From contig CAVSCK010000004.1 in NCBI GenBank assembly GCA_963726455.1, positions 992,001-1,056,000 on the forward strand: a DNA stretch of 64,000 bases, in the 5' to 3' direction. The position numbers and the translations under genes were made by a program. Within the stretch, counting starts at the first letter, position 1. Each line of letters opens with the position of its first letter. The notes under the pieces were generated by a model that worked only from the letters and a program-made list of their open reading frames with translations, searched no databases and was not told the origin of the DNA. Origin of the DNA: an uncultured bacterium. Lineage in GTDB: Bacteria; Zixibacteria; MSB-5A5; CAIYYT01. This document shows positions 1-64,000 of this stretch, piece by piece.

Positions 1-1555
1 TGCATCAATCCAACCGTCCGGGCCGGAATCCAGCGCCGCCCACGAGCTGCCATTCCATTTCGCAATTCGATTTGCGTCGCCGCCTCCTGCCGTCGTGAAA
101 CCACCGCCGACGATCAGGCAGCTATCGTACACCGTCATCGCGTTGATATCGTTATTTACGCCGCTACCCACCGGGGACCATGACACGCCGTCCCAAGCCG
201 CAATACGACTTGCCGCTGCGCCGTCCGCCTGCGTGAAAGCGCCGCCTGCGTATAACTTTCCGTCATATTCCGTCATCGCCCAAACTTTGTCGTTAAACCC
301 CGCGCCTAGCGCTGTCCACGCCGCGCCGTCCCAGGCAGCCACATGATTGGCGGCTTGACCACCCATCACGCGGAAAACTCCGGCCGCAATCAGTTTGCCA
401 CCATATTCCGCAAAACAATAGACCGGACCGTTCGCACCCAATCCCATCGCCGACCATGTGCTTCCCGTCCATGATCCGATATTCGCAACCGGTAATCCTC
501 CGGCCTCCGTGAGCCATCCGCCGGCTACCAGGTTCCCGCCAAAATCTGCCAAGGCCGCCACACCCCCTTTCGACACCGTACCGACTGCTTGCCACTGCAA
601 TCCATCCCACGTCAAAACGCAGTTTGGTGATTCGGCGCCTTCCGTCACGTCGCGTCCACCGGCTATCAATTGGCCATCATGAACTCTGAGCGCATATACC
701 GCTGTGAAAGCGCCGATCGTAATTCCGGGGCCAATCGCCGACCACGAACTTCCGTTCCAACTGGCGACGCATTTTGCCGTCAGATCGTTCGCCTTGGAAA
801 ACATTCCGCCCGCAATCAATCGCCCCTGATATGTCGTCAATGCCGCCACCGTGTTATTCATTCCCGTTCCCAACGCCGACCATGTGCTGCCGTTCCACGA
901 CGCAATTCGGTTCACTACAGTCGTTCCGGCTTGCAGGAAATTTCCGCCCGCAATCAGGCAGGTATCAAACGCTGTCACCGAATAAACCCGATCCGTAAGA
1001 CCCGAACCGACTGCCGACCACATGGCGCCATCCCAGGCGGCGATATGCAACGTCACGGAATCGCCCGCCGTCGTGAAGTCTCCTCCCGCAATCAGCTTGC
1101 CGCGATAAACCATGAGCGCCCGCACCGAACCGTTCATACCTGTGCCCAGAGTCGACCACGATGCTCCGTCCCACGCCGCGATATAATTCGAGGTCAATCC
1201 TCCGGCAGTCGTGAATTCGCCGCTGACTATCAGCTTGCTGTCAAACGTTGTTACTGCAAACACTCTGCCGTTCGTTCCGGCATTCGAGCGAATCCCATAC
1301 CGAACCGTTCCACGACGCGATATTGCGCGCTTGCACGCTTCCGGCAACTTTGAAATCACCGCCGGCGATTAACTCCACACCGTAATTACCAAGTGCCAGC
1401 ACCGGACCGTCAATGCCCTGAACGTTAAACCCCGACTGCCAATATTGATCATCCGGATTCGGAATGGCCTGCGCGGGATATGTCTGCGATACAACCAGAG
1501 CGCAAATAAGGGTCAGCCAGGTCCGCGCCGTCGATACGAGCTTCATTGTTCGCAT
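1..1555 (-). CDS. Secreted beta-propeller repeat protein (WDG/WNGxxW repeats); 3' end outside window; one apparent frameshift at ~1285
   Basis: Signal peptide MRTMKLVSTARTWLTLICALVV. After removing one base near 1285 the frame reads NAGTNGRVFAVTTFDSKLIVSGEFTTAGG... with repeated LIAGGxF...IAAWDGxxW units continuing toward the window edge. Confidence 0.75.
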
Positions 1556-1665
1556 AACTAATCCTTTAGTTGCGAGTTTGTTGCGTTTGCGACAAGATGC
1601 ATTCTGCATTCCTCTGATCACAACCACAATCACTTTCTATTCCATCCGCATCCGGATTCATCAAA

Positions 1666-2724
1666 TTACCATTTCAACCAGTAGCTCGTGCTATCCGGCA
1701 CGGCCACCTGCTTGCGTAATATCGTTCCCGATGAATAGTAAAACGTGAAATCATATTTCGTATCATCGGGCTGCAAATCACTGCTGGGAATCAGATCGAG
1801 AAACCAGTAGCCGGACGAATCCGTTGCTGTCGACACCGCGTAGGGCGACACTACTGCGCCTCCTGCCTGAAGGGGCGACTTGCCGATCCGTGCCGTCACG
1901 ACGACGCTTTCCAGTCCGCCGGCTCCCAACGTGTGCACATATCCATAGACGCGGCAGAGCGCCATATTGCTCGATTGTCCCGGCTCAAATCTACTCGCCC
2001 AGATCGTGTCACATCCTCCCGACGCCGCAACTGTGACTGGCTTGGGCAAGGTTCCGAAATCGTATCCAGTTAGATACGGCAGCACATGATACTCCGCTGC
2101 ATCCAGCGACAACAGCAATCGTCCATCGCTATTCGTTTCGCCGATGGCAGCAGTTGCCGACTCCTGCGAATTAAGCGCCCGCATAAACACTCCTTGCACC
2201 GCCGATTGTGTGGTCGACTCGAACGCGTAGAGAGTGCAGGCGTAGGCGCCCGTTCCCGTCCCAGTCAATCGTTGTGCCAATATACCCAACGTGTCCTTGA
2301 TCGAATCACTATCGACCGCCAACTTCGCCAGGTAGTCCCCCACTTCATCATCGATCACTTGATATCCGCCGACGGCTGCGCCTCGCCAGTCACCACCGAT
2401 CTTGACACGCACGTATACCCGATAATTCCCCAAAGTGGCCGAGGAATTCGCGCCGCGATAATGAATGTCATACCAGCCCTCGCGCACTCGGTAGAAATTC
2501 GATGCTGTCTGTGTCAGCGAGTCGACGAGGCCGTTTTCCGGGCTGTAACGCAACACAATTATACTATCGGCATCGGCGACACGTGGATAGAGCGTCGTAT
2601 CGAACGTGCAGAAAGTAACTACTACCGAATCACTTGCGCCGTTGCCGACGAATGGCGGCGTGACCCAAATTCCGGCACACGCTGTTCCAACAAGAAACAA
2701 CACCAGTACTAATATTGTCCTCAT
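1666..2724 (-). CDS. Secreted hypothetical protein with carboxypeptidase-regulatory/Ig-like domains; C-terminal domain resembles phage fibre anchor domains
   Basis: 352-aa ORF, RBS GGAG, signal peptide MRTILVLVLFLVGTACA; motifs GETNSDGR and TATDSSGYWFLDLIPSSDLQP. Confidence 0.7.
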   Translation of the reverse strand: MRTILVLVLFLVGTACAGIWVTPPFVGNGASDSVVVTFCTFDTTLYPRVADADSIIVLRYSPENGLVDSLTQTASNFYRVREGWYDIHYRGANSSATLGNYRVYVRVKIGGDWRGAAVGGYQVIDDEVGDYLAKLAVDSDSIKDTLGILAQRLTGTGTGAYACTLYAFESTTQSAVQGVFMRALNSQESATAAIGETNSDGRLLLSLDAAEYHVLPYLTGYDFGTLPKPVTVAASGGCDTIWASRFEPGQSSNMALCRVYGYVHTLGAGGLESVVVTARIGKSPLQAGGAVVSPYAVSTATDSSGYWFLDLIPSSDLQPDDTKYDFTFYYSSGTILRKQVAVPDSTSYWLKW

Positions 2725-2725
2725 T

Positions 2726-4225
2726 TTAGTCTCCTATCAGTCCCGAGCCGACAATCTCAAATCTCCGGCGCTGGGAATTCTGTCCAAAGCTTTCAAGTCT
2801 GACTGTCACGACCGGCCGATTGTTGATGACGCCATCGTCGGCTGCGTAGTAAATGATTTCCGCGTCATTGATTGCGCCTGCTTGATTGTTCCAGAAGTTA
2901 TGCCAGACCCAGCCATGATTCATCGTGGTGTCGATCAGCATGCGCTGTGCATACACCGGCGGGATTGTCCAGGTAATCACGCTTCCCGCTGCCGTGTTGC
3001 TGCGGCTCTGGTGTAACGAATCCAGCACCGTATCAACCACGTCACTGTTTATGCCCAATGCGCCGCCTTGATTCCAGGCGTAGCCAAGCCCGTCTTGTTT
3101 GTAGCGATATGTCCAGCAAACATAGTCAGTGTTTGTCTGCCCCGTGGCGCGTCCGCATTGCCAGAACTGCTTCAGCAACCTGATGCCGTTGGTTGATTCC
3201 CACAGCGAGTCATTCAGGTCCTTTGCGACTTGCTTGACCCTGGTTCGAATCCCAAACTGCTCCACCACGGGTGACGGCTGCCACAGCTTGCGTGACATCG
3301 CGTCATTCTTGATCTTCATTACGCTTACTTTCGCATCATAATCCCAGCCGGTATAGAGATCAGGCCAGGCGCCGTAGCTTTCGAGCGAATCGGCTCCGGA
3401 CGAGTTCTCGAAAAATGCATCTTCGATTTCCAGCCAGCCGGTGAAACAAGCGTTGTGCTCAATGAAGTAGTTACCGGTATCGCGCGCCGCCCACGCCACC
3501 GTGCGGTTGAAGATTGTAAAGAACTGGCACGAATCGCGCGACGTTCCCGTTACCGAAAACAATCCGAGAAACGCGCGCCGTCCTCTGGCGACATTGTTGC
3601 CGTCGCCGGTATTGATGATCGTTTCACCCGAATCGGCAACCGCCAGATGCACGAACGCGGTGTCGCCGGCATTATCTTTGTCGATGATCAGCGGCGTGAT
3701 ATCGTGGCAGGTATCGGGAAACGCCAGTCCGTAGATTCCAATGGAAGTCGAGGTCCACAACAGCACCGTGTCCTGCAAGACGCGCGTAATCCAGTGATTC
3801 CGATTTATCGCGCGGACATAACCCGCATTCTCCAGCGTCCTGCCGTTGGTGCCGTCGGAATTGACACCGAGATTGATCTCGTTCCAATTCTCCGACAACA
3901 GACTGACAAAACCGACGCGCGATCTCGCGATCGTGTCCGCGTTGGCCGATGGCGCCGGAATGGCGACCTCGTTGCCGCACCAGACCACAACGTCGAATGC
4001 CGTATCGAAATAGGCCGCAGTGCGCTGCGCCACCGAATCGGGCGTCAGCCAGCGCACGCTGTATTCGAGGTCGCTGCACAGCGCATTGTACAGCAACGTG
4101 TCGATTCCCTTGTTGGCAATGTTGGCGACGACCAGCCCGGCACGTTTGCCGACGGCGTTTGCGTCGACCGCAGTCGCCAGTATCACGGCGAGTGCTATTC
4201 CGAATCCGACGATGACTCTTCTGAT
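2726..4225 (-). CDS. Secreted hypothetical protein, C-terminal DNRLRE-like domain; probable non-canonical ATC start (first GTG at 4186)
   Basis: 486-aa ORF from GTG 4186; in-frame upstream IRRVIVGFGIALA completes a signal peptide and follows SD AAGGAGG; C-terminal ...NHGWVW...YYAADD...NRPVVTV. Confidence 0.7.
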   Translation of the reverse strand: MRRVIVGFGIALAVILATAVDANAVGKRAGLVVANIANKGIDTLLYNALCSDLEYSVRWLTPDSVAQRTAAYFDTAFDVVVWCGNEVAIPAPSANADTIARSRVGFVSLLSENWNEINLGVNSDGTNGRTLENAGYVRAINRNHWITRVLQDTVLLWTSTSIGIYGLAFPDTCHDITPLIIDKDNAGDTAFVHLAVADSGETIINTGDGNNVARGRRAFLGLFSVTGTSRDSCQFFTIFNRTVAWAARDTGNYFIEHNACFTGWLEIEDAFFENSSGADSLESYGAWPDLYTGWDYDAKVSVMKIKNDAMSRKLWQPSPVVEQFGIRTRVKQVAKDLNDSLWESTNGIRLLKQFWQCGRATGQTNTDYVCWTYRYKQDGLGYAWNQGGALGINSDVVDTVLDSLHQSRSNTAAGSVITWTIPPVYAQRMLIDTTMNHGWVWHNFWNNQAGAINDAEIIYYAADDGVINNRPVVTVRLESFGQNSQRRRFEIVGSGLIGD

Positions 4226-4464
4226 GATGACTCCTCCTTTGATGACAGCTCTTCGTTGCGCAGTTGATTGATCAACTCCCAGATTTTCTGGCGTTCTTCC
4301 TCCGGCAGCCGCAACTTCATTTTCAGTTCCAGCGCCTTCAAAAGGTCACCGACCCGGGGATTGATTTCCTTGCTGCGCAGTTCCTCAATGATCTTGTCCT
4401 GAATTTCCTCCAGAACTTCCAGATCACTCTTGCGTATCTTCGCGGTGTTGTCGCTTTCGGTCAC
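4195..4464 (-). CDS. Small helical protein, possible small-terminase-like
   Basis: 89 aa, RBS GGAGG, amphipathic helices with VGDLLKALELKMKL; in the capsid operon. Confidence 0.65.
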   Translation of the reverse strand: MTESDNTAKIRKSDLEVLEEIQDKIIEELRSKEINPRVGDLLKALELKMKLRLPEEERQKIWELINQLRNEELSSKEESSSEESSSDSE

Positions 4465-4465
4465 T

Positions 4466-4621
4466 CTATTGCGCCTCCAATGATGCTTCCAGCAACTCGC
4501 ACGCCGTCTTCCTGAATCGTTTGCAGCAGACCGGGCAGCGGCGAATCACGCCCTGGCTGTTGGCGAAAAACAGCGCGCCGCAATGCGGGCAGAGCACGCC
4601 GTGTAATGGTTCATTCATCAT
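4466..4621 (-). CDS. 51-aa zinc-ribbon protein (not in ORF track)
   Basis: MMNEPLHGVLCPHCGALFFANSQGVIRRCPVCCKRFRKTACELLEASLEAQ; two CxxC motifs; fills the gap between neighbours. Confidence 0.7.
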   Translation of the reverse strand: MMNEPLHGVLCPHCGALFFANSQGVIRRCPVCCKRFRKTACELLEASLEAQ

Positions 4622-4626
4622 GCAGT

Positions 4627-4998
4627 TCACCCCATTTCAATTATCAGCAGATCGACCGCGGCCACCTGTGTCGTCGGTGTCGCTTTGGCAAGCGCAAACG
4701 ACTTGTCGCCTTCGCTCCCCTGTACGACCACCGGAATGCCACCCTTGGCCAGCGGCAACACACGCGGGTTGGTCAGTTGCTCCGGCAGTTTGTTTCCCTT
4801 CACGTCGACCAGATTCCCGTAGTTAAGTTGCTGCACGGTTCCACCCAGGGCGACTTGAGCGTGCACGATTCGCTTGGACGCGCCCTCGGATTCAGTTACC
4901 ACGAAGTGCGGCTCAAAGGCGGAAATCGTGCCCCAGACATTCACGCCTGACACCCACCACATCTTCTTGCCGAGAAGTTGACTCAATGTGGTACTCAT
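4627..4998 (-). CDS. Hypothetical protein (possible head-completion component)
   Basis: 123-aa ORF overlapping the upstream stop, RBS GGAGG/AGGGA. Confidence 0.7.
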   Translation of the reverse strand: MSTTLSQLLGKKMWWVSGVNVWGTISAFEPHFVVTESEGASKRIVHAQVALGGTVQQLNYGNLVDVKGNKLPEQLTNPRVLPLAKGGIPVVVQGSEGDKSFALAKATPTTQVAAVDLLIIEMG

Positions 4999-5834
4999 TG
5001 TTCCCTGCCTCCTTTCACTGCCGTCGGCGTATTCAGGCCGCCGCGCGGTCCGGCGAAACGCGCCGCCAGTTGCAGTCCATCGGCGTGATATTTGTCCGCC
5101 AACTCGCGCCAGCCACGCGCAATTTCTGCCGCACCGACTCCGACCGATTCCAGCGCGGCCGCTGCTTTGCCCCGGCAGAGGAATGCCAGCGCCAGATAGG
5201 TCTCGGCCGTGATCAATGATTGATCTCCGGCGTCCTGGTAAGAAGGATCGATCAGCTTCAGCAACAAGTCGTCCGCGGCGGTGATCGCACTCGCGATCAG
5301 CGAGTCATCGGTGCCACCACTCTGAGTTTGATAATCGACGAACACACTCTGGCCATCTTCGATGACGCCGGCGTTAATGCGCCGAAGCGTTCCCTTTTCG
5401 TGATTGACGCTGTAGTCGACGCCTTCCGTGTAGACGCGATAGGCGTAATACCAGACCGCAACGGATGTATCGCTCGGAATACTGCCGGCGGTGATGCGGG
5501 CAAGTTTGCCGTCGGCGTGGTCAACATGGTAATCGACGTTCTCAGTGTAGATGGTTCCCAAGGAACTGTCGGAAGCAACTACCACGCTGTCTGGGATCAG
5601 ATCGCGATTCGCCAGAGTGACCGGCTGCGAAGTCAAAGCCAGGTTTTCGAACCGTGGCGTGCCGATCTCTTTCCCTTTCACTTTCACTGTGCCCTGCCTG
5701 AGATTGGCGTGCAGCAACGCCGACGGCGACGCCGCCAGCAATTGCACCGACACATCCGTGAAAGTGTCACGCGCCTCGCCAACCTGCGCGAGATATTGTC
5801 TGATGGTTTCGATATTCGTAAATGGCATCTTCAC
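4995..5834 (-). CDS. Head-tail connector/adaptor-like protein with two inserted virion-type beta-sandwich repeats
   Basis: N-terminal FTNIETIRQYL and C-terminal DDSLIASAITAADDLL...AETYLALAFL helices typical of gp6/gp15-type adaptors; two YTExVDYxVxHxxGxLxRI repeats between them. Confidence 0.6.
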   Translation of the reverse strand: MKMPFTNIETIRQYLAQVGEARDTFTDVSVQLLAASPSALLHANLRQGTVKVKGKEIGTPRFENLALTSQPVTLANRDLIPDSVVVASDSSLGTIYTENVDYHVDHADGKLARITAGSIPSDTSVAVWYYAYRVYTEGVDYSVNHEKGTLRRINAGVIEDGQSVFVDYQTQSGGTDDSLIASAITAADDLLLKLIDPSYQDAGDQSLITAETYLALAFLCRGKAAAALESVGVGAAEIARGWRELADKYHADGLQLAARFAGPRGGLNTPTAVKGGREQ

Positions 5835-5841
5835 ACCTCCC

Positions 5842-7266
5842 TTAGTTGTTCAGGAAATTGATTTCGGGTAACGGCGTAATCTGGCTGCCGATCGGCGCAG
5901 TTGTGAATGCGGAAGTCACGATCACCTTGATCCAGTAAGCATTGAGACCGATGATCGCCGTCTTCTGCCAGTCAGCCGGAGCGGACGCGGAATCGATCCA
6001 GAGCCGGACGCGCTGGGTGAGTTGATCGAAATGATATGCGCCTGACTGTGGTGTGAACTCCTGCCAGGTAGCGCCGTCGAAATATGCCCAGGTTACCGCG
6101 CCACCCGCGTCACCTGCCGTTGACAATATGAAATTGCAGGCAGAGAATTTGTCATCCGCGCCGAGACAGATTGCGTCCCCGACGGACTGAATCAATTTGG
6201 TAGAATCCAAGTGACGAACGTCAGCGACGGCGCTGCTGGCGGCTTCCGCAGTTAGTCCCTGATAGTCGGGGATACCGTTGGTGTCGTACAACAACACATA
6301 CTTGAAGCGCACGAATTCGCCGTTGAGATCGACTGCGGGCTCGAAGCCGACGCCGTTCTTGCGGCGATAACGCAACTCTGTCTGGCCGTCACCGAGCGAC
6401 GTTCCGAAAATCACATAGGGAGTTGCGCCATTGAACATCAGCAACGGCGCAATGACGGGATCGGCGCCGATCTCGTAGGAGGCGCTCCAGTTGGCGCCGT
6501 CGTATTCGATGTACCAGGTTTTTGCGCCTGCGTTGACGGCCACTCCGATAAGTGAACCCGATTCGGAGCAACGCGCCGAAAACGCATCCGACAGCGATGT
6601 TCCGGTGTAAATCGTGACTTCGGATTCCCAGAAGACGCCGCCGTTTGGTATGCGCCGGTATGCGAGTTTGGCGCCGCCGTCGGTGTAGATGCAATACACC
6701 CACGGTTGCAGATACACGAAGCAGCCGTAGCAGCCGCTCGAACCGACCGTCAATGCCTCGCCGGGATCGGCACTTCCGGCCCCCCAGAGTGTGCCTTCAA
6801 CGACAGAAGTCTTGGCGTGTAAGGTATAATTGCCGGTCGCAGAATCGTAACAAGTCCACGAGACCCAGAGCTTACCGGAGACGTCTTTCAGAATCGACGG
6901 AAAGTAGTTGTCCTTGTCATTGTAAATCGTGGCTTCCGCGCCGACGGTCCACACTCCTGCCGAAAACGATAGCTTGCGGAATAACAGGTCGAGCGTGGTC
7001 TCCGCTGTGAATGCGATATAGACGTTGCCGTCTGAGTCCATAGTTGCAGCGACAGGATAGTCGGCGGCGTTGGTGGCGATGGTCTGCGGAGTCGACCAGT
7101 CGGCATACGGCGGATCGGCACAGCTGAATTTGATCGTAGAGGGCGAGGCGGAATAGACAACGATCTGCCTGCCGGAATAGACGCCGGACGTGATCGTAAA
7201 CAACTTGCCGGTCGGTGTGTTACCCGCGCCGTAGAAGGCGGTCGATGTATCAATCAGATTTTGCAT
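5842..7266 (-). CDS. Beta-propeller (BNR-like) protein plus C-terminal beta-sandwich; putative virion surface protein
   Basis: ATG 7266 after GAGGA; blade-like motifs (ATMDSDGNVYIAF, PSILKDVSGKLWVSW); no signal peptide; directly after the capsid gene. Confidence 0.65.
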   Translation of the reverse strand: MQNLIDTSTAFYGAGNTPTGKLFTITSGVYSGRQIVVYSASPSTIKFSCADPPYADWSTPQTIATNAADYPVAATMDSDGNVYIAFTAETTLDLLFRKLSFSAGVWTVGAEATIYNDKDNYFPSILKDVSGKLWVSWTCYDSATGNYTLHAKTSVVEGTLWGAGSADPGEALTVGSSGCYGCFVYLQPWVYCIYTDGGAKLAYRRIPNGGVFWESEVTIYTGTSLSDAFSARCSESGSLIGVAVNAGAKTWYIEYDGANWSASYEIGADPVIAPLLMFNGATPYVIFGTSLGDGQTELRYRRKNGVGFEPAVDLNGEFVRFKYVLLYDTNGIPDYQGLTAEAASSAVADVRHLDSTKLIQSVGDAICLGADDKFSACNFILSTAGDAGGAVTWAYFDGATWQEFTPQSGAYHFDQLTQRVRLWIDSASAPADWQKTAIIGLNAYWIKVIVTSAFTTAPIGSQITPLPEINFLNN

Positions 7267-7320
7267 GGTTTCCTCTTCAGCGCAGGCCGCCACGATTGCG
7301 CGCGGCGGCCTGCAACAGCG

Positions 7321-8442
7321 TTAGAACGTATCGTCCAGCACCAGCGATGCTTCGTTGATAACTTTGGCGTACGCCACGGACTCGGAGATGACTGCTTCCT
7401 CGAATTTCTGTTCGATGATGCGGTCATATTCCACCACCAGCGGCTGACTGATGACTTCCTCAACCGCGAAGCGTGAATCCATGCCGACGATCAGGTCGGA
7501 CGGAATTTCGTCGCAACGCACCAGCTTGGCGCCCAGCGGCGAGCCCAGTTCGCCCGTCGACTGGAACTTGAATCCGGCGAGCGGATCCTTGAATTCAGTG
7601 AGCGTGAGAATCTGCCGCATCTTGCTCTTGTGGCAGAGAAGCGTGTTCATCTCGAACGGCGCAAACTCCGCCCAGAATTTGACCAGGTCGTCATAGTCGA
7701 AGGAGCCGGAAACATCGGTGTTGAACATCGCGGCGGCATTGTCGTTGCCGTCGCCGTTCTGCACGACGTCAGCCAGCAATGCCACCTTGTCCGACTGCAA
7801 CCGGAAGCCGAGGTACCAGAGCAGCACTTTGAATTGAGCCAGTGTGCGATGCCGCAGCGTGCGATACGACACCTTCAGCGCGATGCCGTATTCCGGCACG
7901 GTCACGGTCTTCTTCTGTTCGTTGACGACGAACTGCGGAATTTCAGCGCCCTCGGATATCGGTCGCAACGACAACCGGCTGTCGCCGGGGGTGATGTTGA
8001 GATAGAGCGGCGAATAGCGATTGGAGCCGATCACCGTCTGCGCGGCGGTGAGTTGATTGTATACTGGGCGCATCGCCATCCCTTTGCGGACCTCGCGCAT
8101 CACGAACTCCGGCAAGAGCGACGCGGCGGCGCGATAGAATGCTTCGACGGTGTCGGGAGTTCTGCCGTTGACGCGAATGCCGTGCACCGCGAGTTGTCTT
8201 TCGAAGGCATCGAGCGGCGCGCCAACCGGCGAGGGATCGTAGTCATCGCCTTCCAGCAGTTCGGTCAAGCTCAAGCCCCTGGCTTGCGCTTCGAGATAAG
8301 TGTCGCGCGTGATGTTGATCTTGCCGGCGCGGCTTAAATCGACGTTCGCCAGCCGCGTATCTTTGCCGGCAAATGCATCAAGATCAGGCGCCGTGAGATT
8401 CCAGAAGTTGTCCGGTATTTGTTTCAGGTTTTCTAATTCCAT
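7321..8442 (-). CDS. Major capsid protein (HK97 fold)
   Basis: 373 aa from ATG 8442 (RBS AAGGAG); motifs DAFERQL, LLPEF, ISEGAEIP, VVQNGDGN; canonical position after protease, scaffold and decoration genes. Confidence 0.85.
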   Translation of the reverse strand: MELENLKQIPDNFWNLTAPDLDAFAGKDTRLANVDLSRAGKINITRDTYLEAQARGLSLTELLEGDDYDPSPVGAPLDAFERQLAVHGIRVNGRTPDTVEAFYRAAASLLPEFVMREVRKGMAMRPVYNQLTAAQTVIGSNRYSPLYLNITPGDSRLSLRPISEGAEIPQFVVNEQKKTVTVPEYGIALKVSYRTLRHRTLAQFKVLLWYLGFRLQSDKVALLADVVQNGDGNDNAAAMFNTDVSGSFDYDDLVKFWAEFAPFEMNTLLCHKSKMRQILTLTEFKDPLAGFKFQSTGELGSPLGAKLVRCDEIPSDLIVGMDSRFAVEEVISQPLVVEYDRIIEQKFEEAVISESVAYAKVINEASLVLDDTF

Positions 8443-8524
8443 TCCTTCTCCTTTGCGGCCAGTCACGTTGACAGGCCATAGTTGATCGATTGCCAGGTAA
8501 TTGCTGCTCCCCTTGTGCACTGCC

Positions 8525-8947
8525 TCAATTGAGGAGCAGCGTGCAGTCGCTGGTGCCGTTAACCGACAACACCAGTCCGCGCGCGATATTGCCGCCGGCA
8601 GGATCGTTGCCGGTCAACGCTGGCGCTTGTTTGATTTTGCCGTCGGCGGCGCCGACGATGCTGTTGCCGATTACCGGATAGGTAGCTGCGATGGCGAGAG
8701 ACATCACGCCGGCTACCTGCACGGTCGCTTTGCGCTTGCCGTTGTCGGCATCAGTGAGAGTGAGCGCGATCAACTTACCGAGCACCTGTACCCCGTCGGT
8801 GGTAGCTTTGACCCGGTTGCCGGTACTCAGTTGAACGGCTTTGCCGATGTCAGCGTTCTTGAGGTCGTCGCTGCCGGCGGTTTGAGCGATGTCGAAGGTC
8901 AGATATAGCGCGCCGGTGGTTTCCAGATTTTGTTCACGTACTGCCAT
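8525..8947 (-). CDS. Head decoration/capsid cement protein
   Basis: 140 aa with DIGKAVQL...ATVQVAG...AADGKIK; immediately upstream of the capsid gene. Confidence 0.7.
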   Translation of the reverse strand: MAVREQNLETTGALYLTFDIAQTAGSDDLKNADIGKAVQLSTGNRVKATTDGVQVLGKLIALTLTDADNGKRKATVQVAGVMSLAIAATYPVIGNSIVGAADGKIKQAPALTGNDPAGGNIARGLVLSVNGTSDCTLLLN

Positions 8948-9000
8948 TGTGATCCTTTCCAGTCAGTTTGGTTCGCGTCGGTTTGTCGGCGAACCAATGG

Positions 9001-9396
9001 TTACACTTTGAACTCGGACGTCTTTTCTCCCCCGGCGGCCGCACCTGTCGGCTCTGTCTGCTTGCGGGAGAAGACGCGGTCGAATTCGGTTTCGATGTCC
9101 TGTTTGATTCGTTGCAGGTCGGCAAGGTCGGTCGTGTCGGCGGAGATTAAGCGTTCGACCAATGCGCTCGAACCGCCGGCGAGGCGGGCGATAGCGCGGG
9201 CTTTGCTGCAGAGCTCGTCTTTGAACAGTTGCACGAGGCGGTCGGCGATTGCCGCGCGCGCCTGCAGTGCCTGCAGAACCGTGACGGCGTTCTCAAGCTC
9301 AACGGCGAGTTGCTCGAAATCGATGTCGGCAAGTTGCGCCTGCTTGAGGCGTCCGGCGGTTTGCATGAGTGATTCAAACAGTTTGGTGAATTCCAT
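9001..9396 (-). CDS. Coiled-coil scaffold-like protein
   Basis: ATG 9396 after GAGGAGG; helical, low-complexity C-tail ending SEFKV; between protease and decoration genes. Confidence 0.6.
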   Translation of the reverse strand: MEFTKLFESLMQTAGRLKQAQLADIDFEQLAVELENAVTVLQALQARAAIADRLVQLFKDELCSKARAIARLAGGSSALVERLISADTTDLADLQRIKQDIETEFDRVFSRKQTEPTGAAAGGEKTSEFKV

Positions 9397-9437
9397 GATA
9401 TCCTCCTCTGAAGTTTCGTTGATAGAGATTGCGAGTG

Positions 9438-9761
9438 TCAACGTTCGTCACCGGGTAGCATTTGCAATTTGGCTTCAATGATGAGCAGTTGACGATGCAG
9501 GTCGTCGCGGACCTGTTGCAGTTCGGCTTTGGTGGCCATGCGTTCGGTCAGAATGGTTTCGATGCGCACCAGGCGGCTGTCGATAGTGGTCACCATGGCG
9601 GAGTCGGCCTTGGCGGCGATCTCCGATTTGAGGCCGTAGATGGTGGCGTGATAGGCGGTGACAATTCCCGCCACCGTCACGATCAGACCCAGCAGAAATC
9701 GCAACAGGTTTTCTTTGCGGAACAGCTCCGGCCTGTGGCTCGAATTAGACAGTCTGTTCAT
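9438..9761 (-). CDS. Single-TM plus coiled-coil protein (holin/XhlA-like architecture)
   Basis: 107 aa; TM LLRFLLGLIVTVAGIVTAY followed by heptad repeats. Confidence 0.6.
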   Translation of the reverse strand: MNRLSNSSHRPELFRKENLLRFLLGLIVTVAGIVTAYHATIYGLKSEIAAKADSAMVTTIDSRLVRIETILTERMATKAELQQVRDDLHRQLLIIEAKLQMLPGDER

Positions 9762-11559
9762 GTTGCATACTCCTTCTCAGCTTTCCGAACAACCAGATGG
9801 CGCGCTTGCCGAAATGCGTCTGCTCAATCGCATAGTGGCCGGACAACGAGGCGCCGGAAAGTTCAAGCGCAATCTTGTTGGGAGTGGATTGATCGAGGCC
9901 ATTGATCACACCCTGATCGACCAGAGCGACGCGACCGGAAGGACGTTCGCAATGTGGCGAGTTGTCGATTTGTTGGCATACCTGTCGATGTCCAACCGGC
10001 AGTGTTATGGGATTGCGTCCGCGCAGGCGCAGCACTGACACGCTGTCATCGTGATGAAGTTCGAGCCAGTAGTCGCCGCGGCTGTCGTGCAGCAGGCGGA
10101 AACGATTGTCGCCATTCGTCGGCTTCAGCTTGGTTGCGACAGATGCGAAGTCGGGGTAAGCGTCGCCGATGCAGAGATCGAGATAGACAAATCGATTCCG
10201 ATCATGCTTGTCAGGATGCACCACGATGATTTCGCCGGTGTGCAGGTGCGAGGTCTTTCCGATCAGACGATGACAAGTTGGCGTTTCAGTTTCAATGGAC
10301 GTTCTGAATTCGACAAAGTAGTTCGACTTCCCATTCGCTTGCGGCTCGATGACAACTTTGCCGCGCAATTGTTGCTGGTGACGAATCTCGAAGACCTGCG
10401 GCGCATCACTGCCGGCGAGATCGATAATGCGCATTCCTTCGCCACTCCCCTTGCTCGCGGCCTTGTGTTGCAGGTCAACGAAGCGGCAGCGATAATGAGC
10501 CAGCGGCGCAATCGATTGTGAACGAGTGAAACGCTTTGTGAGAATCGCCTTGCGTTCGATCAGTGAAAGTCGCGACAGATCGGCGCCATCCAGACGATAA
10601 AGATCGACCAGACTCAGAAAACAGCGCGGCTGCTTCCTTCCAGAGGAATACTCTCGCAACGTCTCAAGCGATAGACGGCTGGCGCCTTTTACCGGAATCA
10701 GTTGCGCCAGTACTCGGAAGTCGGCGACGCCAGATGAGCCGGTGAGTTCGTCCAGAATCGGATCGGTGAAACACGTGCCGTCAAGTTTCGTCGCCGTGAG
10801 TTTGCCGGCGCGCGAGTCGATATCGAGCCAGATGCCGTGATAGAGTGGCTCGATCAGAATTTCATCGAGTGGGGTTTTGAGTTTCGCAAGGTCAAAGAAG
10901 ACCTCGGCCCGCGAGCGCCAGAACGTGTCGGTTGAATCCGTGAAGTCGACATCGGCGGCCAGCGAACTCACGCGCGTGTTGGGGACGGCGCCACGATAGA
11001 CGAGCGAGACTTCCAGCACTTTTTCAATCTGCTTGTAGAAGTAGAATGCGCGTACCTCCCTGCCGCCAAGGCGAACGACTTCATTAAGGCGGTGCCGGCA
11101 ATGCCGCATATCTTCGCGACAGATGCAGCATTCCGGTTTGCCGTAAAGAAATCCGAGGGAACATTCTTTGTAGATGCCGGATTCGATGCCGGCCTTCAAC
11201 GTGTCGGCGTCGCGTTGATCGCGGTGCCAGTAGAACCAGGCCTGCAACCAGGGAGTGCCGTCGCGAGGAACAACTTCGCTTTTGAAGACGCGGCCGATCG
11301 GCAGTTCCTGTTTCTTGTGCCCAACCATGACCGGCGCATCGACGATCAGTTGTGCGAGTTGTGTCAACTCAGTGATCTCGAAACAGCCGCCCTGCAGGTT
11401 GACTTCGTTCGATGCCGCCTGCAAGAGGCCGAGATAGACGTTGTCGGCTGTGACCGATTGCGACGGCTGCACGACGCGGTTGATTTCATCGATAAGTTCC
11501 TGTCGATCGCCCAACTCACCGGCGGCTGAGATCGACAATGAACCAATAAGCTTTTCCAC
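9745..11559 (-). CDS. Prohead protease fused to degenerate ATP-dependent DNA ligase and LigD phosphoesterase-like domains
   Basis: GTG 11559 after GAGGAGG; protease motifs PVMVGH, PIGRVF, GIYKECSLGF...CCIC...C.H, LEVSLVYRGA; ligase-like IEPLYHG, DLYRLDGADLSRLSLIERKAIL, GEGM; PE-like LVDQG...LELSGASLSGHY...WLFGK. Confidence 0.75.
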   Translation of the reverse strand: MEKLIGSLSISAAGELGDRQELIDEINRVVQPSQSVTADNVYLGLLQAASNEVNLQGGCFEITELTQLAQLIVDAPVMVGHKKQELPIGRVFKSEVVPRDGTPWLQAWFYWHRDQRDADTLKAGIESGIYKECSLGFLYGKPECCICREDMRHCRHRLNEVVRLGGREVRAFYFYKQIEKVLEVSLVYRGAVPNTRVSSLAADVDFTDSTDTFWRSRAEVFFDLAKLKTPLDEILIEPLYHGIWLDIDSRAGKLTATKLDGTCFTDPILDELTGSSGVADFRVLAQLIPVKGASRLSLETLREYSSGRKQPRCFLSLVDLYRLDGADLSRLSLIERKAILTKRFTRSQSIAPLAHYRCRFVDLQHKAASKGSGEGMRIIDLAGSDAPQVFEIRHQQQLRGKVVIEPQANGKSNYFVEFRTSIETETPTCHRLIGKTSHLHTGEIIVVHPDKHDRNRFVYLDLCIGDAYPDFASVATKLKPTNGDNRFRLLHDSRGDYWLELHHDDSVSVLRLRGRNPITLPVGHRQVCQQIDNSPHCERPSGRVALVDQGVINGLDQSTPNKIALELSGASLSGHYAIEQTHFGKRAIWLFGKLRRSMQHEQTV

Positions 11560-11795
11560 TGTACCTCCTCGGGGCTTACCACATGCCCTCACTTATGTCC
11601 GCCATGTGGATTTATCCTCAAGAGCACTACAAAAATTCGGGGGCCCGTTGAAGACGTAAGTCGCTGTTGGGCAACAACGGGAAATGTGCACACGTTTGCG
11701 CAAGAAACCGGGTTGTTGCGGGTCGGATTTACCAGCAAAAATATTTTCGTGATGCTGGACAATGTGTTACGATGTTTTTGGGCTTGACAGGTCTG

Positions 11796-11810
11796 GGCAC
11801 GAGAGTTGCT
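11796..11810 (+). promoter_or_regulatory. sigma54 -24/-12 promoter for the PEP-CTERM gene
   Basis: GGCACGAGAGTTGCT matches GGCACG-N4-TTGC, 30 bp upstream of the start. Confidence 0.7.
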
Positions 11811-11840
11811 TGAGTATGTGTCGCAAGAAGGAGGAAATTC

Positions 11841-12176
11841 TTGGAACGTACAATGACTTATCTGAAGCTGCTCGGTATCCTGATCGGGATCGTGATGACG
11901 ATTCTCTGTTTGGGTTACACGAATGCCTACGGAATAACCGCTCCGCATTTTCTGATGAACAATCAGAACGGCGGCACGAACTCGACCGGCCTTACCAGTG
12001 GTGGCGACATAACTGACGAGGTCAGGATTCTGGGGGACAGATTCAATCAGGATAATCTGGACGGCACCAATTCGACCGGCGATGAAAAGAGTCCGCCGTC
12101 GATTCCGGAACCGGCGACGCTGATACTGTTGGGCACCGGTCTGGTTGGTGTCAAGCTGTTCAGACGGCGCCATTAG
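11841..12176 (+). CDS. Small PEP-CTERM sorting-domain protein
   Basis: Signal peptide; C-terminal IPEPATLILLGTGLVGVKLFRRRH; RBS AAGGAGG before TTG. Confidence 0.9.
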   Translation: MERTMTYLKLLGILIGIVMTILCLGYTNAYGITAPHFLMNNQNGGTNSTGLTSGGDITDEVRILGDRFNQDNLDGTNSTGDEKSPPSIPEPATLILLGTGLVGVKLFRRRH

Positions 12177-13504
12177 ATTTCACTCAGGCGAAAGCCGGGG
12201 CTGATTCCACGATTTGCAACAACTTTCGCCTGCCACAGCGCCAGCGCCAAAGCCATACAGGCATCGGCAGTGGTGTTTTCCTCCCAACTCAATTCACGTA
12301 ATTCCTCGGTAAACGACCAGTAGTCGTTGTTGGCCGTCGTCAATTCGATGGACGGAATGGCGACATTGCTCGATTCGAATTGCGATTGCAGATTCGTGAG
12401 CAACTCAGGTTTGGATTTCGGCGAGAAGATGAAGCCGATGGCTTTGATGTCCTGCAATTCCTGCAGTACGACATCGCCGGCGCCGGTGGCATCAATGATG
12501 GTGTCACCGCCGAATTCGCGTTGACGTTGGCGAATCGTTTCGAAGACGTTCGGCCAGTCGCGACGATGGAAGCGTTCGAGTTTGACGACTTGGTGCGGAC
12601 GCGTGGTGACATCGAGCGTAATGCCGACGGTATATGTCTGTTTGCGCGCGAGATCCCAGCCATGAATGTAGCGATGATGCGGTAGTTTCTCCGACATTCC
12701 GGTTGATTGCGACAGCGCCTGCTGAATGTACTCCTCCCCTAACACCGCATTTCCCGAATCGACGAACATGCCATAGATGTTTTGTTGAACGCGCGTTTGC
12801 GGCAGCGATTCGATTTTGGCGCAGAGGTATTCGCTGGAGAGAAAGGGATTGTCGGTTGATCTGCCGGAGTGAACATAGCCCGTATCAGGTTGCGATTGGA
12901 GTTCAAGATATTTGCGATGGAACCAATTGCGTCCGCGCGGAGTCGAGACCAGGTCGAGCATGCCCTTGCGGTCAGCGAGGCGCATAGTCAAGACTTCGTT
13001 GACGACATAGTCAGGATGCAACTCAAAGGCGACCTCGTCGAAATTGATGTAGTCGTAATCATGGCCGAGAATATGTTCGCCGCGATTCTGCGACGTGCGG
13101 GCCGTGATTTCGGCGCCGTTGCCGAGTTCGATTTTGGGATACGGCGTGTAGGTGACTTTGTCGACGAGCAACTCGACCAGCGATTTGCCTTTGATGAGAT
13201 TGAGGCAATTCGTGAAGATGATGTTGGCCTGATCCTGCGTGATGGAAACATTGAGCACTCGGTAACGGCCCGCGGAATCGAAGCGCGTGTCGCGATGGCG
13301 ATAGACGGCGCGGTGAATAATCTTGGCGGCCTGAATCGTTGATTTGCCCCAACGGTTGCCGGTCACGAGCAGGTTCTGACCGCAGGTTGAATTTGTCAGC
13401 CAGGCGGCTTGTCCCGGATGGGGATCGAGTTCGAGAAATTCGCGGCAGAAAAGCACGGGATCGGTGACGGCTTTTCGCCAGCGGCTGTGTTTACCTACGC
13501 GCAT
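12173..13504 (-). CDS. terL: Terminase large subunit
   Basis: Walker A TGNRWGKS, Walker B YINFDE, coupling motif STPRG, nuclease motifs GWDLA, IIDATG, ADACMALALA. Confidence 0.9.
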   Translation of the reverse strand: MRVGKHSRWRKAVTDPVLFCREFLELDPHPGQAAWLTNSTCGQNLLVTGNRWGKSTIQAAKIIHRAVYRHRDTRFDSAGRYRVLNVSITQDQANIIFTNCLNLIKGKSLVELLVDKVTYTPYPKIELGNGAEITARTSQNRGEHILGHDYDYINFDEVAFELHPDYVVNEVLTMRLADRKGMLDLVSTPRGRNWFHRKYLELQSQPDTGYVHSGRSTDNPFLSSEYLCAKIESLPQTRVQQNIYGMFVDSGNAVLGEEYIQQALSQSTGMSEKLPHHRYIHGWDLARKQTYTVGITLDVTTRPHQVVKLERFHRRDWPNVFETIRQRQREFGGDTIIDATGAGDVVLQELQDIKAIGFIFSPKSKPELLTNLQSQFESSNVAIPSIELTTANNDYWSFTEELRELSWEENTTADACMALALALWQAKVVANRGISPGFRLSEI

Positions 13505-13554
13505 AGGGTGACCTTTCTATTCTGTGAGACACAGGTGTTTCGATGGGACACGGA

Positions 13555-13890
13555 ACACACCCCTTGATCCCCTCTCGAGAGGGGAAAACAACAAACGGCT
13601 CATCTCGCGGCTGGAAAAGAGAGCGTCAAGACCGAAGCGGTTTTGATCTATAACTACTACACCTACGCGCATGGGCATGATAGATTGCCTCCTCCTGTCT
13701 TCGGACAATCAGGAATGTTTGACCTACGAGGCCTCTTGATGCAAGGCGCGTTACGAGAGGGACAAACAGGAATGTTTATCCTACCGAACTGCTCACACTT
13801 GCATACGCCGGCATAGATTCTATTACCCATTCGTACATCGCAACAAACTTCCCTCACCCCTAGCCCCTCTCCCAATGGGAGAGGGGAAGA
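13555..13890. repeat. Host REP-like palindrome cluster between portal and terL
   Basis: ACACCCCTTGATCCCCTCTCGAGAGGGGAA, GGACAAACAGGAATGTTTATCC and CCCTCACCCCTAGCCCCTCTCCCAATGGGAGAGGGG; same families as the intergenic clusters at 18.8-30.4 kb. Confidence 0.85.
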
Positions 13891-14021
13891 GGGTGTTGGG
13901 GGATGAAGTGCGGGGTGGTGTGAGGATGATGAGGGTGACATTGCTTCTCCTGACTAGACTAGCGATGGACGAGGGCTGCGTTTTCGCAGCGTCGCAGGTC
14001 GTCTATTCCATACTTGGCGGA

Positions 14022-15302
14022 TCACTGCATCCGTGACAGTTCGCGTAAGGCCTGATCGTGTGTGATCAGTTTGTTGTCGAGCTTGGTGATGATGTTTTCG
14101 AGCATGATCTTTTCGGCCTGGGCGCGGTCGGCGATGCCGATGGTGATGCGGTTGTCGAAATGAGAACGGACTTCGACATTGAATCCGAGGAGCGCCAGTT
14201 CAACGTTGGCAATCCAATCAATCAGCGATGCCGCCGCCTGCTGCACGGTGGCGACCTGCCGCTGCACGAGTTCATACTTGAACTCGGCCCAGTTGTGCGT
14301 GGTGCCATACGCGTAGCCGAGCATGAAGGGCGCGAGATTGGTGCCGGCGCAGATGTCCTCGATCATGGCCTTGTGGTTCATGTACCAAGCCGTCGACGCG
14401 GAAGATTTGGACGACGGGCCGATGTATTCGATCTTGACATCGTTCCAGGTGACCGGATTCTTGTCGGGGCCGAAGTCGTGCATCATCTCGACGGTGTCAT
14501 CGAAATAGGAATTGGCGCGGCGGTAATAGTCCTCTTCGGTTTCGTCGGCGCGGCGTTCCGGTGGCGTGAGTTGCACGTGAATGCGGTGGTAGCCGGAGCT
14601 GCGCATGGAGCGATGCATGTCATTGATCAGGGTTTGCTCGACGCGGGCGACGAAAGGAATCGAATGTAGCAGCGAGCGGCCGACAACATTGCCGGGTTGC
14701 GTGCCGAGACCGTAGTAGAAGATCGATTGGTCGTTGAGCGGGATTTTGTGTTCGTCGAAAGATTGATACAGCCGATGGTGGTCGCCCTCCTGCTCGACCG
14801 TGATGGACAACATATCCGCGAGCAGAAATCGTTCGACGCGATTGCGCGAGGGCGTAAGTTGCAGCTCGCCGCAGATGGCGCCGTCGGTGAAGAGTGATTC
14901 GAAAAATTGGAGTAGCAGTTCGCGAAAGCCGCCGCGCTTCATCAGCCCGTCGCGGAAAATGCGGGCATCAAGATCGGCAAGCGCCGTGCGGATACGGTCT
15001 TCCTCGGAAGCCGAGACATCGCCGACGACCTGGAAGTCATAGTCAGCAGCGCAGAGCCGCACCCAGGTCCAGACGACGGCGTTGAGAACGGGGACGTGGT
15101 CGCGCAGGAAACGGTAGAGCTGCCGCCGCGCGCGGTCGGTTTCGGCGGCGTCAACCGGAAGGCGGGGATTGAGTTCGAGGAATGAAGCGCGCAGCCGGGG
15201 GCGGGATTTGAGGCCCGCCGGTACGTCTAACTTGTTGGTCTTGCGCAGGTTCTCGTTGATTGTGGCATTGTTGCGCCGTTTTCGCCAAAAGTCTGTGATC
15301 AT
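14022..15302 (-). CDS. Phage portal protein
   Basis: 426 aa, RBS AGGAGG; LYRFLRDHVPVL, GRSLLHSIPF, ICAGTNLAPFMLG; adjacent to terL. Confidence 0.8.
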   Translation of the reverse strand: MITDFWRKRRNNATINENLRKTNKLDVPAGLKSRPRLRASFLELNPRLPVDAAETDRARRQLYRFLRDHVPVLNAVVWTWVRLCAADYDFQVVGDVSASEEDRIRTALADLDARIFRDGLMKRGGFRELLLQFFESLFTDGAICGELQLTPSRNRVERFLLADMLSITVEQEGDHHRLYQSFDEHKIPLNDQSIFYYGLGTQPGNVVGRSLLHSIPFVARVEQTLINDMHRSMRSSGYHRIHVQLTPPERRADETEEDYYRRANSYFDDTVEMMHDFGPDKNPVTWNDVKIEYIGPSSKSSASTAWYMNHKAMIEDICAGTNLAPFMLGYAYGTTHNWAEFKYELVQRQVATVQQAAASLIDWIANVELALLGFNVEVRSHFDNRITIGIADRAQAEKIMLENIITKLDNKLITHDQALRELSRMQ

Positions 15303-15376
15303 GTTTCGATAGTCCTCCTACTTATGGGGGCGACCAAGATTTTTGGTGTTCGGCGCTACAAAAATGCAAAAAGGAC

Positions 15377-15407
15377 TTGCGCGTCAACGCTGGCTTGATT
15401 ATATAAT
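15377..15407 (+). promoter_or_regulatory. Putative sigma70 promoter for a small RNA
   Basis: TTGCGC ... TATATAAT directly upstream of the 15419-15506 hairpin. Confidence 0.5.
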
Positions 15408-15410
15408 CAC

Positions 15411-15514
15411 CGGAAACCCGAGTGTTGTTGTTGGTTTAGACACAAGCCAAAAGCATTCAAAGATCTCCAACTTGTGTTCCCCGCAATAGCCAACACACAA
15501 CACTCGCTTTTTTT
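15411..15514 (+). ncRNA. Candidate ~100-nt small RNA (long interrupted hairpin followed by T7)
   Basis: CGAGTGTTGT/ACAACACTCG, TGTTGGTT/AGCCAACA and ACACAAG/CTTGTGT pair; TTTTTTT at 15508-15514; no ORF. Confidence 0.55.
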
Positions 15515-15698
15515 GCGTAAGCGCCGCACAAACTGCGATCAGCTAATCTCAAGCCACACAAACTCTTAGTGTTTTCGGGACAACATTTCTGTTTAGGTCA
15601 TGGGCGCAGTTACTGCTCTGCGTTGACTGCGCCGGAATGCCCCTCAGTTAAGAGCTTGTATTTCAGTCAGTTACGAAATGGCAAATAAGAGAAGTGCG

Positions 15699-15712
15699 GG
15701 CATGCAATTTGT
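15699..15712 (+). promoter_or_regulatory. sigma54-like promoter
   Basis: GGCATGCAATTTGT (one -12 mismatch), preceded by IHF-like TTTCAGTCAGTTA. Confidence 0.4.
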
Positions 15713-15723
15713 TAGAGTTAGGG

Positions 15724-16135
15724 GCAGAAATGGGTTGAACAAAACCGTGTCAAGGATCACAGTAATGTCAAACGACAACCTGTTTCTAACGAAGCGTTTT
15801 GCATTACCGATTGGTGGGGAGATCTAACGGGTCTCCTCACTGAAACTGAGGACCTAACCGCTAAAGTTGAGATGGCGGGAAGTTTCGTCAAAGCAGCGCA
15901 GTTTTGACATCGTAGTAATGTTGCTTCTTTGGGATTAGAATCGGGAGGATAATTGCGAGATTGTCCTCCCGGGATGAAAGTGAGATAGAGGACAACAGAG
16001 GACAGGGAGACAGAGTAACAAAGCCCGCAATTATTTTACATACCTACCTACAAGACCTTGAGTTACCGGGTTAGTAGTAACGACAAGTTGCTCAAGCAAG
16101 GCCGGATCCGAGCCCTCGGAGCCCGGCCTTGTTAT
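15724..16135 (+). ncRNA. Candidate structured RNA with a 20-aa sORF (15765-15827)
   Basis: Hairpins at 15830-15854, 15858-15878, 15887-15908 and 15942-15971; G-U pairs consistent only with the plus strand; sORF MSNDNLFLTKRFALPIGGEI after AAGGA. Confidence 0.4.
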
Positions 16136-16138
16136 TTT
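16097..16138. terminator. GC-rich hairpin, probable terminator
   Basis: CAAGGCCGG...CCGGCCTTG just downstream of the 16150 stop. Confidence 0.55.
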
Positions 16139-16149
16139 GGTGTAATCCC

Positions 16150-18651
16150 CTATTTGCAGGAGGCGCAGGGAGCGGGACCGCTCAGAAAAATGTAGTTCAC
16201 GAGGTAAACGGCGTCGGCAATCGTGATGGAACCATCGCAGTCGGCGTCAGCCGACGTTGACGCGGAAGTGCAGTCGAGGAAGATGTAGCATATGAGATAA
16301 ACAGCATCAGCGATGTTGACAGATGCATCAGCATTGGCGTCGCCGCAGTTTTGCGGAGGAAAGCCAGCGAACTTTGTGACGAAGGTTTCCTCACTATAAG
16401 GATGATGCGATCCCTGAAAAGGATTCAAAGTTGGAAAGTCGAAGGATTGTGTGTGTCCGGTGACATAAACATTTCCTTGACGATCTACGGCGATTCCAGA
16501 TCCCAGATCCTCACCCGATCCTCCAAGATGGGTGCTATAGATCAACTGATTACCGGTGCTGTTCAACTTGGTTACGAAGGCGTTGTAAATGCTCCCGTAC
16601 CACGAAAGTGGATTCTCAACTGGAAAATCCCATGACCAAGTCTGGCCAGTAACGTAGGCGTTCTGATCTTGATCGACGGCTATGCCGAATCCGACATCAT
16701 GACTTTCTCCTCCCAGGAATGTGCTATACTCCAAGCTGTCGCCTGTGCTACAAAGCTTGGTCACGAACGCATCTACAATACGGGGCCCCCACTGGAAGGG
16801 ATTTTGAATTGGAAAGTCCCAAGAATATGTGTATCCAGTTACATAGGCATGTCCGCCGAGATCTATAGCCAGAGCCCAAGGTTCGTCGTTATCGCTGCCT
16901 CCGAGGTAGGTGCCGTATATGAGATCGCTCCCATCACCGTCGAGCTTAACTACGAAAACATCGCTATAGCCTCGATTAAACGATTGGACAGGATTCATAG
17001 TGGGGAAATTGGTGGAAGTGGTAATGCCCGCCACGTAAACATAGCCCATGCTGTCGACTCCGATGCCCCGGCCGTCATCGCGGTCGTTGCCTCCCAGATA
17101 AGTGCTGAAGATCAAGTCGGAACCATCCGGAGAAAACTTCGCGACGAAGGCGTCCCGACTACCCCCTTGGAATATCGATTGGATGGCGTTGTCTGTGGGG
17201 AAATTCGTAGAATAGGCTGTGCCTGTTACGTAGGCACACCCATCACTGCTGACCGCGATGGAAGTACCTCTATCCATTCCCTCTCCGCCGAGGTAGGTGC
17301 TGTATACAAGACTGTCGCCTGATGAGACCATCCTAACGACGAATGCGTTTGTTGCTCCGCGCACAATTGATTGAAAAGCATTCCTTGTCGGGAAATCGCC
17401 TGAAGAGGTTACGCCAGTTACATACACGTCGCCACCGTCGGTCACGGCAATACTTGCCCCCCCGTCGTCCCCTTGCCCCCCTAAGCAGGTGCTGAAGATT
17501 AGAGTCCCTGTGGGGCTAAACTTTGCGATGTAAGCACTGGCGCGGAGGCTGTCTGGCACATGCTGGATTGCTTGCCTCTCTGGAAAATCAGGCGAATATG
17601 TTAATCCTGTTGTATATGAGTTTCCGTCCCTATCGGTTGCGATCCCCGAACCGAAATCTGCAGATTCCCCGCCGAGAAAGGTACTAAAGACAAGCTGTAC
17701 CCCGCGAGTACTCGGCTCCTTGGTGGTTGCCGAACTAGCTCGTGTGTCACAATCCCACGAAAGACTGCATTTGCCAGAAAGCAGGCCGAGGCGCGACGAA
17801 ACCAGGGATGATTTCATGTCGCCCCATTTGGTGGAAAGGATCTGGTTGCCTTCGGAATTGAGAGAGGTGGAGTCGGCGCCGTCGTAGGTGATTTTGATCT
17901 GCGCGAGGTCGGCATTGGGAGCGGCGATAAATTCGTAGGATGCCTGGTTGTTGACATCGCCGGAGAATTTGAGGTCGATGCCGGGATAGATATCTTTGAG
18001 AATGATTGATTCGTAGTTCGGGACGTTGGTGTGCCATTTCGTCGGGTCGTTGCCGAGGAAGTAGTTGCATTTGTATTCCAGGAGGCCAGCGGCGACGATT
18101 TCGGGATTGGGATTGGCGTTGACGAATTTGGCGGTGATGACGAGTTGGTCGATGGAGTCCGGGGAGGACACACCCCTTGGTCCCCTCTCAAGAGGGGAAA
18201 AAGGTGCGTCAAAACCGAAGCGGTTTTGACCTACCTCCCCTGCCCCGAATGATTCTGGATTCCCGCCTTCGCGGGAATGACGCGTGTCCGTGTCGCTGAA
18301 TGAGCCTGGATTCCCGCCTTCGCGGGTATGACGCGTGTCCGTGTCGCCGAATGAGCCCGGATTCCCGCCTTCGCGGGGATGACTCTCAAAGGAGTCGAAC
18401 GGGTCGGCAGATGCCGATGTGTTGACGCGGCGGATGAATTGGTAGGTGATGCCGTCTTTGGTGAACCACATTGTGGCACCGCCGGAGGTGGTGCGGAACA
18501 GGACACGGTCGTCCCATTGGCCCATGTTTTTGGTGTAGGCAAGTGGCATTTTGCTGAGAGACTGCGGAACTGACGCGTTGTTGGCGGCAAAAATGGAACC
18601 ACACAGGATGGTGATGACCAGTAATATGAGAATCGATATCAAGCGTGGCAT
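16150..18651 (-). CDS. Secreted SBBP (beta-propeller) repeat protein with C-terminal dockerin-like domain
   Basis: Signal peptide; NYFLGNDPTKW N-domain; ~8 YSTYLGG...IAVD..G.AYVTG.T.S.DFP repeats; CGDANADASVNIADAVYLI. Confidence 0.9.
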   Translation of the reverse strand: MPRLISILILLVITILCGSIFAANNASVPQSLSKMPLAYTKNMGQWDDRVLFRTTSGGATMWFTKDGITYQFIRRVNTSASADPFDSFESHPREGGNPGSFGDTDTRHTREGGNPGSFSDTDTRHSREGGNPESFGAGEVGQNRFGFDAPFSPLERGPRGVSSPDSIDQLVITAKFVNANPNPEIVAAGLLEYKCNYFLGNDPTKWHTNVPNYESIILKDIYPGIDLKFSGDVNNQASYEFIAAPNADLAQIKITYDGADSTSLNSEGNQILSTKWGDMKSSLVSSRLGLLSGKCSLSWDCDTRASSATTKEPSTRGVQLVFSTFLGGESADFGSGIATDRDGNSYTTGLTYSPDFPERQAIQHVPDSLRASAYIAKFSPTGTLIFSTCLGGQGDDGGASIAVTDGGDVYVTGVTSSGDFPTRNAFQSIVRGATNAFVVRMVSSGDSLVYSTYLGGEGMDRGTSIAVSSDGCAYVTGTAYSTNFPTDNAIQSIFQGGSRDAFVAKFSPDGSDLIFSTYLGGNDRDDGRGIGVDSMGYVYVAGITTSTNFPTMNPVQSFNRGYSDVFVVKLDGDGSDLIYGTYLGGSDNDEPWALAIDLGGHAYVTGYTYSWDFPIQNPFQWGPRIVDAFVTKLCSTGDSLEYSTFLGGESHDVGFGIAVDQDQNAYVTGQTWSWDFPVENPLSWYGSIYNAFVTKLNSTGNQLIYSTHLGGSGEDLGSGIAVDRQGNVYVTGHTQSFDFPTLNPFQGSHHPYSEETFVTKFAGFPPQNCGDANADASVNIADAVYLICYIFLDCTSASTSADADCDGSITIADAVYLVNYIFLSGPAPCASCK
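18169..18383. repeat. In-frame palindromic elements inside the CDS (three 51-bp-period units plus one second-family element)
   Basis: GGATTCCCGCCTTCGCGGGxATGAC three times at 51-bp period (HxREGGNP) and ACACCCCTTGGTCCCCTCTCAAGAGGGGAA (SPLERGPRGV). Confidence 0.9.
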
Positions 18652-18705
18652 GATGCCCTCCCGAGTTAGTTGGCCCGGTCAAGAGGAGAGATTTAATGTG
18701 TGAGT

Positions 18706-18733
18706 AAGATAGCGATAATAAATGGCATGTCAA
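18706..18733 (-). promoter_or_regulatory. sigma70 promoter of the first SBBP gene
   Basis: TTGACA-N16-TATCTT; near-identical copy at 21595-21622. Confidence 0.65.
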
Positions 18734-18789
18734 GAAGATTTGCGCGCTCACACCCGGTGGCAGTCGCGCGGGGAGACAGCTGAGATGCG

Positions 18790-19070
18790 TCAGGTCACAC
18801 CAATCGCCTCGCGGAGCGAGGCGATTGGCAAGACCTGACGCAACAGAAGAATGAGCCACGCAAATATCTTTCGACTAGTGGCAGGTCACAATTCCGCGCG
18901 ATGAGTAGTCTTGAGTCAAAGGACTTGTCGATCGGCGCGGAATCAGGACCTGCCACAACAAGGAGTGGTTGTTGAAGATTCGCGCGGTCCCTCACCCACG
19001 GCCATGCTAACATCTGAGGACATGCGCGCTCCCTCACCCCCTGCCCCTCTCCCACGGGGAGAGGGGAAAG
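18790..19070. repeat. REP-like palindrome cluster
   Basis: GTCAGGTCACAC...GACCTGAC and CCCTCACCCCCTGCCCCTCTCCCACGGGGAGAGGGG. Confidence 0.8.
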
Positions 19071-19092
19071 AGCAACAAAGCAATTAATTCAT

Positions 19093-21540
19093 TCACTTGC
19101 ACGAGGCGCAGGGGGCGGGACCGCCGGAGAAGATGTAGGCGATCAAGTAGACGGCGTCGGAGATGTCGACGGCCAAGTCGCAATTCGCGTCGCCTGCGGC
19201 TGATGGAATAGGAGCGGGACCGCCGGAGAAGATGTAGGCGATGAGATAGACGGCGTCGGAGATATCGACCGAACCGTCGGCGTTGACGTCGCCGCAAAGA
19301 TATGGAGCCGGAGGGCTAAGCTTGGTCACAAAAGCATCGTTAACGCCCTGATTTGCCTCAAAAGGACTCGAAGTCGGAAAGTTGGAGGATCCAGTCACGC
19401 CCGTCACATAGGCATTGCCAGTGCCATCGACCGAAATGCCGAATCCAATATCCCGTTGTAAACCATCCTCGTCGGCGCCGCCGAGGAAGGTGCTGTAGAT
19501 CAGAGTGCTGCCGGTACTAGAGAGCTCGAACACGACAATATCCTGGAAGCCCTGAAGCGTTGTCTGAAAGGGATTCAGAATCGGGAAGTTGGGAGAACTA
19601 GTCTCACCTGTCACATAGGCGTTGCCACTGCCATCGACCGCGATGCTGCGTCCAAAATCTCCGCCGAATCCACCGAGGTATGTGCTATAGATCAAGCTGT
19701 TGCCGAGACTGGAGAGTTTGGCCACAAAGATATCCACGATGCCACCCTGATACGTACCCTGATAGGGATTCAGAGTCGGGAAGTTGGCGGAACCAGTCAC
19801 GCCCGTCACAAAGGCACAGCCGTTGCCATCAAGTGCGATGTCATATCCCATGTCACCGACTCCGCTGGAAGGATCCACGCCGCCGAGGTATGTACTGTAA
19901 ATGAGGCTGTCGCCGTTACTGCACAGTTTGGTCACGAAAACATCCCAGCCTTGAATCGTCGCCTGAAACGGATTTAGAGTCGGGAAGTTGGACGAGCCAG
20001 TCATGCCCGTTACGTAGGCATAGCCACTGCCATCGATCGCGATGCCGCCCCCAGTCTCGTCGCCTCCTCCGCCGAGGTAGGTGCTGTAAATCAGACTGCT
20101 GCCGGAACTGGAGAGCTTGGTCACAAAGGCGTCAAAACCGCCATGATTCGTTCCCTGAAAGGGATTCAACGTCGGAAAGTCGGAAGACCCGGTCTTGCCG
20201 ATCACGTAGGCATTGCCGCTGCCATCGATCGCGATGTCCCCCCATCCGGCTTCTTCGATTCCCCCGCCACCGAGGTATGTGCTGTAGATCAGACTGTCGC
20301 CGCTACTGCTCAATTTGGTCACGAACGCGTCAGGGCCACCCTGGTCAACTTGATATGGATTCTGAGTGGGGAAGTCGGATGAACTAGTATAGCCCATCAC
20401 ATAGGCGTTGCCGCCGCCATCGATCGCGATGGCCTGTGCGTTATCGTAGTCCGCCCCACCGAGGAAAGTGCTGTAGATTAAGCTGCTGCCCGAACTGGAG
20501 AGCTTGACCACAAAAACATCCCTGGCGCCCTGAAACGTCGATTGAATCGGATCCTGAGTTGGGAAGTTGGGAGAATAGGTCCAGCCTGTCACATAGGCAT
20601 TGCCGCTGCCATCGACCGCAATGCCGTGCGCTTCATCCCAGAATATCCCCCCAAGATAGGTGCTATAGACCAACCCGACTGCGATAGCACCCGGCGCCTG
20701 CCGACTTGCGCCACTGGTTTCAAATCCGATCGTCTTCTCTGACAGTTGCGAGAAGCTGACTGTACCTGACAGAAAACTATTCGTGGGCGTTGTGATGGCT
20801 GCCGCCATGTCGCCCCATTTGGTTTTGAGGAGAAGTTGGCCGTCGGAATCGAGAGAGGTGGCGTCGGCGCCGTCGTAGGTGACTTTGACCTTTGAGAGGT
20901 CGGCATTGGGAGCGGCGATGAATTCGTAGGAGGCCTGATTGTTGACGTCGCTGGAGAATTTCAGGTCGATGCCGGGATAGATATCTTTGAGGGTGATCGA
21001 TTCGTAGTTCGGGACATCGGTGTGCCACTTTGTCGGGTCATTGCCGAGGAAGTAGTTGCATTTGTATTCCATGAGGCCAGCGGCGACGACTTCGGGATTG
21101 GGATTGGCGTCTACGAATTTGGCGGAGATGACGAGTTGGTCGATGGAGTCCGGGGAGGACACACCCCTTGGTCCCCTCTCAAGAGAGGAAAAAGCGTCCA
21201 TGGCAGAGGTTCTCCCAAGTGGGGATAGCGAAGCTTCCTGCCGCGAGCGAGCGAATGAGCCTGGATTCCCGCCTTCGCGGGAATGACCGAAGGCGGAATC
21301 GGCGGCGGTTTCGAAACGGCTGATGAATTGGTAGGTGATGCCGTCTTTCGTAAACCACATGGTCGCGCCGCCGGAAGTCGTGCAGAACAAGACGCGGTCG
21401 TCCCATTGGCCCATGTTCTTGGTGTAGGCCAGTGGCATTTTGTTAGAGGACTGCGGAACTTGTGCATTTGCAGCAGCGAAGATTGAACCACATAGAATAG
21501 TGGTGACGAGCAACGTGAGAATCGATATCAAGCGTGGCAT
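19093..21540 (-). CDS. Secreted SBBP repeat protein with dockerin-like domain (paralogue of 16150-18651)
   Basis: Near-identical N-terminus; same repeats; duplicated DISDAVYLIAYIFSGGPAP. Confidence 0.9.
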   Translation of the reverse strand: MPRLISILTLLVTTILCGSIFAAANAQVPQSSNKMPLAYTKNMGQWDDRVLFCTTSGGATMWFTKDGITYQFISRFETAADSAFGHSREGGNPGSFARSRQEASLSPLGRTSAMDAFSSLERGPRGVSSPDSIDQLVISAKFVDANPNPEVVAAGLMEYKCNYFLGNDPTKWHTDVPNYESITLKDIYPGIDLKFSSDVNNQASYEFIAAPNADLSKVKVTYDGADATSLDSDGQLLLKTKWGDMAAAITTPTNSFLSGTVSFSQLSEKTIGFETSGASRQAPGAIAVGLVYSTYLGGIFWDEAHGIAVDGSGNAYVTGWTYSPNFPTQDPIQSTFQGARDVFVVKLSSSGSSLIYSTFLGGADYDNAQAIAIDGGGNAYVMGYTSSSDFPTQNPYQVDQGGPDAFVTKLSSSGDSLIYSTYLGGGGIEEAGWGDIAIDGSGNAYVIGKTGSSDFPTLNPFQGTNHGGFDAFVTKLSSSGSSLIYSTYLGGGGDETGGGIAIDGSGYAYVTGMTGSSNFPTLNPFQATIQGWDVFVTKLCSNGDSLIYSTYLGGVDPSSGVGDMGYDIALDGNGCAFVTGVTGSANFPTLNPYQGTYQGGIVDIFVAKLSSLGNSLIYSTYLGGFGGDFGRSIAVDGSGNAYVTGETSSPNFPILNPFQTTLQGFQDIVVFELSSTGSTLIYSTFLGGADEDGLQRDIGFGISVDGTGNAYVTGVTGSSNFPTSSPFEANQGVNDAFVTKLSPPAPYLCGDVNADGSVDISDAVYLIAYIFSGGPAPIPSAAGDANCDLAVDISDAVYLIAYIFSGGPAPCASCK
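21159..21287. repeat. In-frame palindromic elements inside the CDS
   Basis: One HSREGGNP element and one SSLERGPRGV element in the same loop as in the paralogue. Confidence 0.85.
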
Positions 21541-21594
21541 GATGCCCTCCCGAGTTAGTTGGCCCGGTCAAGTTGAGAGATTTGATTTGTGAGT

Positions 21595-21622
21595 AAGATA
21601 GCGATAATGGGAGGCGTGTCAA
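21595..21622 (-). promoter_or_regulatory. sigma70 promoter of the second SBBP gene
   Basis: TTGACA-N16-TATCTT. Confidence 0.65.
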
Positions 21623-21644
21623 GAAGAAACGGATTGTCGCGGAA

Positions 21645-22130
21645 ATGGAGAAACAGGAATGTTCATCCTACTGGGCACCGATAGTGTGGCGAGGATGTGT
21701 TTTGAGAATTCGGGCGCTCCCTCACCCCCGACTTTGGCATACCTGTCAACGAAAAATGTTGATCGGGGGCCAACGGATTTACGCGCACCCTCACCCCCTG
21801 CCCCTCTCCCAATGGGCAAGGGGGGAATCGTCATTAATCGTGTCAGGTCACACACCCGACTTCGTCGTGCGCAGGACCTGACACAACAGAATGGACAAAC
21901 AGGAATGTTCATCCTACTGGGGCACTGATTGTGCGGCGAGGGTATATCGTGAGGACAGGCGCGCACCCTCACCCCCTGCTCTGCTAACTTCTGGCACGAA
22001 CATGGATGCGCTCCCTCACCCCCGACCCCTCTCCCAAAGGGAGAGGGGAGGAATGCTTGCGACGAGGAGGTTTCTTGCGGATTTGCGCGCGCCCTCACCC
22101 CCTGCCACTCTCTCAGTGGGAGAGGGGAGG
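21645..22130. repeat. Mosaic REP-like cluster
   Basis: Multiple CCCTCACCCC..CCCCTCTCCC..GGG.GAGGGG, ACAGGAATGTTCATCC and GTCAGGTCACAC.CCCGACTTCGTCGTGCGCAGGACCTGAC units. Confidence 0.9.
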
Positions 22131-22153
22131 AAGTTCGATGAGCAGTATTTTGA

Positions 22154-23135
22154 TTACTTGGCGGTCAGGGCCGTGGCGATGGTTTTCCAGTCGGCGGAGT
22201 GCAAGAATTCATAGAGACGCAGGGCGCTGACGGAGCCCCATTCATTCGGCGCAGGTTTGTCGGCATTAATATTATTGGAATAGCGGAAGCGGCATACGAT
22301 GAGTTGAATGGCTGAGCGCGGCAATGATGGGTCGCACCACTTCGGATTGATTTTGACGATCGGCTGGCCGAGGTCGCTTCCGATCGGCGCGACCGGTGGA
22401 GCATAAACATCTTTCTGGAAATAGCGCGCGGGGGCGCTGCGTTCCTCGGGCGACATTTTCGCAAGACCGTCCTTGTGGCCATTGACAATCATCGGAGACA
22501 TCTTGTCTTCAGGAGTCTCGTCCGCCAACTTCTGCCAGAAGCTTATCCAGTAGTTTGTTAATTCCTCGCGCGAGACCGGCACCCAGGGGATTTCGCCGTT
22601 GCGGCTGAGGATTATGATTTCATCGCCATTGTCATCACGGACCAAGGGAAACCCAGCGATATCGCCGGTGCGTTTCGGTTCAATAAAGAACTCAACTCCG
22701 GCATCGGTTTTGGCATAATTGTCAAGACCGCCCCGTGGGTTGTTCACGATGACTTCGATTTCGTCGGTCGGGAATTGAAAGAAGACTGGCTGATTGGTTT
22801 TCTTATCGCGGAAGCATGACTTCGAAAAGATATGAGCAAAAGCCGGTACCGGAACGCCCTTGGTCTTGGGGACGTAATCGTCGGCCCGCATGTAGCCATC
22901 AATCGACACACCTTTGGGAGGATTGAATTGCGGCGGCGCGATCAGCAGATCACGGAGTCGTTCAAGATTGGCGTTGAATGACGCGGCGTCCGCGGCGGCG
23001 AGACCGTACATTTTCGTATTCTGGCGGTCAACAGTGACCTTGACAGTGCCGGGATGATCGGGAAGATAATCGAATTCCGCCGCAAGTAGCGGCGACATGA
23101 GAAGTGCGGACAGATAGCACGATGAGTAGTTTCAT
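22154..23135 (-). CDS. Secreted hypothetical protein; apparent +1 indel in the signal peptide
   Basis: ATG 23135 after AGGAGG; removing one C gives MKLLIVLSVALLMSPLLAA joined to the 314-aa ORF. Confidence 0.7.
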
Positions 23136-23214
23136 TGACAGACCTCCTGATGACATTATGGGGTGTGAGTGTAGCAGTGTGTTAATGGAGTGGCAAGGAA
23201 TTTGTGGATGTACG

Positions 23215-23900
23215 CGCGCCCTCACCTTTCTTCTTGATGCAGGAGCGCACCCTCACCCCCGGCTCTGCTAGCTGCTGACACGAACATGGATGCGCTCCCT
23301 CACCCCCGGCCCCTCTCCCAAAGGGAGAGGGGGGAAGCGTCTTTGATCGCGTCAGGTCACACGCCCGACATCGTCGTGCGCAGGACCTGACACAACATGG
23401 ATGAAGAAGGCGCAATGCCGTGCGCGACCACTGTTTGAATCAAGGAGCAATCGGCCTGGATTCCCACTTTCGTGGGAATGACAACTTCGCGCATGCGGCT
23501 AGCGTCGGCAGATGGCGCGCACAGTGTGCCGTCAGGAAAGGATTCCTGACGGCGCCTAAACAGCTGACACGAACATGGGCGCGCTCCCTCACCCCCGGCC
23601 CCTCTCCCAAAGGGCGAGGGGAGAAGCGTCATTGATCGTGTCAGTTCACACGCCCGACTTCGTCGTGCGCAGGACCTGACACAACAGAAAGGACAAACAG
23701 GGAATGTTTATCCGGACTGGGGCACTGATAGTGCGGCGAGGATATTTCTTGAGGACTTGTGCGCTCCCTCACCCCCGGCCATGCTAACAGCTGACACGAA
23801 CAAGGGCGCGCTCCCTCACCCCCGGCCCCTCTCCCAAAGGGAGAGGGGGAAGCGACTCCATCGTCGGGACGCGGCAGGCGAGGACGACTGCAGGGCACGG
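23215..23900. repeat. Mosaic REP-like cluster
   Basis: At least five repeat families interleaved, including CTGGATTCCCACTTTCGTGGGAATGAC and GCCGTCAGGAAAGGATTCCTGACGGC. Confidence 0.9.
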
Positions 23901-24031
23901 GACAAGGTCTGCGCATGCAACTTTGAGTGTGCGGGATCGTTTATGAATGTAGTGTTGAATAAGTACGAAACAGTGACGTTGAATAAATACGAATTTGAAT
24001 TGCTCAACTGTATGCCGGATGCGATAATTCG

Positions 24032-24751
24032 GTGATGGCGGAAGGTTATTGGATCCGGGCGCTGGATTTGTGCCGGTACTATCGGCGGGCACACTATGAA
24101 GTGCGGGCATTGGATGGTGTGACACTCGGAATCGGCAAAGGGGATTTTGTCGGGATTGTCGGATCGTCGGGATGCGGCAAGTCGACGCTGCTCAATTTGC
24201 TGGCGGGACTCGACACACCCACCAACGGGCAGGTCGAGGTCGAAGGGCGCTCGTTGTTCGCGCAGACTCGCAGGGAATTGTCCGCCTACCGTGCCAAAAA
24301 GGTGGGGATGGTATTTCAGACATTCAATTTGATTTCGCATTACACCGCATTGCAGAACGTTGAAGCGGCACTTCTATTCGACGGCACGCCGCGACGTGAG
24401 CGACGTTCCCGCGCACTGGCGATTCTCGACCAACTAGGATTGTCCGGGCGAATTACGCATCGTCCAGCGGATCTGTCGGGAGGCGAACAGCAGCGCGTGG
24501 CCATTGCGCGCGCCATCGTGAAAAGACCGGAGGTGTTGTTCGCCGATGAGCCGACGGGCAATCTTGACCATGATAACGCGCAACAGATAGTCGAGTTGCT
24601 GGCAGAGTTGAATCGCAGCGGCTTGACGGTGGTGATGGTCACGCACAATATGGAATTGGCGAGGCAGTACGCACATCGGACGGTGCACATGAACTACGGC
24701 AAATTGGCTGAGGAAACGATAAATCCTGCTACTGGGGGGCCGCCCAAATGA
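24032..24751 (+). CDS. ABC transporter ATP-binding protein (LolD/MacB type)
   Basis: [35 protein letters not shown]. Confidence 0.95.
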
Positions 24752-26211
24752 AGTTTGTAGATTTCGTTTCGGTCTCGGCAGGAAATCTCTGGCGCATGAA
24801 GCTGCGGACGTTTTTGACGACCTCCGGAGTTGTGATCGCCATTGCCGCATTCGTGGCGATGCTGTCCTTCGGTGCCGGAAATCAGGAATATGTGTCCAGG
24901 CAGTTCGAGCAGTTGGGACTCTTCACGACGATGCAGGTGTTCCCCAAAACCAACTCCGGCAACAATGACACGGCGACAGTTGCGCCGCTTGATCAGGCGG
25001 CGTTGGACAAAATCGCCAAGGTCCCGGGCGTCAGATTGGCTTATCCATATGACGCCTTCCAAGTGCGCGCACAAATTGGAGATTCGAGCTCCACTACCAG
25101 GGCGCAGGCGCTGTCACAATCGGCAATCAGCACCAAGCTCTTTTCAAATATTCTGGCAGGCAAACCGTTTGACAATGACAGTGCGCGCCAGGCGCTGGTC
25201 ACGAGTGAGTATTTGCGAGAGCGCGGATTCAAGGCGCCCGACTCGCTGATCGGTTCACAGGTTGTGCTGACAGTCAGAGTATCGAGCATCGACAGCGGAT
25301 TGGCGTATGTGGTCGCGGACGGCCCACAGAGAGTTCGCGATTTGGTCGGGCGAATTTCGGCGGACTCGCTGCTGCGTTCGGCAGACTATCGCAGAATTCT
25401 ATTTCGCACGGAAGTCAACGACGCGCTGAGCCGATTCATCAAAGGATTTTTGAACGCCAGAGGAGAGATCAAGGATACGCTGACGATTTGTGGGATACTT
25501 GAAGAACGGCGGCTGGGACACCTCCGATCGGGATCGATAATGATTCCCGTGCAGACTGCGCGGCAATTCACCGGCAACGGTTTTACCGACGATCCCGCGA
25601 GCATTATCACGGCAATCAGTAGCGGCAATATATTTCCGTCAGCTGGCGGCGGCGGGAAGAACTATCCGCAAGTGACACTTGATCTCGATCCACACATCCT
25701 CTACAAGACCGTGAAGGATTCGGTCGAGGCGCTGGGGTTCAGGACATTCAGCTTCGCCGAACAGTTTGAGGAGATTCAGAAATTCTTTTTCTACTTCGAT
25801 CTGGCGCTGGGAGTGGTTGGTTTGATCGCGTTGATCACCGCATCACTGGGCATCATCAACACAATGGTGATGTCGATTCTGGAGAGGAAACGCGAGATCG
25901 GCGTGCTGAAATCGCTGGGCGCCGACGAACGAGATATTCGCTACTTGTTCCTTGCGGAATCCGGCGTGATCGGAGCGATCGGCGCTGCCACGGGGATTCT
26001 GTTCGGATGGTTGATAACGAGACTGGTTTCGGCCATCGCTCGCGCGATCATGATCAGTGAAGGCATACCGGAGACGGAATTGTTTGCGCTGCCGATCTGG
26101 CTGGTCGGAATCGCGCTGGCAATCGGGATTGGTGTCAGTCTCGTCGCGGGTTTGTATCCGGCGGCAAGAGCGGCGCATATTGATCCGGTGGAAGCGTTGA
26201 GGAACGAGTAG
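24748..26211 (+). CDS. ABC transporter permease (MacB/FtsX family)
   Basis: KLRTFLTTSGVVIAI, ERKREIGVLKSLGA, GLYPAARAAHIDPVEALRNE. Confidence 0.95.
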   Translation: MKFVDFVSVSAGNLWRMKLRTFLTTSGVVIAIAAFVAMLSFGAGNQEYVSRQFEQLGLFTTMQVFPKTNSGNNDTATVAPLDQAALDKIAKVPGVRLAYPYDAFQVRAQIGDSSSTTRAQALSQSAISTKLFSNILAGKPFDNDSARQALVTSEYLRERGFKAPDSLIGSQVVLTVRVSSIDSGLAYVVADGPQRVRDLVGRISADSLLRSADYRRILFRTEVNDALSRFIKGFLNARGEIKDTLTICGILEERRLGHLRSGSIMIPVQTARQFTGNGFTDDPASIITAISSGNIFPSAGGGGKNYPQVTLDLDPHILYKTVKDSVEALGFRTFSFAEQFEEIQKFFFYFDLALGVVGLIALITASLGIINTMVMSILERKREIGVLKSLGADERDIRYLFLAESGVIGAIGAATGILFGWLITRLVSAIARAIMISEGIPETELFALPIWLVGIALAIGIGVSLVAGLYPAARAAHIDPVEALRNE

Positions 26212-26216
26212 GAATC

Positions 26217-26680
26217 TCCCTCACCCGCTGCCCCCTCTCCCAAAGGGCGAGGGGGAGCAATGTCGTCAATCGTGTCAGGTCACACGCCCGACTTCGTCGT
26301 GCGCAGGACCTGACACAACAACCGACGCGGCAGGCGAGGACGACTGCCGCGCACGGAACACTGGACACAGGCGCGGACACACATTCCCTCACCCAGTGCT
26401 CTGCCAACACTAGATACAGGTTCAGACGGGCTCCCTCACCCGCTGCCCCCTCTCCCAAAGGGCGAGGGGGAGAAACACGCGTTCATCGTTGGGAGGCGGC
26501 AGGCGAGGACGACTGCCGCAGACAAAATGTGCTCCCTCAGCCCCGGCTCAGATAACACAGGACACAGGTTCAGACGCGCTCCCTCACCCCCGGCCCCTCT
26601 CCCAAAGGGCGAGGGGAGAAACGTTATTGATTGTGTCAGGTCACACGCCCGACTTCGTCGTGCGCAAGACCTGACACAAC
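26217..26680. repeat. Mosaic REP-like cluster
   Basis: Three CCCTCACCC..CCCCTCTCCCAAAGGGCGAGGGG, two GTCAGGTCACACGCCCGAC..., two GCGGCAGGCGAGGACGACTGCCGC. Confidence 0.9.
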
Positions 26681-26755
26681 TTTTTACTGAATTTTGTTGA
26701 AGGGAGACGTGGTATGGTGCAAGTGGAAACGGGAACGGTCGGAAGGCGTAGAAGT

Positions 26756-27262
26756 CTATTTGCCGAGTTTGAGTTTGAGGAATTCGCCAACGAGGATGGC
26801 AGCGGGATAGAGGACTTCCTCTTCAGTTTGAGCGTGGGCTTTGAGTTGTTCGGCGAAATGGACGTATTCCAGGCGGTCAGCGGTTCGGCCGGCGCTCGCG
26901 AGACTGTGAAGCGCGGCAATGATGGCCTGATGTTCCGTCAGCATTTCGGGGAGGTCGCGTTTGAGGCGCTCGGCCATGGCAATAATATCGTCGACATCAG
27001 ACAACGAACGACCTGCAATGAGATCGTCAAGCAAACCGAGCAATGGAAAGACGAACTGCTCCTCTTTGACAATGTGAGGTTGCAGCAGGCGATCAACGGC
27101 GGTGGCGGCCTCACCAATGAGGCCGGGCTCGCGCATGGCGTTCGCCAATTCGGCATGAATGTCCCGGTGTTCCAGTTTGAGTGACAGCGGAATTGATAGT
27201 TGTGGGTCGCGACCGGGCTGTTTGTCATCGAGCACTTGCTGGGAATCGTTCTTTTCGTTCAT
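26756..27262 (-). CDS. Hemerythrin/HHE cation-binding domain protein
   Basis: EHRDIH, PHIVKEE, EHQAI, HAQTEEEVLYP. Confidence 0.85.
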   Translation of the reverse strand: MNEKNDSQQVLDDKQPGRDPQLSIPLSLKLEHRDIHAELANAMREPGLIGEAATAVDRLLQPHIVKEEQFVFPLLGLLDDLIAGRSLSDVDDIIAMAERLKRDLPEMLTEHQAIIAALHSLASAGRTADRLEYVHFAEQLKAHAQTEEEVLYPAAILVGEFLKLKLGK

Positions 27263-27266
27263 AATC

Positions 27267-28610
27267 CTAGTATGCCATCCAGTTTCTACTTTCTCGTTTT
27301 AGCAAAAAGATGTGTTTCTCCCGGGTAGCCGTCTTGACGAGACTGCCGAGGAAACCGACGAACGTGATTTTCTGAATCAATGGCAGCGCCAGCCAACCGA
27401 CCGCCAGATGCCGGCCCAGACTGATCACTTCGCCGAGCATACGCGGGCGATATGATCTTCCGGCAGCGTGCACGGCGTCGGCATGAATGTTCTCCGCAAC
27501 CAGCCGCCCTTGTTGCAACGCAAACTGGGCGGCGGCGGGAACGGGGTCACCGGTAAAGGGATTGATCGCGAGCGCGCTGTCGCCAATGGCGTAGACGTAA
27601 GGATAGCCGTCGACTCGCAAAAATTGATCGACGATGACGCGACCCTGCGGGCCGGTTTTGATGCCGCTCTTCCCTATCAAGTCGCTGATACGAATTCCGC
27701 CAGTCCAGATCAGGCAACCGACTTTCAAGGTTTCACCAGTTGAGAAGGAAACCGTATCGGCAGAGCAATTGACAATCTTGGTGTCGGTGCGAATCTCCAC
27801 GTGTTTGGCGCCCAGTTTCTCAGCGACCTTCTCCGAGAGTGATTCACTCAGCGTCGGCGCAATGCGGCTACCGGCTTCGACGACGATGATTTCGAATTCA
27901 GTGCGATCGAGATGGCTCTCATGTGAGCAGCGTTCGACAAAGTCTGCCAGTTCACCCGCAAATTCGACCCCGGTCAGACCGCCGCCACCAATCACGAAGC
28001 GCAACAACTCGCGGCGACGTTCGCTATCAGGTTCCAGCGCGGCGCGCGCACACTGCTGTTTGATACTGTTGTAGATAGTCTGGGCGTCGTCAAGAGACTG
28101 AAGCGACAAAGAGTATTGTTCAAGACCTGGTATGTCGTAATAGTGAGTCTTGCTGCCGATGGCAATGACAAGATAATCAAAGGGAATTGTCTCGGCCTTA
28201 AGCTGAACCGATCTGCCGTCAAGATCAATCGCAGTGATGTTGCCCATGTGGAAGACGATGTTCTGTTTGCGAATGATGCGCTCGATGGGAATGGTGACCT
28301 GTGCATGACGGACGGCGGCTTCATGGAGCTGGGTCTTGAGCGTGTGGAACGGATTGCGGTCGATCAGATGAATCTGATAGCCCGGATTCTTGCGAAATAA
28401 CCGAGAGATGCGCAGAACCGCAGTCAATCCGCCATAGCCGGCGCCGAGCACGACGATGTTTCGAACCGAAGTTCGTGAAGGAACGTCGGTTGATGTTATC
28501 CGATGCACGGTCGACTGCAGGTCGAGAAATTCGGGGAGCAGTTCGGAAAAGAGTCGGCGATAGTGTTCGCGGGCGATCGGGTGCTCGTGAGCAGGATATT
28601 CTTTGTTCAT
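27267..28610 (-). CDS. ndh: Type II NADH dehydrogenase family FAD-dependent oxidoreductase
   Basis: IVVLGAGYGG, FVIGGGGLTGVEFAGEL, VYAIGD, AAQFALQQG. Confidence 0.85.
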   Translation of the reverse strand: MNKEYPAHEHPIAREHYRRLFSELLPEFLDLQSTVHRITSTDVPSRTSVRNIVVLGAGYGGLTAVLRISRLFRKNPGYQIHLIDRNPFHTLKTQLHEAAVRHAQVTIPIERIIRKQNIVFHMGNITAIDLDGRSVQLKAETIPFDYLVIAIGSKTHYYDIPGLEQYSLSLQSLDDAQTIYNSIKQQCARAALEPDSERRRELLRFVIGGGGLTGVEFAGELADFVERCSHESHLDRTEFEIIVVEAGSRIAPTLSESLSEKVAEKLGAKHVEIRTDTKIVNCSADTVSFSTGETLKVGCLIWTGGIRISDLIGKSGIKTGPQGRVIVDQFLRVDGYPYVYAIGDSALAINPFTGDPVPAAAQFALQQGRLVAENIHADAVHAAGRSYRPRMLGEVISLGRHLAVGWLALPLIQKITFVGFLGSLVKTATREKHIFLLKRESRNWMAY

Positions 28611-28943
28611 GAATTCGTCCAGGAAGCGATTGACAACTTGCCGCTGCGAAGAATCCGGTGCGGCGTGTTCGACACGCGAGGTTAGTCTGAACGGCTGAGC
28701 CCGAGCCCTCTGGCGGGCTCAGCCGTGTAGCTTTCTGATCTTTTGAAACGTCGGTGGCAGCGCGTTGCCGCGAATCGGTTTTCGTCGTCAAGCCCATCGA
28801 CGTCGGGCGGTAGTTCGTCATACTACTATACTACGTAATGAGGAAGTGCGGTGTGGAGTTTGAGGTAGTTGTGCAAGCTGTTAGAACCCAATAGCTTCTA
28901 AAATATGCTTGAGAATTTGTGGATTATACTTGAAGCGCCGTAA

Positions 28944-29765
28944 TTGATCGAGATGGCCTTTCTGTGGTTTGCGATTTTGGGATTAGTCGTAGGCGCTTAT
29001 GGGACTCTCATCGGCGTCGGTGGTGGATTCCTGCTGGTGCCGGTGCTGCTGTGGCTTTACCCGTACGAGTCGCCTGACATTATTGCGAGTATCTCCCTGG
29101 CGGTAGTGTTCTTCAATGCGGCTTCGGGATCGTTTGCCTATGCACGAATGGGGCGGGTTGAATTCAAGTCGGGATTCATGTTTGCAGCAGCGGCCTTGCC
29201 GGGGACAGTTTTGGGAGCGCTGTCGACTTCGTATTTGCCGCGCGGAACATTCGACGTCATCATCGGCTCCCTGCTGATTGTGGCATCGGTGTTTCTGCTG
29301 GTGCGGCCGCAAAACGACGAACACAAACAGCCAGCATCCGGCGGCAGGATGAAAGTGGTGCTGACCGATGCTAGCGGCGAAACGCATATCTTCTCTTATC
29401 ATCCCTGGATCGGTATCGGCCTGAGCTTCGCTGTCGGATATCTTTCGAGCATACTGGGTATCGGCGGTGGGATAATTCATGTGCCAGCGCTGGTGCACTT
29501 GCTGAACTTCCCGGTGCACATCGCGACCGCGACCTCGCATTTCATACTGGCGCTGATGGCGTTTAGCGGAAGCATGACGCATCTGCTGGAGGGAACATTG
29601 ACCGAGGGATTTGGGCGGATCATCCCGCTGGCAATCGGAGTAGTCATTGGCGCACAAATCGGGGCACGAATTTCGACGCGGATACATGGAAAGTGGATAA
29701 TACGCGGGTTGGCAGTGGCGTTGTTGTTTGTGGGGTTGAGGACGATGTGGGTGGTGTTCAGGTAG
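28944..29765 (+). CDS. Sulfite exporter TauE/SafE family protein
   Basis: GTLIGVGGGFLLVP and SILGIGGGIIHVP repeats; multiple TM helices. Confidence 0.9.
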   Translation: MIEMAFLWFAILGLVVGAYGTLIGVGGGFLLVPVLLWLYPYESPDIIASISLAVVFFNAASGSFAYARMGRVEFKSGFMFAAAALPGTVLGALSTSYLPRGTFDVIIGSLLIVASVFLLVRPQNDEHKQPASGGRMKVVLTDASGETHIFSYHPWIGIGLSFAVGYLSSILGIGGGIIHVPALVHLLNFPVHIATATSHFILALMAFSGSMTHLLEGTLTEGFGRIIPLAIGVVIGAQIGARISTRIHGKWIIRGLAVALLFVGLRTMWVVFR

Positions 29766-29799
29766 GGCAGCGCTTCTCATCCGCAGCTTTCGCGATTCG

Positions 29800-30380
29800 A
29801 CGAGCGCGCTCTCTCACCCCCGGCTTTCGCGATACGACCAGCGCGCTCCCTCACCCCCTGCCCCTCTCCCAAAGGGCGAGGGGAGGAAGTAGGAACCGAA
29901 GCGATTTTGACCCGCGTTTCTCACAAGAAGACAAACAAGGATGTTCATCCCACTGAGGTAGTTGTCGATGGTCGCGGCAGGCGAGGACGACTGCCGCGCA
30001 CGGGGGATTGACGCGCTCCCTCACCCATTAACCGTTCGGTCATTTGTCTGCTCGGTGGTATTCATGAGGATGGCGCGCTCCCTCACCCCTTGCTTTCGCG
30101 AACGACCAGCGCGCTCCCTCACCCCCGGCCCCTCTCCCAAAGGGCGAGGGGAGGAAGTCGGATAAACATTCCTGTTTGTCCCGTTCGGGCGCAAGATTCA
30201 ATTGAGGAGCAATGGACAAACAGGAATGTTCGTCCTACTGAGGTTGTTGTCGACAGTCGCGGCACAAGATGACCGGCGCGCTCCCTCACCCCCGGCCCCT
30301 CTCCCAAAGGGCGAGGGGAGGAAGTTGGGACCCAAGCCATATGATAGTCGCGGCAGGCGAGGACGACTGCCGCGCACGGG
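29800..30380. repeat. Mosaic REP-like cluster
   Basis: Same families as the other clusters. Confidence 0.9.
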
Positions 30381-30454
30381 GCGCGGGTTAAAGATAACAC
30401 GGCGGGCGTGTGCGGCGCCCGCCGGTTAGGGATTCAAACGATGCCTAGGTTAAC

Positions 30455-31111
30455 TCAGAACTGCGGGGCATCACCGTAAAAGAAATTCACTTTGTCAAGC
30501 GCGGCACGTAAGGCCAACTCGTCTTTGAGTTCCGCCTCAGGCGACCTCTTGCTCTTGTGCGGCTTCTCGATATCGGCTGCCTCTGCGGGAGTGCGCAGAG
30601 TGCTTTCGATCTTGGCTACGAAATCGGGCCAGGTGCGATGCACTTTGCTGGAGCCGTCATAAAGGAATTGCACGGTTTTGGCGGCCGATTTGGCAAGTAC
30701 CGACTGATCCATCTGTAAGTAGACAGAACGCGGCAACGGCAACAGAATTGCGACAAACAACACTGCACCGGCGATAATCCAACCACGAACAGCGCCGATC
30801 AACGCGCCGCCGTACTTATCTTTCTGGCCGAGGTTTTGCAGCGACACAAGTTTCTCTGCGATTCGTCCGGCCAATTTAAACAGGCCGTAGACGACACCGA
30901 GCACAATGATGTAGGCGATAATGGCGACCGCCAGCGGTGAGACGTCAATGGCGTTGGATACGCCGACTGCGACGAAATCAAGTTTACCGGTGGTAATCAC
31001 GAGCGCGGCACATAGGCCAAAGAAGGCCGCCAGTTCGCGGAGAAAGCCCTTTTTCGAACCGATTGCCAGGAACGTCACGACAAAAAGAAGCGCTATGGCA
31101 TTAAAGATCAT
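30455..31111 (-). CDS. cvpA: CvpA family membrane protein
   Basis: GSKKGFLRELAAF, DKYGGALIGAVRG; TM helices. Confidence 0.8.
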   Translation of the reverse strand: MIFNAIALLFVVTFLAIGSKKGFLRELAAFFGLCAALVITTGKLDFVAVGVSNAIDVSPLAVAIIAYIIVLGVVYGLFKLAGRIAEKLVSLQNLGQKDKYGGALIGAVRGWIIAGAVLFVAILLPLPRSVYLQMDQSVLAKSAAKTVQFLYDGSSKVHRTWPDFVAKIESTLRTPAEAADIEKPHKSKRSPEAELKDELALRAALDKVNFFYGDAPQF

Positions 31112-31122
31112 ACAACCCTCCG

Positions 31123-31244
31123 TGGGACATAAGCCGTTTCCCGCACCGCGGGAGGTTCTGCGCTTTAGTCCTCTCGGCCTGCCGCTCGAGAGAGCTCACT
31201 TTCCTTCTAAGCCGGTCCTGAAGTACGAGACCGGAACTTACCCA
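31123..31244 (-). ncRNA. Candidate structured cis-regulatory RNA in the cvpA leader
   Basis: Closing stem TGGG-TAAGTT/GGCTTA-CCCA enclosing hairpins CCGGTC/GACCGG, TCTCG/CGAGA and TCCCGC/GCGGGA; ends just before the RBS. Confidence 0.4.
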
Positions 31245-31375
31245 ATCTTTGCCGCCCACGCGAAAAGCATTCAAAAACAGCGAAGGCCGCATTTTGAGGA
31301 AAAGTAAGAAATGTTTAAAACATAGAGCAAGGGGAATTTGAATTGAGGAATTTGGGATAGTTTGGCGGGGATTTG

Positions 31376-31564
31376 GCGCCGTCAGGAATCCAGAGGTTGC
31401 CCCAAGAGTTCTGTTCGGTCAGTTTTCGGGAGGCGCCGGTTCACAATTTCGCGCTGAGGAATCAATTGTATCAATGGCTTGCGAAAGGACCGCGCGAAAT
31501 CAGGAACCGGCGCAACAGCGTTTATGCTACTTGTGGGACAACCTCTGGATTCCTGACGGCGCGG
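31376..31564. repeat. REPIN/MITE-like long imperfect palindrome
   Basis: Terminal inverted repeat GCGCCGTCAGGAATCCAGAGGTTG and inner inverted GCGCCGGTTC/GAACCGGCGC; short hairpin versions at ~23527, ~35646 and ~36896. Confidence 0.7.
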
Positions 31565-31848
31565 AGAACTCGGAACGGGGAACGCGGAGCGGAGAGAGCT
31601 AGCGCACTCTTCTGTGCGGCTACTGCGCAGCAGGTAATGAAGCCGAGTATATCTATGTCCATTTTTCGGGCAGCGCTTTAGTTTGGCGAAACTTTGCCGA
31701 TCAAATAGGTAGCACAGAAGTGCGCATAAGCGTAGCGGGGGCTCCAGGAATTGTTGTTTGCGGCACGCGGTGACGGCACGATTACTGTGTCGCGTGGTCG
31801 CGGGAAGCTCGATTTCTTGAACAATCGGGGGCGGAGGTGTCATTTCCG

Positions 31849-32247
31849 ATGTTGCCGAACGAAATCCACACAGATGGGGTTAGAATTGGGGGCGAGTCGC
31901 CTGAGGCGTTCGATTATTCAGGTGCGCTTGAGTTGGTCGAGGGGGACGGCGGCCTGCTGGCAGAGCTGGTGACCTTGTTCAAGGAAGAAAGCTCTGGAAT
32001 CATGGAGCAGTTGGCGGCTGCGGTAACGTCCGGAGATGCTGAAGGTCTTCGCAAAACTGCGCACCGGCTTAAGGGAGCATCCGCCAATGTCGGCGGCATG
32101 CAGATTCGGGCTTCGGCAGCGGCGCTGGAGGCAATGGGAGCGGCTCGAAATCTTAAGGGCGCGGCTGGAATAGTCGGGCAAATCGATCAGCAACTACAGA
32201 TGTTCAATCAGAAGACGGCATTCCTGTCAGAAGTTGGCGGGAAATGA
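31849..32247 (+). CDS. Hpt (histidine phosphotransfer) protein
   Basis: AHRLKGASANVGG. Confidence 0.9.
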   Translation: MLPNEIHTDGVRIGGESPEAFDYSGALELVEGDGGLLAELVTLFKEESSGIMEQLAAAVTSGDAEGLRKTAHRLKGASANVGGMQIRASAAALEAMGAARNLKGAAGIVGQIDQQLQMFNQKTAFLSEVGGK

Positions 32248-32975
32248 TGATAGTTGTGGTGGACGATGAATTAACCTCGCGTCGCTTGCTGGGGGGCACT
32301 CTCAGAAAGCATCACTATGAAGTCGTGGAATTAACCAACGGCAAAGAAGCGCTCGATTTCCTACAGGGACATGGTACAGTCGACCTGATTGTTTCTGATG
32401 TGATCATGCCGGAGGTGGACGGATTCGACATGCTGCGATTTCTCAAGGCGGACGAGAGATTCAAGAAGATTCCGGTGGTCTTGACGACTTCGCTCAATGA
32501 CAATGAGTCGGTTATGAAGGGTATCGAACTGGGCGCCGTCGGCTATGTGACCAAGCCGGTCGTGGGCGCAGTGCTGCTGGCCAAAGTTGAGAAGATACTT
32601 TCCCCTCAGCGATCCCGCGTCCTGGTGGTGGCAACCGAGCCGGCGATGCGAAATGCCATCATGCAGGTGGTGGAGCGTTGTGGCTTTGCAGTATTGGATG
32701 TCGGTAACGGCGAAGAAGCGGTGATGATATTGCGATCGCACAAGGTGTCGGCGGTCATATCCGATTCGACGTTGCCGGGAATGTCGGGAATTGACCTGCT
32801 GCGGTCGATCAAGAAAGACCATACCGGACTGCCGGTGCTGCTAATGACGGGCAACCATAGCCAATTCAGCGCACGCGAATTGTTACGCGCGGGCGCGGAC
32901 GATTATATCACCAAGCCGTTTCATAATGTCGAGATCATCAGAAAACTGAGTTCAGTGACAGGACAGACGCTGTAA
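32244..32975 (+). CDS. Response regulator with two receiver domains
   Basis: VVDD...DLIVSDVIMP...YVTKP and AVISDSTLPGMSG...DDYITKPF. Confidence 0.9.
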   Translation: MMIVVVDDELTSRRLLGGTLRKHHYEVVELTNGKEALDFLQGHGTVDLIVSDVIMPEVDGFDMLRFLKADERFKKIPVVLTTSLNDNESVMKGIELGAVGYVTKPVVGAVLLAKVEKILSPQRSRVLVVATEPAMRNAIMQVVERCGFAVLDVGNGEEAVMILRSHKVSAVISDSTLPGMSGIDLLRSIKKDHTGLPVLLMTGNHSQFSARELLRAGADDYITKPFHNVEIIRKLSSVTGQTL

Positions 32976-33399
32976 TCTTCCCTAGTCAAAGCTGAACCTG
33001 TTTTGACGTACTCTTGCCTCGGGTGGGAGACCGCGCCGAACTCTCAATAGCCGAAACATCACAGACAGCATCAGAATAAGATACCCGTTCCACGCCTCGC
33101 TGCCGGCGAAGCACGTTCATACAATCTATCTCCCCTGCGTTGCCGGTTGCCAGTGACGATTGGTCACGAATTACTTCCGTGGCATAAATTGATACAATAC
33201 AGAACTTTTCCGCTATGATGTTGAGCATAATAAGGGGCTTGACTTCTTCTGTCTTGACAGTGTCGAAGACTTCAGTTAGATTAGCTTTAGATTAACACAA
33301 AGCAGATTAAGAATTGAGAGCCGGGTGATGAAGTCGTATCCGCTTTCATGTTCAGGGGGAAAAGTCCGTCCTTTGACATTTATCACGCAGGAGTAACAT

Positions 33400-35607
33400 A
33401 TGAAGTACATTGGTAGAACCTGGGTTATCGTATGGGTTTTGATGGCCGTGTGGTCGTCATACTCATACGGCGCGATTCCGTTATCAGTAAACTATCAAGG
33501 GCGGCTTACCGATGCGGTGGGTGCGCCGGTTAACGACACGGTTGACCTGGCCTTCTTCATTTGCGCTGATTCTCTTTGCGCAACGCAGCTTTGGACGGAG
33601 TCGCACCGAGGCGTTATCGTCAATAACGGACTCTTCGACGTGTTGCTGGGTCGATACATTCCGATTCAGGCCGCCGTCTTTGATGGTTCGGTGCGCTTTC
33701 TATCTGTCTCGTTGGGCAGTGGATCGGTAACGACGCACCGACTTGCCCTCACCAGTGTCGGCTATGCATACAAAGCGTTGAACGCCGACACGGCCAATTA
33801 TGCCAAGAGTGGTGGCGGAGTGGACTGCGCCGACTGCAACGAAGTTTTTGTCAATGTCGCCGGACCGGATAGCGTTTACACTACCACCGGCACCGCGTTT
33901 CTGGGAAAGTCGGCGGGAAGCAGTGGCTCGGACATGGTCGGTGTAAAGGGCAACGCGTCCAATAGCTCTGGCTACGCCTATGGCGGACTGTTCACTACAT
34001 CAAATGCCGGGACGTCCTTGCACGTCGGAGTCAAGGGGGACGCACAAGGCGCTTCCGCCGGCGATGTTTACGGTGTGCAGGGCTGGGGCAACAATACTTC
34101 CACCGGCGGCGCTTATGGCGGATATTTCAACTCGACGACTAACGGTACGGGCGTTCATTACGGGCTTTACACGAAGGGCTGGGGCAACTCTTCCTCGGCC
34201 ACTTACGGACTGAGTGCCGAAGCTGCCAGCGCGGGATCCGGCCCAGTTTACGGCGCGGCAATAAGTGCCGCCACTGGCGGTACCGGCATACACTTCGGGG
34301 CTTACGTCACATCGGAGGCATCAACTTCCAACACGATATACAGTGTTTGGGGCGAGGCGAGCAATACATCCACCGGTCCCGCTTACGGGGGAAACTTTAG
34401 AGCCACCTCTTCGGGAACAGGAACCCATTATGCCATAAATGGAAATGCCTACAGTGCTTCCGCAAGCGATGCCTATGGATCCAAGGGTTATGCTTCCAGC
34501 ACTTCAAGCGGTGACGCCTACGGCGGCTACTTCTCAACCTCCGTTTTCGGAACCGGAGTTCATTATGCCATGAAAGCGGACGGTTACGGTGGATCCGCCA
34601 GCCCGGTTCACGGGGTTAACGGACGAGCAGAGAATACTTCGAATGGCACAGTGTATGCAGGTCTGTTTACGGCAGCTTCGACGGGGACGGGATCGCATTA
34701 CGGAAGCTACGCGCAAAGCGGAGCAGCGTCCGCGGCTAGTTCATATGGTGCGCTGGGTACGGCTTCCAATAGTTCGACGGGGGACGTGTTTGGCGTCTCT
34801 GGTACTGCGACCAGCACGTCATCGGGTGATACACACGGCGGATATTTTTCGACTTCGAACACCGGCACGGGGGCTCATTTCGGCGTGGTTGGGCGCGGCT
34901 ACAATGATGACGCCACCGACTGTATTGGTGTTTATGGCTACGCGGCCAATACTGGTACCGGAGGAGCATTAGCGGGCTATTTCGTTGCGGCAAATGAAGG
35001 AACCGGACGGATAATTGGCGTCTATGGTGAAGCGGCTCCCCGCCCGGGCTACTCCTGGGCCGGCTGGTTTCAGGGGAACCTTGGTGCGGACAATGACCTC
35101 TTTGTCAATGGAAGCAAGAGCGCAGCCGTTCAGACTGCCAAGGGGGAATACCGTGCTCTGTATAGTCAGGAATCGCCCGAGATCTGGTTTGAAGATTTCG
35201 GAGAAGGTCAGCTAATCAACGGAAGAATGCATATCGAGCTTGATCCTGTCTACCTGCAAACGGTAACGATAGATGCCAGGTATCCGATGAAAGTATTCGT
35301 GCAACTGGAGGGAGATTGCGGCGGCGTGTATGTTCAGAAGGGCACAACCGGTTTTGATGTGAACGAGCTTAAGGGCGGGAACAGTAATGTGCCATTCTCT
35401 TATCGAGTCGTAGCAAAGCGCAAGGGCTATGAGGACAAGAGATTGCCGATCCTGGAAGGTTATGCGCCCGACAAAATTCGAGCCAGCAGCGCGGCAATTC
35501 AGGCCAGGTCGGAGGCCAGCCGCGTGAAAATGGACGCGGACGCACAACGTGCGGCCACAGAAAATAAGGCGGCGATGGAGACGAAGGCGCCTCCGGCTGA
35601 AGAATAG
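33400..35607 (+). CDS. Secreted fibre-like protein with Gly/Ser-rich 15-aa repeats
   Basis: Signal peptide, VNYQGRLTD N-domain, ~25 YGxxG-type repeats, C-domain ESPEIWFEDFGEGQL...FSYRVVAKRKGYE. Confidence 0.8.
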   Translation: MKYIGRTWVIVWVLMAVWSSYSYGAIPLSVNYQGRLTDAVGAPVNDTVDLAFFICADSLCATQLWTESHRGVIVNNGLFDVLLGRYIPIQAAVFDGSVRFLSVSLGSGSVTTHRLALTSVGYAYKALNADTANYAKSGGGVDCADCNEVFVNVAGPDSVYTTTGTAFLGKSAGSSGSDMVGVKGNASNSSGYAYGGLFTTSNAGTSLHVGVKGDAQGASAGDVYGVQGWGNNTSTGGAYGGYFNSTTNGTGVHYGLYTKGWGNSSSATYGLSAEAASAGSGPVYGAAISAATGGTGIHFGAYVTSEASTSNTIYSVWGEASNTSTGPAYGGNFRATSSGTGTHYAINGNAYSASASDAYGSKGYASSTSSGDAYGGYFSTSVFGTGVHYAMKADGYGGSASPVHGVNGRAENTSNGTVYAGLFTAASTGTGSHYGSYAQSGAASAASSYGALGTASNSSTGDVFGVSGTATSTSSGDTHGGYFSTSNTGTGAHFGVVGRGYNDDATDCIGVYGYAANTGTGGALAGYFVAANEGTGRIIGVYGEAAPRPGYSWAGWFQGNLGADNDLFVNGSKSAAVQTAKGEYRALYSQESPEIWFEDFGEGQLINGRMHIELDPVYLQTVTIDARYPMKVFVQLEGDCGGVYVQKGTTGFDVNELKGGNSNVPFSYRVVAKRKGYEDKRLPILEGYAPDKIRASSAAIQARSEASRVKMDADAQRAATENKAAMETKAPPAEE

Positions 35608-35842
35608 CAGACACGCGATAAAACGATTCCCGCGTGGGATACGCCGCGCCGCCAGGAATGGATTCCTGACGGCGCGGTTGTTTGTGGGAGTCGACACATA
35701 GTGGTGTTCGATGAGCGCGGCACAGTACTTACTTCTCACAGGATCGATTGGGTTTGCGGCCGCGTAATGTGATTGCGATGAAAAGGCGGCAGACGTAATA
35801 TGTAAGAGTCACCGGCAATTTGACCAGGAAGGACAATGCAAA

Positions 35843-36322
35843 ATGACAGATGTGGAATTGCTGAGGCACACGGTTGCCACTCTCGCCTATCGCGCGGCCA
35901 AGACTATGCGAGGGGCGCCGGAATCATTTGCTTCGTTTATGCCCGGACCGAAATCGCAGACACCGCTGCAAATCGTGGCGCATATGGGCGACCTGTTTGA
36001 CTGGGCGCTGACAATGATCTCGGGAGAGCCGAAGTGGAATTCGTCGACACCAAAGGATTGGAAGTCGGAATGCGCGCGATTCTTTGCGGCGCTGAAGAAG
36101 TTCGATAATGCTCTGGCCTCGGGAGAGACATTACACTACGAATTGACGCGCATTTTTCAGGGGCCGATTGCTGATGCGCTGACGCACACCGGACAGTTGG
36201 CGATGTTGCGCCGCTTGTCGGGATCGCCGATGAAGGGAGAGAGCTACAATCGCGCTGAGATAGTGATCGGACGCGTGGAATTCGAACAGACGCCGCCGAA
36301 TCCGAAGTATGAGTTTGACTGA
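35843..36322 (+). CDS. DinB-like protein
   Basis: IVAHMGD...THTGQLAMLRR. Confidence 0.7.
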   Translation: MTDVELLRHTVATLAYRAAKTMRGAPESFASFMPGPKSQTPLQIVAHMGDLFDWALTMISGEPKWNSSTPKDWKSECARFFAALKKFDNALASGETLHYELTRIFQGPIADALTHTGQLAMLRRLSGSPMKGESYNRAEIVIGRVEFEQTPPNPKYEFD

Positions 36323-36741
36323 TGGCCCTCAGCGCATTTGATGACAAGTCACGGCCGCCGCAGGAAAAGGAGTTGGCGGCGATGTTGGGAGAGTCTTCCA
36401 CGCTTTGGAGCAATCTGCAGCAGTCGATCGTCGCGAAATTCTCCCCTGTCACCGTTGAGTGGGGATACGCGAGCAAGACCACCGGCTGGGGTCTGCGGCT
36501 CAAACATGAAAAGCGTGCGGTCGTGTATATGACCCCTTGCAAGGGTTATTTCCTGGCTTCCTTTGCACTGGGCGAAAAGGCAATCACGCAAATTCACGAG
36601 GCAGAACTTCCCGAAGCCATCCTTACAGTGATCGACAGCGCGCCGAAGTATGCCGAGGGCCGAGGCGTGCGGATTGAAGTGAGAACGGCGGCAGATGTTC
36701 GGAGTATTGAGAAGATTGCGGAAATCAAGATGAGGAGTTGA
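36322..36741 (+). CDS. DUF3788-like protein
   Basis: EWGYASKTTGWGLRLK...YAEGRGVRIEV. Confidence 0.65.
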   Translation: MALSAFDDKSRPPQEKELAAMLGESSTLWSNLQQSIVAKFSPVTVEWGYASKTTGWGLRLKHEKRAVVYMTPCKGYFLASFALGEKAITQIHEAELPEAILTVIDSAPKYAEGRGVRIEVRTAADVRSIEKIAEIKMRS

Positions 36742-36970
36742 GGGGACGGCGAGGGGGTCAGAACTTCGTCAATTATGATTCGCAGGAATACGGTGGGCGT
36801 GGAAACCAATCCCCTACGCGGGGATTCTCAGTGCCGGCGTGGGTGATGAAAAGATGAATCCACTCGTTGAAGAACGATGGCCAGTGTCCTCAATTCCGTC
36901 AGGAAGGGGTTCCTGACGGCGCGGTTACTGACCGGGCGATGACTGACGGCGCGGTTCCAAGATGCTAAAC

Positions 36971-36998
36971 AAAAACGGCGGAACGAGGGTTCCGCCGT
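36971..36998 (-). terminator. Rho-independent terminator of rpsU-yqeY
   Basis: CGGCGGAAC-CCTC-GTTCCGCCG followed by TTTTT on the minus strand. Confidence 0.8.
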
Positions 36999-37019
36999 GT
37001 CGTGATGTCAAACGAGATG

Positions 37020-37466
37020 CTAATTCGATAATTTCAGCGCGATCAGTTGGCGAATCTTGTTGCCATCCGCCTGCCCTTTGACTTTGGGCATGATCGCTTT
37101 CATAACTTTGCCAAGGTCGGCGGGCGTAGTTGCACCCGTTTCCAGGATCGTGGCACTGACGATCTCCGCGAGTTTGTCATCCGACAACTGTTGCGGCAGG
37201 TAGCCGGTGATGATTTCGAGCTCACCGGTTTCCTTGGTGACGAGATCGTCCCGTCCACCCTGCTGGAATTGCTGGATCGAATCACGCCGCCGCTTGGCGG
37301 CAGAAGCCAGCACACCGATCATATCTTCATCGGTGAGCGGCTCCTTTTTGTCGATCTCTTTGTACTTGATGTCCGACTTCAGCCCCCTAATAACTTCCGT
37401 CCTGAGTTTGTCCCCCTTCTTGAGGGAGACTATGAGGTCAGAATTTAGGGTATCAAGAAGAGACAT
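37020..37466 (-). CDS. yqeY: GatB/YqeY domain protein
   Basis: KRRRDSIQQF..GGRDDL...YLPQQLS...DLGKVM; follows rpsU. Confidence 0.9.
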   Translation of the reverse strand: MSLLDTLNSDLIVSLKKGDKLRTEVIRGLKSDIKYKEIDKKEPLTDEDMIGVLASAAKRRRDSIQQFQQGGRDDLVTKETGELEIITGYLPQQLSDDKLAEIVSATILETGATTPADLGKVMKAIMPKVKGQADGNKIRQLIALKLSN

Positions 37467-37467
37467 C

Positions 37468-37659
37468 TTAGTCTTCCCTACTGTAGCGGCGGGCTTTACG
37501 CTTGGCCGCATTCAGCTTGCGTTTCTTGCGTTCCGACGGTTTCTCGAAATGCTGGTGCTTTTTGATGTCGGACAGAATGCCGCTTTTCTCGCACAGCTTA
37601 TTGAAGCGTCTCAACGCTTTTTCGAAAGACTCGTCATCGCGAACTTTGACTCCTGTCAA
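37468..37659 (-). CDS. rpsU: 30S ribosomal protein S21
   Basis: ESFEKALRRFNK...HFEKPSERKKRK. Confidence 0.95.
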   Translation of the reverse strand: MTGVKVRDDESFEKALRRFNKLCEKSGILSDIKKHQHFEKPSERKKRKLNAAKRKARRYSRED

Positions 37660-37811
37660 GTATGGCTCGACCTCCTCTCAATGCCGGCAAAATTGTTAGC
37701 CCCGTACTCTTCCGGTACGAATATATCGACCGCTCAAAGTGGTGTCAACAGCATTCTCGAAAAAGAATTCTACCTAATTCACTGACAGACAACGGGAAAG
37801 GATTACGATAG

Positions 37812-37842
37812 AAAGAGGGCCGCCGATTTTGCGGCGACCCTC
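37812..37842 (-). terminator. Probable terminator
   Basis: GAGGGTCGCCGC...CGGCGGCCCTCTTT on the minus strand. Confidence 0.6.
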
Positions 37843-37880
37843 GTCAGCAGAATCGTCTGGGAAGCATCAAGCGCGTCGCT

Positions 37881-38732
37881 TTACGCACAGTGCGGCACCG
37901 GGCCCCCTGCGAAAATGTATTGTATCAAATAGACGGCATCGGAGATATCGACTGCGCCATCGCCATTGGCGTCTCCCTTGCCATTGGGAATGACACAGGT
38001 GGCCGGCGCAGCCCCGCCGGCAAATATATACTGAATCAAGAAGACGGCGTCGGAGATGTCGATGCCGCCGTCGCTGTTGGCATCGCCACAACTGGTACAT
38101 TGAGGGGCGCCATTGACGAAGATCGTGTCGAACATGACCGTCGGATGGAACTCACAATGGTACGGAAACGGCCCGAATCCATCGGATACGTGAAAGACCA
38201 CCTGGAAGAACTGCCCGATACTCGCCAATGTCGGAGAATTCCACGCTTTGGGTGAGCTCGGGTCGGAAGTTGTCGTGTGCGTTCCGCTGGCCCAGGACCA
38301 GACTACGGTGTCACCCTGGTTTATTGTGGTATGAGGCGGAGTAAAGGCGAAATCGCCGACCTTGATGAGGTGAATTGACGAGGGGTAATTCACGAAAATG
38401 GTATCCATCATGGCCAGCGGATGAACTGAGCAGTGATAAGGAAAAGGTCCCGGGCCATCGGCAAGGGTAAACACAACGTCGAAGAATTGGCCGGGCGAAG
38501 TCAGGAGCGGGGAATTCCAACTCTTGACGGAGCTGAGGTCGGAAGTGGAAGTGTGCTGAATACCACTGGAATATGCCCAGCGCACGGTGTCTCCGGGAGA
38601 GACGTGCGTTTTTGCGGGTGTAAAGAAGAAATTACCAACATTGACTACGTGAATTACGGCAGCAGCGGGGGTGGCCATTGCCAGCAGCAGTGCTGCAATG
38701 ATGCCGGCGAAGCGCATGCACCCTTGTCTCAT
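37881..38732 (-). CDS. Secreted protein with two cupredoxin (plastocyanin-like) domains and a dockerin-like domain
   Basis: ATG 38732 after AAGGAG; type-1 Cu ligands H...YHCSVHPLAM and H...YHCEFHPTVM; CGDANSDGGIDISDAV. Confidence 0.85.
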   Translation of the reverse strand: MRQGCMRFAGIIAALLLAMATPAAAVIHVVNVGNFFFTPAKTHVSPGDTVRWAYSSGIQHTSTSDLSSVKSWNSPLLTSPGQFFDVVFTLADGPGPFPYHCSVHPLAMMDTIFVNYPSSIHLIKVGDFAFTPPHTTINQGDTVVWSWASGTHTTTSDPSSPKAWNSPTLASIGQFFQVVFHVSDGFGPFPYHCEFHPTVMFDTIFVNGAPQCTSCGDANSDGGIDISDAVFLIQYIFAGGAAPATCVIPNGKGDANGDGAVDISDAVYLIQYIFAGGPVPHCA

Positions 38733-38955
38733 GTTTTCTCCTTCCGTGTGCAATCGGCTGTGGCGGGACGCGGCGCAAACGCCAATTCCATTGCCAGTTG
38801 GCACCTATCGTCGGCCGCCTGCAAGGTGTTGTTAGTTTCGCAACGCATCGCTCAGGCGGTGCCGTCGCGTCTGTCGGAATCGAGTTCCGGCAGTTTTTGA
38901 CAACTGATACAGAAACTGTTACGTCAGTTAGCTAGATTATCCACAATGAATTCTG

Positions 38956-38970
38956 AGAACTTACGTGCCA
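38956..38970 (-). promoter_or_regulatory. sigma54-like promoter upstream of the cupredoxin gene
   Basis: TGGCACGTAAGTTCT (imperfect -12). Confidence 0.35.
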
Positions 38971-39008
38971 ATTCCGAAGAAAGTCTGTGGACGAGTGGTG
39001 CAGGCCGG

Positions 39009-40412
39009 TCAGTCGGTGCGAGAGGAATTGCTTTGGCGAAGATAGTTCATGGCGGGGTTGGAGATGACGAATTTGTATTTGCCGGAGTCGGTGCGGTTGA
39101 TCTGTTCGACCAGTTCGACCGACACTTTGAATTGATTCTGAAAGCAGTCTCGATAAGCGGCGGCGATGATGGACGGGTCGTGGCGGCGGTCGAAGGTTTC
39201 GCGCGGAATGACGCGGATGACCAAATCATCAACGGAGGTCTGCTCCAATTGGATGCGTTTGTATTTCCCCGGGCAGGCGCGTTCAATGACGGGAATGATC
39301 TGGGGCGCCATCAAGCCATTGCGGGTTAGCAGAAGATCCTTCCCCCTGCCACCGATCACTTCCATTGCCTCGAAATTGCGTGAAGCGCCGTCGGGATAGC
39401 CGCGCGAAACTCCAAAATCTTCGGTGTGATAACGGATCATGGGAAACGCGTAGTTCTGGAGTGACGTCGTAATGATATCGCCGGGTGACTGCCCTGCCGA
39501 ATGTCCGTCAGGGCCGAGAAATTCGACATAACAATATTCGGAATTGATATAAAGGTTGCCGTCCATTAGTTCGCCGGCCGAGACGGTGTTTTCACGATTG
39601 CCGTAATATTGAATGATATGGGTGCCAAAGAAAGACGCGATCAGGTCGCGGTATTCGGGATACAGTTTCTCGCCCACGCTGATGACGACTGGAATATGTA
39701 TGGGTGAAAGATTTTGCTGACGGAAGTACTCAATCAGAATGGCAGCGTTGGCGGGTTGGCAATAAAGCAAACGCGGCTTAAATTTGCGCAGCCGGGCGTA
39801 GATACGCGGACAGTTTTCGAGAGTAACACTGCGCGAATCGATGAGGAGTGCATTCTCGTTAAAATCAATCGGCATGTCTTTGGGGTCACGGACAAATTTC
39901 AAAGGCACCGTGAGCTGCGCACGGCGATCACGGAAACGGTAGCCGATGTTGAGAAAATGCCGCCAAACGATGGCGCGACGATATTCTTCGAGATATTCCG
40001 AACGGTAAGTGGTGAGGCCGTCACGTGTGGTGGCACTGGTCGTGGTCGGTATGGGATGGAAGCGTTCGAACTCGTCGGAGCGGAGTTCGACGTTGTGTGC
40101 GGCAACGTCTTCCTTGTGCAACACGGGAAGCTGCTCGAAGTCGGCCGGCGTCTTGATGTCCGACGGGTGGAGACCGAGAGCATGAAAACTGCGGTGATAA
40201 TACGGGACATGCTCGTAAGCGTAATCGAGGAGGGCCCGGAGTTGTTGCCACTGAAAATCGGCCAGTTCTTCGCGGGTACTATGTTGATGTTCGTTGAGAA
40301 ACCGAAGTAACCGACGAAACTCGCCGCCATATTTCACTGGCAGCGGCAACAACGTGTGCCGGAACCGGCGCAGCGTTCCGAAGAGGTTCATCTTTGTCGA
40401 ATAGGCAGGCAA
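39009..40412 (-). CDS. Phenylacetate-CoA ligase / CapK-like adenylate-forming protein
   Basis: AYEHVPYY, YYGNRE, FPMIRYHTED, GGRGKD, RTDSGKYK. Confidence 0.85.
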   Translation of the reverse strand: MPAYSTKMNLFGTLRRFRHTLLPLPVKYGGEFRRLLRFLNEHQHSTREELADFQWQQLRALLDYAYEHVPYYHRSFHALGLHPSDIKTPADFEQLPVLHKEDVAAHNVELRSDEFERFHPIPTTTSATTRDGLTTYRSEYLEEYRRAIVWRHFLNIGYRFRDRRAQLTVPLKFVRDPKDMPIDFNENALLIDSRSVTLENCPRIYARLRKFKPRLLYCQPANAAILIEYFRQQNLSPIHIPVVISVGEKLYPEYRDLIASFFGTHIIQYYGNRENTVSAGELMDGNLYINSEYCYVEFLGPDGHSAGQSPGDIITTSLQNYAFPMIRYHTEDFGVSRGYPDGASRNFEAMEVIGGRGKDLLLTRNGLMAPQIIPVIERACPGKYKRIQLEQTSVDDLVIRVIPRETFDRRHDPSIIAAAYRDCFQNQFKVSVELVEQINRTDSGKYKFVISNPAMNYLRQSNSSRTD

Positions 40413-40873
40413 GTACGAGTGACCTCCATGTATGTACTATTTATCGGCCGGCCAGCCCGATTTGCGCACTCGACGTGCCGCACTGTCACTAAGACGTCGA
40501 CTACCGACCGGTGCGAGTTTGCTTGACAAGAAATATAACCTATGATGGAAGTTGACGAACGGATTTTCTGTCGGCACTCAAAATTGGGCCGGCGGCATGT
40601 CACCATACCGCCGGTTTCCTACCCCCGCCTCCGTAACGCCCCCGGACGGACTTTTGAGGTTATTCAGCCAGTCGCGCTGAGGTTCCAATCATCGCAACCG
40701 CTTTCAGCCAGAGTAAAAGCAATCCGTGTGCCCGACGTGACATGCAGGCAGAAACGCACCTAATTCACGTTTGGATCGACGGTTTTGATTCCTTAAATGT
40801 GAAGCTTAATCAGGGATGTCGTAAACCTGCCACAAATGCGGTGTCTGCTTGTGGCAAAAATGCGTCAAATGAG

Positions 40874-42250
40874 CTACGAGATGTCTTTGAGTTGGTATTC
40901 GTTGATCAGTTTGTAAAGGTGGGTGCGGTCGATTTGCAGCACTTCGGCGGCCCTGACCACGCGCCCCTGGGCGAGATTCAGGGCTTTGATGATACACTCG
41001 CGGCGAAACTCCCTGGTCATGTCGTCCAGAGAGCGCAGGACGGCGCCTTTTTCGATCCAGAAATTGCCGAGCATGGCTTTGAGTTCATCGACACCGATTT
41101 CCGGTGAACTGGACAGAATCACTATTCGCTCGATGGTGTTCTCTAACTCACGGACGTTTCCGGGCCATTGATATTCGAGCAGGAGATTGACGGCCTCGGG
41201 CGCCAGACGACGGGCGTAGCCATTGCACTGCCGGGATTTGATCTCAGTAAAATGAGCCGCAAGCACGGGTATGTCCTGCTTGCGAGCACGCAACGGAGGA
41301 AGTTCAAGTTCGATTACTTTCAGGCGATAGAGCAGGTCTTCGCGGAACTTGCCATCCTTGACAAGTGAGCCCAGATCCTGATTGCTGGCGGCAACAATAC
41401 GAATATTGCAGCGGTGATTCTCGTTGTCGCCGACACGGCGATATTCGCGCTCCTGAATCAGGTGCAGCAGCTTGGCCTGTAGTGCGAGCGAGGCGTTGGT
41501 AATTTCGTCGAGAAACAGTGTGCCGCCTTCGGCCTCCTCGACAAGGCCGGCGCGATCAGCCAGAGCGCCTGTAAATGCTCCTTTGCGATGACCGAACAGT
41601 TCGCTTTCTGCGAGAGTGTCAGCCAAAGTTCCGGAGTCGATGCAGACGAATTTAGCCTCGCGACGGCGACTGTGGTAATGTATTTGCCGCGCGACGAGTT
41701 CCTTGCCGGTTCCGCTTTCGCCGGTGATCAGAACGACGCTGTCGCTGGGGCCGACACGTTGTATTTGTTCTCGCAGCGTACCGATCGCCGGACTGCTGCC
41801 GATGATTTCATATTTCCGGCGAATTTCGTTGAGGAATGAGCGATTCTCGCGTTTCAAGCGACCGCTTTCGATGGCGTTGCCGATCGTTACCATCGTCTTG
41901 TCGCGCTCGGCCAATTTGTCCAGATAGTCGAAAGCGCCTAGTTTCGTGGCTTCAATAGCGGTTGGAATTGAACCCTGGCCGGTCAGCATCACAACCGGAA
42001 GCAACGGATCAACAGCTTGAATGGCGCGCAGGACATCGACACCGTTCTTATCGCCATGCCCCCAGTCGAGATCGAGAGTCACGAGATCGTATTCGCGCTC
42101 GGCGACTGACTTCGCCACCTTGTCGATGTCGGTGATCACGTCGGCATCGTATCCCCTATTGACCAGCATCTGCCGAAAGCCATTGGCGAACGCCGGTTCA
42201 TTGTCGGCGACGAGAATCAAGCCCTTGCTTTTGGCGGCATTGTCAATCAT
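40874..42250 (-). CDS. NtrC-family sigma54-dependent response regulator
   Basis: Receiver domain, GESGTGKE, ESELFGH, GAFTGA, WPGNVREL, C-terminal HTH. Confidence 0.95.
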   Translation of the reverse strand: MIDNAAKSKGLILVADNEPAFANGFRQMLVNRGYDADVITDIDKVAKSVAEREYDLVTLDLDWGHGDKNGVDVLRAIQAVDPLLPVVMLTGQGSIPTAIEATKLGAFDYLDKLAERDKTMVTIGNAIESGRLKRENRSFLNEIRRKYEIIGSSPAIGTLREQIQRVGPSDSVVLITGESGTGKELVARQIHYHSRRREAKFVCIDSGTLADTLAESELFGHRKGAFTGALADRAGLVEEAEGGTLFLDEITNASLALQAKLLHLIQEREYRRVGDNENHRCNIRIVAASNQDLGSLVKDGKFREDLLYRLKVIELELPPLRARKQDIPVLAAHFTEIKSRQCNGYARRLAPEAVNLLLEYQWPGNVRELENTIERIVILSSSPEIGVDELKAMLGNFWIEKGAVLRSLDDMTREFRRECIIKALNLAQGRVVRAAEVLQIDRTHLYKLINEYQLKDIS

Positions 42251-44793
42251 CGGTCGGAATCTCCATTGACCGGAAGCTTCACGGTGAAGCGAGTGCCCTC
42301 TTGGGGGCGACTCACGACATCGATTTGACCGCCGTGGTTTTCGACAATTTCCTTCACCAGTGCCAGTCCCACGCCGGTCCCCCCTGCCTTGCTGAAACCG
42401 GGCTGAAATATTCGTTCCAGATCAGACGCGTCGATGCCGATGCCGGTATCTTCAACCACGATTTCAATCATCCTCCTCGAACTTCCCAAGGGCAAAACAT
42501 CTGCCAAGCCCGTCCTTATTGTGAGTTTGCCCCCGGCTTTCATCGCGAACACTGCATTGGATAACAGGTTATCTATCAATTCGCGAATCTGGCCGGGATC
42601 AACGTCGATTGACGGCAGGTGATCTTGTTGCATTCTTGCGACAGTAAGATTCTCTTTGGGGTTTGCCAGATACGGCTCGACGGCACGATCCACCAAAGCG
42701 TTGACATCGCAAGACATCAACTCGGGTTTTCTGATGGAGGAGAATCGCAGGATCTTGCCGGCGGTTTCGGCAGTCTCCCGAATTTGATTCTTTACGGCGG
42801 GAAGATAGTCAGTCAGAACAAACTCGCGTGCGGTTGGATCAAGGCGTCGGTCCTCTTCGAGGTTTTCGAGATAAAGTCGCGCGGTCGCAAGATTGCCTTT
42901 GAGTTTGTGCAGCCAACGCTGTGCCGCCTCGCCCAATACGACCTTGCGCTGCCAGTCGGCGCGGCTCGTAATGTTCTCGATCAATACCACCTTGCCGAGG
43001 AACTTGTTGTTGCGGTCGATGCGAGGATAGGTGGCCACCAACAAATTCGCCGTGGCGCCGTCGACGTCAATCTCGACTTGATCCTGCAATGACTTCAGAG
43101 GTTGTTCGAAGGACTTGTCAATCTGACGCGACACCGGTGCAGCAGCCTTACTCAGAATCTCCCGATACGACCGCTGATGGCGGTTTTGCGGCGACAGCAA
43201 GTGTTTGACCAGCGCGTGATCATTGACATAGGTGACGTGCCCCTTGCGGTCGAGCACGAGCACCAGTGAGTCAACTTTATCGAGACCGGGCAATCCGGCG
43301 GCAGCGAGATACAAACGTCTGAACCACCGAAACGACCAGAATCCGAAAGACACAACAACAAGCGCAATAAGGATGGCCAGATGCCACTGGTATCTGGCAT
43401 ACCAATATTCCAGCAGTGGCCGCTTGGTGATCGAGAGCAGACTATAGGCGTTGCCATCGCGAACGGCGGTGAATCCTGCCAGACCGGAAGTGTCAATGTT
43501 AGCGGCATTTTCATTGGGGACGGCAACGGCGAGCAATTCGAAGTTCGAGTCAAGAACGGCATAACGATTGGTTCCGCTCAGGGCGACAATCTCGGGGTGT
43601 TTGTCGTGATTGAGGTCGGCCACGGTGAAGATTGCCACACCACCGACGCGGGAAATAGCCCGGAGGTCAGTGCCCAGCCGCAGCAAGTAAGGCTCGTTAT
43701 CATTGCTGACGTATACGAGGATGCTGCGGGTTCCGGACGTTGAATCGACGAACGCTTTCAGGTCAATACCAGTGCCGGGAAACTGCTCCGAACTGGTGAG
43801 GAGGTTTCCGGACTCGATATCGAAGCACTTGGCCGAAATGCTATGACTAGTTGGCTCATCCTGATGGTGGAAACCAACCACGGCTTCAGACACACCGTCA
43901 CCGTTGACATCCATGACAAGCAGGGGCGCGCCCCAGAAGGCCTCGCAGGCGGTGTGCCGCCATCTTTCTTTCCCGTTGATATCCACGCAAACGACATATC
44001 CATTCTTGCTGGTCATGTCATTGGAGGACGTGTAGGCGTTGCCGCTGGCATTGGTGGTAAATACGAAGACAGTTGCGCCGGAGGCCAATCGCACTGTCGA
44101 AAACGCAGGTCGGCCGACAGCATCCGCTACCGGAAAGAGCCAGATTTGTTTCTGGTTTTTCAGGTCATAGGCGATAACGGCGCGTTCGAAGGCGCTATCC
44201 GGTTTGACTGAGCGGCTATAGATCAGGTCTTTGTAGCCGTCGCCGTTGACATCTATCGTTGTCAAGGGGGTGATGGTCAGGTCATGGAAATAGCCGGCGG
44301 GATCTAGATTCTTGCCAATCGCAGCGACGACGAAAGTTGTATCCGTGGAACTGCTTAAGCTGTCATATGCGACGATCTCTAAGAACGCGGTATCGCCGTG
44401 TGTTCTGACCATGACGATGTCATCCGCCGGCGAACCGATGCAATCCAGATAATCGACAAACCATTGGTGCGCCCAGGCATCGGGGCCGTTGTATTGGAAA
44501 AGTGCGTGTCCAGTCAGTGGACTGTCATAAGCTATCACGGCACTCTTCCACATGCAGTTCGGAACCGGGTGGGAGAATGAGGCCAGATACTCGGGCCGGC
44601 CATCGCCGTTAATGTCGCTGGCGGTGAACTCAAGGTCGGGAGGTTGCATCGGGCGGACGAAGTCGAGGCGATACGGCAGCCGGTCGCCCGGAGTGGACAT
44701 GTCAAGGTGCTTCACGACCTCGGCGGACGCGACGGATGCACCGGTAATTACCAGAACAGCAACGACTCTGATGAAATTATAGCTTCGAAGAAT
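42247..44793 (-). CDS. Sensor histidine kinase with extracellular FG-GAP-like repeats; probable ATT start
   Basis: DINGDG/DVNGDG repeats, one TM, H-box WLHKLK, NLLSNA, DTGIGI, GTGVGL; signal peptide only if started at ATT 44793. Confidence 0.85.
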   Translation of the reverse strand: MLRSYNFIRVVAVLVITGASVASAEVVKHLDMSTPGDRLPYRLDFVRPMQPPDLEFTASDINGDGRPEYLASFSHPVPNCMWKSAVIAYDSPLTGHALFQYNGPDAWAHQWFVDYLDCIGSPADDIVMVRTHGDTAFLEIVAYDSLSSSTDTTFVVAAIGKNLDPAGYFHDLTITPLTTIDVNGDGYKDLIYSRSVKPDSAFERAVIAYDLKNQKQIWLFPVADAVGRPAFSTVRLASGATVFVFTTNASGNAYTSSNDMTSKNGYVVCVDINGKERWRHTACEAFWGAPLLVMDVNGDGVSEAVVGFHHQDEPTSHSISAKCFDIESGNLLTSSEQFPGTGIDLKAFVDSTSGTRSILVYVSNDNEPYLLRLGTDLRAISRVGGVAIFTVADLNHDKHPEIVALSGTNRYAVLDSNFELLAVAVPNENAANIDTSGLAGFTAVRDGNAYSLLSITKRPLLEYWYARYQWHLAILIALVVVSFGFWSFRWFRRLYLAAAGLPGLDKVDSLVLVLDRKGHVTYVNDHALVKHLLSPQNRHQRSYREILSKAAAPVSRQIDKSFEQPLKSLQDQVEIDVDGATANLLVATYPRIDRNNKFLGKVVLIENITSRADWQRKVVLGEAAQRWLHKLKGNLATARLYLENLEEDRRLDPTAREFVLTDYLPAVKNQIRETAETAGKILRFSSIRKPELMSCDVNALVDRAVEPYLANPKENLTVARMQQDHLPSIDVDPGQIRELIDNLLSNAVFAMKAGGKLTIRTGLADVLPLGSSRRMIEIVVEDTGIGIDASDLERIFQPGFSKAGGTGVGLALVKEIVENHGGQIDVVSRPQEGTRFTVKLPVNGDSDR

Positions 44794-44986
44794 AGTCTGC
44801 TCCCTCTCGACGAAAGGCCAGACTCAATATACTAAAATCGGCAGCGTTGTCAAGGATGGGACATGCTGGTGGAGACAGTTCCTGGCGAGGAAACAGCGCC
44901 CCTCGTTACAAATGGCCGGAAATCCTGTAATAGATTTCCGGCCTGGGTATTAGAGCATCGGACAGCTTGCTAGCGGAAGTTGTCCG

Positions 44987-47531
44987 CTACTTGCACGCCC
45001 CACAGGGAGCGGGGCCGCCTGCGAAGATATATTGAATCAGATAGACCACGTCTGAGATATCAACAGACCCATCGCAGTTGGCGTCGCCGGCTGCAATCGG
45101 ATTCGGAGCGGGTCCACCGCTGAAGATGTACTGAATTAAGAAGACAGCGTCAGAGATGTCGATGGCGCCGTCACCGTTGGCGTCGCCGCAAATGTAGGAA
45201 GGCACGACCTCGACATCGAGAATCGTGAACGATATCGGGTCCACCTTGGCGCCGTTGTCCCCGCACATCCTGGTGTGAGTAACACCGAAGAGTCTGGTGC
45301 CCGGTACTTCCGTACTGATACTCAGGTAGTCAATCTGAAGATTCGAAACACCTTGGGCCGCCCAAGTCCACCGGACGCCGTTGGGTGAGGCCGTGAAGTC
45401 ATAGTCGGCTGACGCGACCACACTTGCGGGTTTGCCAGTAGTTGAACCCTTGAAGCCGGTCGGGTAGACGCCCTTGGGGGTCTCCACGATATAGCCGAGG
45501 CCAGTGGTGCCGGCGACGATGCGCGAGTATACTTGCGAGCCGTTGTTAAAGGCCTTGATGGTAGAGGTGCCCGCAGCCGAGGCAACCGCCAGGTTCCAGT
45601 TGTTGGCAGCGGCTTTGGTCATGGAAATACGCATACTGAGCGAGTCCGGGTGAGTAGGCGTGGCGAAGAAGAACTCCGTGCCGAGTGACGCGCTCACCGG
45701 CAGAGCGCCGATTGGGTCGGGGTTTGCGATCGTAATGGACCATATACCGTCATCTTTGTCTGCTTGTGCCGCTACGCCGTCGGAGCCACTGGGACCGATG
45801 TTGCCAACGACCAATGTCGTCTCGACCGGCGTAACGGTGGCGTTGCCGAGTGGGGTTACCATAGCATCACCGTAGCCGAAGGAGCAGGTCTCGGAAGCGA
45901 TCGTCAGGGAGTCCATTTGTTGCGCGTAGATTCCGACACTGCTCAGACCTGTGCAACTGACGTCGATGTTCGTGCTGATACTCAGGTAGTCAATTTGAAG
46001 ATTCGAAACGCTGTGCCCCGCCCACGTCCAGCGGACGCCGTTGGGTGAAGCGGTGAAGTCGTAATCTGATGATGCGACTACACTCGCGGGCTTGCCGCTT
46101 GTACTACCCTTGAAGCCGACCGGGTAGATGCCTTTGGCGGTCTCGACGACATACCCGAGACCGGTGGCGCCGCCGGCAGAGGTCGCATAGACCTGAGTGC
46201 CGTTATTGAAGGCTTTCACACTGCAAGCGGCCGCACTCGACTGAACCGCCAGATTCCAGGTGTTGGCAGCGGCTTTGGTTTGGGATATGGACATGGTGAA
46301 AATTCGGCCTGTGATCGGAATGGGGAAGCTGAATTCAGTTTCCAGTGCCGCACCCGCCGGCAATATATCGCCCTGATCAGGATTCCGTAACTCTCCGCGC
46401 CAGACGATAGTAGACGGCGGGCTGGAGATAGCATCGGGGATGTCTACAGTAACCCCGTCGGGAGTCATGTCGGCGGTGAAGCGGGTGACAGTCAACTGGC
46501 CCCCGCTCACGCCAAGGCAGGTCGTCCCGGCAGAGACATGTTCCAAGCCAAAGATGTTCACAGTATCCGGCCGCGGTGAAGGAATTGGGTTACACGGGCC
46601 GGGCACTGGATAGCCGCCGTACGGGACGAAGGCGCTAAGGCCGTACGTGAAGTAGTTTTGATAGACTTTGATATCCATCGTGTCAATAATGCCGTCACCA
46701 TTCAGGTTGCAGTTATAAATGACGGCAGGGACCGGGCCGCAACCATTGATAAAGGCTGCAAGGTAGGACAAATCAGCGACCGTCAGGCCAATGCCATTGT
46801 TGTCGGCATCGGCGTTGGCGTAACAGATCGGGCTGCATAGATTGGCCTTTATGAGAAAGTTGTAATCGGGTCCGGCGTCATCGGCAAAGCGGTACCAGAG
46901 ACCTCCAGCGTAATAGCAGGAGCGACCGTAGTCGGTGGTGCCGCTGTCACTAAGGATTGACTCCCAGTCAATTGTCCCGCTGGTAGAGATTCCGATATGA
47001 AAATCAGCGGAGAAGACCAGTTGATCTGCTGCAAACGAGACCACGGTAGGAGTGGGGTACTTATTGTATGAACCGGGGGGCAATTTCCGCGAGGAAAGAA
47101 GTGACCCCGGAAGTCCGAAATTATCCGAATAGATGGAGATCTTCACCGTGTCATTACCCCATGCACCGTCCCCGTGATCATAGAAATAAACTGTGGCGGT
47201 CTTTCAGTGTGTCCTGCGAGATCGGGGAAAAGCGCATAGAGAGTGACGTCATTGCGCCGGTCGGTATCGGGAAATAGAACGCCGGATTACCTGCGTAACT
47301 CAGAGTCGAGCAGGGAAATGATGCGGCGCCCAGAGCCGAACTGAGCGGCGATCCTTTGCCCACCTGTTCGAACATGCCCCCTGGCTGGGGTGCGGATGGC
47401 GCGCTACCTCCGAAGATGCCGGAAGAGAGCATTAGACTGACCACCAGCACAATCGGGATGAAAACCGAATTCCTTTTTGTTGTTCCCTGGATTACTGAGA
47501 CCTGTGGGCCCGCGCCTTCTCGCCTTTTCAT
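44987..47531 (-). CDS. Large secreted protein with internal ~120-aa duplication and two dockerin-like domains; apparent indel at ~47202
   Basis: ATG 47531 after GGAGG; removing one base joins QDTLK to TATVYFYDHGDGAWGNDTVKISIY; duplicated GFKGSTxGKPASVVASxDYDFTASPNGVRWTW. Confidence 0.75.
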
Positions 47532-47929
47532 GTGTGACCTCCGAAAATTAGTTAATACGGTTGTTCGAGATTTCGTTTTCAAGGGATTATGAAAAGCTAA
47601 TTGACCTCGCTTGATGTCTGAGCGGTCCCCAATCATTCTCCGAACATTCGGAGCGTTCCCGTCGTCCCTTACTGAAAGCACATTTCAGTCCGACGTCGAC
47701 GCATTGCTGCCGTTACCGGTCGTCGGGATACGACTACCGGGCAGACCCCTGTGATGCTGTGAAAAGCGAAGTTGTGGTGATCTCAGGTCTGCGACTTCCA
47801 AGAAGCCGGACTCGTAATCAAAATCACCCAAGCTCTGATTTTCTGATTTACGCAATTAACCTAAGTAATGAACGTCTGTTTGTCAACCTATTTTGCCATG
47901 TTCTGGAAGATTATCTGCTAGAATTGAAG

Positions 47930-47947
47930 AAAGCCGGTGAAGGGACT
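47930..47947. repeat. att core (left junction)
   Basis: AAAGCCGGTGAAGGGACT, identical to 62244-62261 (tRNA-Thr 3' end). Confidence 0.92.
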
Positions 47948-48026
47948 GCACACATTAATGCACTTTCAATTCCCCTGTCGATCAAAATAGTTTCGAAAAG
48001 GCGAATAGCGTAGTATCGTCGCGCTG

Positions 48027-48572
48027 ATGATAGTGCGAACACGACAGCGACCGCAAAATGAGCCTGAGCGGCCGTGGATACTGGCTACTCACAAAGGCGA
48101 TTACGGAAAGTTGCTTCTCGCAGCGCGGCCATTCCAGAAGTCACTTTGTATAGTCCGGCCCGCCATCAAGAGGACGTCACCAAGAATTTCCTATGAGCCG
48201 CTCTATTTCGATTATGTCTTCCTGAGAGCATTGTCGGGCAGCCTGTTTGTCACGATCAAACACCTTCCGGTAAAGGTAGTCTGCTTGGGCGACAAGACTC
48301 TGTCGATCACACAGGCGGAAATGGATAAGATCACTGAGATTACTCGGACTCTCGCCTATCAAGCCGCTCACCCACCGGGGGCGCAAGAATTTGTACAGGA
48401 ACACAAGGGCAAGCAGGTCACCATCACCGGCGGCTCGGCGTGCGGAATGTCCGGTATCGTCGATTCTGAGGCCAGCACGCGGGACGTGTTTGTCAGGATC
48501 GCGGGCCTGCGAATACGGGTGCCGATGGACAGGTTGGATGTTGAGACTGTTGGCGTAACGTCTTCCCCTTGA
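48027..48572 (+). CDS. NusG paralogue (NGN plus KOW) antitermination factor
   Basis: EPLYFDYVFLR (cf. PLFPGYVFV) and KOW GKQVTITGGSACGMSGIV. Confidence 0.7.
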   Translation: MIVRTRQRPQNEPERPWILATHKGDYGKLLLAARPFQKSLCIVRPAIKRTSPRISYEPLYFDYVFLRALSGSLFVTIKHLPVKVVCLGDKTLSITQAEMDKITEITRTLAYQAAHPPGAQEFVQEHKGKQVTITGGSACGMSGIVDSEASTRDVFVRIAGLRIRVPMDRLDVETVGVTSSP

Positions 48573-49016
48573 GCCTTCTGCCGCTTCTCTACGATTATGC
48601 CCTTATTGATGTACCCGTTGTTTCTGAACGATTCTTCGCCTTTTTAGGTGTCAACTTTGTCAAATTTGCGATACGCTTGTCTCTGTTACTTCTCTGCTTA
48701 TCAGTGCTCATGTCGAATTATCCGGGGCGTCCGGCAGTTGTCCGATGGAATCGGACGACTTACACAAATTCCCCGCGAATCATTGTTAATTCGTTGTTCT
48801 CAATGCCTTCCTGAAGGCGGCATTTTCCCCACCAAAACAACAGCATAGCATTGACATTTATCTCTCCTAGCCTGATATTGAGGTCACGTTCACGAAGTAG
48901 AGCACAAATCTAATTGCAGTCTGGAAGCTGATCACGTCCAGGCGCAACTCCTCTGAGTGCGCAGAGTGTCCTGCTGGAACCTCAGCCGCAAAGACCGAAG
49001 GGAGACAATAAAAATC

Positions 49017-49562
49017 ATGTTGGGAAAGATACTGATTGCGGCGGTATTGACGTTTTGGCTGCCAGCCGTCGGCGGGAATCTCACAGTCACGGTGGATACT
49101 GGCATGGCCTTGAACGGCGGCTTATCCAGCCTAAACTTTCATAGCCGACTCAGCGTGTTGAAGATCGTAATTAATGATGATGCTTGCCCTGCCCAATTGA
49201 CAGAAGCGGGCCTGTGGCCGAACAACAATAAGGTTGACTTTCTGTTCTCGACCACCGGCAAACTAACTTCACTGGATAGCATCGATGCTGTTGACATCAC
49301 ATTCCTCGCCTATGATTATTTTGACCGTGCTATACTGAGATTCGCGACGCCAGAAGCATTCTCCCTGTCGCCCGGTAAGGAGATGGATATTGGCAAGCTA
49401 ATGGGGCAAGTCGTCAACGAACGTCAAAGAAGACTATTATTCAAGTCTGTCACCTTTGTTTCTGCAATCAGAAGAAAGGACGGAAGCCTTTGGTTCGCAG
49501 ACGAATCAGCAATCATTGCGCTCGTCAAATCGCTGAATCTCGAATTTCCAACGCAAAACTAA
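49017..49562 (+). CDS. Secreted hypothetical protein
   Basis: Signal peptide MLGKILIAAVLTFWLPAVG; upstream TTGACA promoter at 48851. Confidence 0.65.
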   Translation: MLGKILIAAVLTFWLPAVGGNLTVTVDTGMALNGGLSSLNFHSRLSVLKIVINDDACPAQLTEAGLWPNNNKVDFLFSTTGKLTSLDSIDAVDITFLAYDYFDRAILRFATPEAFSLSPGKEMDIGKLMGQVVNERQRRLLFKSVTFVSAIRRKDGSLWFADESAIIALVKSLNLEFPTQN

Positions 49563-49578
49563 AATTGGAGAATCAATC

Positions 49579-49959
49579 ATGTTCAAGAGATTTTCGCTGA
49601 TCAGTCTTGTCGCAATTCTGTCATTGTTGTTCGCCTGCACCGGCAAACAAGGGCCGACGGGGCCGCAAGGTGATAAGGGCGATCCGGGCGATCCGGGGAC
49701 GGGAACTCGAATTGTCTATCAAAGTACCGCACCCGCAAACAGCCAGCAGTTTGTCGTGATGATCCCAGAGATTGACACCCACGATATGCCGTCAGTCACC
49801 GCGTATACCGCCACGACAACTTATCCGAACTCTTGGTTTCCAATTCCGTTGTATGTTTCTGGCGGGCCGGACTTGGGCGCATGTTTCATCGTTGAAACCG
49901 GAAAGGTTACGCTCGTGAATTGCAGCGGCCTTCTCTACAAGATTGTCATTGTGATCTGA
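49579..49959 (+). CDS. Lipoprotein with short collagen-like repeat
   Basis: Lipobox LLFAC, then GKQGPTGPQGDKGDPGDPG. Confidence 0.8.
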   Translation: MFKRFSLISLVAILSLLFACTGKQGPTGPQGDKGDPGDPGTGTRIVYQSTAPANSQQFVVMIPEIDTHDMPSVTAYTATTTYPNSWFPIPLYVSGGPDLGACFIVETGKVTLVNCSGLLYKIVIVI

Positions 49960-50108
49960 TGCGCGTTTGCCGGTGATCCTGGAGGTCAATACTGACTTGA
50001 CGATGGAAATGAGTTGCCCCTTGCCCGGCGGAAGACTCTGAAAATAAATAAAGAAAACTAAAGGTTTTTAGTTGCGTCGCCGATGACATTTGCGTATATT
50101 GGGTGAGA

Positions 50109-50291
50109 ATGAAAACAGGCACAACCGCGAAATCAGATCGGCAGCTTATCAACTTCGAGATTGAACCAGAGCTGAAGGCACGTCTTGAAACTCAGGCCAA
50201 GAGGGAGCATCGCACTCTCAGCGGTCTAGTAAAGCATATCATTCTGTCGTACTTGGAGTCTCGGGAAAGCGAGAAGAAACGTAGCAGATAA
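50109..50291 (+). CDS. Ribbon-helix-helix (Arc/CopG-like) DNA-binding protein
   Basis: LINFEIEPELKARLETQAKREHRTLSGLVKHII. Confidence 0.75.
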   Translation: MKTGTTAKSDRQLINFEIEPELKARLETQAKREHRTLSGLVKHIILSYLESRESEKKRSR

Positions 50292-50379
50292 GTAAACGGC
50301 GATGCAGACCAGGCACGGTCTACACCGCCTTTGAGAGGCTCAAATGAGCCAGTACACAGTATAACTTGAGAGGTATCAA

Positions 50380-50757
50380 ATGACAACCCGCAAATCTACA
50401 ATCCCCGCCAACGGTCACAAAGACTCGAACCCGTTCCTTACCGATGAAGAGCAGAGACAAGCTATCAGTGGCCTCCAACTCGCTTCATTTGGTCTCGAAG
50501 AGGCAGCGAAATTTGAGAAGCTGGTGGAAGACAGGAGGCGCAATCCCAACTGGCAAAAGGAATTCAAACCCGCTCCCACCCAGCCGTCAAATAGAGAGCT
50601 CCGCAAGTTTCTCAGAGGGAATGAGAGACGTCGTTTCGACGGGGCTATCTCGAAGATGGATTCAGCGATAAGACTGATGAGGGGCAGCAGCGGTCTCCTG
50701 TCGCAATACAGGGAACTCGCCACTAAGAGAATGAATCAGGCCGGAGGCGCGCTGTGA
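50380..50757 (+). CDS. Hypothetical protein
   Basis: 125 aa, RBS GAGG, overlaps the next start (GTGA). Confidence 0.6.
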   Translation: MTTRKSTIPANGHKDSNPFLTDEEQRQAISGLQLASFGLEEAAKFEKLVEDRRRNPNWQKEFKPAPTQPSNRELRKFLRGNERRRFDGAISKMDSAIRLMRGSSGLLSQYRELATKRMNQAGGAL

Positions 50758-51695
50758 ATTCAAGTATTACTCAGACCACTCTGCCGAGCACTAACAGTGT
50801 CGGCTTTCAGCAGCTTATCGATGCTTTTCTGTCCCGCCGAAGTCGAGAGACTCGGCGGGCTTACTCAAAGGACTTGGCCGACTTCGCGACGTATCTTGAA
50901 GTCGCTGACAATGAAACTGCCCTACTGCGGCTCGTGTCCAGTGGCCAAGGACAAGCGAATTCGATGGTCATGGGTTACAAGACGGCGCTGATCGAAGGCG
51001 GCAAATCGCCGAACACGGTCAACCGCCGACTGGCAACCTTGCGCTCGGCCGTCAAGTTAGCAATCACGCTCGGACTTGTGAACTGGACAATAAGCATCGA
51101 AAACGAGCGAGTCGAAGCCTATCGGGACACGACCGGGCCAGGCATTGAGGGATTCAGGAAACTACTCAGGTATTCGGCTCTTTCGGCACCGCCCTTTATG
51201 GGATCTCGGAATACCGCAATTCTGCGGTTATTGTTCGACCTGGCGCTTCGGCGCGGAGAAGTTGCCCAACTCGACTTGGCCGACTTGGACATCGACAACG
51301 GCACTATTCAGGTCATTGGCAAAGGTCGGAGCCAGAAAGCCACTCTGACACTGCCAGCGGCAACATGCGGGGCTTTGAGAGCTTGGCTCATGGTCAGAGG
51401 CGCCCAACCGGGGCCGCTGTTTAGGAACTTTGACCGGGCGCGCAAAGGCAACCGGCTGACCGACGGTGGAATTTACCGGATGGTGCGAAACCTGGGGCGC
51501 AAGATCGGTTTGGTAGTCCGACCTCACGGCTTGCGCCATGCCGCGATCACAAAGGCGCTTGACCTCACCGGCGGCAACGTCCGTAGCGTGCAAAAGTTCT
51601 CCCGACACCGGAACATGCAGACCTTAATGGTCTATGACGACAACAGACAGAATCTCGCCGGTACAGTCTCAAATCTGATTGCCGAGGCGGTTTAA
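50754..51695 (+). CDS. Tyrosine recombinase (XerC/D-like resolvase)
   Basis: LRRGE, GKGR, RPHGLRH, SRHRN...VYD catalytic motifs. Confidence 0.9.
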   Translation: MNSSITQTTLPSTNSVGFQQLIDAFLSRRSRETRRAYSKDLADFATYLEVADNETALLRLVSSGQGQANSMVMGYKTALIEGGKSPNTVNRRLATLRSAVKLAITLGLVNWTISIENERVEAYRDTTGPGIEGFRKLLRYSALSAPPFMGSRNTAILRLLFDLALRRGEVAQLDLADLDIDNGTIQVIGKGRSQKATLTLPAATCGALRAWLMVRGAQPGPLFRNFDRARKGNRLTDGGIYRMVRNLGRKIGLVVRPHGLRHAAITKALDLTGGNVRSVQKFSRHRNMQTLMVYDDNRQNLAGTVSNLIAEAV

Positions 51696-51760
51696 ATTCG
51701 GTAGAATATGAGCACGGAAACCATCATTATCAGGCTCATATTCAGCCGGGGAAGTGAACT

Positions 51761-51994
51761 ATGAGTAGCGTTTACATGACCACAGCACAAGCCGCCGAGC
51801 GCCTGCAATACAGTTATAGCCACTTCGTGAGGGTCTTATTGCCAAAGTTGCCGGGCGTCATCAGAAATGGCAAGAATGGCGCTTATCGAATTCCCGTCGC
51901 GTCGTTGGTCGAATTTGAACGAAAGCATTTGGTCACTCACAACCCGGATTCGAAACCAGCAGCCTTTCGAGGGGGCACTGAGCAGAAGGAATAA
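51761..51994 (+). CDS. Excisionase-like HTH protein (possible recombination directionality factor)
   Basis: YMTTAQAAERL...GAYRIP. Confidence 0.7.
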   Translation: MSSVYMTTAQAAERLQYSYSHFVRVLLPKLPGVIRNGKNGAYRIPVASLVEFERKHLVTHNPDSKPAAFRGGTEQKE

Positions 51995-52020
51995 TCAAGA
52001 GACATTCAAGTGGCTCAATA

Positions 52021-53400
52021 TTAGCTCCCAGCATTGGGTGACCTGAGAATTCTCTCCAGCTTCCGCCTGCTGATCCCCAACGCCCTCATAGTCGCACTCT
52101 TGTTGCCGTTATTCTTTTCCATGACAGCCGTCACAAAACGCTGTTCGAGCGTCACGATCGGCCAATTAGTATCAGCAACAAAACGGTGTGTGGGAGCGAT
52201 CTTATTGGGCTCGGCGATGGTTTGAGTCCCTTCAAAATTCATTGCCCACTTGGAACCGTATCTTCGAAAGAAATCGAGGGGACTTTCATCCGGGATATAA
52301 GTATCGAGCGGATTCTCGTGAATCTTTCGTTTGGCCGCTTTGATGAGGAACTTCTCTGCGAGCAGACGATAATCCTTCTCGCCAAAAGCGAGTATTGTTT
52401 CTCTACTCCACGCCCACTTCTTGAGTGTGCTCCGGTCAATGAACGAAAGTTGCCATCGGAAGGGATTCAGTCCAGCGAAACTTATGTCGGCCGCAAGCCA
52501 TCTTTCGGAGAAATACTCCCCCCCGAAGTAAGTGTCGGCATCGAGAAACCAACTGTAATTTCCTCGCCAGTGCTTCCACATAGGATGAGACCAGCGATGC
52601 CTATCGATACAGATATATCTCAGTACTTCATTCTTCAACTGCCGCACGTTGCCCTCCCATTCGTTCATCAGAAGTATGTGGACCAGAGCAGCCGGAAATA
52701 GGTCTATTCTTGCGATCTTCTCGTCGGCGCAAAATTCGTCGCAGAAATGCAGGAATAACTCTACCGCGTCAAGTCTTCTGTTTCTAAGGGGTTCCACTTC
52801 TATCTTCAATGGAAATCGCCAATACAGATCAGGACGGATTCCATATCTCCAGTCGTCTTCATTATTTCCTGTGGTGACACCACCACCGGCGTTCTTGACC
52901 GGCCGATTTGTTGCCGCAATGATTCGGCAATCAGACTTCTTGATTTCTGGAGACCCGAGTTTGTGGTATTCGCCCGACTCTATGAAACGGAGGATTTCTC
53001 CCTGAACCGACGAATCCAATCCGCCTATTTCATCGATAAAAAGAGTGCCTCCATTCGCCTCGAATACGAGGCCTTCCCTGTTCTCGGCACCAGTGTAAGC
53101 CCCTTTCTTGCATCCGAAAATCTGGCCGTGCGCCAACTGAGGATTTCCCTGAAAGTCGTACGAATTTACCGGCAGAATTCTTCCGCCTCGATTTCGGTCA
53201 CTCTTCTCATGCAAAAGATGCGCGACAACTTCTTTGCCAACACCCGACTCCCCCACGATCAGCACCGGCTCCCGCCGCGGAGCGTAAAGCTCGACATCGC
53301 CGCGCACTTGAGTCGTCGGTCCACTGCTACCGATCATCTTCTGTCTGGATACTTGGGTTTTCTCGGGTTGAACCGTCACTTCATTATGTGCGTTTTGCAT
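52021..53400 (-). CDS. sigma54 enhancer-binding protein lacking an N-terminal sensor domain
   Basis: MIGSS at residue ~22, GESGVGKE, GAYTGA, LFIDEIG, WEGNVRQL, long aromatic insert, Fis-type HTH GNKSATMRALGISRRKL. Confidence 0.85.
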   Translation of the reverse strand: MQNAHNEVTVQPEKTQVSRQKMIGSSGPTTQVRGDVELYAPRREPVLIVGESGVGKEVVAHLLHEKSDRNRGGRILPVNSYDFQGNPQLAHGQIFGCKKGAYTGAENREGLVFEANGGTLFIDEIGGLDSSVQGEILRFIESGEYHKLGSPEIKKSDCRIIAATNRPVKNAGGGVTTGNNEDDWRYGIRPDLYWRFPLKIEVEPLRNRRLDAVELFLHFCDEFCADEKIARIDLFPAALVHILLMNEWEGNVRQLKNEVLRYICIDRHRWSHPMWKHWRGNYSWFLDADTYFGGEYFSERWLAADISFAGLNPFRWQLSFIDRSTLKKWAWSRETILAFGEKDYRLLAEKFLIKAAKRKIHENPLDTYIPDESPLDFFRRYGSKWAMNFEGTQTIAEPNKIAPTHRFVADTNWPIVTLEQRFVTAVMEKNNGNKSATMRALGISRRKLERILRSPNAGS

Positions 53401-53500
53401 AATATGGTTCCTTTAGCTTAAGCATTTCGCTAAGGCCAAGCTAACACAAGTTAATAATAACGCAATCACTTTCTTCCAGACATCAGCATAATCCTTTGCA

Positions 53501-53547
53501 CATCAAGCAGTTATTTACGCGCCTTCCGGTTTGGCTCGGCTCTTGCT
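53501..53547 (+). promoter_or_regulatory. IHF-like site plus sigma54 -24/-12 promoter of the rightward satellite operon
   Basis: CATCAAGCAGTTA (53501-53513) and TGGCTCG-GCTC-TTGCT (53532-53547). Confidence 0.7.
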
Positions 53548-53583
53548 ATACATACGGGAATGAAGCGATCCAAAGGAGATAAG

Positions 53584-53796
53584 ATGAATCAGTTTCGCTT
53601 GAAAAGAGTGCGGCTGGGGTTGACCCAGTACGACCTGTGGAGGGAGACCGGCATACCGCAATCTCGGATTTCGCTACTCGAACGCGGCTTCTACGAATTG
53701 AAGCCAGACGAAGACGAGAGGCTGAGATCGGTGTTGAAGATGCGCCCTCGGACTCCCAAAAATGACAAAACATCACTTGGCGCAACGGCTGCGTGA
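53584..53796 (+). CDS. XRE-family HTH protein
   Basis: RVRLGLTQYDLWRETGIPQSRISLLERG; RBS AAGGAG. Confidence 0.85.
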   Translation: MNQFRLKRVRLGLTQYDLWRETGIPQSRISLLERGFYELKPDEDERLRSVLKMRPRTPKNDKTSLGATAA

Positions 53797-54002
53797 ACTT
53801 GAGGAACCCAGTGCCGCGACAAAGGCCACAGACGAAAGTGAATGTCAACCTCGGGACACCTAACCCAGACGGCCTTGCTCTGCTTGTCAACTTCGTTTCG
53901 ACCCGACTCGTGGTATCGATTCTCCAAAGTAACCAAGAACACAACCAAGAGGGCGACACCGTTGGGAGCCCTTCACCGGAAAGGAGTTCACAACGTGTGT
54001 AG
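53793..54002 (+). CDS. Hypothetical protein
   Basis: 69 aa, GTGA overlap with the XRE gene. Confidence 0.45.
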   Translation: MNLRNPVPRQRPQTKVNVNLGTPNPDGLALLVNFVSTRLVVSILQSNQEHNQEGDTVGSPSPERSSQRV

Positions 54003-54213
54003 CAAACTCGATTCGTTCAAAGAGTTTGTCCTCCGAGGTCACAAGTTAATCAGCGAGGGACAGGCCGACAAAGCTTTGTCTCTTGCATTCTGTCTACTCG
54101 ACAGCTTGGGCAATGTGGCGTTTCGCGAACAGGAACCTAAGAGAGCGTGCGTTTCCAAAAGCGTGCAGCCTTCGAATTCGAAACGAATTAACCAAATACA
54201 AAGGAAGAGGTAA
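53995..54213 (+). CDS. Hypothetical protein
   Basis: GTG after AAGGAG; 72 aa. Confidence 0.5.
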   Translation: MCSKLDSFKEFVLRGHKLISEGQADKALSLAFCLLDSLGNVAFREQEPKRACVSKSVQPSNSKRINQIQRKR

Positions 54214-54217
54214 AACG

Positions 54218-54667
54218 ATGACAGGCGAGATCAAGGTACTCGGACAAAAGCCAGTTCAAGTCAGCTTGGCAGGACAGGAATTCACCATCTATCCGGCGAC
54301 ACACTATCGGATGAATCAGATCCTTGAGTGCGCCGCAACGGCGAGAGCAAATTCGGAAGCCATGCGCAAAGCAGAGGAGACCGAAGATGCGGCAATCAAA
54401 GCGCGGGGCGAAGAAATCCCCATCAGACCACTCAAGTCGACGCCGGTCGATTACGGAATTCTCCGGCTTATCTGCAAGGCTCCAGACACTTTCGAGAACA
54501 GCAAATTGGTTGAAGGCAAGGTTCCCGCTGTACTGACCAACGAATTCTGGAGCCAGCAAGTCCAGACGGCGGAAATAGCGGGCTTATTCGAGGTCTTTGT
54601 GTCCCTGCTTGACATCGACAAGCTCATTAAGAACGCTCTCTCACTCGTGGGACAGACCCGTGTGTAG
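54218..54667 (+). CDS. Tail assembly chaperone-like protein
   Basis: ATG after GAGG; VQVSLAGQEFTIYP N-terminus; immediately upstream of the tape measure gene. Confidence 0.55.
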   Translation: MTGEIKVLGQKPVQVSLAGQEFTIYPATHYRMNQILECAATARANSEAMRKAEETEDAAIKARGEEIPIRPLKSTPVDYGILRLICKAPDTFENSKLVEGKVPAVLTNEFWSQQVQTAEIAGLFEVFVSLLDIDKLIKNALSLVGQTRV

Positions 54668-54715
54668 CCCCATGACAGAAGATGACTCGGATTTTCCAAA
54701 AAACTTGGAGCGTAA

Positions 54716-57504
54716 ATGCCCGGTGTAGTTGACATCCTGAAATATGTGTTGGAGCTGGACTCCGGCCAACTCAAAGCCGAAGCGAAACAATCCGACACAA
54801 TAATCAACCAGTTGTCAGGCACAATCAAGGGCGCGCTTGTTGGCGCATTGGGTGCCGCCGCTGTTGGTTTCGCTACGGTCAAGATCGGCGAATTTCTGAA
54901 AGATGCCACCCTGACGGCGGCACGTACCGAAGTGTTGGGAACTGTCTTGCATCAGGTCGGCAAGGTGGCGGGTGAATCAAGCGGATATCTTGACGGCTTA
55001 GCCGACAAGGTTGAGGCGCTAGGGGTCACTACCCAAGCAAGTCGCACTCTGCTTATTCGACTGATGCAGTCTCATCTTGACCTTGCCTATGCCGTGAAGA
55101 TTGCGACAGTTGCGCAAGACTTAGCCGTAGTCGCTGATCAGAATTCCTCTGAGGCCGCCGAAGGAATTACGATAGCAATTGCCAAAACCGATGTTGAGCT
55201 GTTGCGGCAATATGGTATCGTCATTAACGCAGAGCGACTATTCAAACAGTACGCCCAGACAATCAATAAATCAGCGTCCGAACTTTCCGATCTCGACCGT
55301 CGCACGGCGATTGCTAACGAGGTATTTCGCCAAGGGGCTGCCTCCGCTGGTACTTACGAAGCGGCAATGGCTGATGTCGGCAAGCAGATAACATCAATGC
55401 CTCGATACGTCGAGGAGATGAAGAACGCTCTCGGAAAGGGGTTTCTCCCCCTGCTCGCTGACATTGTGCATTTACTTCGCGACGCCACAGTCGGCCTTAC
55501 CGATTTTCTGACACCGGCGACAGAACTAAAAACAGCCGAACTAAACAAACTACAGTCAGAATTTAGCAAGATCACTGGAATCTTACCTGACTTGGTAAAG
55601 GAATTTGTAAATCTATCCACCAAGACAAGACTCACCAACACCGAACAAGATCGGCTCCTTACCATTCAGCAACAGATCGCCGCGCTCGCTCCCGGCTATA
55701 TCACAGCACTCAACGATGAGGGTATGGCGCTCGACCTTAACGCCAAATCCTTAGCCAACTACACCGGATTGCGCAAGGAACAGATTGAAACTATTAAGAA
55801 TGATCTGATTTCAGCACTGTTAGCGGAGGAGGAGGCACAAGATCGCGCCAACAAGAAGAACCTTGCTGCGATTGAGAATTTCAAGAAGATAGCCGCTTCG
55901 AACAAAGCTGCTGGTGTTAAGGTTGGCTATGGCATCCCAGGCCAAATCAATGAGATAGTGATCGAATTGTCGAAGGGCATCCAGCGCTCACTTGAATTAC
56001 AACAGCGCATCGCGGCACTTGGAAGCGAGGGGAGGATGCTGCCAAGAAAATTGAGAAGATACCAGAAGACCTGAAAATCGAGATCAAATTCGGCAGCGAG
56101 AACTTGTCCTCCGCCGAGGAGCAGATAAAGCGCATTCAGTCATTAGTCGAGGCGGTTCAATCCCAATTCGGCGACCAAGGGATTACGCCCGATAGCGACA
56201 AGTTGATTGCGGCATTGCGGTCACTTATCAATTCGGAAGCGGCGATGCTTTCGACCGATGCCCAGAGGATTATCATTGACGCACTCAACAAGGCGCGGGA
56301 CAACCAACGCAGTGATGCTAAGTCGAAATCCGATCAGGAGCGATATTACAAGGACATACAGGAGAGCGAAGCCAATGCAGCGAAAGATCGCCTCAATGAC
56401 ATAGAAAAGGAAAAGCGGGCGCGTGTAAATGCAGCCGTCGATGTCGCTGACGCCCTTGGTTATGCCGCTACCAATTTCTTTGGTCTCTTCGATGAAGGTA
56501 TTGCCCGAATCGCCTCGAATCTCAGTAACGCGATCAGTGGCGCAATTTCTGGATTCTCACAAGGCGGAGTTGCCGGGATTGCCGGAGCTATCGGCTCGAT
56601 TCTTTCAGGATTCGCTTCCCTTTTCAGCGGTGGAGCGGACAAGATTGTCGTGTCGCAATACGAATTGATCGAAGCCATCGAAAATTGGGAGTCTACCATT
56701 GAGACATTGACGCCAAAAGAAAAAACCGCGCAACAAGAGATGGCCGAACTCGGTATTGAGGCGGCCAGCAGATTAATGGGCAACGGTTGGGACTGGAATC
56801 AGATTGTGGCACTGCTCAGACCCCTATTTGAATCTGTCGGGTTATCCATTCCACAAGGCATTACATATGAGCAATTTCTTGGTTGGGGAAATGACATCAT
56901 CGCGGACATTGGCGCATCAAATGCACAAACGACCGCTGAATTGAAAGCGGATAATGCCGCGTCGCGCAGGGAACTTGTTCTGAGTCAAAAGACGGGAACT
57001 GACGCGCTTGAGACCATCGCCGATCTTGATAAACTCTATGCCTTGAGCCCCGAGGAATTGCATGCTCTCTATGAAGAAACGATGGCGAAGTTTGGTGACA
57101 AAATGTCAGATAGCGACAGAATCAACACACAGGCATTGATTAACGATTACCACAGAGGAGAGGCTGAGCGAGCGCAGAGCGGGGCCGGAGCCGAGCAGAC
57201 TCAGGCGTCCCGCTCGATTCAGAAAATAACCGAACGCCAGGTCGACTCGCTCATTTCCGCGTTGTCCACCATCGACCTGCACATAACCGAGGGCATACAG
57301 AAATTGCTCGATGGCATCCGCAACACGACTAACAGGACAACCATGAATGCGGCGGCGACTATCGAAGTGGCGGTAATCAACGCGGGTGTAATCAACACGG
57401 GGTCGATCAGAGTAGCGGGATCGATGAGTGGCAATAATGGCGCATCGGCGAATACGAAGCAATTACTTACTGTCGAATCACGCAGCCTAGGTAGGAGGGT
57501 GTAA
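54716..57504 (+). CDS. Tape measure protein (~930 aa), split by a 1-bp indel at ~56030
   Basis: TMP domain AARTEVLG...AQDLAVVADQNSSEA...GTYEAAM...GKQITSMPRY; one extra G in GAGGGGAGG gives GSEGEDAAKKIEKIPEDL, in frame with 56104-57504. Confidence 0.85.
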
Positions 57505-57556
57505 GGCATGTCATCGGAAGCAAACACAGCGTGTGCGAGAATCACCGGAGTTGACT

Positions 57557-57985
57557 GTGTCTAACCGCGCAAAAATGACACCTGAAAAAAGAGAGACGTT
57601 CCTCGCTACGCTTGAGACTACGGGAGGGCAGATAACAAAGGCATGTAAGGCCTGTGCTGTTTCGCGCGACGTAATCTATCGACTTCGCAAAAGTGATGAA
57701 CAATTCGGGAAAGACTTCGAAGCCGCACTCGACAAAGGCATTGACCTGCTCGAAGCGGAATGCAAGCGGCGCGCATTTGAAGGCGTTCCCAAACCCGTGT
57801 TCTATAAAGGCAAAGAGTGCGGGATCATTCAGGAATACTCCGATACACTTGCGATCTTCCTGATGAAGGCTCACCGGTCGAAGTACAAAGAGAAATTCCT
57901 ACTGACTGGTGAAGGCGGCGGCGCAGTCAAAGTCCTCGTTGAATATGTGAACAAACCCAATGGAGTGTATCGTGAAGTGTGTTGA
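57557..57985 (+). CDS. terS: Terminase small subunit
   Basis: HTH FLATLETTGGQITKACKACAVSRDVIYRLRK plus RRAFEGVPKPVFYKG...YSDTLAIFLMKAH. Confidence 0.75.
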   Translation: MSNRAKMTPEKRETFLATLETTGGQITKACKACAVSRDVIYRLRKSDEQFGKDFEAALDKGIDLLEAECKRRAFEGVPKPVFYKGKECGIIQEYSDTLAIFLMKAHRSKYKEKFLLTGEGGGAVKVLVEYVNKPNGVYREVC

Positions 57986-58397
57986 CCTCAAGACAGTTTT
58001 CGGACGGAGATACAAGATTGCTGCTGATCCCTCGGCCGGGGCCCGCAACGTCGATCCGTGGTACTGGACTATCCCCTGCCGGCGCGGCGAAATCTATCCC
58101 TATGGCGGCGACTTCCTTTGTGCCTCGGTACGAAATGGGGCGGTTTCCAAGTCGATGCGCTCCTGGCCCGAGCTGACGGTTTTGCAGGACGCCGACGACG
58201 AGACAGTCTTCAAGTTTCACGTCAACAACTTCGAAAAGGTAGCTCAGGCCGTGGGTGCCAAGAAACGGCGGCGAATGTCAGTCGAGACCATGAAGAAAAT
58301 TGGTGCAGACACGGCGTACGTGACGCCAAACGGGGGTGAATTTCAACGATCTCCCCAAGGGGCGAGTGATTTGACACGGGGGGCAGTTCGTGTATGA
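57960..58397 (+). CDS. Hypothetical protein
   Basis: 145 aa, overlaps both neighbours; DPWYWTIPCRRGEIYPYGG. Confidence 0.65.
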   Translation: MECIVKCVDLKTVFGRRYKIAADPSAGARNVDPWYWTIPCRRGEIYPYGGDFLCASVRNGAVSKSMRSWPELTVLQDADDETVFKFHVNNFEKVAQAVGAKKRRRMSVETMKKIGADTAYVTPNGGEFQRSPQGASDLTRGAVRV

Positions 58398-59022
58398 TTT
58401 AGACACCCTAAAGGCCGGCGTCACCATCGAGAACATCCTTGACGATTTCGGGATTGCCCACCGCCATCACAGGGCAGCCTGTCCCGTTCACCGTGGCGAC
58501 AATAGGTCTGCTTTCAGCTTCAACGATGAGGCTTTCTACTGCCACACCCAAGGATGCAAGGGCGGCGTTATCGACCTGGTCATGGCTCTGGCCGGGACTG
58601 ATTTCAGGGGCGCGCTGGACTATCTGGCTCGCAAGAAGGGAATCGCGAATGATTTCGGAATCACCGGGACGACTCAGTTTACAAGGAGTCTGCCTGACAA
58701 TTCTGATCCATTCAGGGAAGAAAGGAAACGGCTCTCACCAAAAGACTATGTGGAGTTGCTTTGTATGGCCGACGATCTTAACCGCGCTGAATCCGACCTC
58801 GCCGAATGCAGGAGTAACATTGGCACACTGACCGCCCAATTATCCCAACTTATCCACCTCAAGAGGCGGAAACAGATTGCCAAATCGCTGTACTACTTGA
58901 ACACACAGAAGATCGACGACAACCGGCTCGCACTGTTCGACGAGCAGGAAGCACAACTCAACTACAAGGTCAAAGAGATAAAGCGGCAAATCAGCGAGTT
59001 CAGGAAGAAGGTAAGGCAATGA
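58390..59022 (+). CDS. CHC2 zinc-finger (DnaG-type zinc-binding domain) protein without TOPRIM
   Basis: ACPVHRGDN...FYCHTQGCKGGVIDLV, then coiled coil. Confidence 0.8.
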   Translation: MYDLDTLKAGVTIENILDDFGIAHRHHRAACPVHRGDNRSAFSFNDEAFYCHTQGCKGGVIDLVMALAGTDFRGALDYLARKKGIANDFGITGTTQFTRSLPDNSDPFREERKRLSPKDYVELLCMADDLNRAESDLAECRSNIGTLTAQLSQLIHLKRRKQIAKSLYYLNTQKIDDNRLALFDEQEAQLNYKVKEIKRQISEFRKKVRQ

Positions 59023-60263
59023 TTAGCGACTGCGAAATTGACGCCGAGTTTTGCCAAGAGACCGACGCTGACATCGACCTGACGATACCCGAATCCGGCT
59101 TTCTCCTGAAATATTACAACCTAATCTGCCCTATCACAGAGGCGCCTGAAGTCTACCATCTGTTTATGGGAATGTCTTTGATCGCCGGTGTCCTCGGGCG
59201 CAAAGTGTTTCTCGACTGGACGGCTTACAAGATTTACCCGAACCTGTATATCATCCTGGTCGGCGCGTCTTCAGCAATCAAGAAATCGACGTCAATCAAC
59301 CAAGCCCGACCGTTTCTTAACGCCGTCGATCCCAACCTGATCTTTCCAAATGAATTCTCGAATGAAGCTTTCTTGGAGCTCCTTGTCACTCAGCCGCAAG
59401 GTTCGCTGTTCTGGGATGAATTCGGCGGCGTGCTCGCGACATTCGAGCGTTCGTACATGTCCGGTACCAAAGAAATGCTGACCTCGATGTTTGACTGTCC
59501 GAGTGACTATCGACGGTTGCTCAAAGGCAACGCCAAGAGCAAAGAGTCGGGCAAGGTCGTTATCATCCGGGAACCGTACATCAATATCGCCACTACTTCA
59601 ACCCTTGAGTGGCTCGTCAATCGGATCAAGGAACAGGATATCAAGTCGGGTTTCCTGGCTCGATTTGTCTACGTGCCCGGTAAAGAGCCGAGCAAACGAC
59701 TTTCGCGCCCGCCCAAATTAGATCAGAAGTTGAGGTCCGAAATCATCATGGAGTTGAAGGCTATTCGAGAGATTTCGGGCGAAGCGGAACTCACTGACGA
59801 CGCGTTTCTGTACTATGACACCTGGTACAACGGTGTCTTTGATCAGATACAGAAGGGCGACAATCGCGACAAGCTCTCCCCTTTCTTTAGCCGGCTACTG
59901 GTCTACGCTCTCAAATTCGCCCTGATCTACCAAGTGTCCGAAGATCACTCGCTGACAATTCAGGAACACAACATGATCAGGGCGTGTCAGTTGGTCGACT
60001 TCCTCAAGCGCAACATCAAAGACATGGTCGAAAATGAACTGGTTTTTGGTGTGGACGCCATTCAGTTGAAGAGAGTGTTGGAAGTCATCAAGTCAGAGGG
60101 TGCGATTGAACGGAGCAAACTTTTCACGCGAGTGAACTATCGAAAAGACATTCTCAACCGACTCATCGATACCCTTCTTGAGCAGGAACAGATTTCGGTT
60201 TCTCGGGAACAGTGGCACAAGGGGAAGAAGCCGAGAACGATTTACACCTATAACGGTAAGTGA
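59019..60263 (+). CDS. DUF3987 (YfjI-like) P-loop helicase-like protein
   Basis: NLYIILVGASSAIKKST, WDEFG, SGFLARF; C-terminal winged helix. Confidence 0.8.
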   Translation: MISDCEIDAEFCQETDADIDLTIPESGFLLKYYNLICPITEAPEVYHLFMGMSLIAGVLGRKVFLDWTAYKIYPNLYIILVGASSAIKKSTSINQARPFLNAVDPNLIFPNEFSNEAFLELLVTQPQGSLFWDEFGGVLATFERSYMSGTKEMLTSMFDCPSDYRRLLKGNAKSKESGKVVIIREPYINIATTSTLEWLVNRIKEQDIKSGFLARFVYVPGKEPSKRLSRPPKLDQKLRSEIIMELKAIREISGEAELTDDAFLYYDTWYNGVFDQIQKGDNRDKLSPFFSRLLVYALKFALIYQVSEDHSLTIQEHNMIRACQLVDFLKRNIKDMVENELVFGVDAIQLKRVLEVIKSEGAIERSKLFTRVNYRKDILNRLIDTLLEQEQISVSREQWHKGKKPRTIYTYNGK

Positions 60264-60293
60264 CAACCACTTAGGGCGCTTGAAAGGAAATCA

Positions 60294-60528
60294 AAACTTT
60301 GGTAAATTTAGATAAACTTCGCGAAATGGTATGTTATGCGCAGACAATGAGTTACCATATAACTTCTAAACTACTAACTACTACTACTACTACTACAGGG
60401 GGCGCTGACTCACCTGAAATCAAAGGGAAAAAGAGGGAGAGATGCAAGAAGTTGTCGAAGTTTAGAAGTTTACACCTAAACCCTTTTATCTAATTACGAT
60501 ACCTATTCGCGAACATTTGCGAAGTTTA
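60294..60528. other. Putative replication origin: convergent AAACTTC/GAAGTTT iterons around a (CTA)n tract
   Basis: Heptamers at 60294, 60314, 60360 and inverted at 60448, 60457, 60465, 60521. Confidence 0.55.
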
Positions 60529-60626
60529 CGACTGCTTCTGTTGCCCACTTGGACTCGGGGAAACAAGTTGCCAAAGACCTTTAGGGCGCATACTGTGACA
60601 CCGACTACCGAAAGGAATAACAGACG

Positions 60627-62372
60627 ATGAAGTGCGCCGTCTATGCCCGGTACAGCTCCGACATGCAGAAACAGACCAGCATCGAAGATCAGGTGCGGGA
60701 GTGTCGGCAGTTCATCGAGCACAGACAGTGGGAAGTTGCCGACGGCCGGGTGTACTCTGACTACGCCATCAGTGGAGCTGATATCAACCGCACGGGTTAC
60801 CAGGCACTCAAGGCAGACGCATACAAGAAACTGTTTGCCTGCATCGTAGTTGACGACTTATCGCGACTCGGAAGGGACGCCGGAGAAGCAATCCAAATCT
60901 ACGGGGAATTGACTGCCTATGGAGTTAACATCGTCTCTGTGTCGGATGGAATCGAAACGGCTTCATCTTCTTCGAAGATTCCCTACTACTTCAAGAGCAT
61001 TGCCAACGAACTCTTTCTGGATGAACTGAAGGCCAAGATCGTTCGCGGTCTCAAAGGTCAAGTCTCTCGCGGTTACTCTGCCGGCGGCCGGACCTACGGC
61101 TACTACTCCGAGCCGGAACTTGTTCCGGGTGGCGGCGCTGACAAATTCGGCAGACCTCGGCGGCACGGGGTTAAGATCAAAATCAATGAGAAAGAAGCGG
61201 AAGTCGTGCGAATGATCTTCCGACTCCGCGCCGATGGTCTTGGACAACGTGCGATTGCCACTCGCCTGAATGAACTGAAAATCCCTTCCCCATTTGCACA
61301 CGTCGACCACTTTAGCGGAACTTGGTCGCCCGACACGGTACGCCACATGTTGCAACAGCGGAGATATATCGGCGACTGGACTTGGAACAAGAGCCGGTCT
61401 CTCAAGAAGAATCCTCTCGGTAAGCGAATTGTCAGAGAGAAGACAGTCGACCAATGGATTGAACACGTCGACGAATCATTGCGGATCATTCATCAAGATT
61501 TGTGGGACGCTGTACTGGCGACATTTGCAGACAAAGAAACACGATTGCGGTTCACGCCGGGGCCGAAAGGTGTCTATCTCTTGGGTGGGCTGCTTAAGTG
61601 TTCTCGCTGCGGATCGTCACTTGTCGGAATGAAATCGAAAGGATGGACTGCCTATGTGTGCAGCGGCAACAGAAGTAAAGGCAAGGTGTACTGTCCAGCC
61701 TCACACCGACTACCGCTCATCGAGGCTGACTCCGGAGTTCTGCAAGGCTGCAAAGAAATTCTGTTTTCTGATGAAACACTCGCATTGATTTCACGCCAAG
61801 TCAACGAAGCGTTGGCGACTATCGAGAAGCAGACTCCCAAGCGGCGAGATCGCTTAGCGAGAAGACTCAACACTCTTGACACGTCCATTGAGCGCCTACT
61901 TGATTTTGCGGAGACTGAACCGAGTAGTCCTGCTCTTGGTGAACGCCTACGGACTCTGGAAGCGGAAAAGCGCACTGTCCAGGCCGAACTTGATGCACTC
62001 AAAACCGAAACCCGTAGGACTAACCGACTGTCCGAAGAGTTCATCAAGGCCAGTCTGCAAGGGCTCCTACCTGCCGTGAGCGCTGACGAAAGCAGCCGCC
62101 AGGAGCTGAAATTCATCCTCAGCAAGATGTTTCCGGAAAAATTGTCTGTCACGATTCGCGAAAAAAATGGCTATGTTGAGTTTGGCGTGCTTGGTAACCT
62201 AATGCCCCTCAATATCCTTCCGAAGGCTTCTGCGTTAATGTATAAAGCCGGTGAAGGGACTCGAACCCCCGACCAGCTGATTACAAATCAGCTACTCTAC
62301 CAACTGAGTTACACCGGCTTAAGAAATCTGCCTGCCCGTTTCAAGTACCGTCACTCCGACGCGCAGGATTAG
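60627..62372 (+). CDS. Large serine recombinase (integrase); C-terminus reads through att and antisense to tRNA-Thr
   Basis: YARYSS, DDLSRLGRD, recombinase domain, zinc ribbon CSRCGS...YVC. Confidence 0.95.
   Translation: MKCAVYARYSSDMQKQTSIEDQVRECRQFIEHRQWEVADGRVYSDYAISGADINRTGYQALKADAYKKLFACIVVDDLSRLGRDAGEAIQIYGELTAYGVNIVSVSDGIETASSSSKIPYYFKSIANELFLDELKAKIVRGLKGQVSRGYSAGGRTYGYYSEPELVPGGGADKFGRPRRHGVKIKINEKEAEVVRMIFRLRADGLGQRAIATRLNELKIPSPFAHVDHFSGTWSPDTVRHMLQQRRYIGDWTWNKSRSLKKNPLGKRIVREKTVDQWIEHVDESLRIIHQDLWDAVLATFADKETRLRFTPGPKGVYLLGGLLKCSRCGSSLVGMKSKGWTAYVCSGNRSKGKVYCPASHRLPLIEADSGVLQGCKEILFSDETLALISRQVNEALATIEKQTPKRRDRLARRLNTLDTSIERLLDFAETEPSSPALGERLRTLEAEKRTVQAELDALKTETRRTNRLSEEFIKASLQGLLPAVSADESSRQELKFILSKMFPEKLSVTIREKNGYVEFGVLGNLMPLNILPKASALMYKAGEGTRTPDQLITNQLLYQLSYTGLRNLPARFKYRHSDAQD
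62244..62261. repeat. att core (right junction)
   Basis: AAAGCCGGTGAAGGGACT, identical to 47930-47947. Confidence 0.92.
62246..62318 (-). tRNA. tRNA-Thr(TGT)
   Basis: GCCGGTGTAACTCAGTTGGTAGAGTAGCTGATTTGTAATCAGCTGGTCGGGGGTTCGAGTCCCTTCACCGGCT; cloverleaf, anticodon TGT, CCA not encoded. Confidence 0.97.
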
Positions 62373-62464
62373 ACGCAATATTTACGGGACAACGCCGGAG
62401 TTGTCAACCGGAATTTGACAAGAAGTCGCTTCGGGTCGCAAACACCTGGACGAAAGTTCTGCGG

Positions 62465-63796
62465 TTACTTGCGGGACTTGGAGCTACCGGCGACATCGGG
62501 CGCCTTGACGGGTTCGAGTTGCAGTGATTTGACTGTCACTCCCCCACCGACTGTTGAGACCGCAACATAGATCGCCTGGCATTTGGCGGGGTCAATTGGC
62601 TGCAACCAGCGTTGATGCGCATTAGAAATCGGATGCAGGCGCAACAGGGAGCCGTCGATTGACTGCTGCACGACGTAAGGATAATTTTGGAAGATGGGTG
62701 CCTCCGTCGCAATCGTGACGGTGTCGCCGTTTCGTTGCAGTTTGACGACGGGAGGCGGTTCACGTCGAATTTCCAGAACACCGCGCATCGCTTCGGTAGC
62801 AGTGGCAAAAACATATTTGATGTCTTTGGCTCTGAATTCGTCCTGCAGAGTCCCGAGCAGTTGGCTGTATGTGAATACAATGTCGGAGAATGAATGGACT
62901 GGCACGGACAGGATTTGGTCGCGGCCGGCGGCTATTCCGGCCTCGATCTCGGCGACATTTTGAGGACGGATACGAACGGCGAGCGATCTGGTGATTGCGC
63001 GATGCAAGTTGCCTGATCGTTGATAGTCGCCAGAATCGGGATGATACGGAAACCAATCTCGCGTGGCACGTGACCAGTCGTAGGCATTGCCGCCGCAGGT
63101 CGAGGTATCACTCTTGATAGTGCGGCCGGGAGGCATGCTGGAAAAATCGAACGGCACAACATTTTCCAACCAGCGAGAGAAATCATTGTTTTCCCAGCCC
63201 CAACCCGAACGGAAGCTGAGCGGAAAGAAACCCTGATCCACAACCAGCTCGTTCAGGCCGCTTTCGCACATGCCGATGTCGGTGAAACCGTCGTAGTTCG
63301 AACCGTTGAAAGTGAGAATTTGCGTCCAATAGGTGGTGCGCTGGCCGGCCTCCTCGCACTCGATCCAGGCGGTGTTGTGAAAATGCCAGGCGATTTCGTC
63401 CTCCCAGTCTTTCATCTCTTTGGAGAAGTTCAGCAGTTCCTGATAGACAGCGGCACAACCGACAGTCTCGCAAAGTTGCTCGGAGGTCAGCGCAAACCAG
63501 GTGAGTTTGGGGCGGTGTCCCTCGCTATCGATGAATGGCTCGCGCCAGGTTTTGGCCATGGTTCTGGCGACATAGCCGGAGTCGGGCTCGCTGACGAAAT
63601 TTGCAAATTCGACCTGTCCGCGCCGGGTGCCGCCATCCATTCGTAACGGTTCAGTGTCAACGGACAGCACGATGTAAACAGTCGGTTTTTTCGCGGGATT
63701 ACCGGGAGCAGAATCCGCCGTCAACTGCGCGGTTGATGTAACTGCAAGCGCAGCAGACAAACACAAGTAACGACCGTGTAGAACAAGTTTACGCAT
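62465..63796 (-). CDS. Secreted protein, polysaccharide-deacetylase/NodB-like fold
   Basis: Signal peptide from MRKLVLHG; VLSVDTE, WHFH, SFRSGW. Confidence 0.6.
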   Translation of the reverse strand: MRKLVLHGRYLCLSAALAVTSTAQLTADSAPGNPAKKPTVYIVLSVDTEPLRMDGGTRRGQVEFANFVSEPDSGYVARTMAKTWREPFIDSEGHRPKLTWFALTSEQLCETVGCAAVYQELLNFSKEMKDWEDEIAWHFHNTAWIECEEAGQRTTYWTQILTFNGSNYDGFTDIGMCESGLNELVVDQGFFPLSFRSGWGWENNDFSRWLENVVPFDFSSMPPGRTIKSDTSTCGGNAYDWSRATRDWFPYHPDSGDYQRSGNLHRAITRSLAVRIRPQNVAEIEAGIAAGRDQILSVPVHSFSDIVFTYSQLLGTLQDEFRAKDIKYVFATATEAMRGVLEIRREPPPVVKLQRNGDTVTIATEAPIFQNYPYVVQQSIDGSLLRLHPISNAHQRWLQPIDPAKCQAIYVAVSTVGGGVTVKSLQLEPVKAPDVAGSSKSRK

Positions 63797-63892
63797 GTTG
63801 CCCCGGATGTCATTTGCGAGCGCGTCTGCAATCCGCATTTGCGGATCGGCAAACGCGTTCTCCGACATAAGAGAACCTTGTTTACTTCGACG

Positions 63893-64000
63893 TCAAAATT
63901 CAGCCCGCCCGATCTGCGCTTTATCGGAACGACCGAAGTCATCTTGCGCTCCCTGTTTGTTCGAGCCACCCAGGTTTGGGAGCGCTACGATATATATTGG
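63893..64000 (-). CDS. 3' end of a gene, possibly a family 2 glycosyltransferase
   Basis: Open frame PIYIVALP...AEF*; PIYIV resembles the RPxYxV end of ArnC/GtrB-type enzymes. Confidence 0.3.
   Translation of the reverse strand, partial: PIYIVALPNLGGSNKQGAQDDFGRSDKAQIGRAEF

What the first reader, a model, noticed from the sequence alone, without database searches (positions are those of the whole stretch)
54218..57504. Stand-alone tail chaperone and tape measure without tube or tip genes
Seen: only these two tail genes, with no evident frameshifted gpGT-like extension after the chaperone. Known: TMP sets tail length and helps form the DNA-entry channel. Inference: either a replacement TMP giving satellite particles distinct tails or entry properties, or a dominant-negative decoy that poisons helper tail assembly.
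Basis: partly seen in the sequence, partly recalled or inferred. Interest (0 to 1): 0.7.

Follow-up and report, generated by a model that had tools for sequence, protein, structure and literature searches.

The report
Orphan tail-ruler genes on a satellite-like island
A small mobile island inserted at a tRNA gene carries just three phage virion genes (a tail chaperone, a tail-length ruler and a DNA-packaging specificity subunit), which fits a phage parasite that borrows the rest of a virus, a strategy first shown experimentally only in 2026.

Summary
54218-54667 encodes a tail assembly chaperone (TAC) and 54716-57504 a ~929-aa tape measure protein (TMP). No tube, tip, capsid, portal or large-terminase gene lies beside them. 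There are two qualifications. The TMP is split by a one-base frame change between 55996 and 56074. The assembly is frame-split in 10 of 90 tested genes, so this proves no decay. The TAC lacks the slippery site and -1 extension that its closest phage homologue keeps.

The pair sits in a 14.3-kb island (47930-62261) bounded by an 18-nt repeat of the tRNA-Thr 3' end. The island also holds two recombinases, regulators, an orphan small terminase directly after the TMP, and CHC2/DUF3987 replication genes. Related islands in three other genomes share the backbone but not TAC, TMP or TerS. In 15 of 16 annotated long phage contigs the TMP homologues sit in ordinary tail operons.

Best reading (0.4): a satellite-like element that redirects packaging and puts its own TMP into helper tails, as shown for Vibrio PLEs (Nature 2026). 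Main rival (0.33): inert captured phage fragment. It is a single instance, with no helper and no expression data.

Noticed in passing: a portal-TerL-capsid cluster at 1.7-15.3 kb is conserved in 256 of 285 genomes of the phylum.

The parts
47926..47947 (.). attL: partial copy of the 3' end of tRNA-Thr (18-nt exact repeat at 47930-47947)
   Evidence: Direct repeat D9. The same 18-22 nt match the tRNA 3' end in six loci of five related genomes.
50754..51695 (+). Tyrosine recombinase
   Evidence: PF00589 2.6e-20, phrog_1 3e-29. 56-61% identical copies lie in related islands L047 and L048.
51761..51994 (+). HTH_17 (excisionase/AlpA-like) DNA-binding protein
   Evidence: PF12728 E 2.6e-4, below Pfam's cut-off.
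52021..53400 (-). Sigma-54 activator-type AAA+ protein with C-terminal HTH_8 and no N-terminal sensor domain
   Evidence: PF00158 3e-38, PF02954 5e-5. NCBIfam and PADLOC match only the AAA+ core.
53532..53546 (+). Sigma-54 -24/-12-like site TGGCTCGGCTCTTGC (1 mismatch) in the divergent intergenic region before the rightward gene array
   Evidence: Consensus matches are common in the window (87 found against 68 expected at up to 2 mismatches), so this is only a lead.
53560..53796 (+). XRE-type HTH regulator, first gene of the rightward array
   Evidence: PF01381 3.5e-5.
54218..54667 (+). Tail assembly chaperone, G-type only (149 aa)
54716..56074 (+). Tape measure protein, N-terminal reading frame (452 codons; the last ~15 are out of frame)
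55996..56074 (+). Zone where both TMP frames are open. It contains the frame change, with a G4 run at 56026-56029 as candidate, and no CCGG.
55996..57504 (+). Tape measure protein, C-terminal reading frame (-1 relative to the first)
   Evidence: 39% identity to residues 490-876 of the single-ORF homologue P0004. 27-30% identity to L002 and L029.
57533..57985 (+). Orphan terminase small subunit, 28 nt after the TMP stop
   Evidence: phrog_4044 2.4e-35. 87 phage records match and many are annotated terS. Relatives L022 and L023 carry an ORF of TerL length (about 497 aa) directly downstream; in L023, the one annotated, it is TerL followed by portal.
57960..58397 (+). 145-aa protein of unknown function
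   Evidence: No family hit. Atlas neighbours are unnamed clusters that are half viral.
58390..59022 (+). CHC2 zinc-finger (primase-type) protein
   Evidence: PF01807 3.9e-7.
59019..60263 (+). DUF3987 protein (primase/helicase-associated)
   Evidence: PF13148 5e-13, phrog_14296 5e-30. Homologues occur in 4 of 284 other genomes of the phylum.
60627..62372 (+). Large serine recombinase. The ORF runs on through the antisense tRNA gene.
   Evidence: PF00239, PF07508 and PF13408.
62245..62319 (-). tRNA-Thr(TGT). attR is 62244-62261.

Best explanation
The two genes are a real siphovirus-type tail assembly chaperone and tape measure protein. Together with an orphan small terminase, they sit in the variable slot of a 14.3-kb integrative island at tRNA-Thr. 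That island replicates through a CHC2/DUF3987 module and has no capsid, portal, large terminase, tube, tip or lysis genes, so it is a phage-satellite-like element.

Inferred mechanism:
1. An L002-like siphovirus infects the cell and the island excises and replicates.
2. The island's TerS directs the helper's large terminase to island DNA.
3. The chaperone keeps the island TMP soluble.
4. The island TMP enters the helper's tip/initiator complex in place of the helper TMP.
5. The resulting particles carry a satellite-encoded tail core and DNA-entry device, as shown for PLE satellites of Vibrio.

The chaperone has no T extension. Tube recruitment would therefore have to come from the helper's own G-T protein.

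Shown here: gene identities, island borders, gene content, and the absence of the module from relatives. Inferred: every step of the mechanism, the existence of a helper, and the intactness of the TMP.
For: - Island borders: an 18-nt repeat of the tRNA-Thr 3' end. No island DNA is found in 5 related genomes.
- Gene content: two recombinases, HTH regulators, TerS, CHC2 and DUF3987, and no other virion gene.
- Operon-like packing from XRE to DUF3987, all on one strand. TMP to TerS is 28 nt. The next three junctions overlap by 26 nt (TerS to the 145-aa ORF), 8 nt and 4 nt, as the ORFs are listed.
- The backbone is shared with islands in G193, G201 and G011 at 36-61% identity, and these carry other cargo at the same place. 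TAC-TMP-TerS is therefore an acquired module and not the rump of a decayed prophage.
- The TMP is full length. Both termini are conserved against 922-933-aa homologues, and each half is free of internal stops.
- An orphan TerS is a known satellite packaging strategy (PMC11417361, Introduction read).
- TAC + TMP on satellites, used to build chimeric tails, has been shown for PLEs. Putative tmp genes are reported in PLE-like elements and cf-PICIs (PMC12987554). EPIPs combine TerS, serine integrase, HTH and TMP (PMC12822802).
Against: - The TMP is frame-shifted. The junction zone has no CCGG, which is the context of 10 of the 12 other frame-splits in this assembly, so it may be a real lesion.
- It is a single instance. 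The TMP C-half and the TerS are each found in 0 of 284 other genomes of the phylum. None of the 3 related islands has the module.
- In 15 of 16 annotated long contigs the homologues lie in ordinary phage operons.
- No candidate helper was found. Of 472 ORFs from the homologue loci, only TAC and TMP match this locus. Three other ORFs gave unrelated hits elsewhere.
- The TAC lacks the T extension. Work on lambda and TP901-1 finds this essential for tube recruitment (PMC4493119, passages).
- No expression or virion data exist. No sequencing run could be listed.
Confidence: 0.4

Rival explanations
1. Inert passenger. A fragment of a phage structural operon (TAC-TMP) and a TerS were captured by illegitimate recombination into the cargo slot of an integrative element. 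They have no function, and the TMP is already broken.
For: - A frame change lies in mid-gene, outside the CCGG context typical of this assembly's errors.
- The chaperone has lost the slippery site and T extension that the L002 homologue keeps.
- The module is unique to this genome.
- The backbone family exists without any phage virion gene.
- The GC3 of TMP and TerS (0.52-0.57) is slightly below that of the backbone genes (0.58-0.65).
Against: - Both genes are full length with conserved termini and clean gene boundaries. Neither half has an internal stop.
- The spacing to the neighbouring genes is tight and operon-like.
- The three captured genes are exactly the kinds that known satellites carry.
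- The assembly has frame-splits in 10 of 90 genes, so the one lesion may be an artefact.
Confidence: 0.33
2. Tail-assembly interference. The island TMP, kept soluble by a G-only chaperone that cannot recruit tube protein, occupies the tip/initiator complexes of an infecting siphovirus and blocks its tail formation. This would be a defence or competition device and not a structural replacement.
For: - The TAC has no T extension, and the T domain is what recruits the major tail protein (PMC4493119 passages).
- Both TMP termini are conserved with phage homologues, so the protein could dock to phage partners.
- Tail assembly is a known target of satellite- or PICI-borne defences (PMC12987554; PMC11364771, abstract seen in the listing).
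Against: - No known case uses a TMP as a decoy.
- No PADLOC defence model matches the module.
- The adjacent TerS points to packaging and transfer rather than pure defence.
- A satellite that needs tails would harm itself.
Confidence: 0.12
3. The module serves the resident, phylum-conserved portal-TerL-capsid cluster at 1666-15302. That cluster has no recognised TerS or TMP, so the island would supply the missing parts or parasitise a domesticated particle.
For: - The gene content is complementary within 35 kb.
- The cluster is present in 256 of 285 genomes, so it would always be available.
Against: - The module is absent from 284 other genomes that keep the cluster.
- The cluster's TerL shows no specific similarity to the TerL of the TerS relative L023 or to the TerL beside the TMP homologue in L025.
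- No tube protein is recognised in the cluster.
Confidence: 0.04

Closest known systems
PLE satellites of Vibrio cholerae (PLE11, PLE1, PLE4): partial tail pathway TAC + TMP + BhuB giving chimeric tails (PMC12987554)
   Same: A small integrated element without capsid or most tail genes carries its own TAC and TMP next to each other. The proposed use is replacement of the helper TMP in helper-built tails.
   Different: - No sequence relation was tested or seen.
- The helper type would be a siphovirus, not the contractile ICP1.
- No hub (BhuB) gene and no Rta.
- PLEs use Gpi/GpsA/GpsB and pac mimicry (PMC11417361), whereas this island has a classical TerS.
- The backbone differs (two recombinases, CHC2/DUF3987).
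- Function is unproven here.
EPIP satellites of Mycolicibacterium (PMC12822802, preprint)
   Same: An element of about 11-14 kb with TerS, serine integrase, HTH regulator and a TMP.
   Different: EPIPs also list adaptor, stopper, scaffold and major capsid protein, and the island has none of these. EPIP tails are longer than the helper's, whereas this TMP has the same length as its phage homologues.
SaPI-type packaging redirection by a satellite TerS (as summarised in PMC11417361, Introduction)
   Same: A TerS without a TerL on a small island.
   Different: No inhibitor of helper TerS was identified. SaPIs are not reported to carry a TMP; this is recalled, not checked here.
Lambda gpG/gpGT + gpH and the TP901-1 TAC/TMP system (PMC4493119)
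   Same: The gene order chaperone then TMP. The TMP has hydrophobic glycine-rich segments and long helical regions. The phage homologue L002 has the canonical A_AAA_AAC slippery site and a 78-codon -1 extension.
   Different: The island chaperone has no slippery heptamer and no T extension. The TMP is followed by TerS, not by Dit/Tal.

Membership tests
Tape measure protein | Sequence homology to proteins annotated or profiled as TMP | tested here: met
   PHROG TMP families match at E 6e-4 to 1.5e-3. tblastn hits lie under annotated TMPs in 11 phage records, covering at most 29% of the query. The N-terminal ~250 aa are 35-51% identical to proteins that carry strong TMP profiles.
Tape measure protein | Gene lies between the chaperone and the distal tail (Dit) genes of a tail operon | tested here: not met
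   A chaperone lies upstream, but TerS follows downstream. The feature is met for homologues in 15 of 16 annotated long loci.
Tape measure protein | One uninterrupted long ORF | tested here: inconclusive
   There is a frame change between 55996 and 56074. The assembly shows 12 frame-splits in 10 of 90 genes. No reads were available.
Tail assembly chaperone (gpG/gpGT type) | Small gene directly upstream of the TMP and homologous to the gene in that position in phages | tested here: met
   28% identity, E 1e-15, to L002:9342-9833. The nearest Atlas cluster is named TAC, score 0.92. There is no Pfam, PHROG or NCBIfam hit.
Tail assembly chaperone (gpG/gpGT type) | -1 programmed frameshift (slippery heptamer) giving a T extension | tested here: not met
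   There is no X_XXY_YYZ heptamer in frame, the -1 frame is full of stops, and only 49 nt separate the TAC from the TMP. The L002 homologue has A_AAA_AAC plus a 78-codon extension.
Tail assembly chaperone (gpG/gpGT type) | TAC fold as in HK97 (PDB 2OB9) | tested here: inconclusive
   The model has pLDDT 79. 2OB9_B ranks 4th of 48,161 chains, with Z 4.0, rmsd 4.2 and 88 residues aligned, but is tied with many helical proteins. The top BFVD hits are named TAC but have E 0.23. Foldseek against the PDB found nothing.
Phage satellite (PICI/PLE/EPIP-like) | Small (<20 kb) integrated element with att repeats and an integrase | tested here: met
   14.3 kb, an 18-nt repeat at tRNA-Thr, and two recombinases.
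Phage satellite (PICI/PLE/EPIP-like) | Own replication module but an incomplete virion gene set, with a packaging-hijack gene | tested here: met
   CHC2 + DUF3987 and an orphan TerS. No TerL, portal, capsid, tube, tip or lysis gene.
Phage satellite (PICI/PLE/EPIP-like) | Induced by, and packaged with the help of, a helper phage | not testable with these tools
   No reads or runs were available, and no helper was identified.
Phage satellite (PICI/PLE/EPIP-like) | Recurrent family with the same hijack module | tested here: not met
   The backbone occurs in 4 of 284 other genomes. None of the 3 examined in full has TAC, TMP or TerS.

The most novel reading that the evidence does not exclude
A minimal 'tail-core and packaging' satellite in an uncultured phylum. 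With only TerS, a T-less chaperone and a TMP it would take over both genome packaging and the DNA-entry core of a helper's tail. It might also exploit the phylum-wide conserved portal-TerL-capsid cluster 35 kb away as a permanent source of heads. That would be a satellite of a domesticated particle rather than of an infecting phage.
Probability: 0.05. Interest if true: 0.85.

Novelty: new variant of a known kind. Interest (0 to 1): 0.45.

Why it matters
Satellite-encoded tape measure proteins were first shown to work in March 2026, for Vibrio PLEs. That paper suggested tail manipulation is widespread among satellites. This island would extend the idea to a distant, uncultured lineage. It would also be the barest form so far: TerS + TAC + TMP, with no capsid genes, no hub and a chaperone without its T domain. 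If functional, it would help define the minimal gene set a parasite needs to own the tail core and the packaging choice. It would also give a natural test of whether a G-only chaperone can work with a helper's G-T protein. If it is only a captured fragment, it shows how such modules first land on an island backbone.

Tried and rejected
- Reads to settle the frameshift: the look-up of sequencing runs listed none.
- A first heuristic for frameshifts from ORF geometry alone was uninformative: 504 and then 86 candidate pairs, mostly normal neighbours. It was replaced by comparison with the intact ORFs of a same-genus genome.
- Structure search of the TAC model gave no significant match. BFVD had 0 hits at E <= 0.001, Foldseek against the PDB found none, and the best VIA-align Z was 4.5. 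A profile search of PDB sequences gave nothing relevant.
- Island backbone in viromes: the DUF3987 protein alone matched no pattern. The DUF3987 alignment found one 27.6-kb viral contig with a fused 720-aa form, which is not the island.
- The TAC alignment in viral contigs found only the L002 contig again.
- No TerS homologue was found on the L002 contig, which is about 50% complete.
- The DUF5681 protein that follows the TMP in L029 matched no phage record, and one paper mentions the family. Its role stays open.
- The sigma-70 promoter and terminator scan gave no counts above shuffles.
- PADLOC gave no defence model beyond the generic AAA+ core.
- A link between the island and the conserved head cluster was rejected for lack of any TerL similarity.
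- I had recalled that PLEs encode a TerS. Reading PMC11417361 showed they do not, and the claim was dropped.
- Complex prediction, the search of protein representatives and dN/dS were not run. The nearest TMP homologue is about 40% identical, which is too far for dN/dS.
Full report
**What is at the coordinates**

The stretch 54218-57504 holds three ORFs on the + strand: 54218-54667 (149 aa), 54716-56074 (452 aa) and a frame open from 55996 to 57504. The last two are one gene.
- A search restricted to longer proteins returned 25 homologues. The best are single ORFs of 820-933 aa.
- Those homologues align with both window pieces.
- P0004 (922 aa) matches the first piece over its residues 3-379 (41% identity) and the second over residues 490-876 (39%).
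- The frame change (-1) must lie in the 79 nt where both frames are open. That zone contains a G4 run and falls in the poorly conserved middle of the protein.
- Read through, the gene would give about 929 aa. L002's copy has 932 aa, P0003 has 933 and P0004 has 922.

**Is it a tape measure protein?**

- Direct profile evidence is weak: PHROG TMP families at E 6e-4 to 1.5e-3, and nothing in Pfam or NCBIfam.
- tblastn against 50,697 phage records hit 11 records. All were under 60% identity and covered at most 29% of the query, and where annotated they fell under tape-measure genes.
- The context of homologues is stronger. Scans found 17 viral, 15 metagenome and 2 genome loci.
- I annotated 16 long loci with PHROGs.
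  - In 15 the homologue sits in a head-tail or tail module. These are L002, L006-L010, L012-L017, L024, L025 and L035.
  - Typically a major tail protein (phrog_807, phrog_158, phrog_117 or phrog_290) and a small 'tail protein' or chaperone lie just upstream, with large tail ORFs, Dit or fibres downstream.
  - L025 is the weakest of these, with only TerL and a head-tail adaptor recognised.
  - The exception is L005: TerS, TerL, a 532-aa ORF, two small ORFs and a MuF-like head-morphogenesis protein, then the TMP and Dit. It has no recognisable capsid, tube or chaperone gene between them.
- Among the short contigs, L019, L020 and L030 have a phrog_290 tail protein upstream and L026 has Dit downstream.
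- In L029 the TMP shares both halves with the window. It is overlapped by 8 nt by a DUF5681 protein instead of a tail gene.

**Is the first gene a chaperone?**

- No library names it.
- It is 28% identical (E 1e-15) to the 164-aa gene directly upstream of the TMP in L002. It has three closer relatives of 126-147 aa.
- Its nearest ESM-Atlas cluster is called 'Tail assembly chaperone family' (0.92, 176 shared features). TAC_2 and pre-tape-measure clusters appear further down.
- An AlphaFold model (pLDDT 79, pTM 0.67) gave only weak matches.
  - The BFVD top hits are named TAC or tape-measure chaperone, but at E 0.23.
  - Foldseek against the PDB found nothing.
  - In the exhaustive VIA-align search the HK97 chaperone 2OB9_B ranks 4th of 48,161 chains (Z 4.0, rmsd 4.2 Å, 88 residues). 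It is tied with many helical proteins.
- The L002 gene has the hallmark of G/GT chaperones. An in-frame A_AAA_AAC sits at 9740, and a -1 frame stays open for 78 codons up to the TMP start. That extension matches the C-terminal part of a 208-position PHROG family.
- The window's copy has no X_XXY_YYZ heptamer and no open -1 frame, and only 49 nt separate it from the TMP.
It marks a real difference from the phage homologue.
- According to work on lambda and TP901-1, the G part binds the TMP and the T part recruits the major tail protein, and both forms are needed (PMC4493119, passages read).

**The surroundings**

- tRNA-Thr(TGT) lies at 62245-62319 on the minus strand.
- Its last 18 nt recur at 47930-47947. 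That left copy matches the tRNA 3' end in six loci of five related genomes.
- Nothing between the repeats matches those five genomes at the DNA level.
- GC falls from about 0.55 outside the repeats to 0.50-0.53 inside.

Gene content of the island, in order:
- four unknown ORFs;
- a tyrosine recombinase;
- an HTH_17 protein;
- a divergent sigma-54-activator-type AAA+ protein;
- an XRE regulator;
- a short unknown ORF;
- TAC and TMP;
- a small terminase (phrog_4044, E 2.4e-35; 87 phage records match it);
- a 145-aa unknown;
- a CHC2 zinc-finger protein and a DUF3987 protein;
- a large serine recombinase whose ORF reads into the tRNA.

From XRE to DUF3987 every gene is on one strand, with short gaps or overlaps between neighbours. 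No TerL, portal, capsid, tube, Dit/Tal or lysis gene is present.

The TerS relatives L022 and L023 have an ORF of TerL length directly downstream. In L023, the one I annotated, it is TerL followed by portal, scaffold and capsid, so the window's TerS is orphaned.

**Relatives of the island**

| Query | Genomes with a match (including this one) |
|---|---|
| TMP N-half | 1 of 21 in the family |
| TMP C-half | 1 of 285 in the phylum |
| TerS | 1 of 285 in the phylum |
| DUF3987 protein | 5 of 285 in the phylum |

- G193 has tyrosine recombinase (61%), CHC2, DUF3987 (38%) and serine recombinase (42%) in the same order. One 508-aa unknown sits where the window has its regulators and TAC-TMP-TerS.
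- G201 has CHC2, DUF3987 and the serine recombinase (50%).
- G011 has the tyrosine recombinase (56%), HTH_17, two large unknowns, CHC2 and DUF3987.
- None has a TAC, TMP or TerS, and none has any PHROG virion hit.
- TAC-TMP-TerS is therefore cargo in a variable slot of a recurring integrative backbone. It is not what remains of a prophage after deletions.

**Is the frameshift real?**

No sequencing run could be listed. I compared 118 ORFs of at least 200 aa, taken from 20 stretches of a same-genus genome, with this assembly.
- 90 ORFs had a hit of at least 55% identity.
- 10 of those 90 were split across frames here, in 12 events.
- 10 of the 12 junction windows contain CCGG, against 30% of random windows. 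This looks like a systematic indel error.
- At about one event per 7.5 kb, a 2.8-kb gene has roughly a 30% chance of an artefactual split.
- The TMP junction has no CCGG, and the non-CCGG class is six times rarer.

I therefore leave the question open at about even odds. The frameshift is not good evidence of decay, and intactness is not shown either.

**Helper**

- tblastn of 472 ORFs from the homologue loci against the whole genome hit only the TAC and TMP at this locus. Three other ORFs gave unrelated hits elsewhere.
- The TerL family phrog_2 has one match in the genome. PF05065 and PF04860 have none.
- That single TerL lies in the window at 12173-13504. It belongs to a minus-strand array spanning 1666-15302:
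  - portal, 14022-15302;
  - TerL;
  - a 614-aa protein;
  - a virion protein;
  - a capsid protein, 7321-8520 (phrog_3922, E 1e-63);
  - six more ORFs.
- The array is flanked by host genes.
- The capsid protein is found in 256 of 285 genomes of the phylum, or 189 of 198 good-quality ones, at 57-85% identity.
- The array is syntenic in 8 of 8 sampled relatives, none of which has the island's genes there.
- It is therefore an old, vertically kept phage-like cluster and not a prophage helper.
- Its TerL shows no specific similarity to the TerL beside the TerS relative in L023 or to the TerL of the TMP-homologue locus L025.
- I found no link between this cluster and the island, and I report the cluster as a separate observation.

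**Comparison with what is known**

- A 2026 Nature paper shows that all PLE satellites encode tac and tmp. It shows that PLE11 virions contain the PLE TMP and hub but not ICP1's, and that tmp deletions cut transduction by 96-99%. It also reports putative tmp genes in PLE-like elements and cf-PICIs (PMC12987554; passages read; its supplements and figures were not seen).
- A December 2025 preprint describes 11-kb EPIP satellites with TerS, serine integrase, HTH and TMP, whose tails are longer than the helper's (PMC12822802; text read).
- A satellite TerS that redirects a helper's TerL is an established strategy (PMC11417361; abstract and Introduction read).
- This island differs in five ways: its backbone, a bare module (no hub, no capsid genes), a T-less chaperone, a classical TerS directly behind the TMP, and a TMP no longer or shorter than its phage relatives.
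- Two literature searches for satellites with TMPs found nothing closer.

**Verdict**

The best reading is a satellite-like island with a packaging-plus-tail-core hijack module (0.4). An inert captured fragment is nearly as likely (0.33). A tail-poisoning decoy is possible (0.12). It is a new variant of a recently established kind. It is known from one genome, and there is no functional evidence.

Noticed in passing
window 1666-15302 (minus strand): A phage-like array with portal (14022-15302), large terminase (12173-13504), a 614-aa protein, a virion protein, a capsid protein (7321-8520) and six more ORFs, flanked by host genes. The capsid protein occurs in 256 of 285 genomes of the phylum at 57-85% identity, and the array is syntenic in 8 of 8 sampled relatives. 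This is a vertically inherited, probably domesticated head or packaging cluster (gene-transfer-agent-like?). No TerS, tube or TMP was recognised in it.
   Followed up: partly
whole genome G000, e.g. C4:130118, C4:520480, C3:227862: The assembly carries many frame-splits: 12 events in 10 of 90 genes compared with intact ORFs of a same-genus genome. 10 of 12 junctions lie within 25 nt of CCGG, against 30% for random windows. This suggests systematic indel errors at a (methylated?) motif. Any 'pseudogene' in this genome needs checking.
   Followed up: partly
L002:9342-9980: The phage homologue of the chaperone has a canonical A_AAA_AAC slippery site at 9740 and a 78-codon -1 extension ending at the TMP start. 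The island copy has lost both.
   Followed up: yes
L029:2321-2728: In a 2.8-kb metagenome contig, a TMP sharing both halves with the window's is overlapped by 8 nt by a DUF5681 protein (33.4 bits) instead of a distal tail gene. This is a second non-canonical neighbour for this TMP family.
   Followed up: partly
L005:2577-11210: An 11.4-kb viral contig has TerS, TerL, a 532-aa ORF, two small ORFs and a MuF-like protein, then a TMP homologue and Dit. No capsid, tube or chaperone gene lies between them. It is either an unusually compact element or a rearranged one.
   Followed up: partly
window 53532-53546 with 52021-53400: A sigma-54 -24/-12-like site (1 mismatch) lies between a sensor-less sigma-54-activator-type AAA+ gene and the XRE-TAC-TMP-TerS array. 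The module may be under enhancer-dependent control. Such matches are common by chance.
   Followed up: no
L046, L047, L048 (G201:C64, G193:C82, G011:C16): Related islands share tyrosine and/or serine recombinase, CHC2 and DUF3987. They carry large unknown proteins (472, 508, 696 and 744 aa) in the variable slot, with no Pfam, PHROG or PADLOC hit.
   Followed up: partly
window 60627-62372: The serine recombinase ORF continues through the antisense tRNA-Thr gene. Its last ~40 codons are therefore set by the integration junction.
   Followed up: no
window 16150-21540 and 44987-47146: Several large secreted-type proteins have SBBP beta-propeller repeats, DUF7948 and C-terminal dockerin domains. 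The gene at 44987-47146 has an internal 300-nt direct repeat at 77% identity. The dockerin segment is the only part of 44-48 kb that matches relatives at the DNA level, and it does so many times.
   Followed up: no
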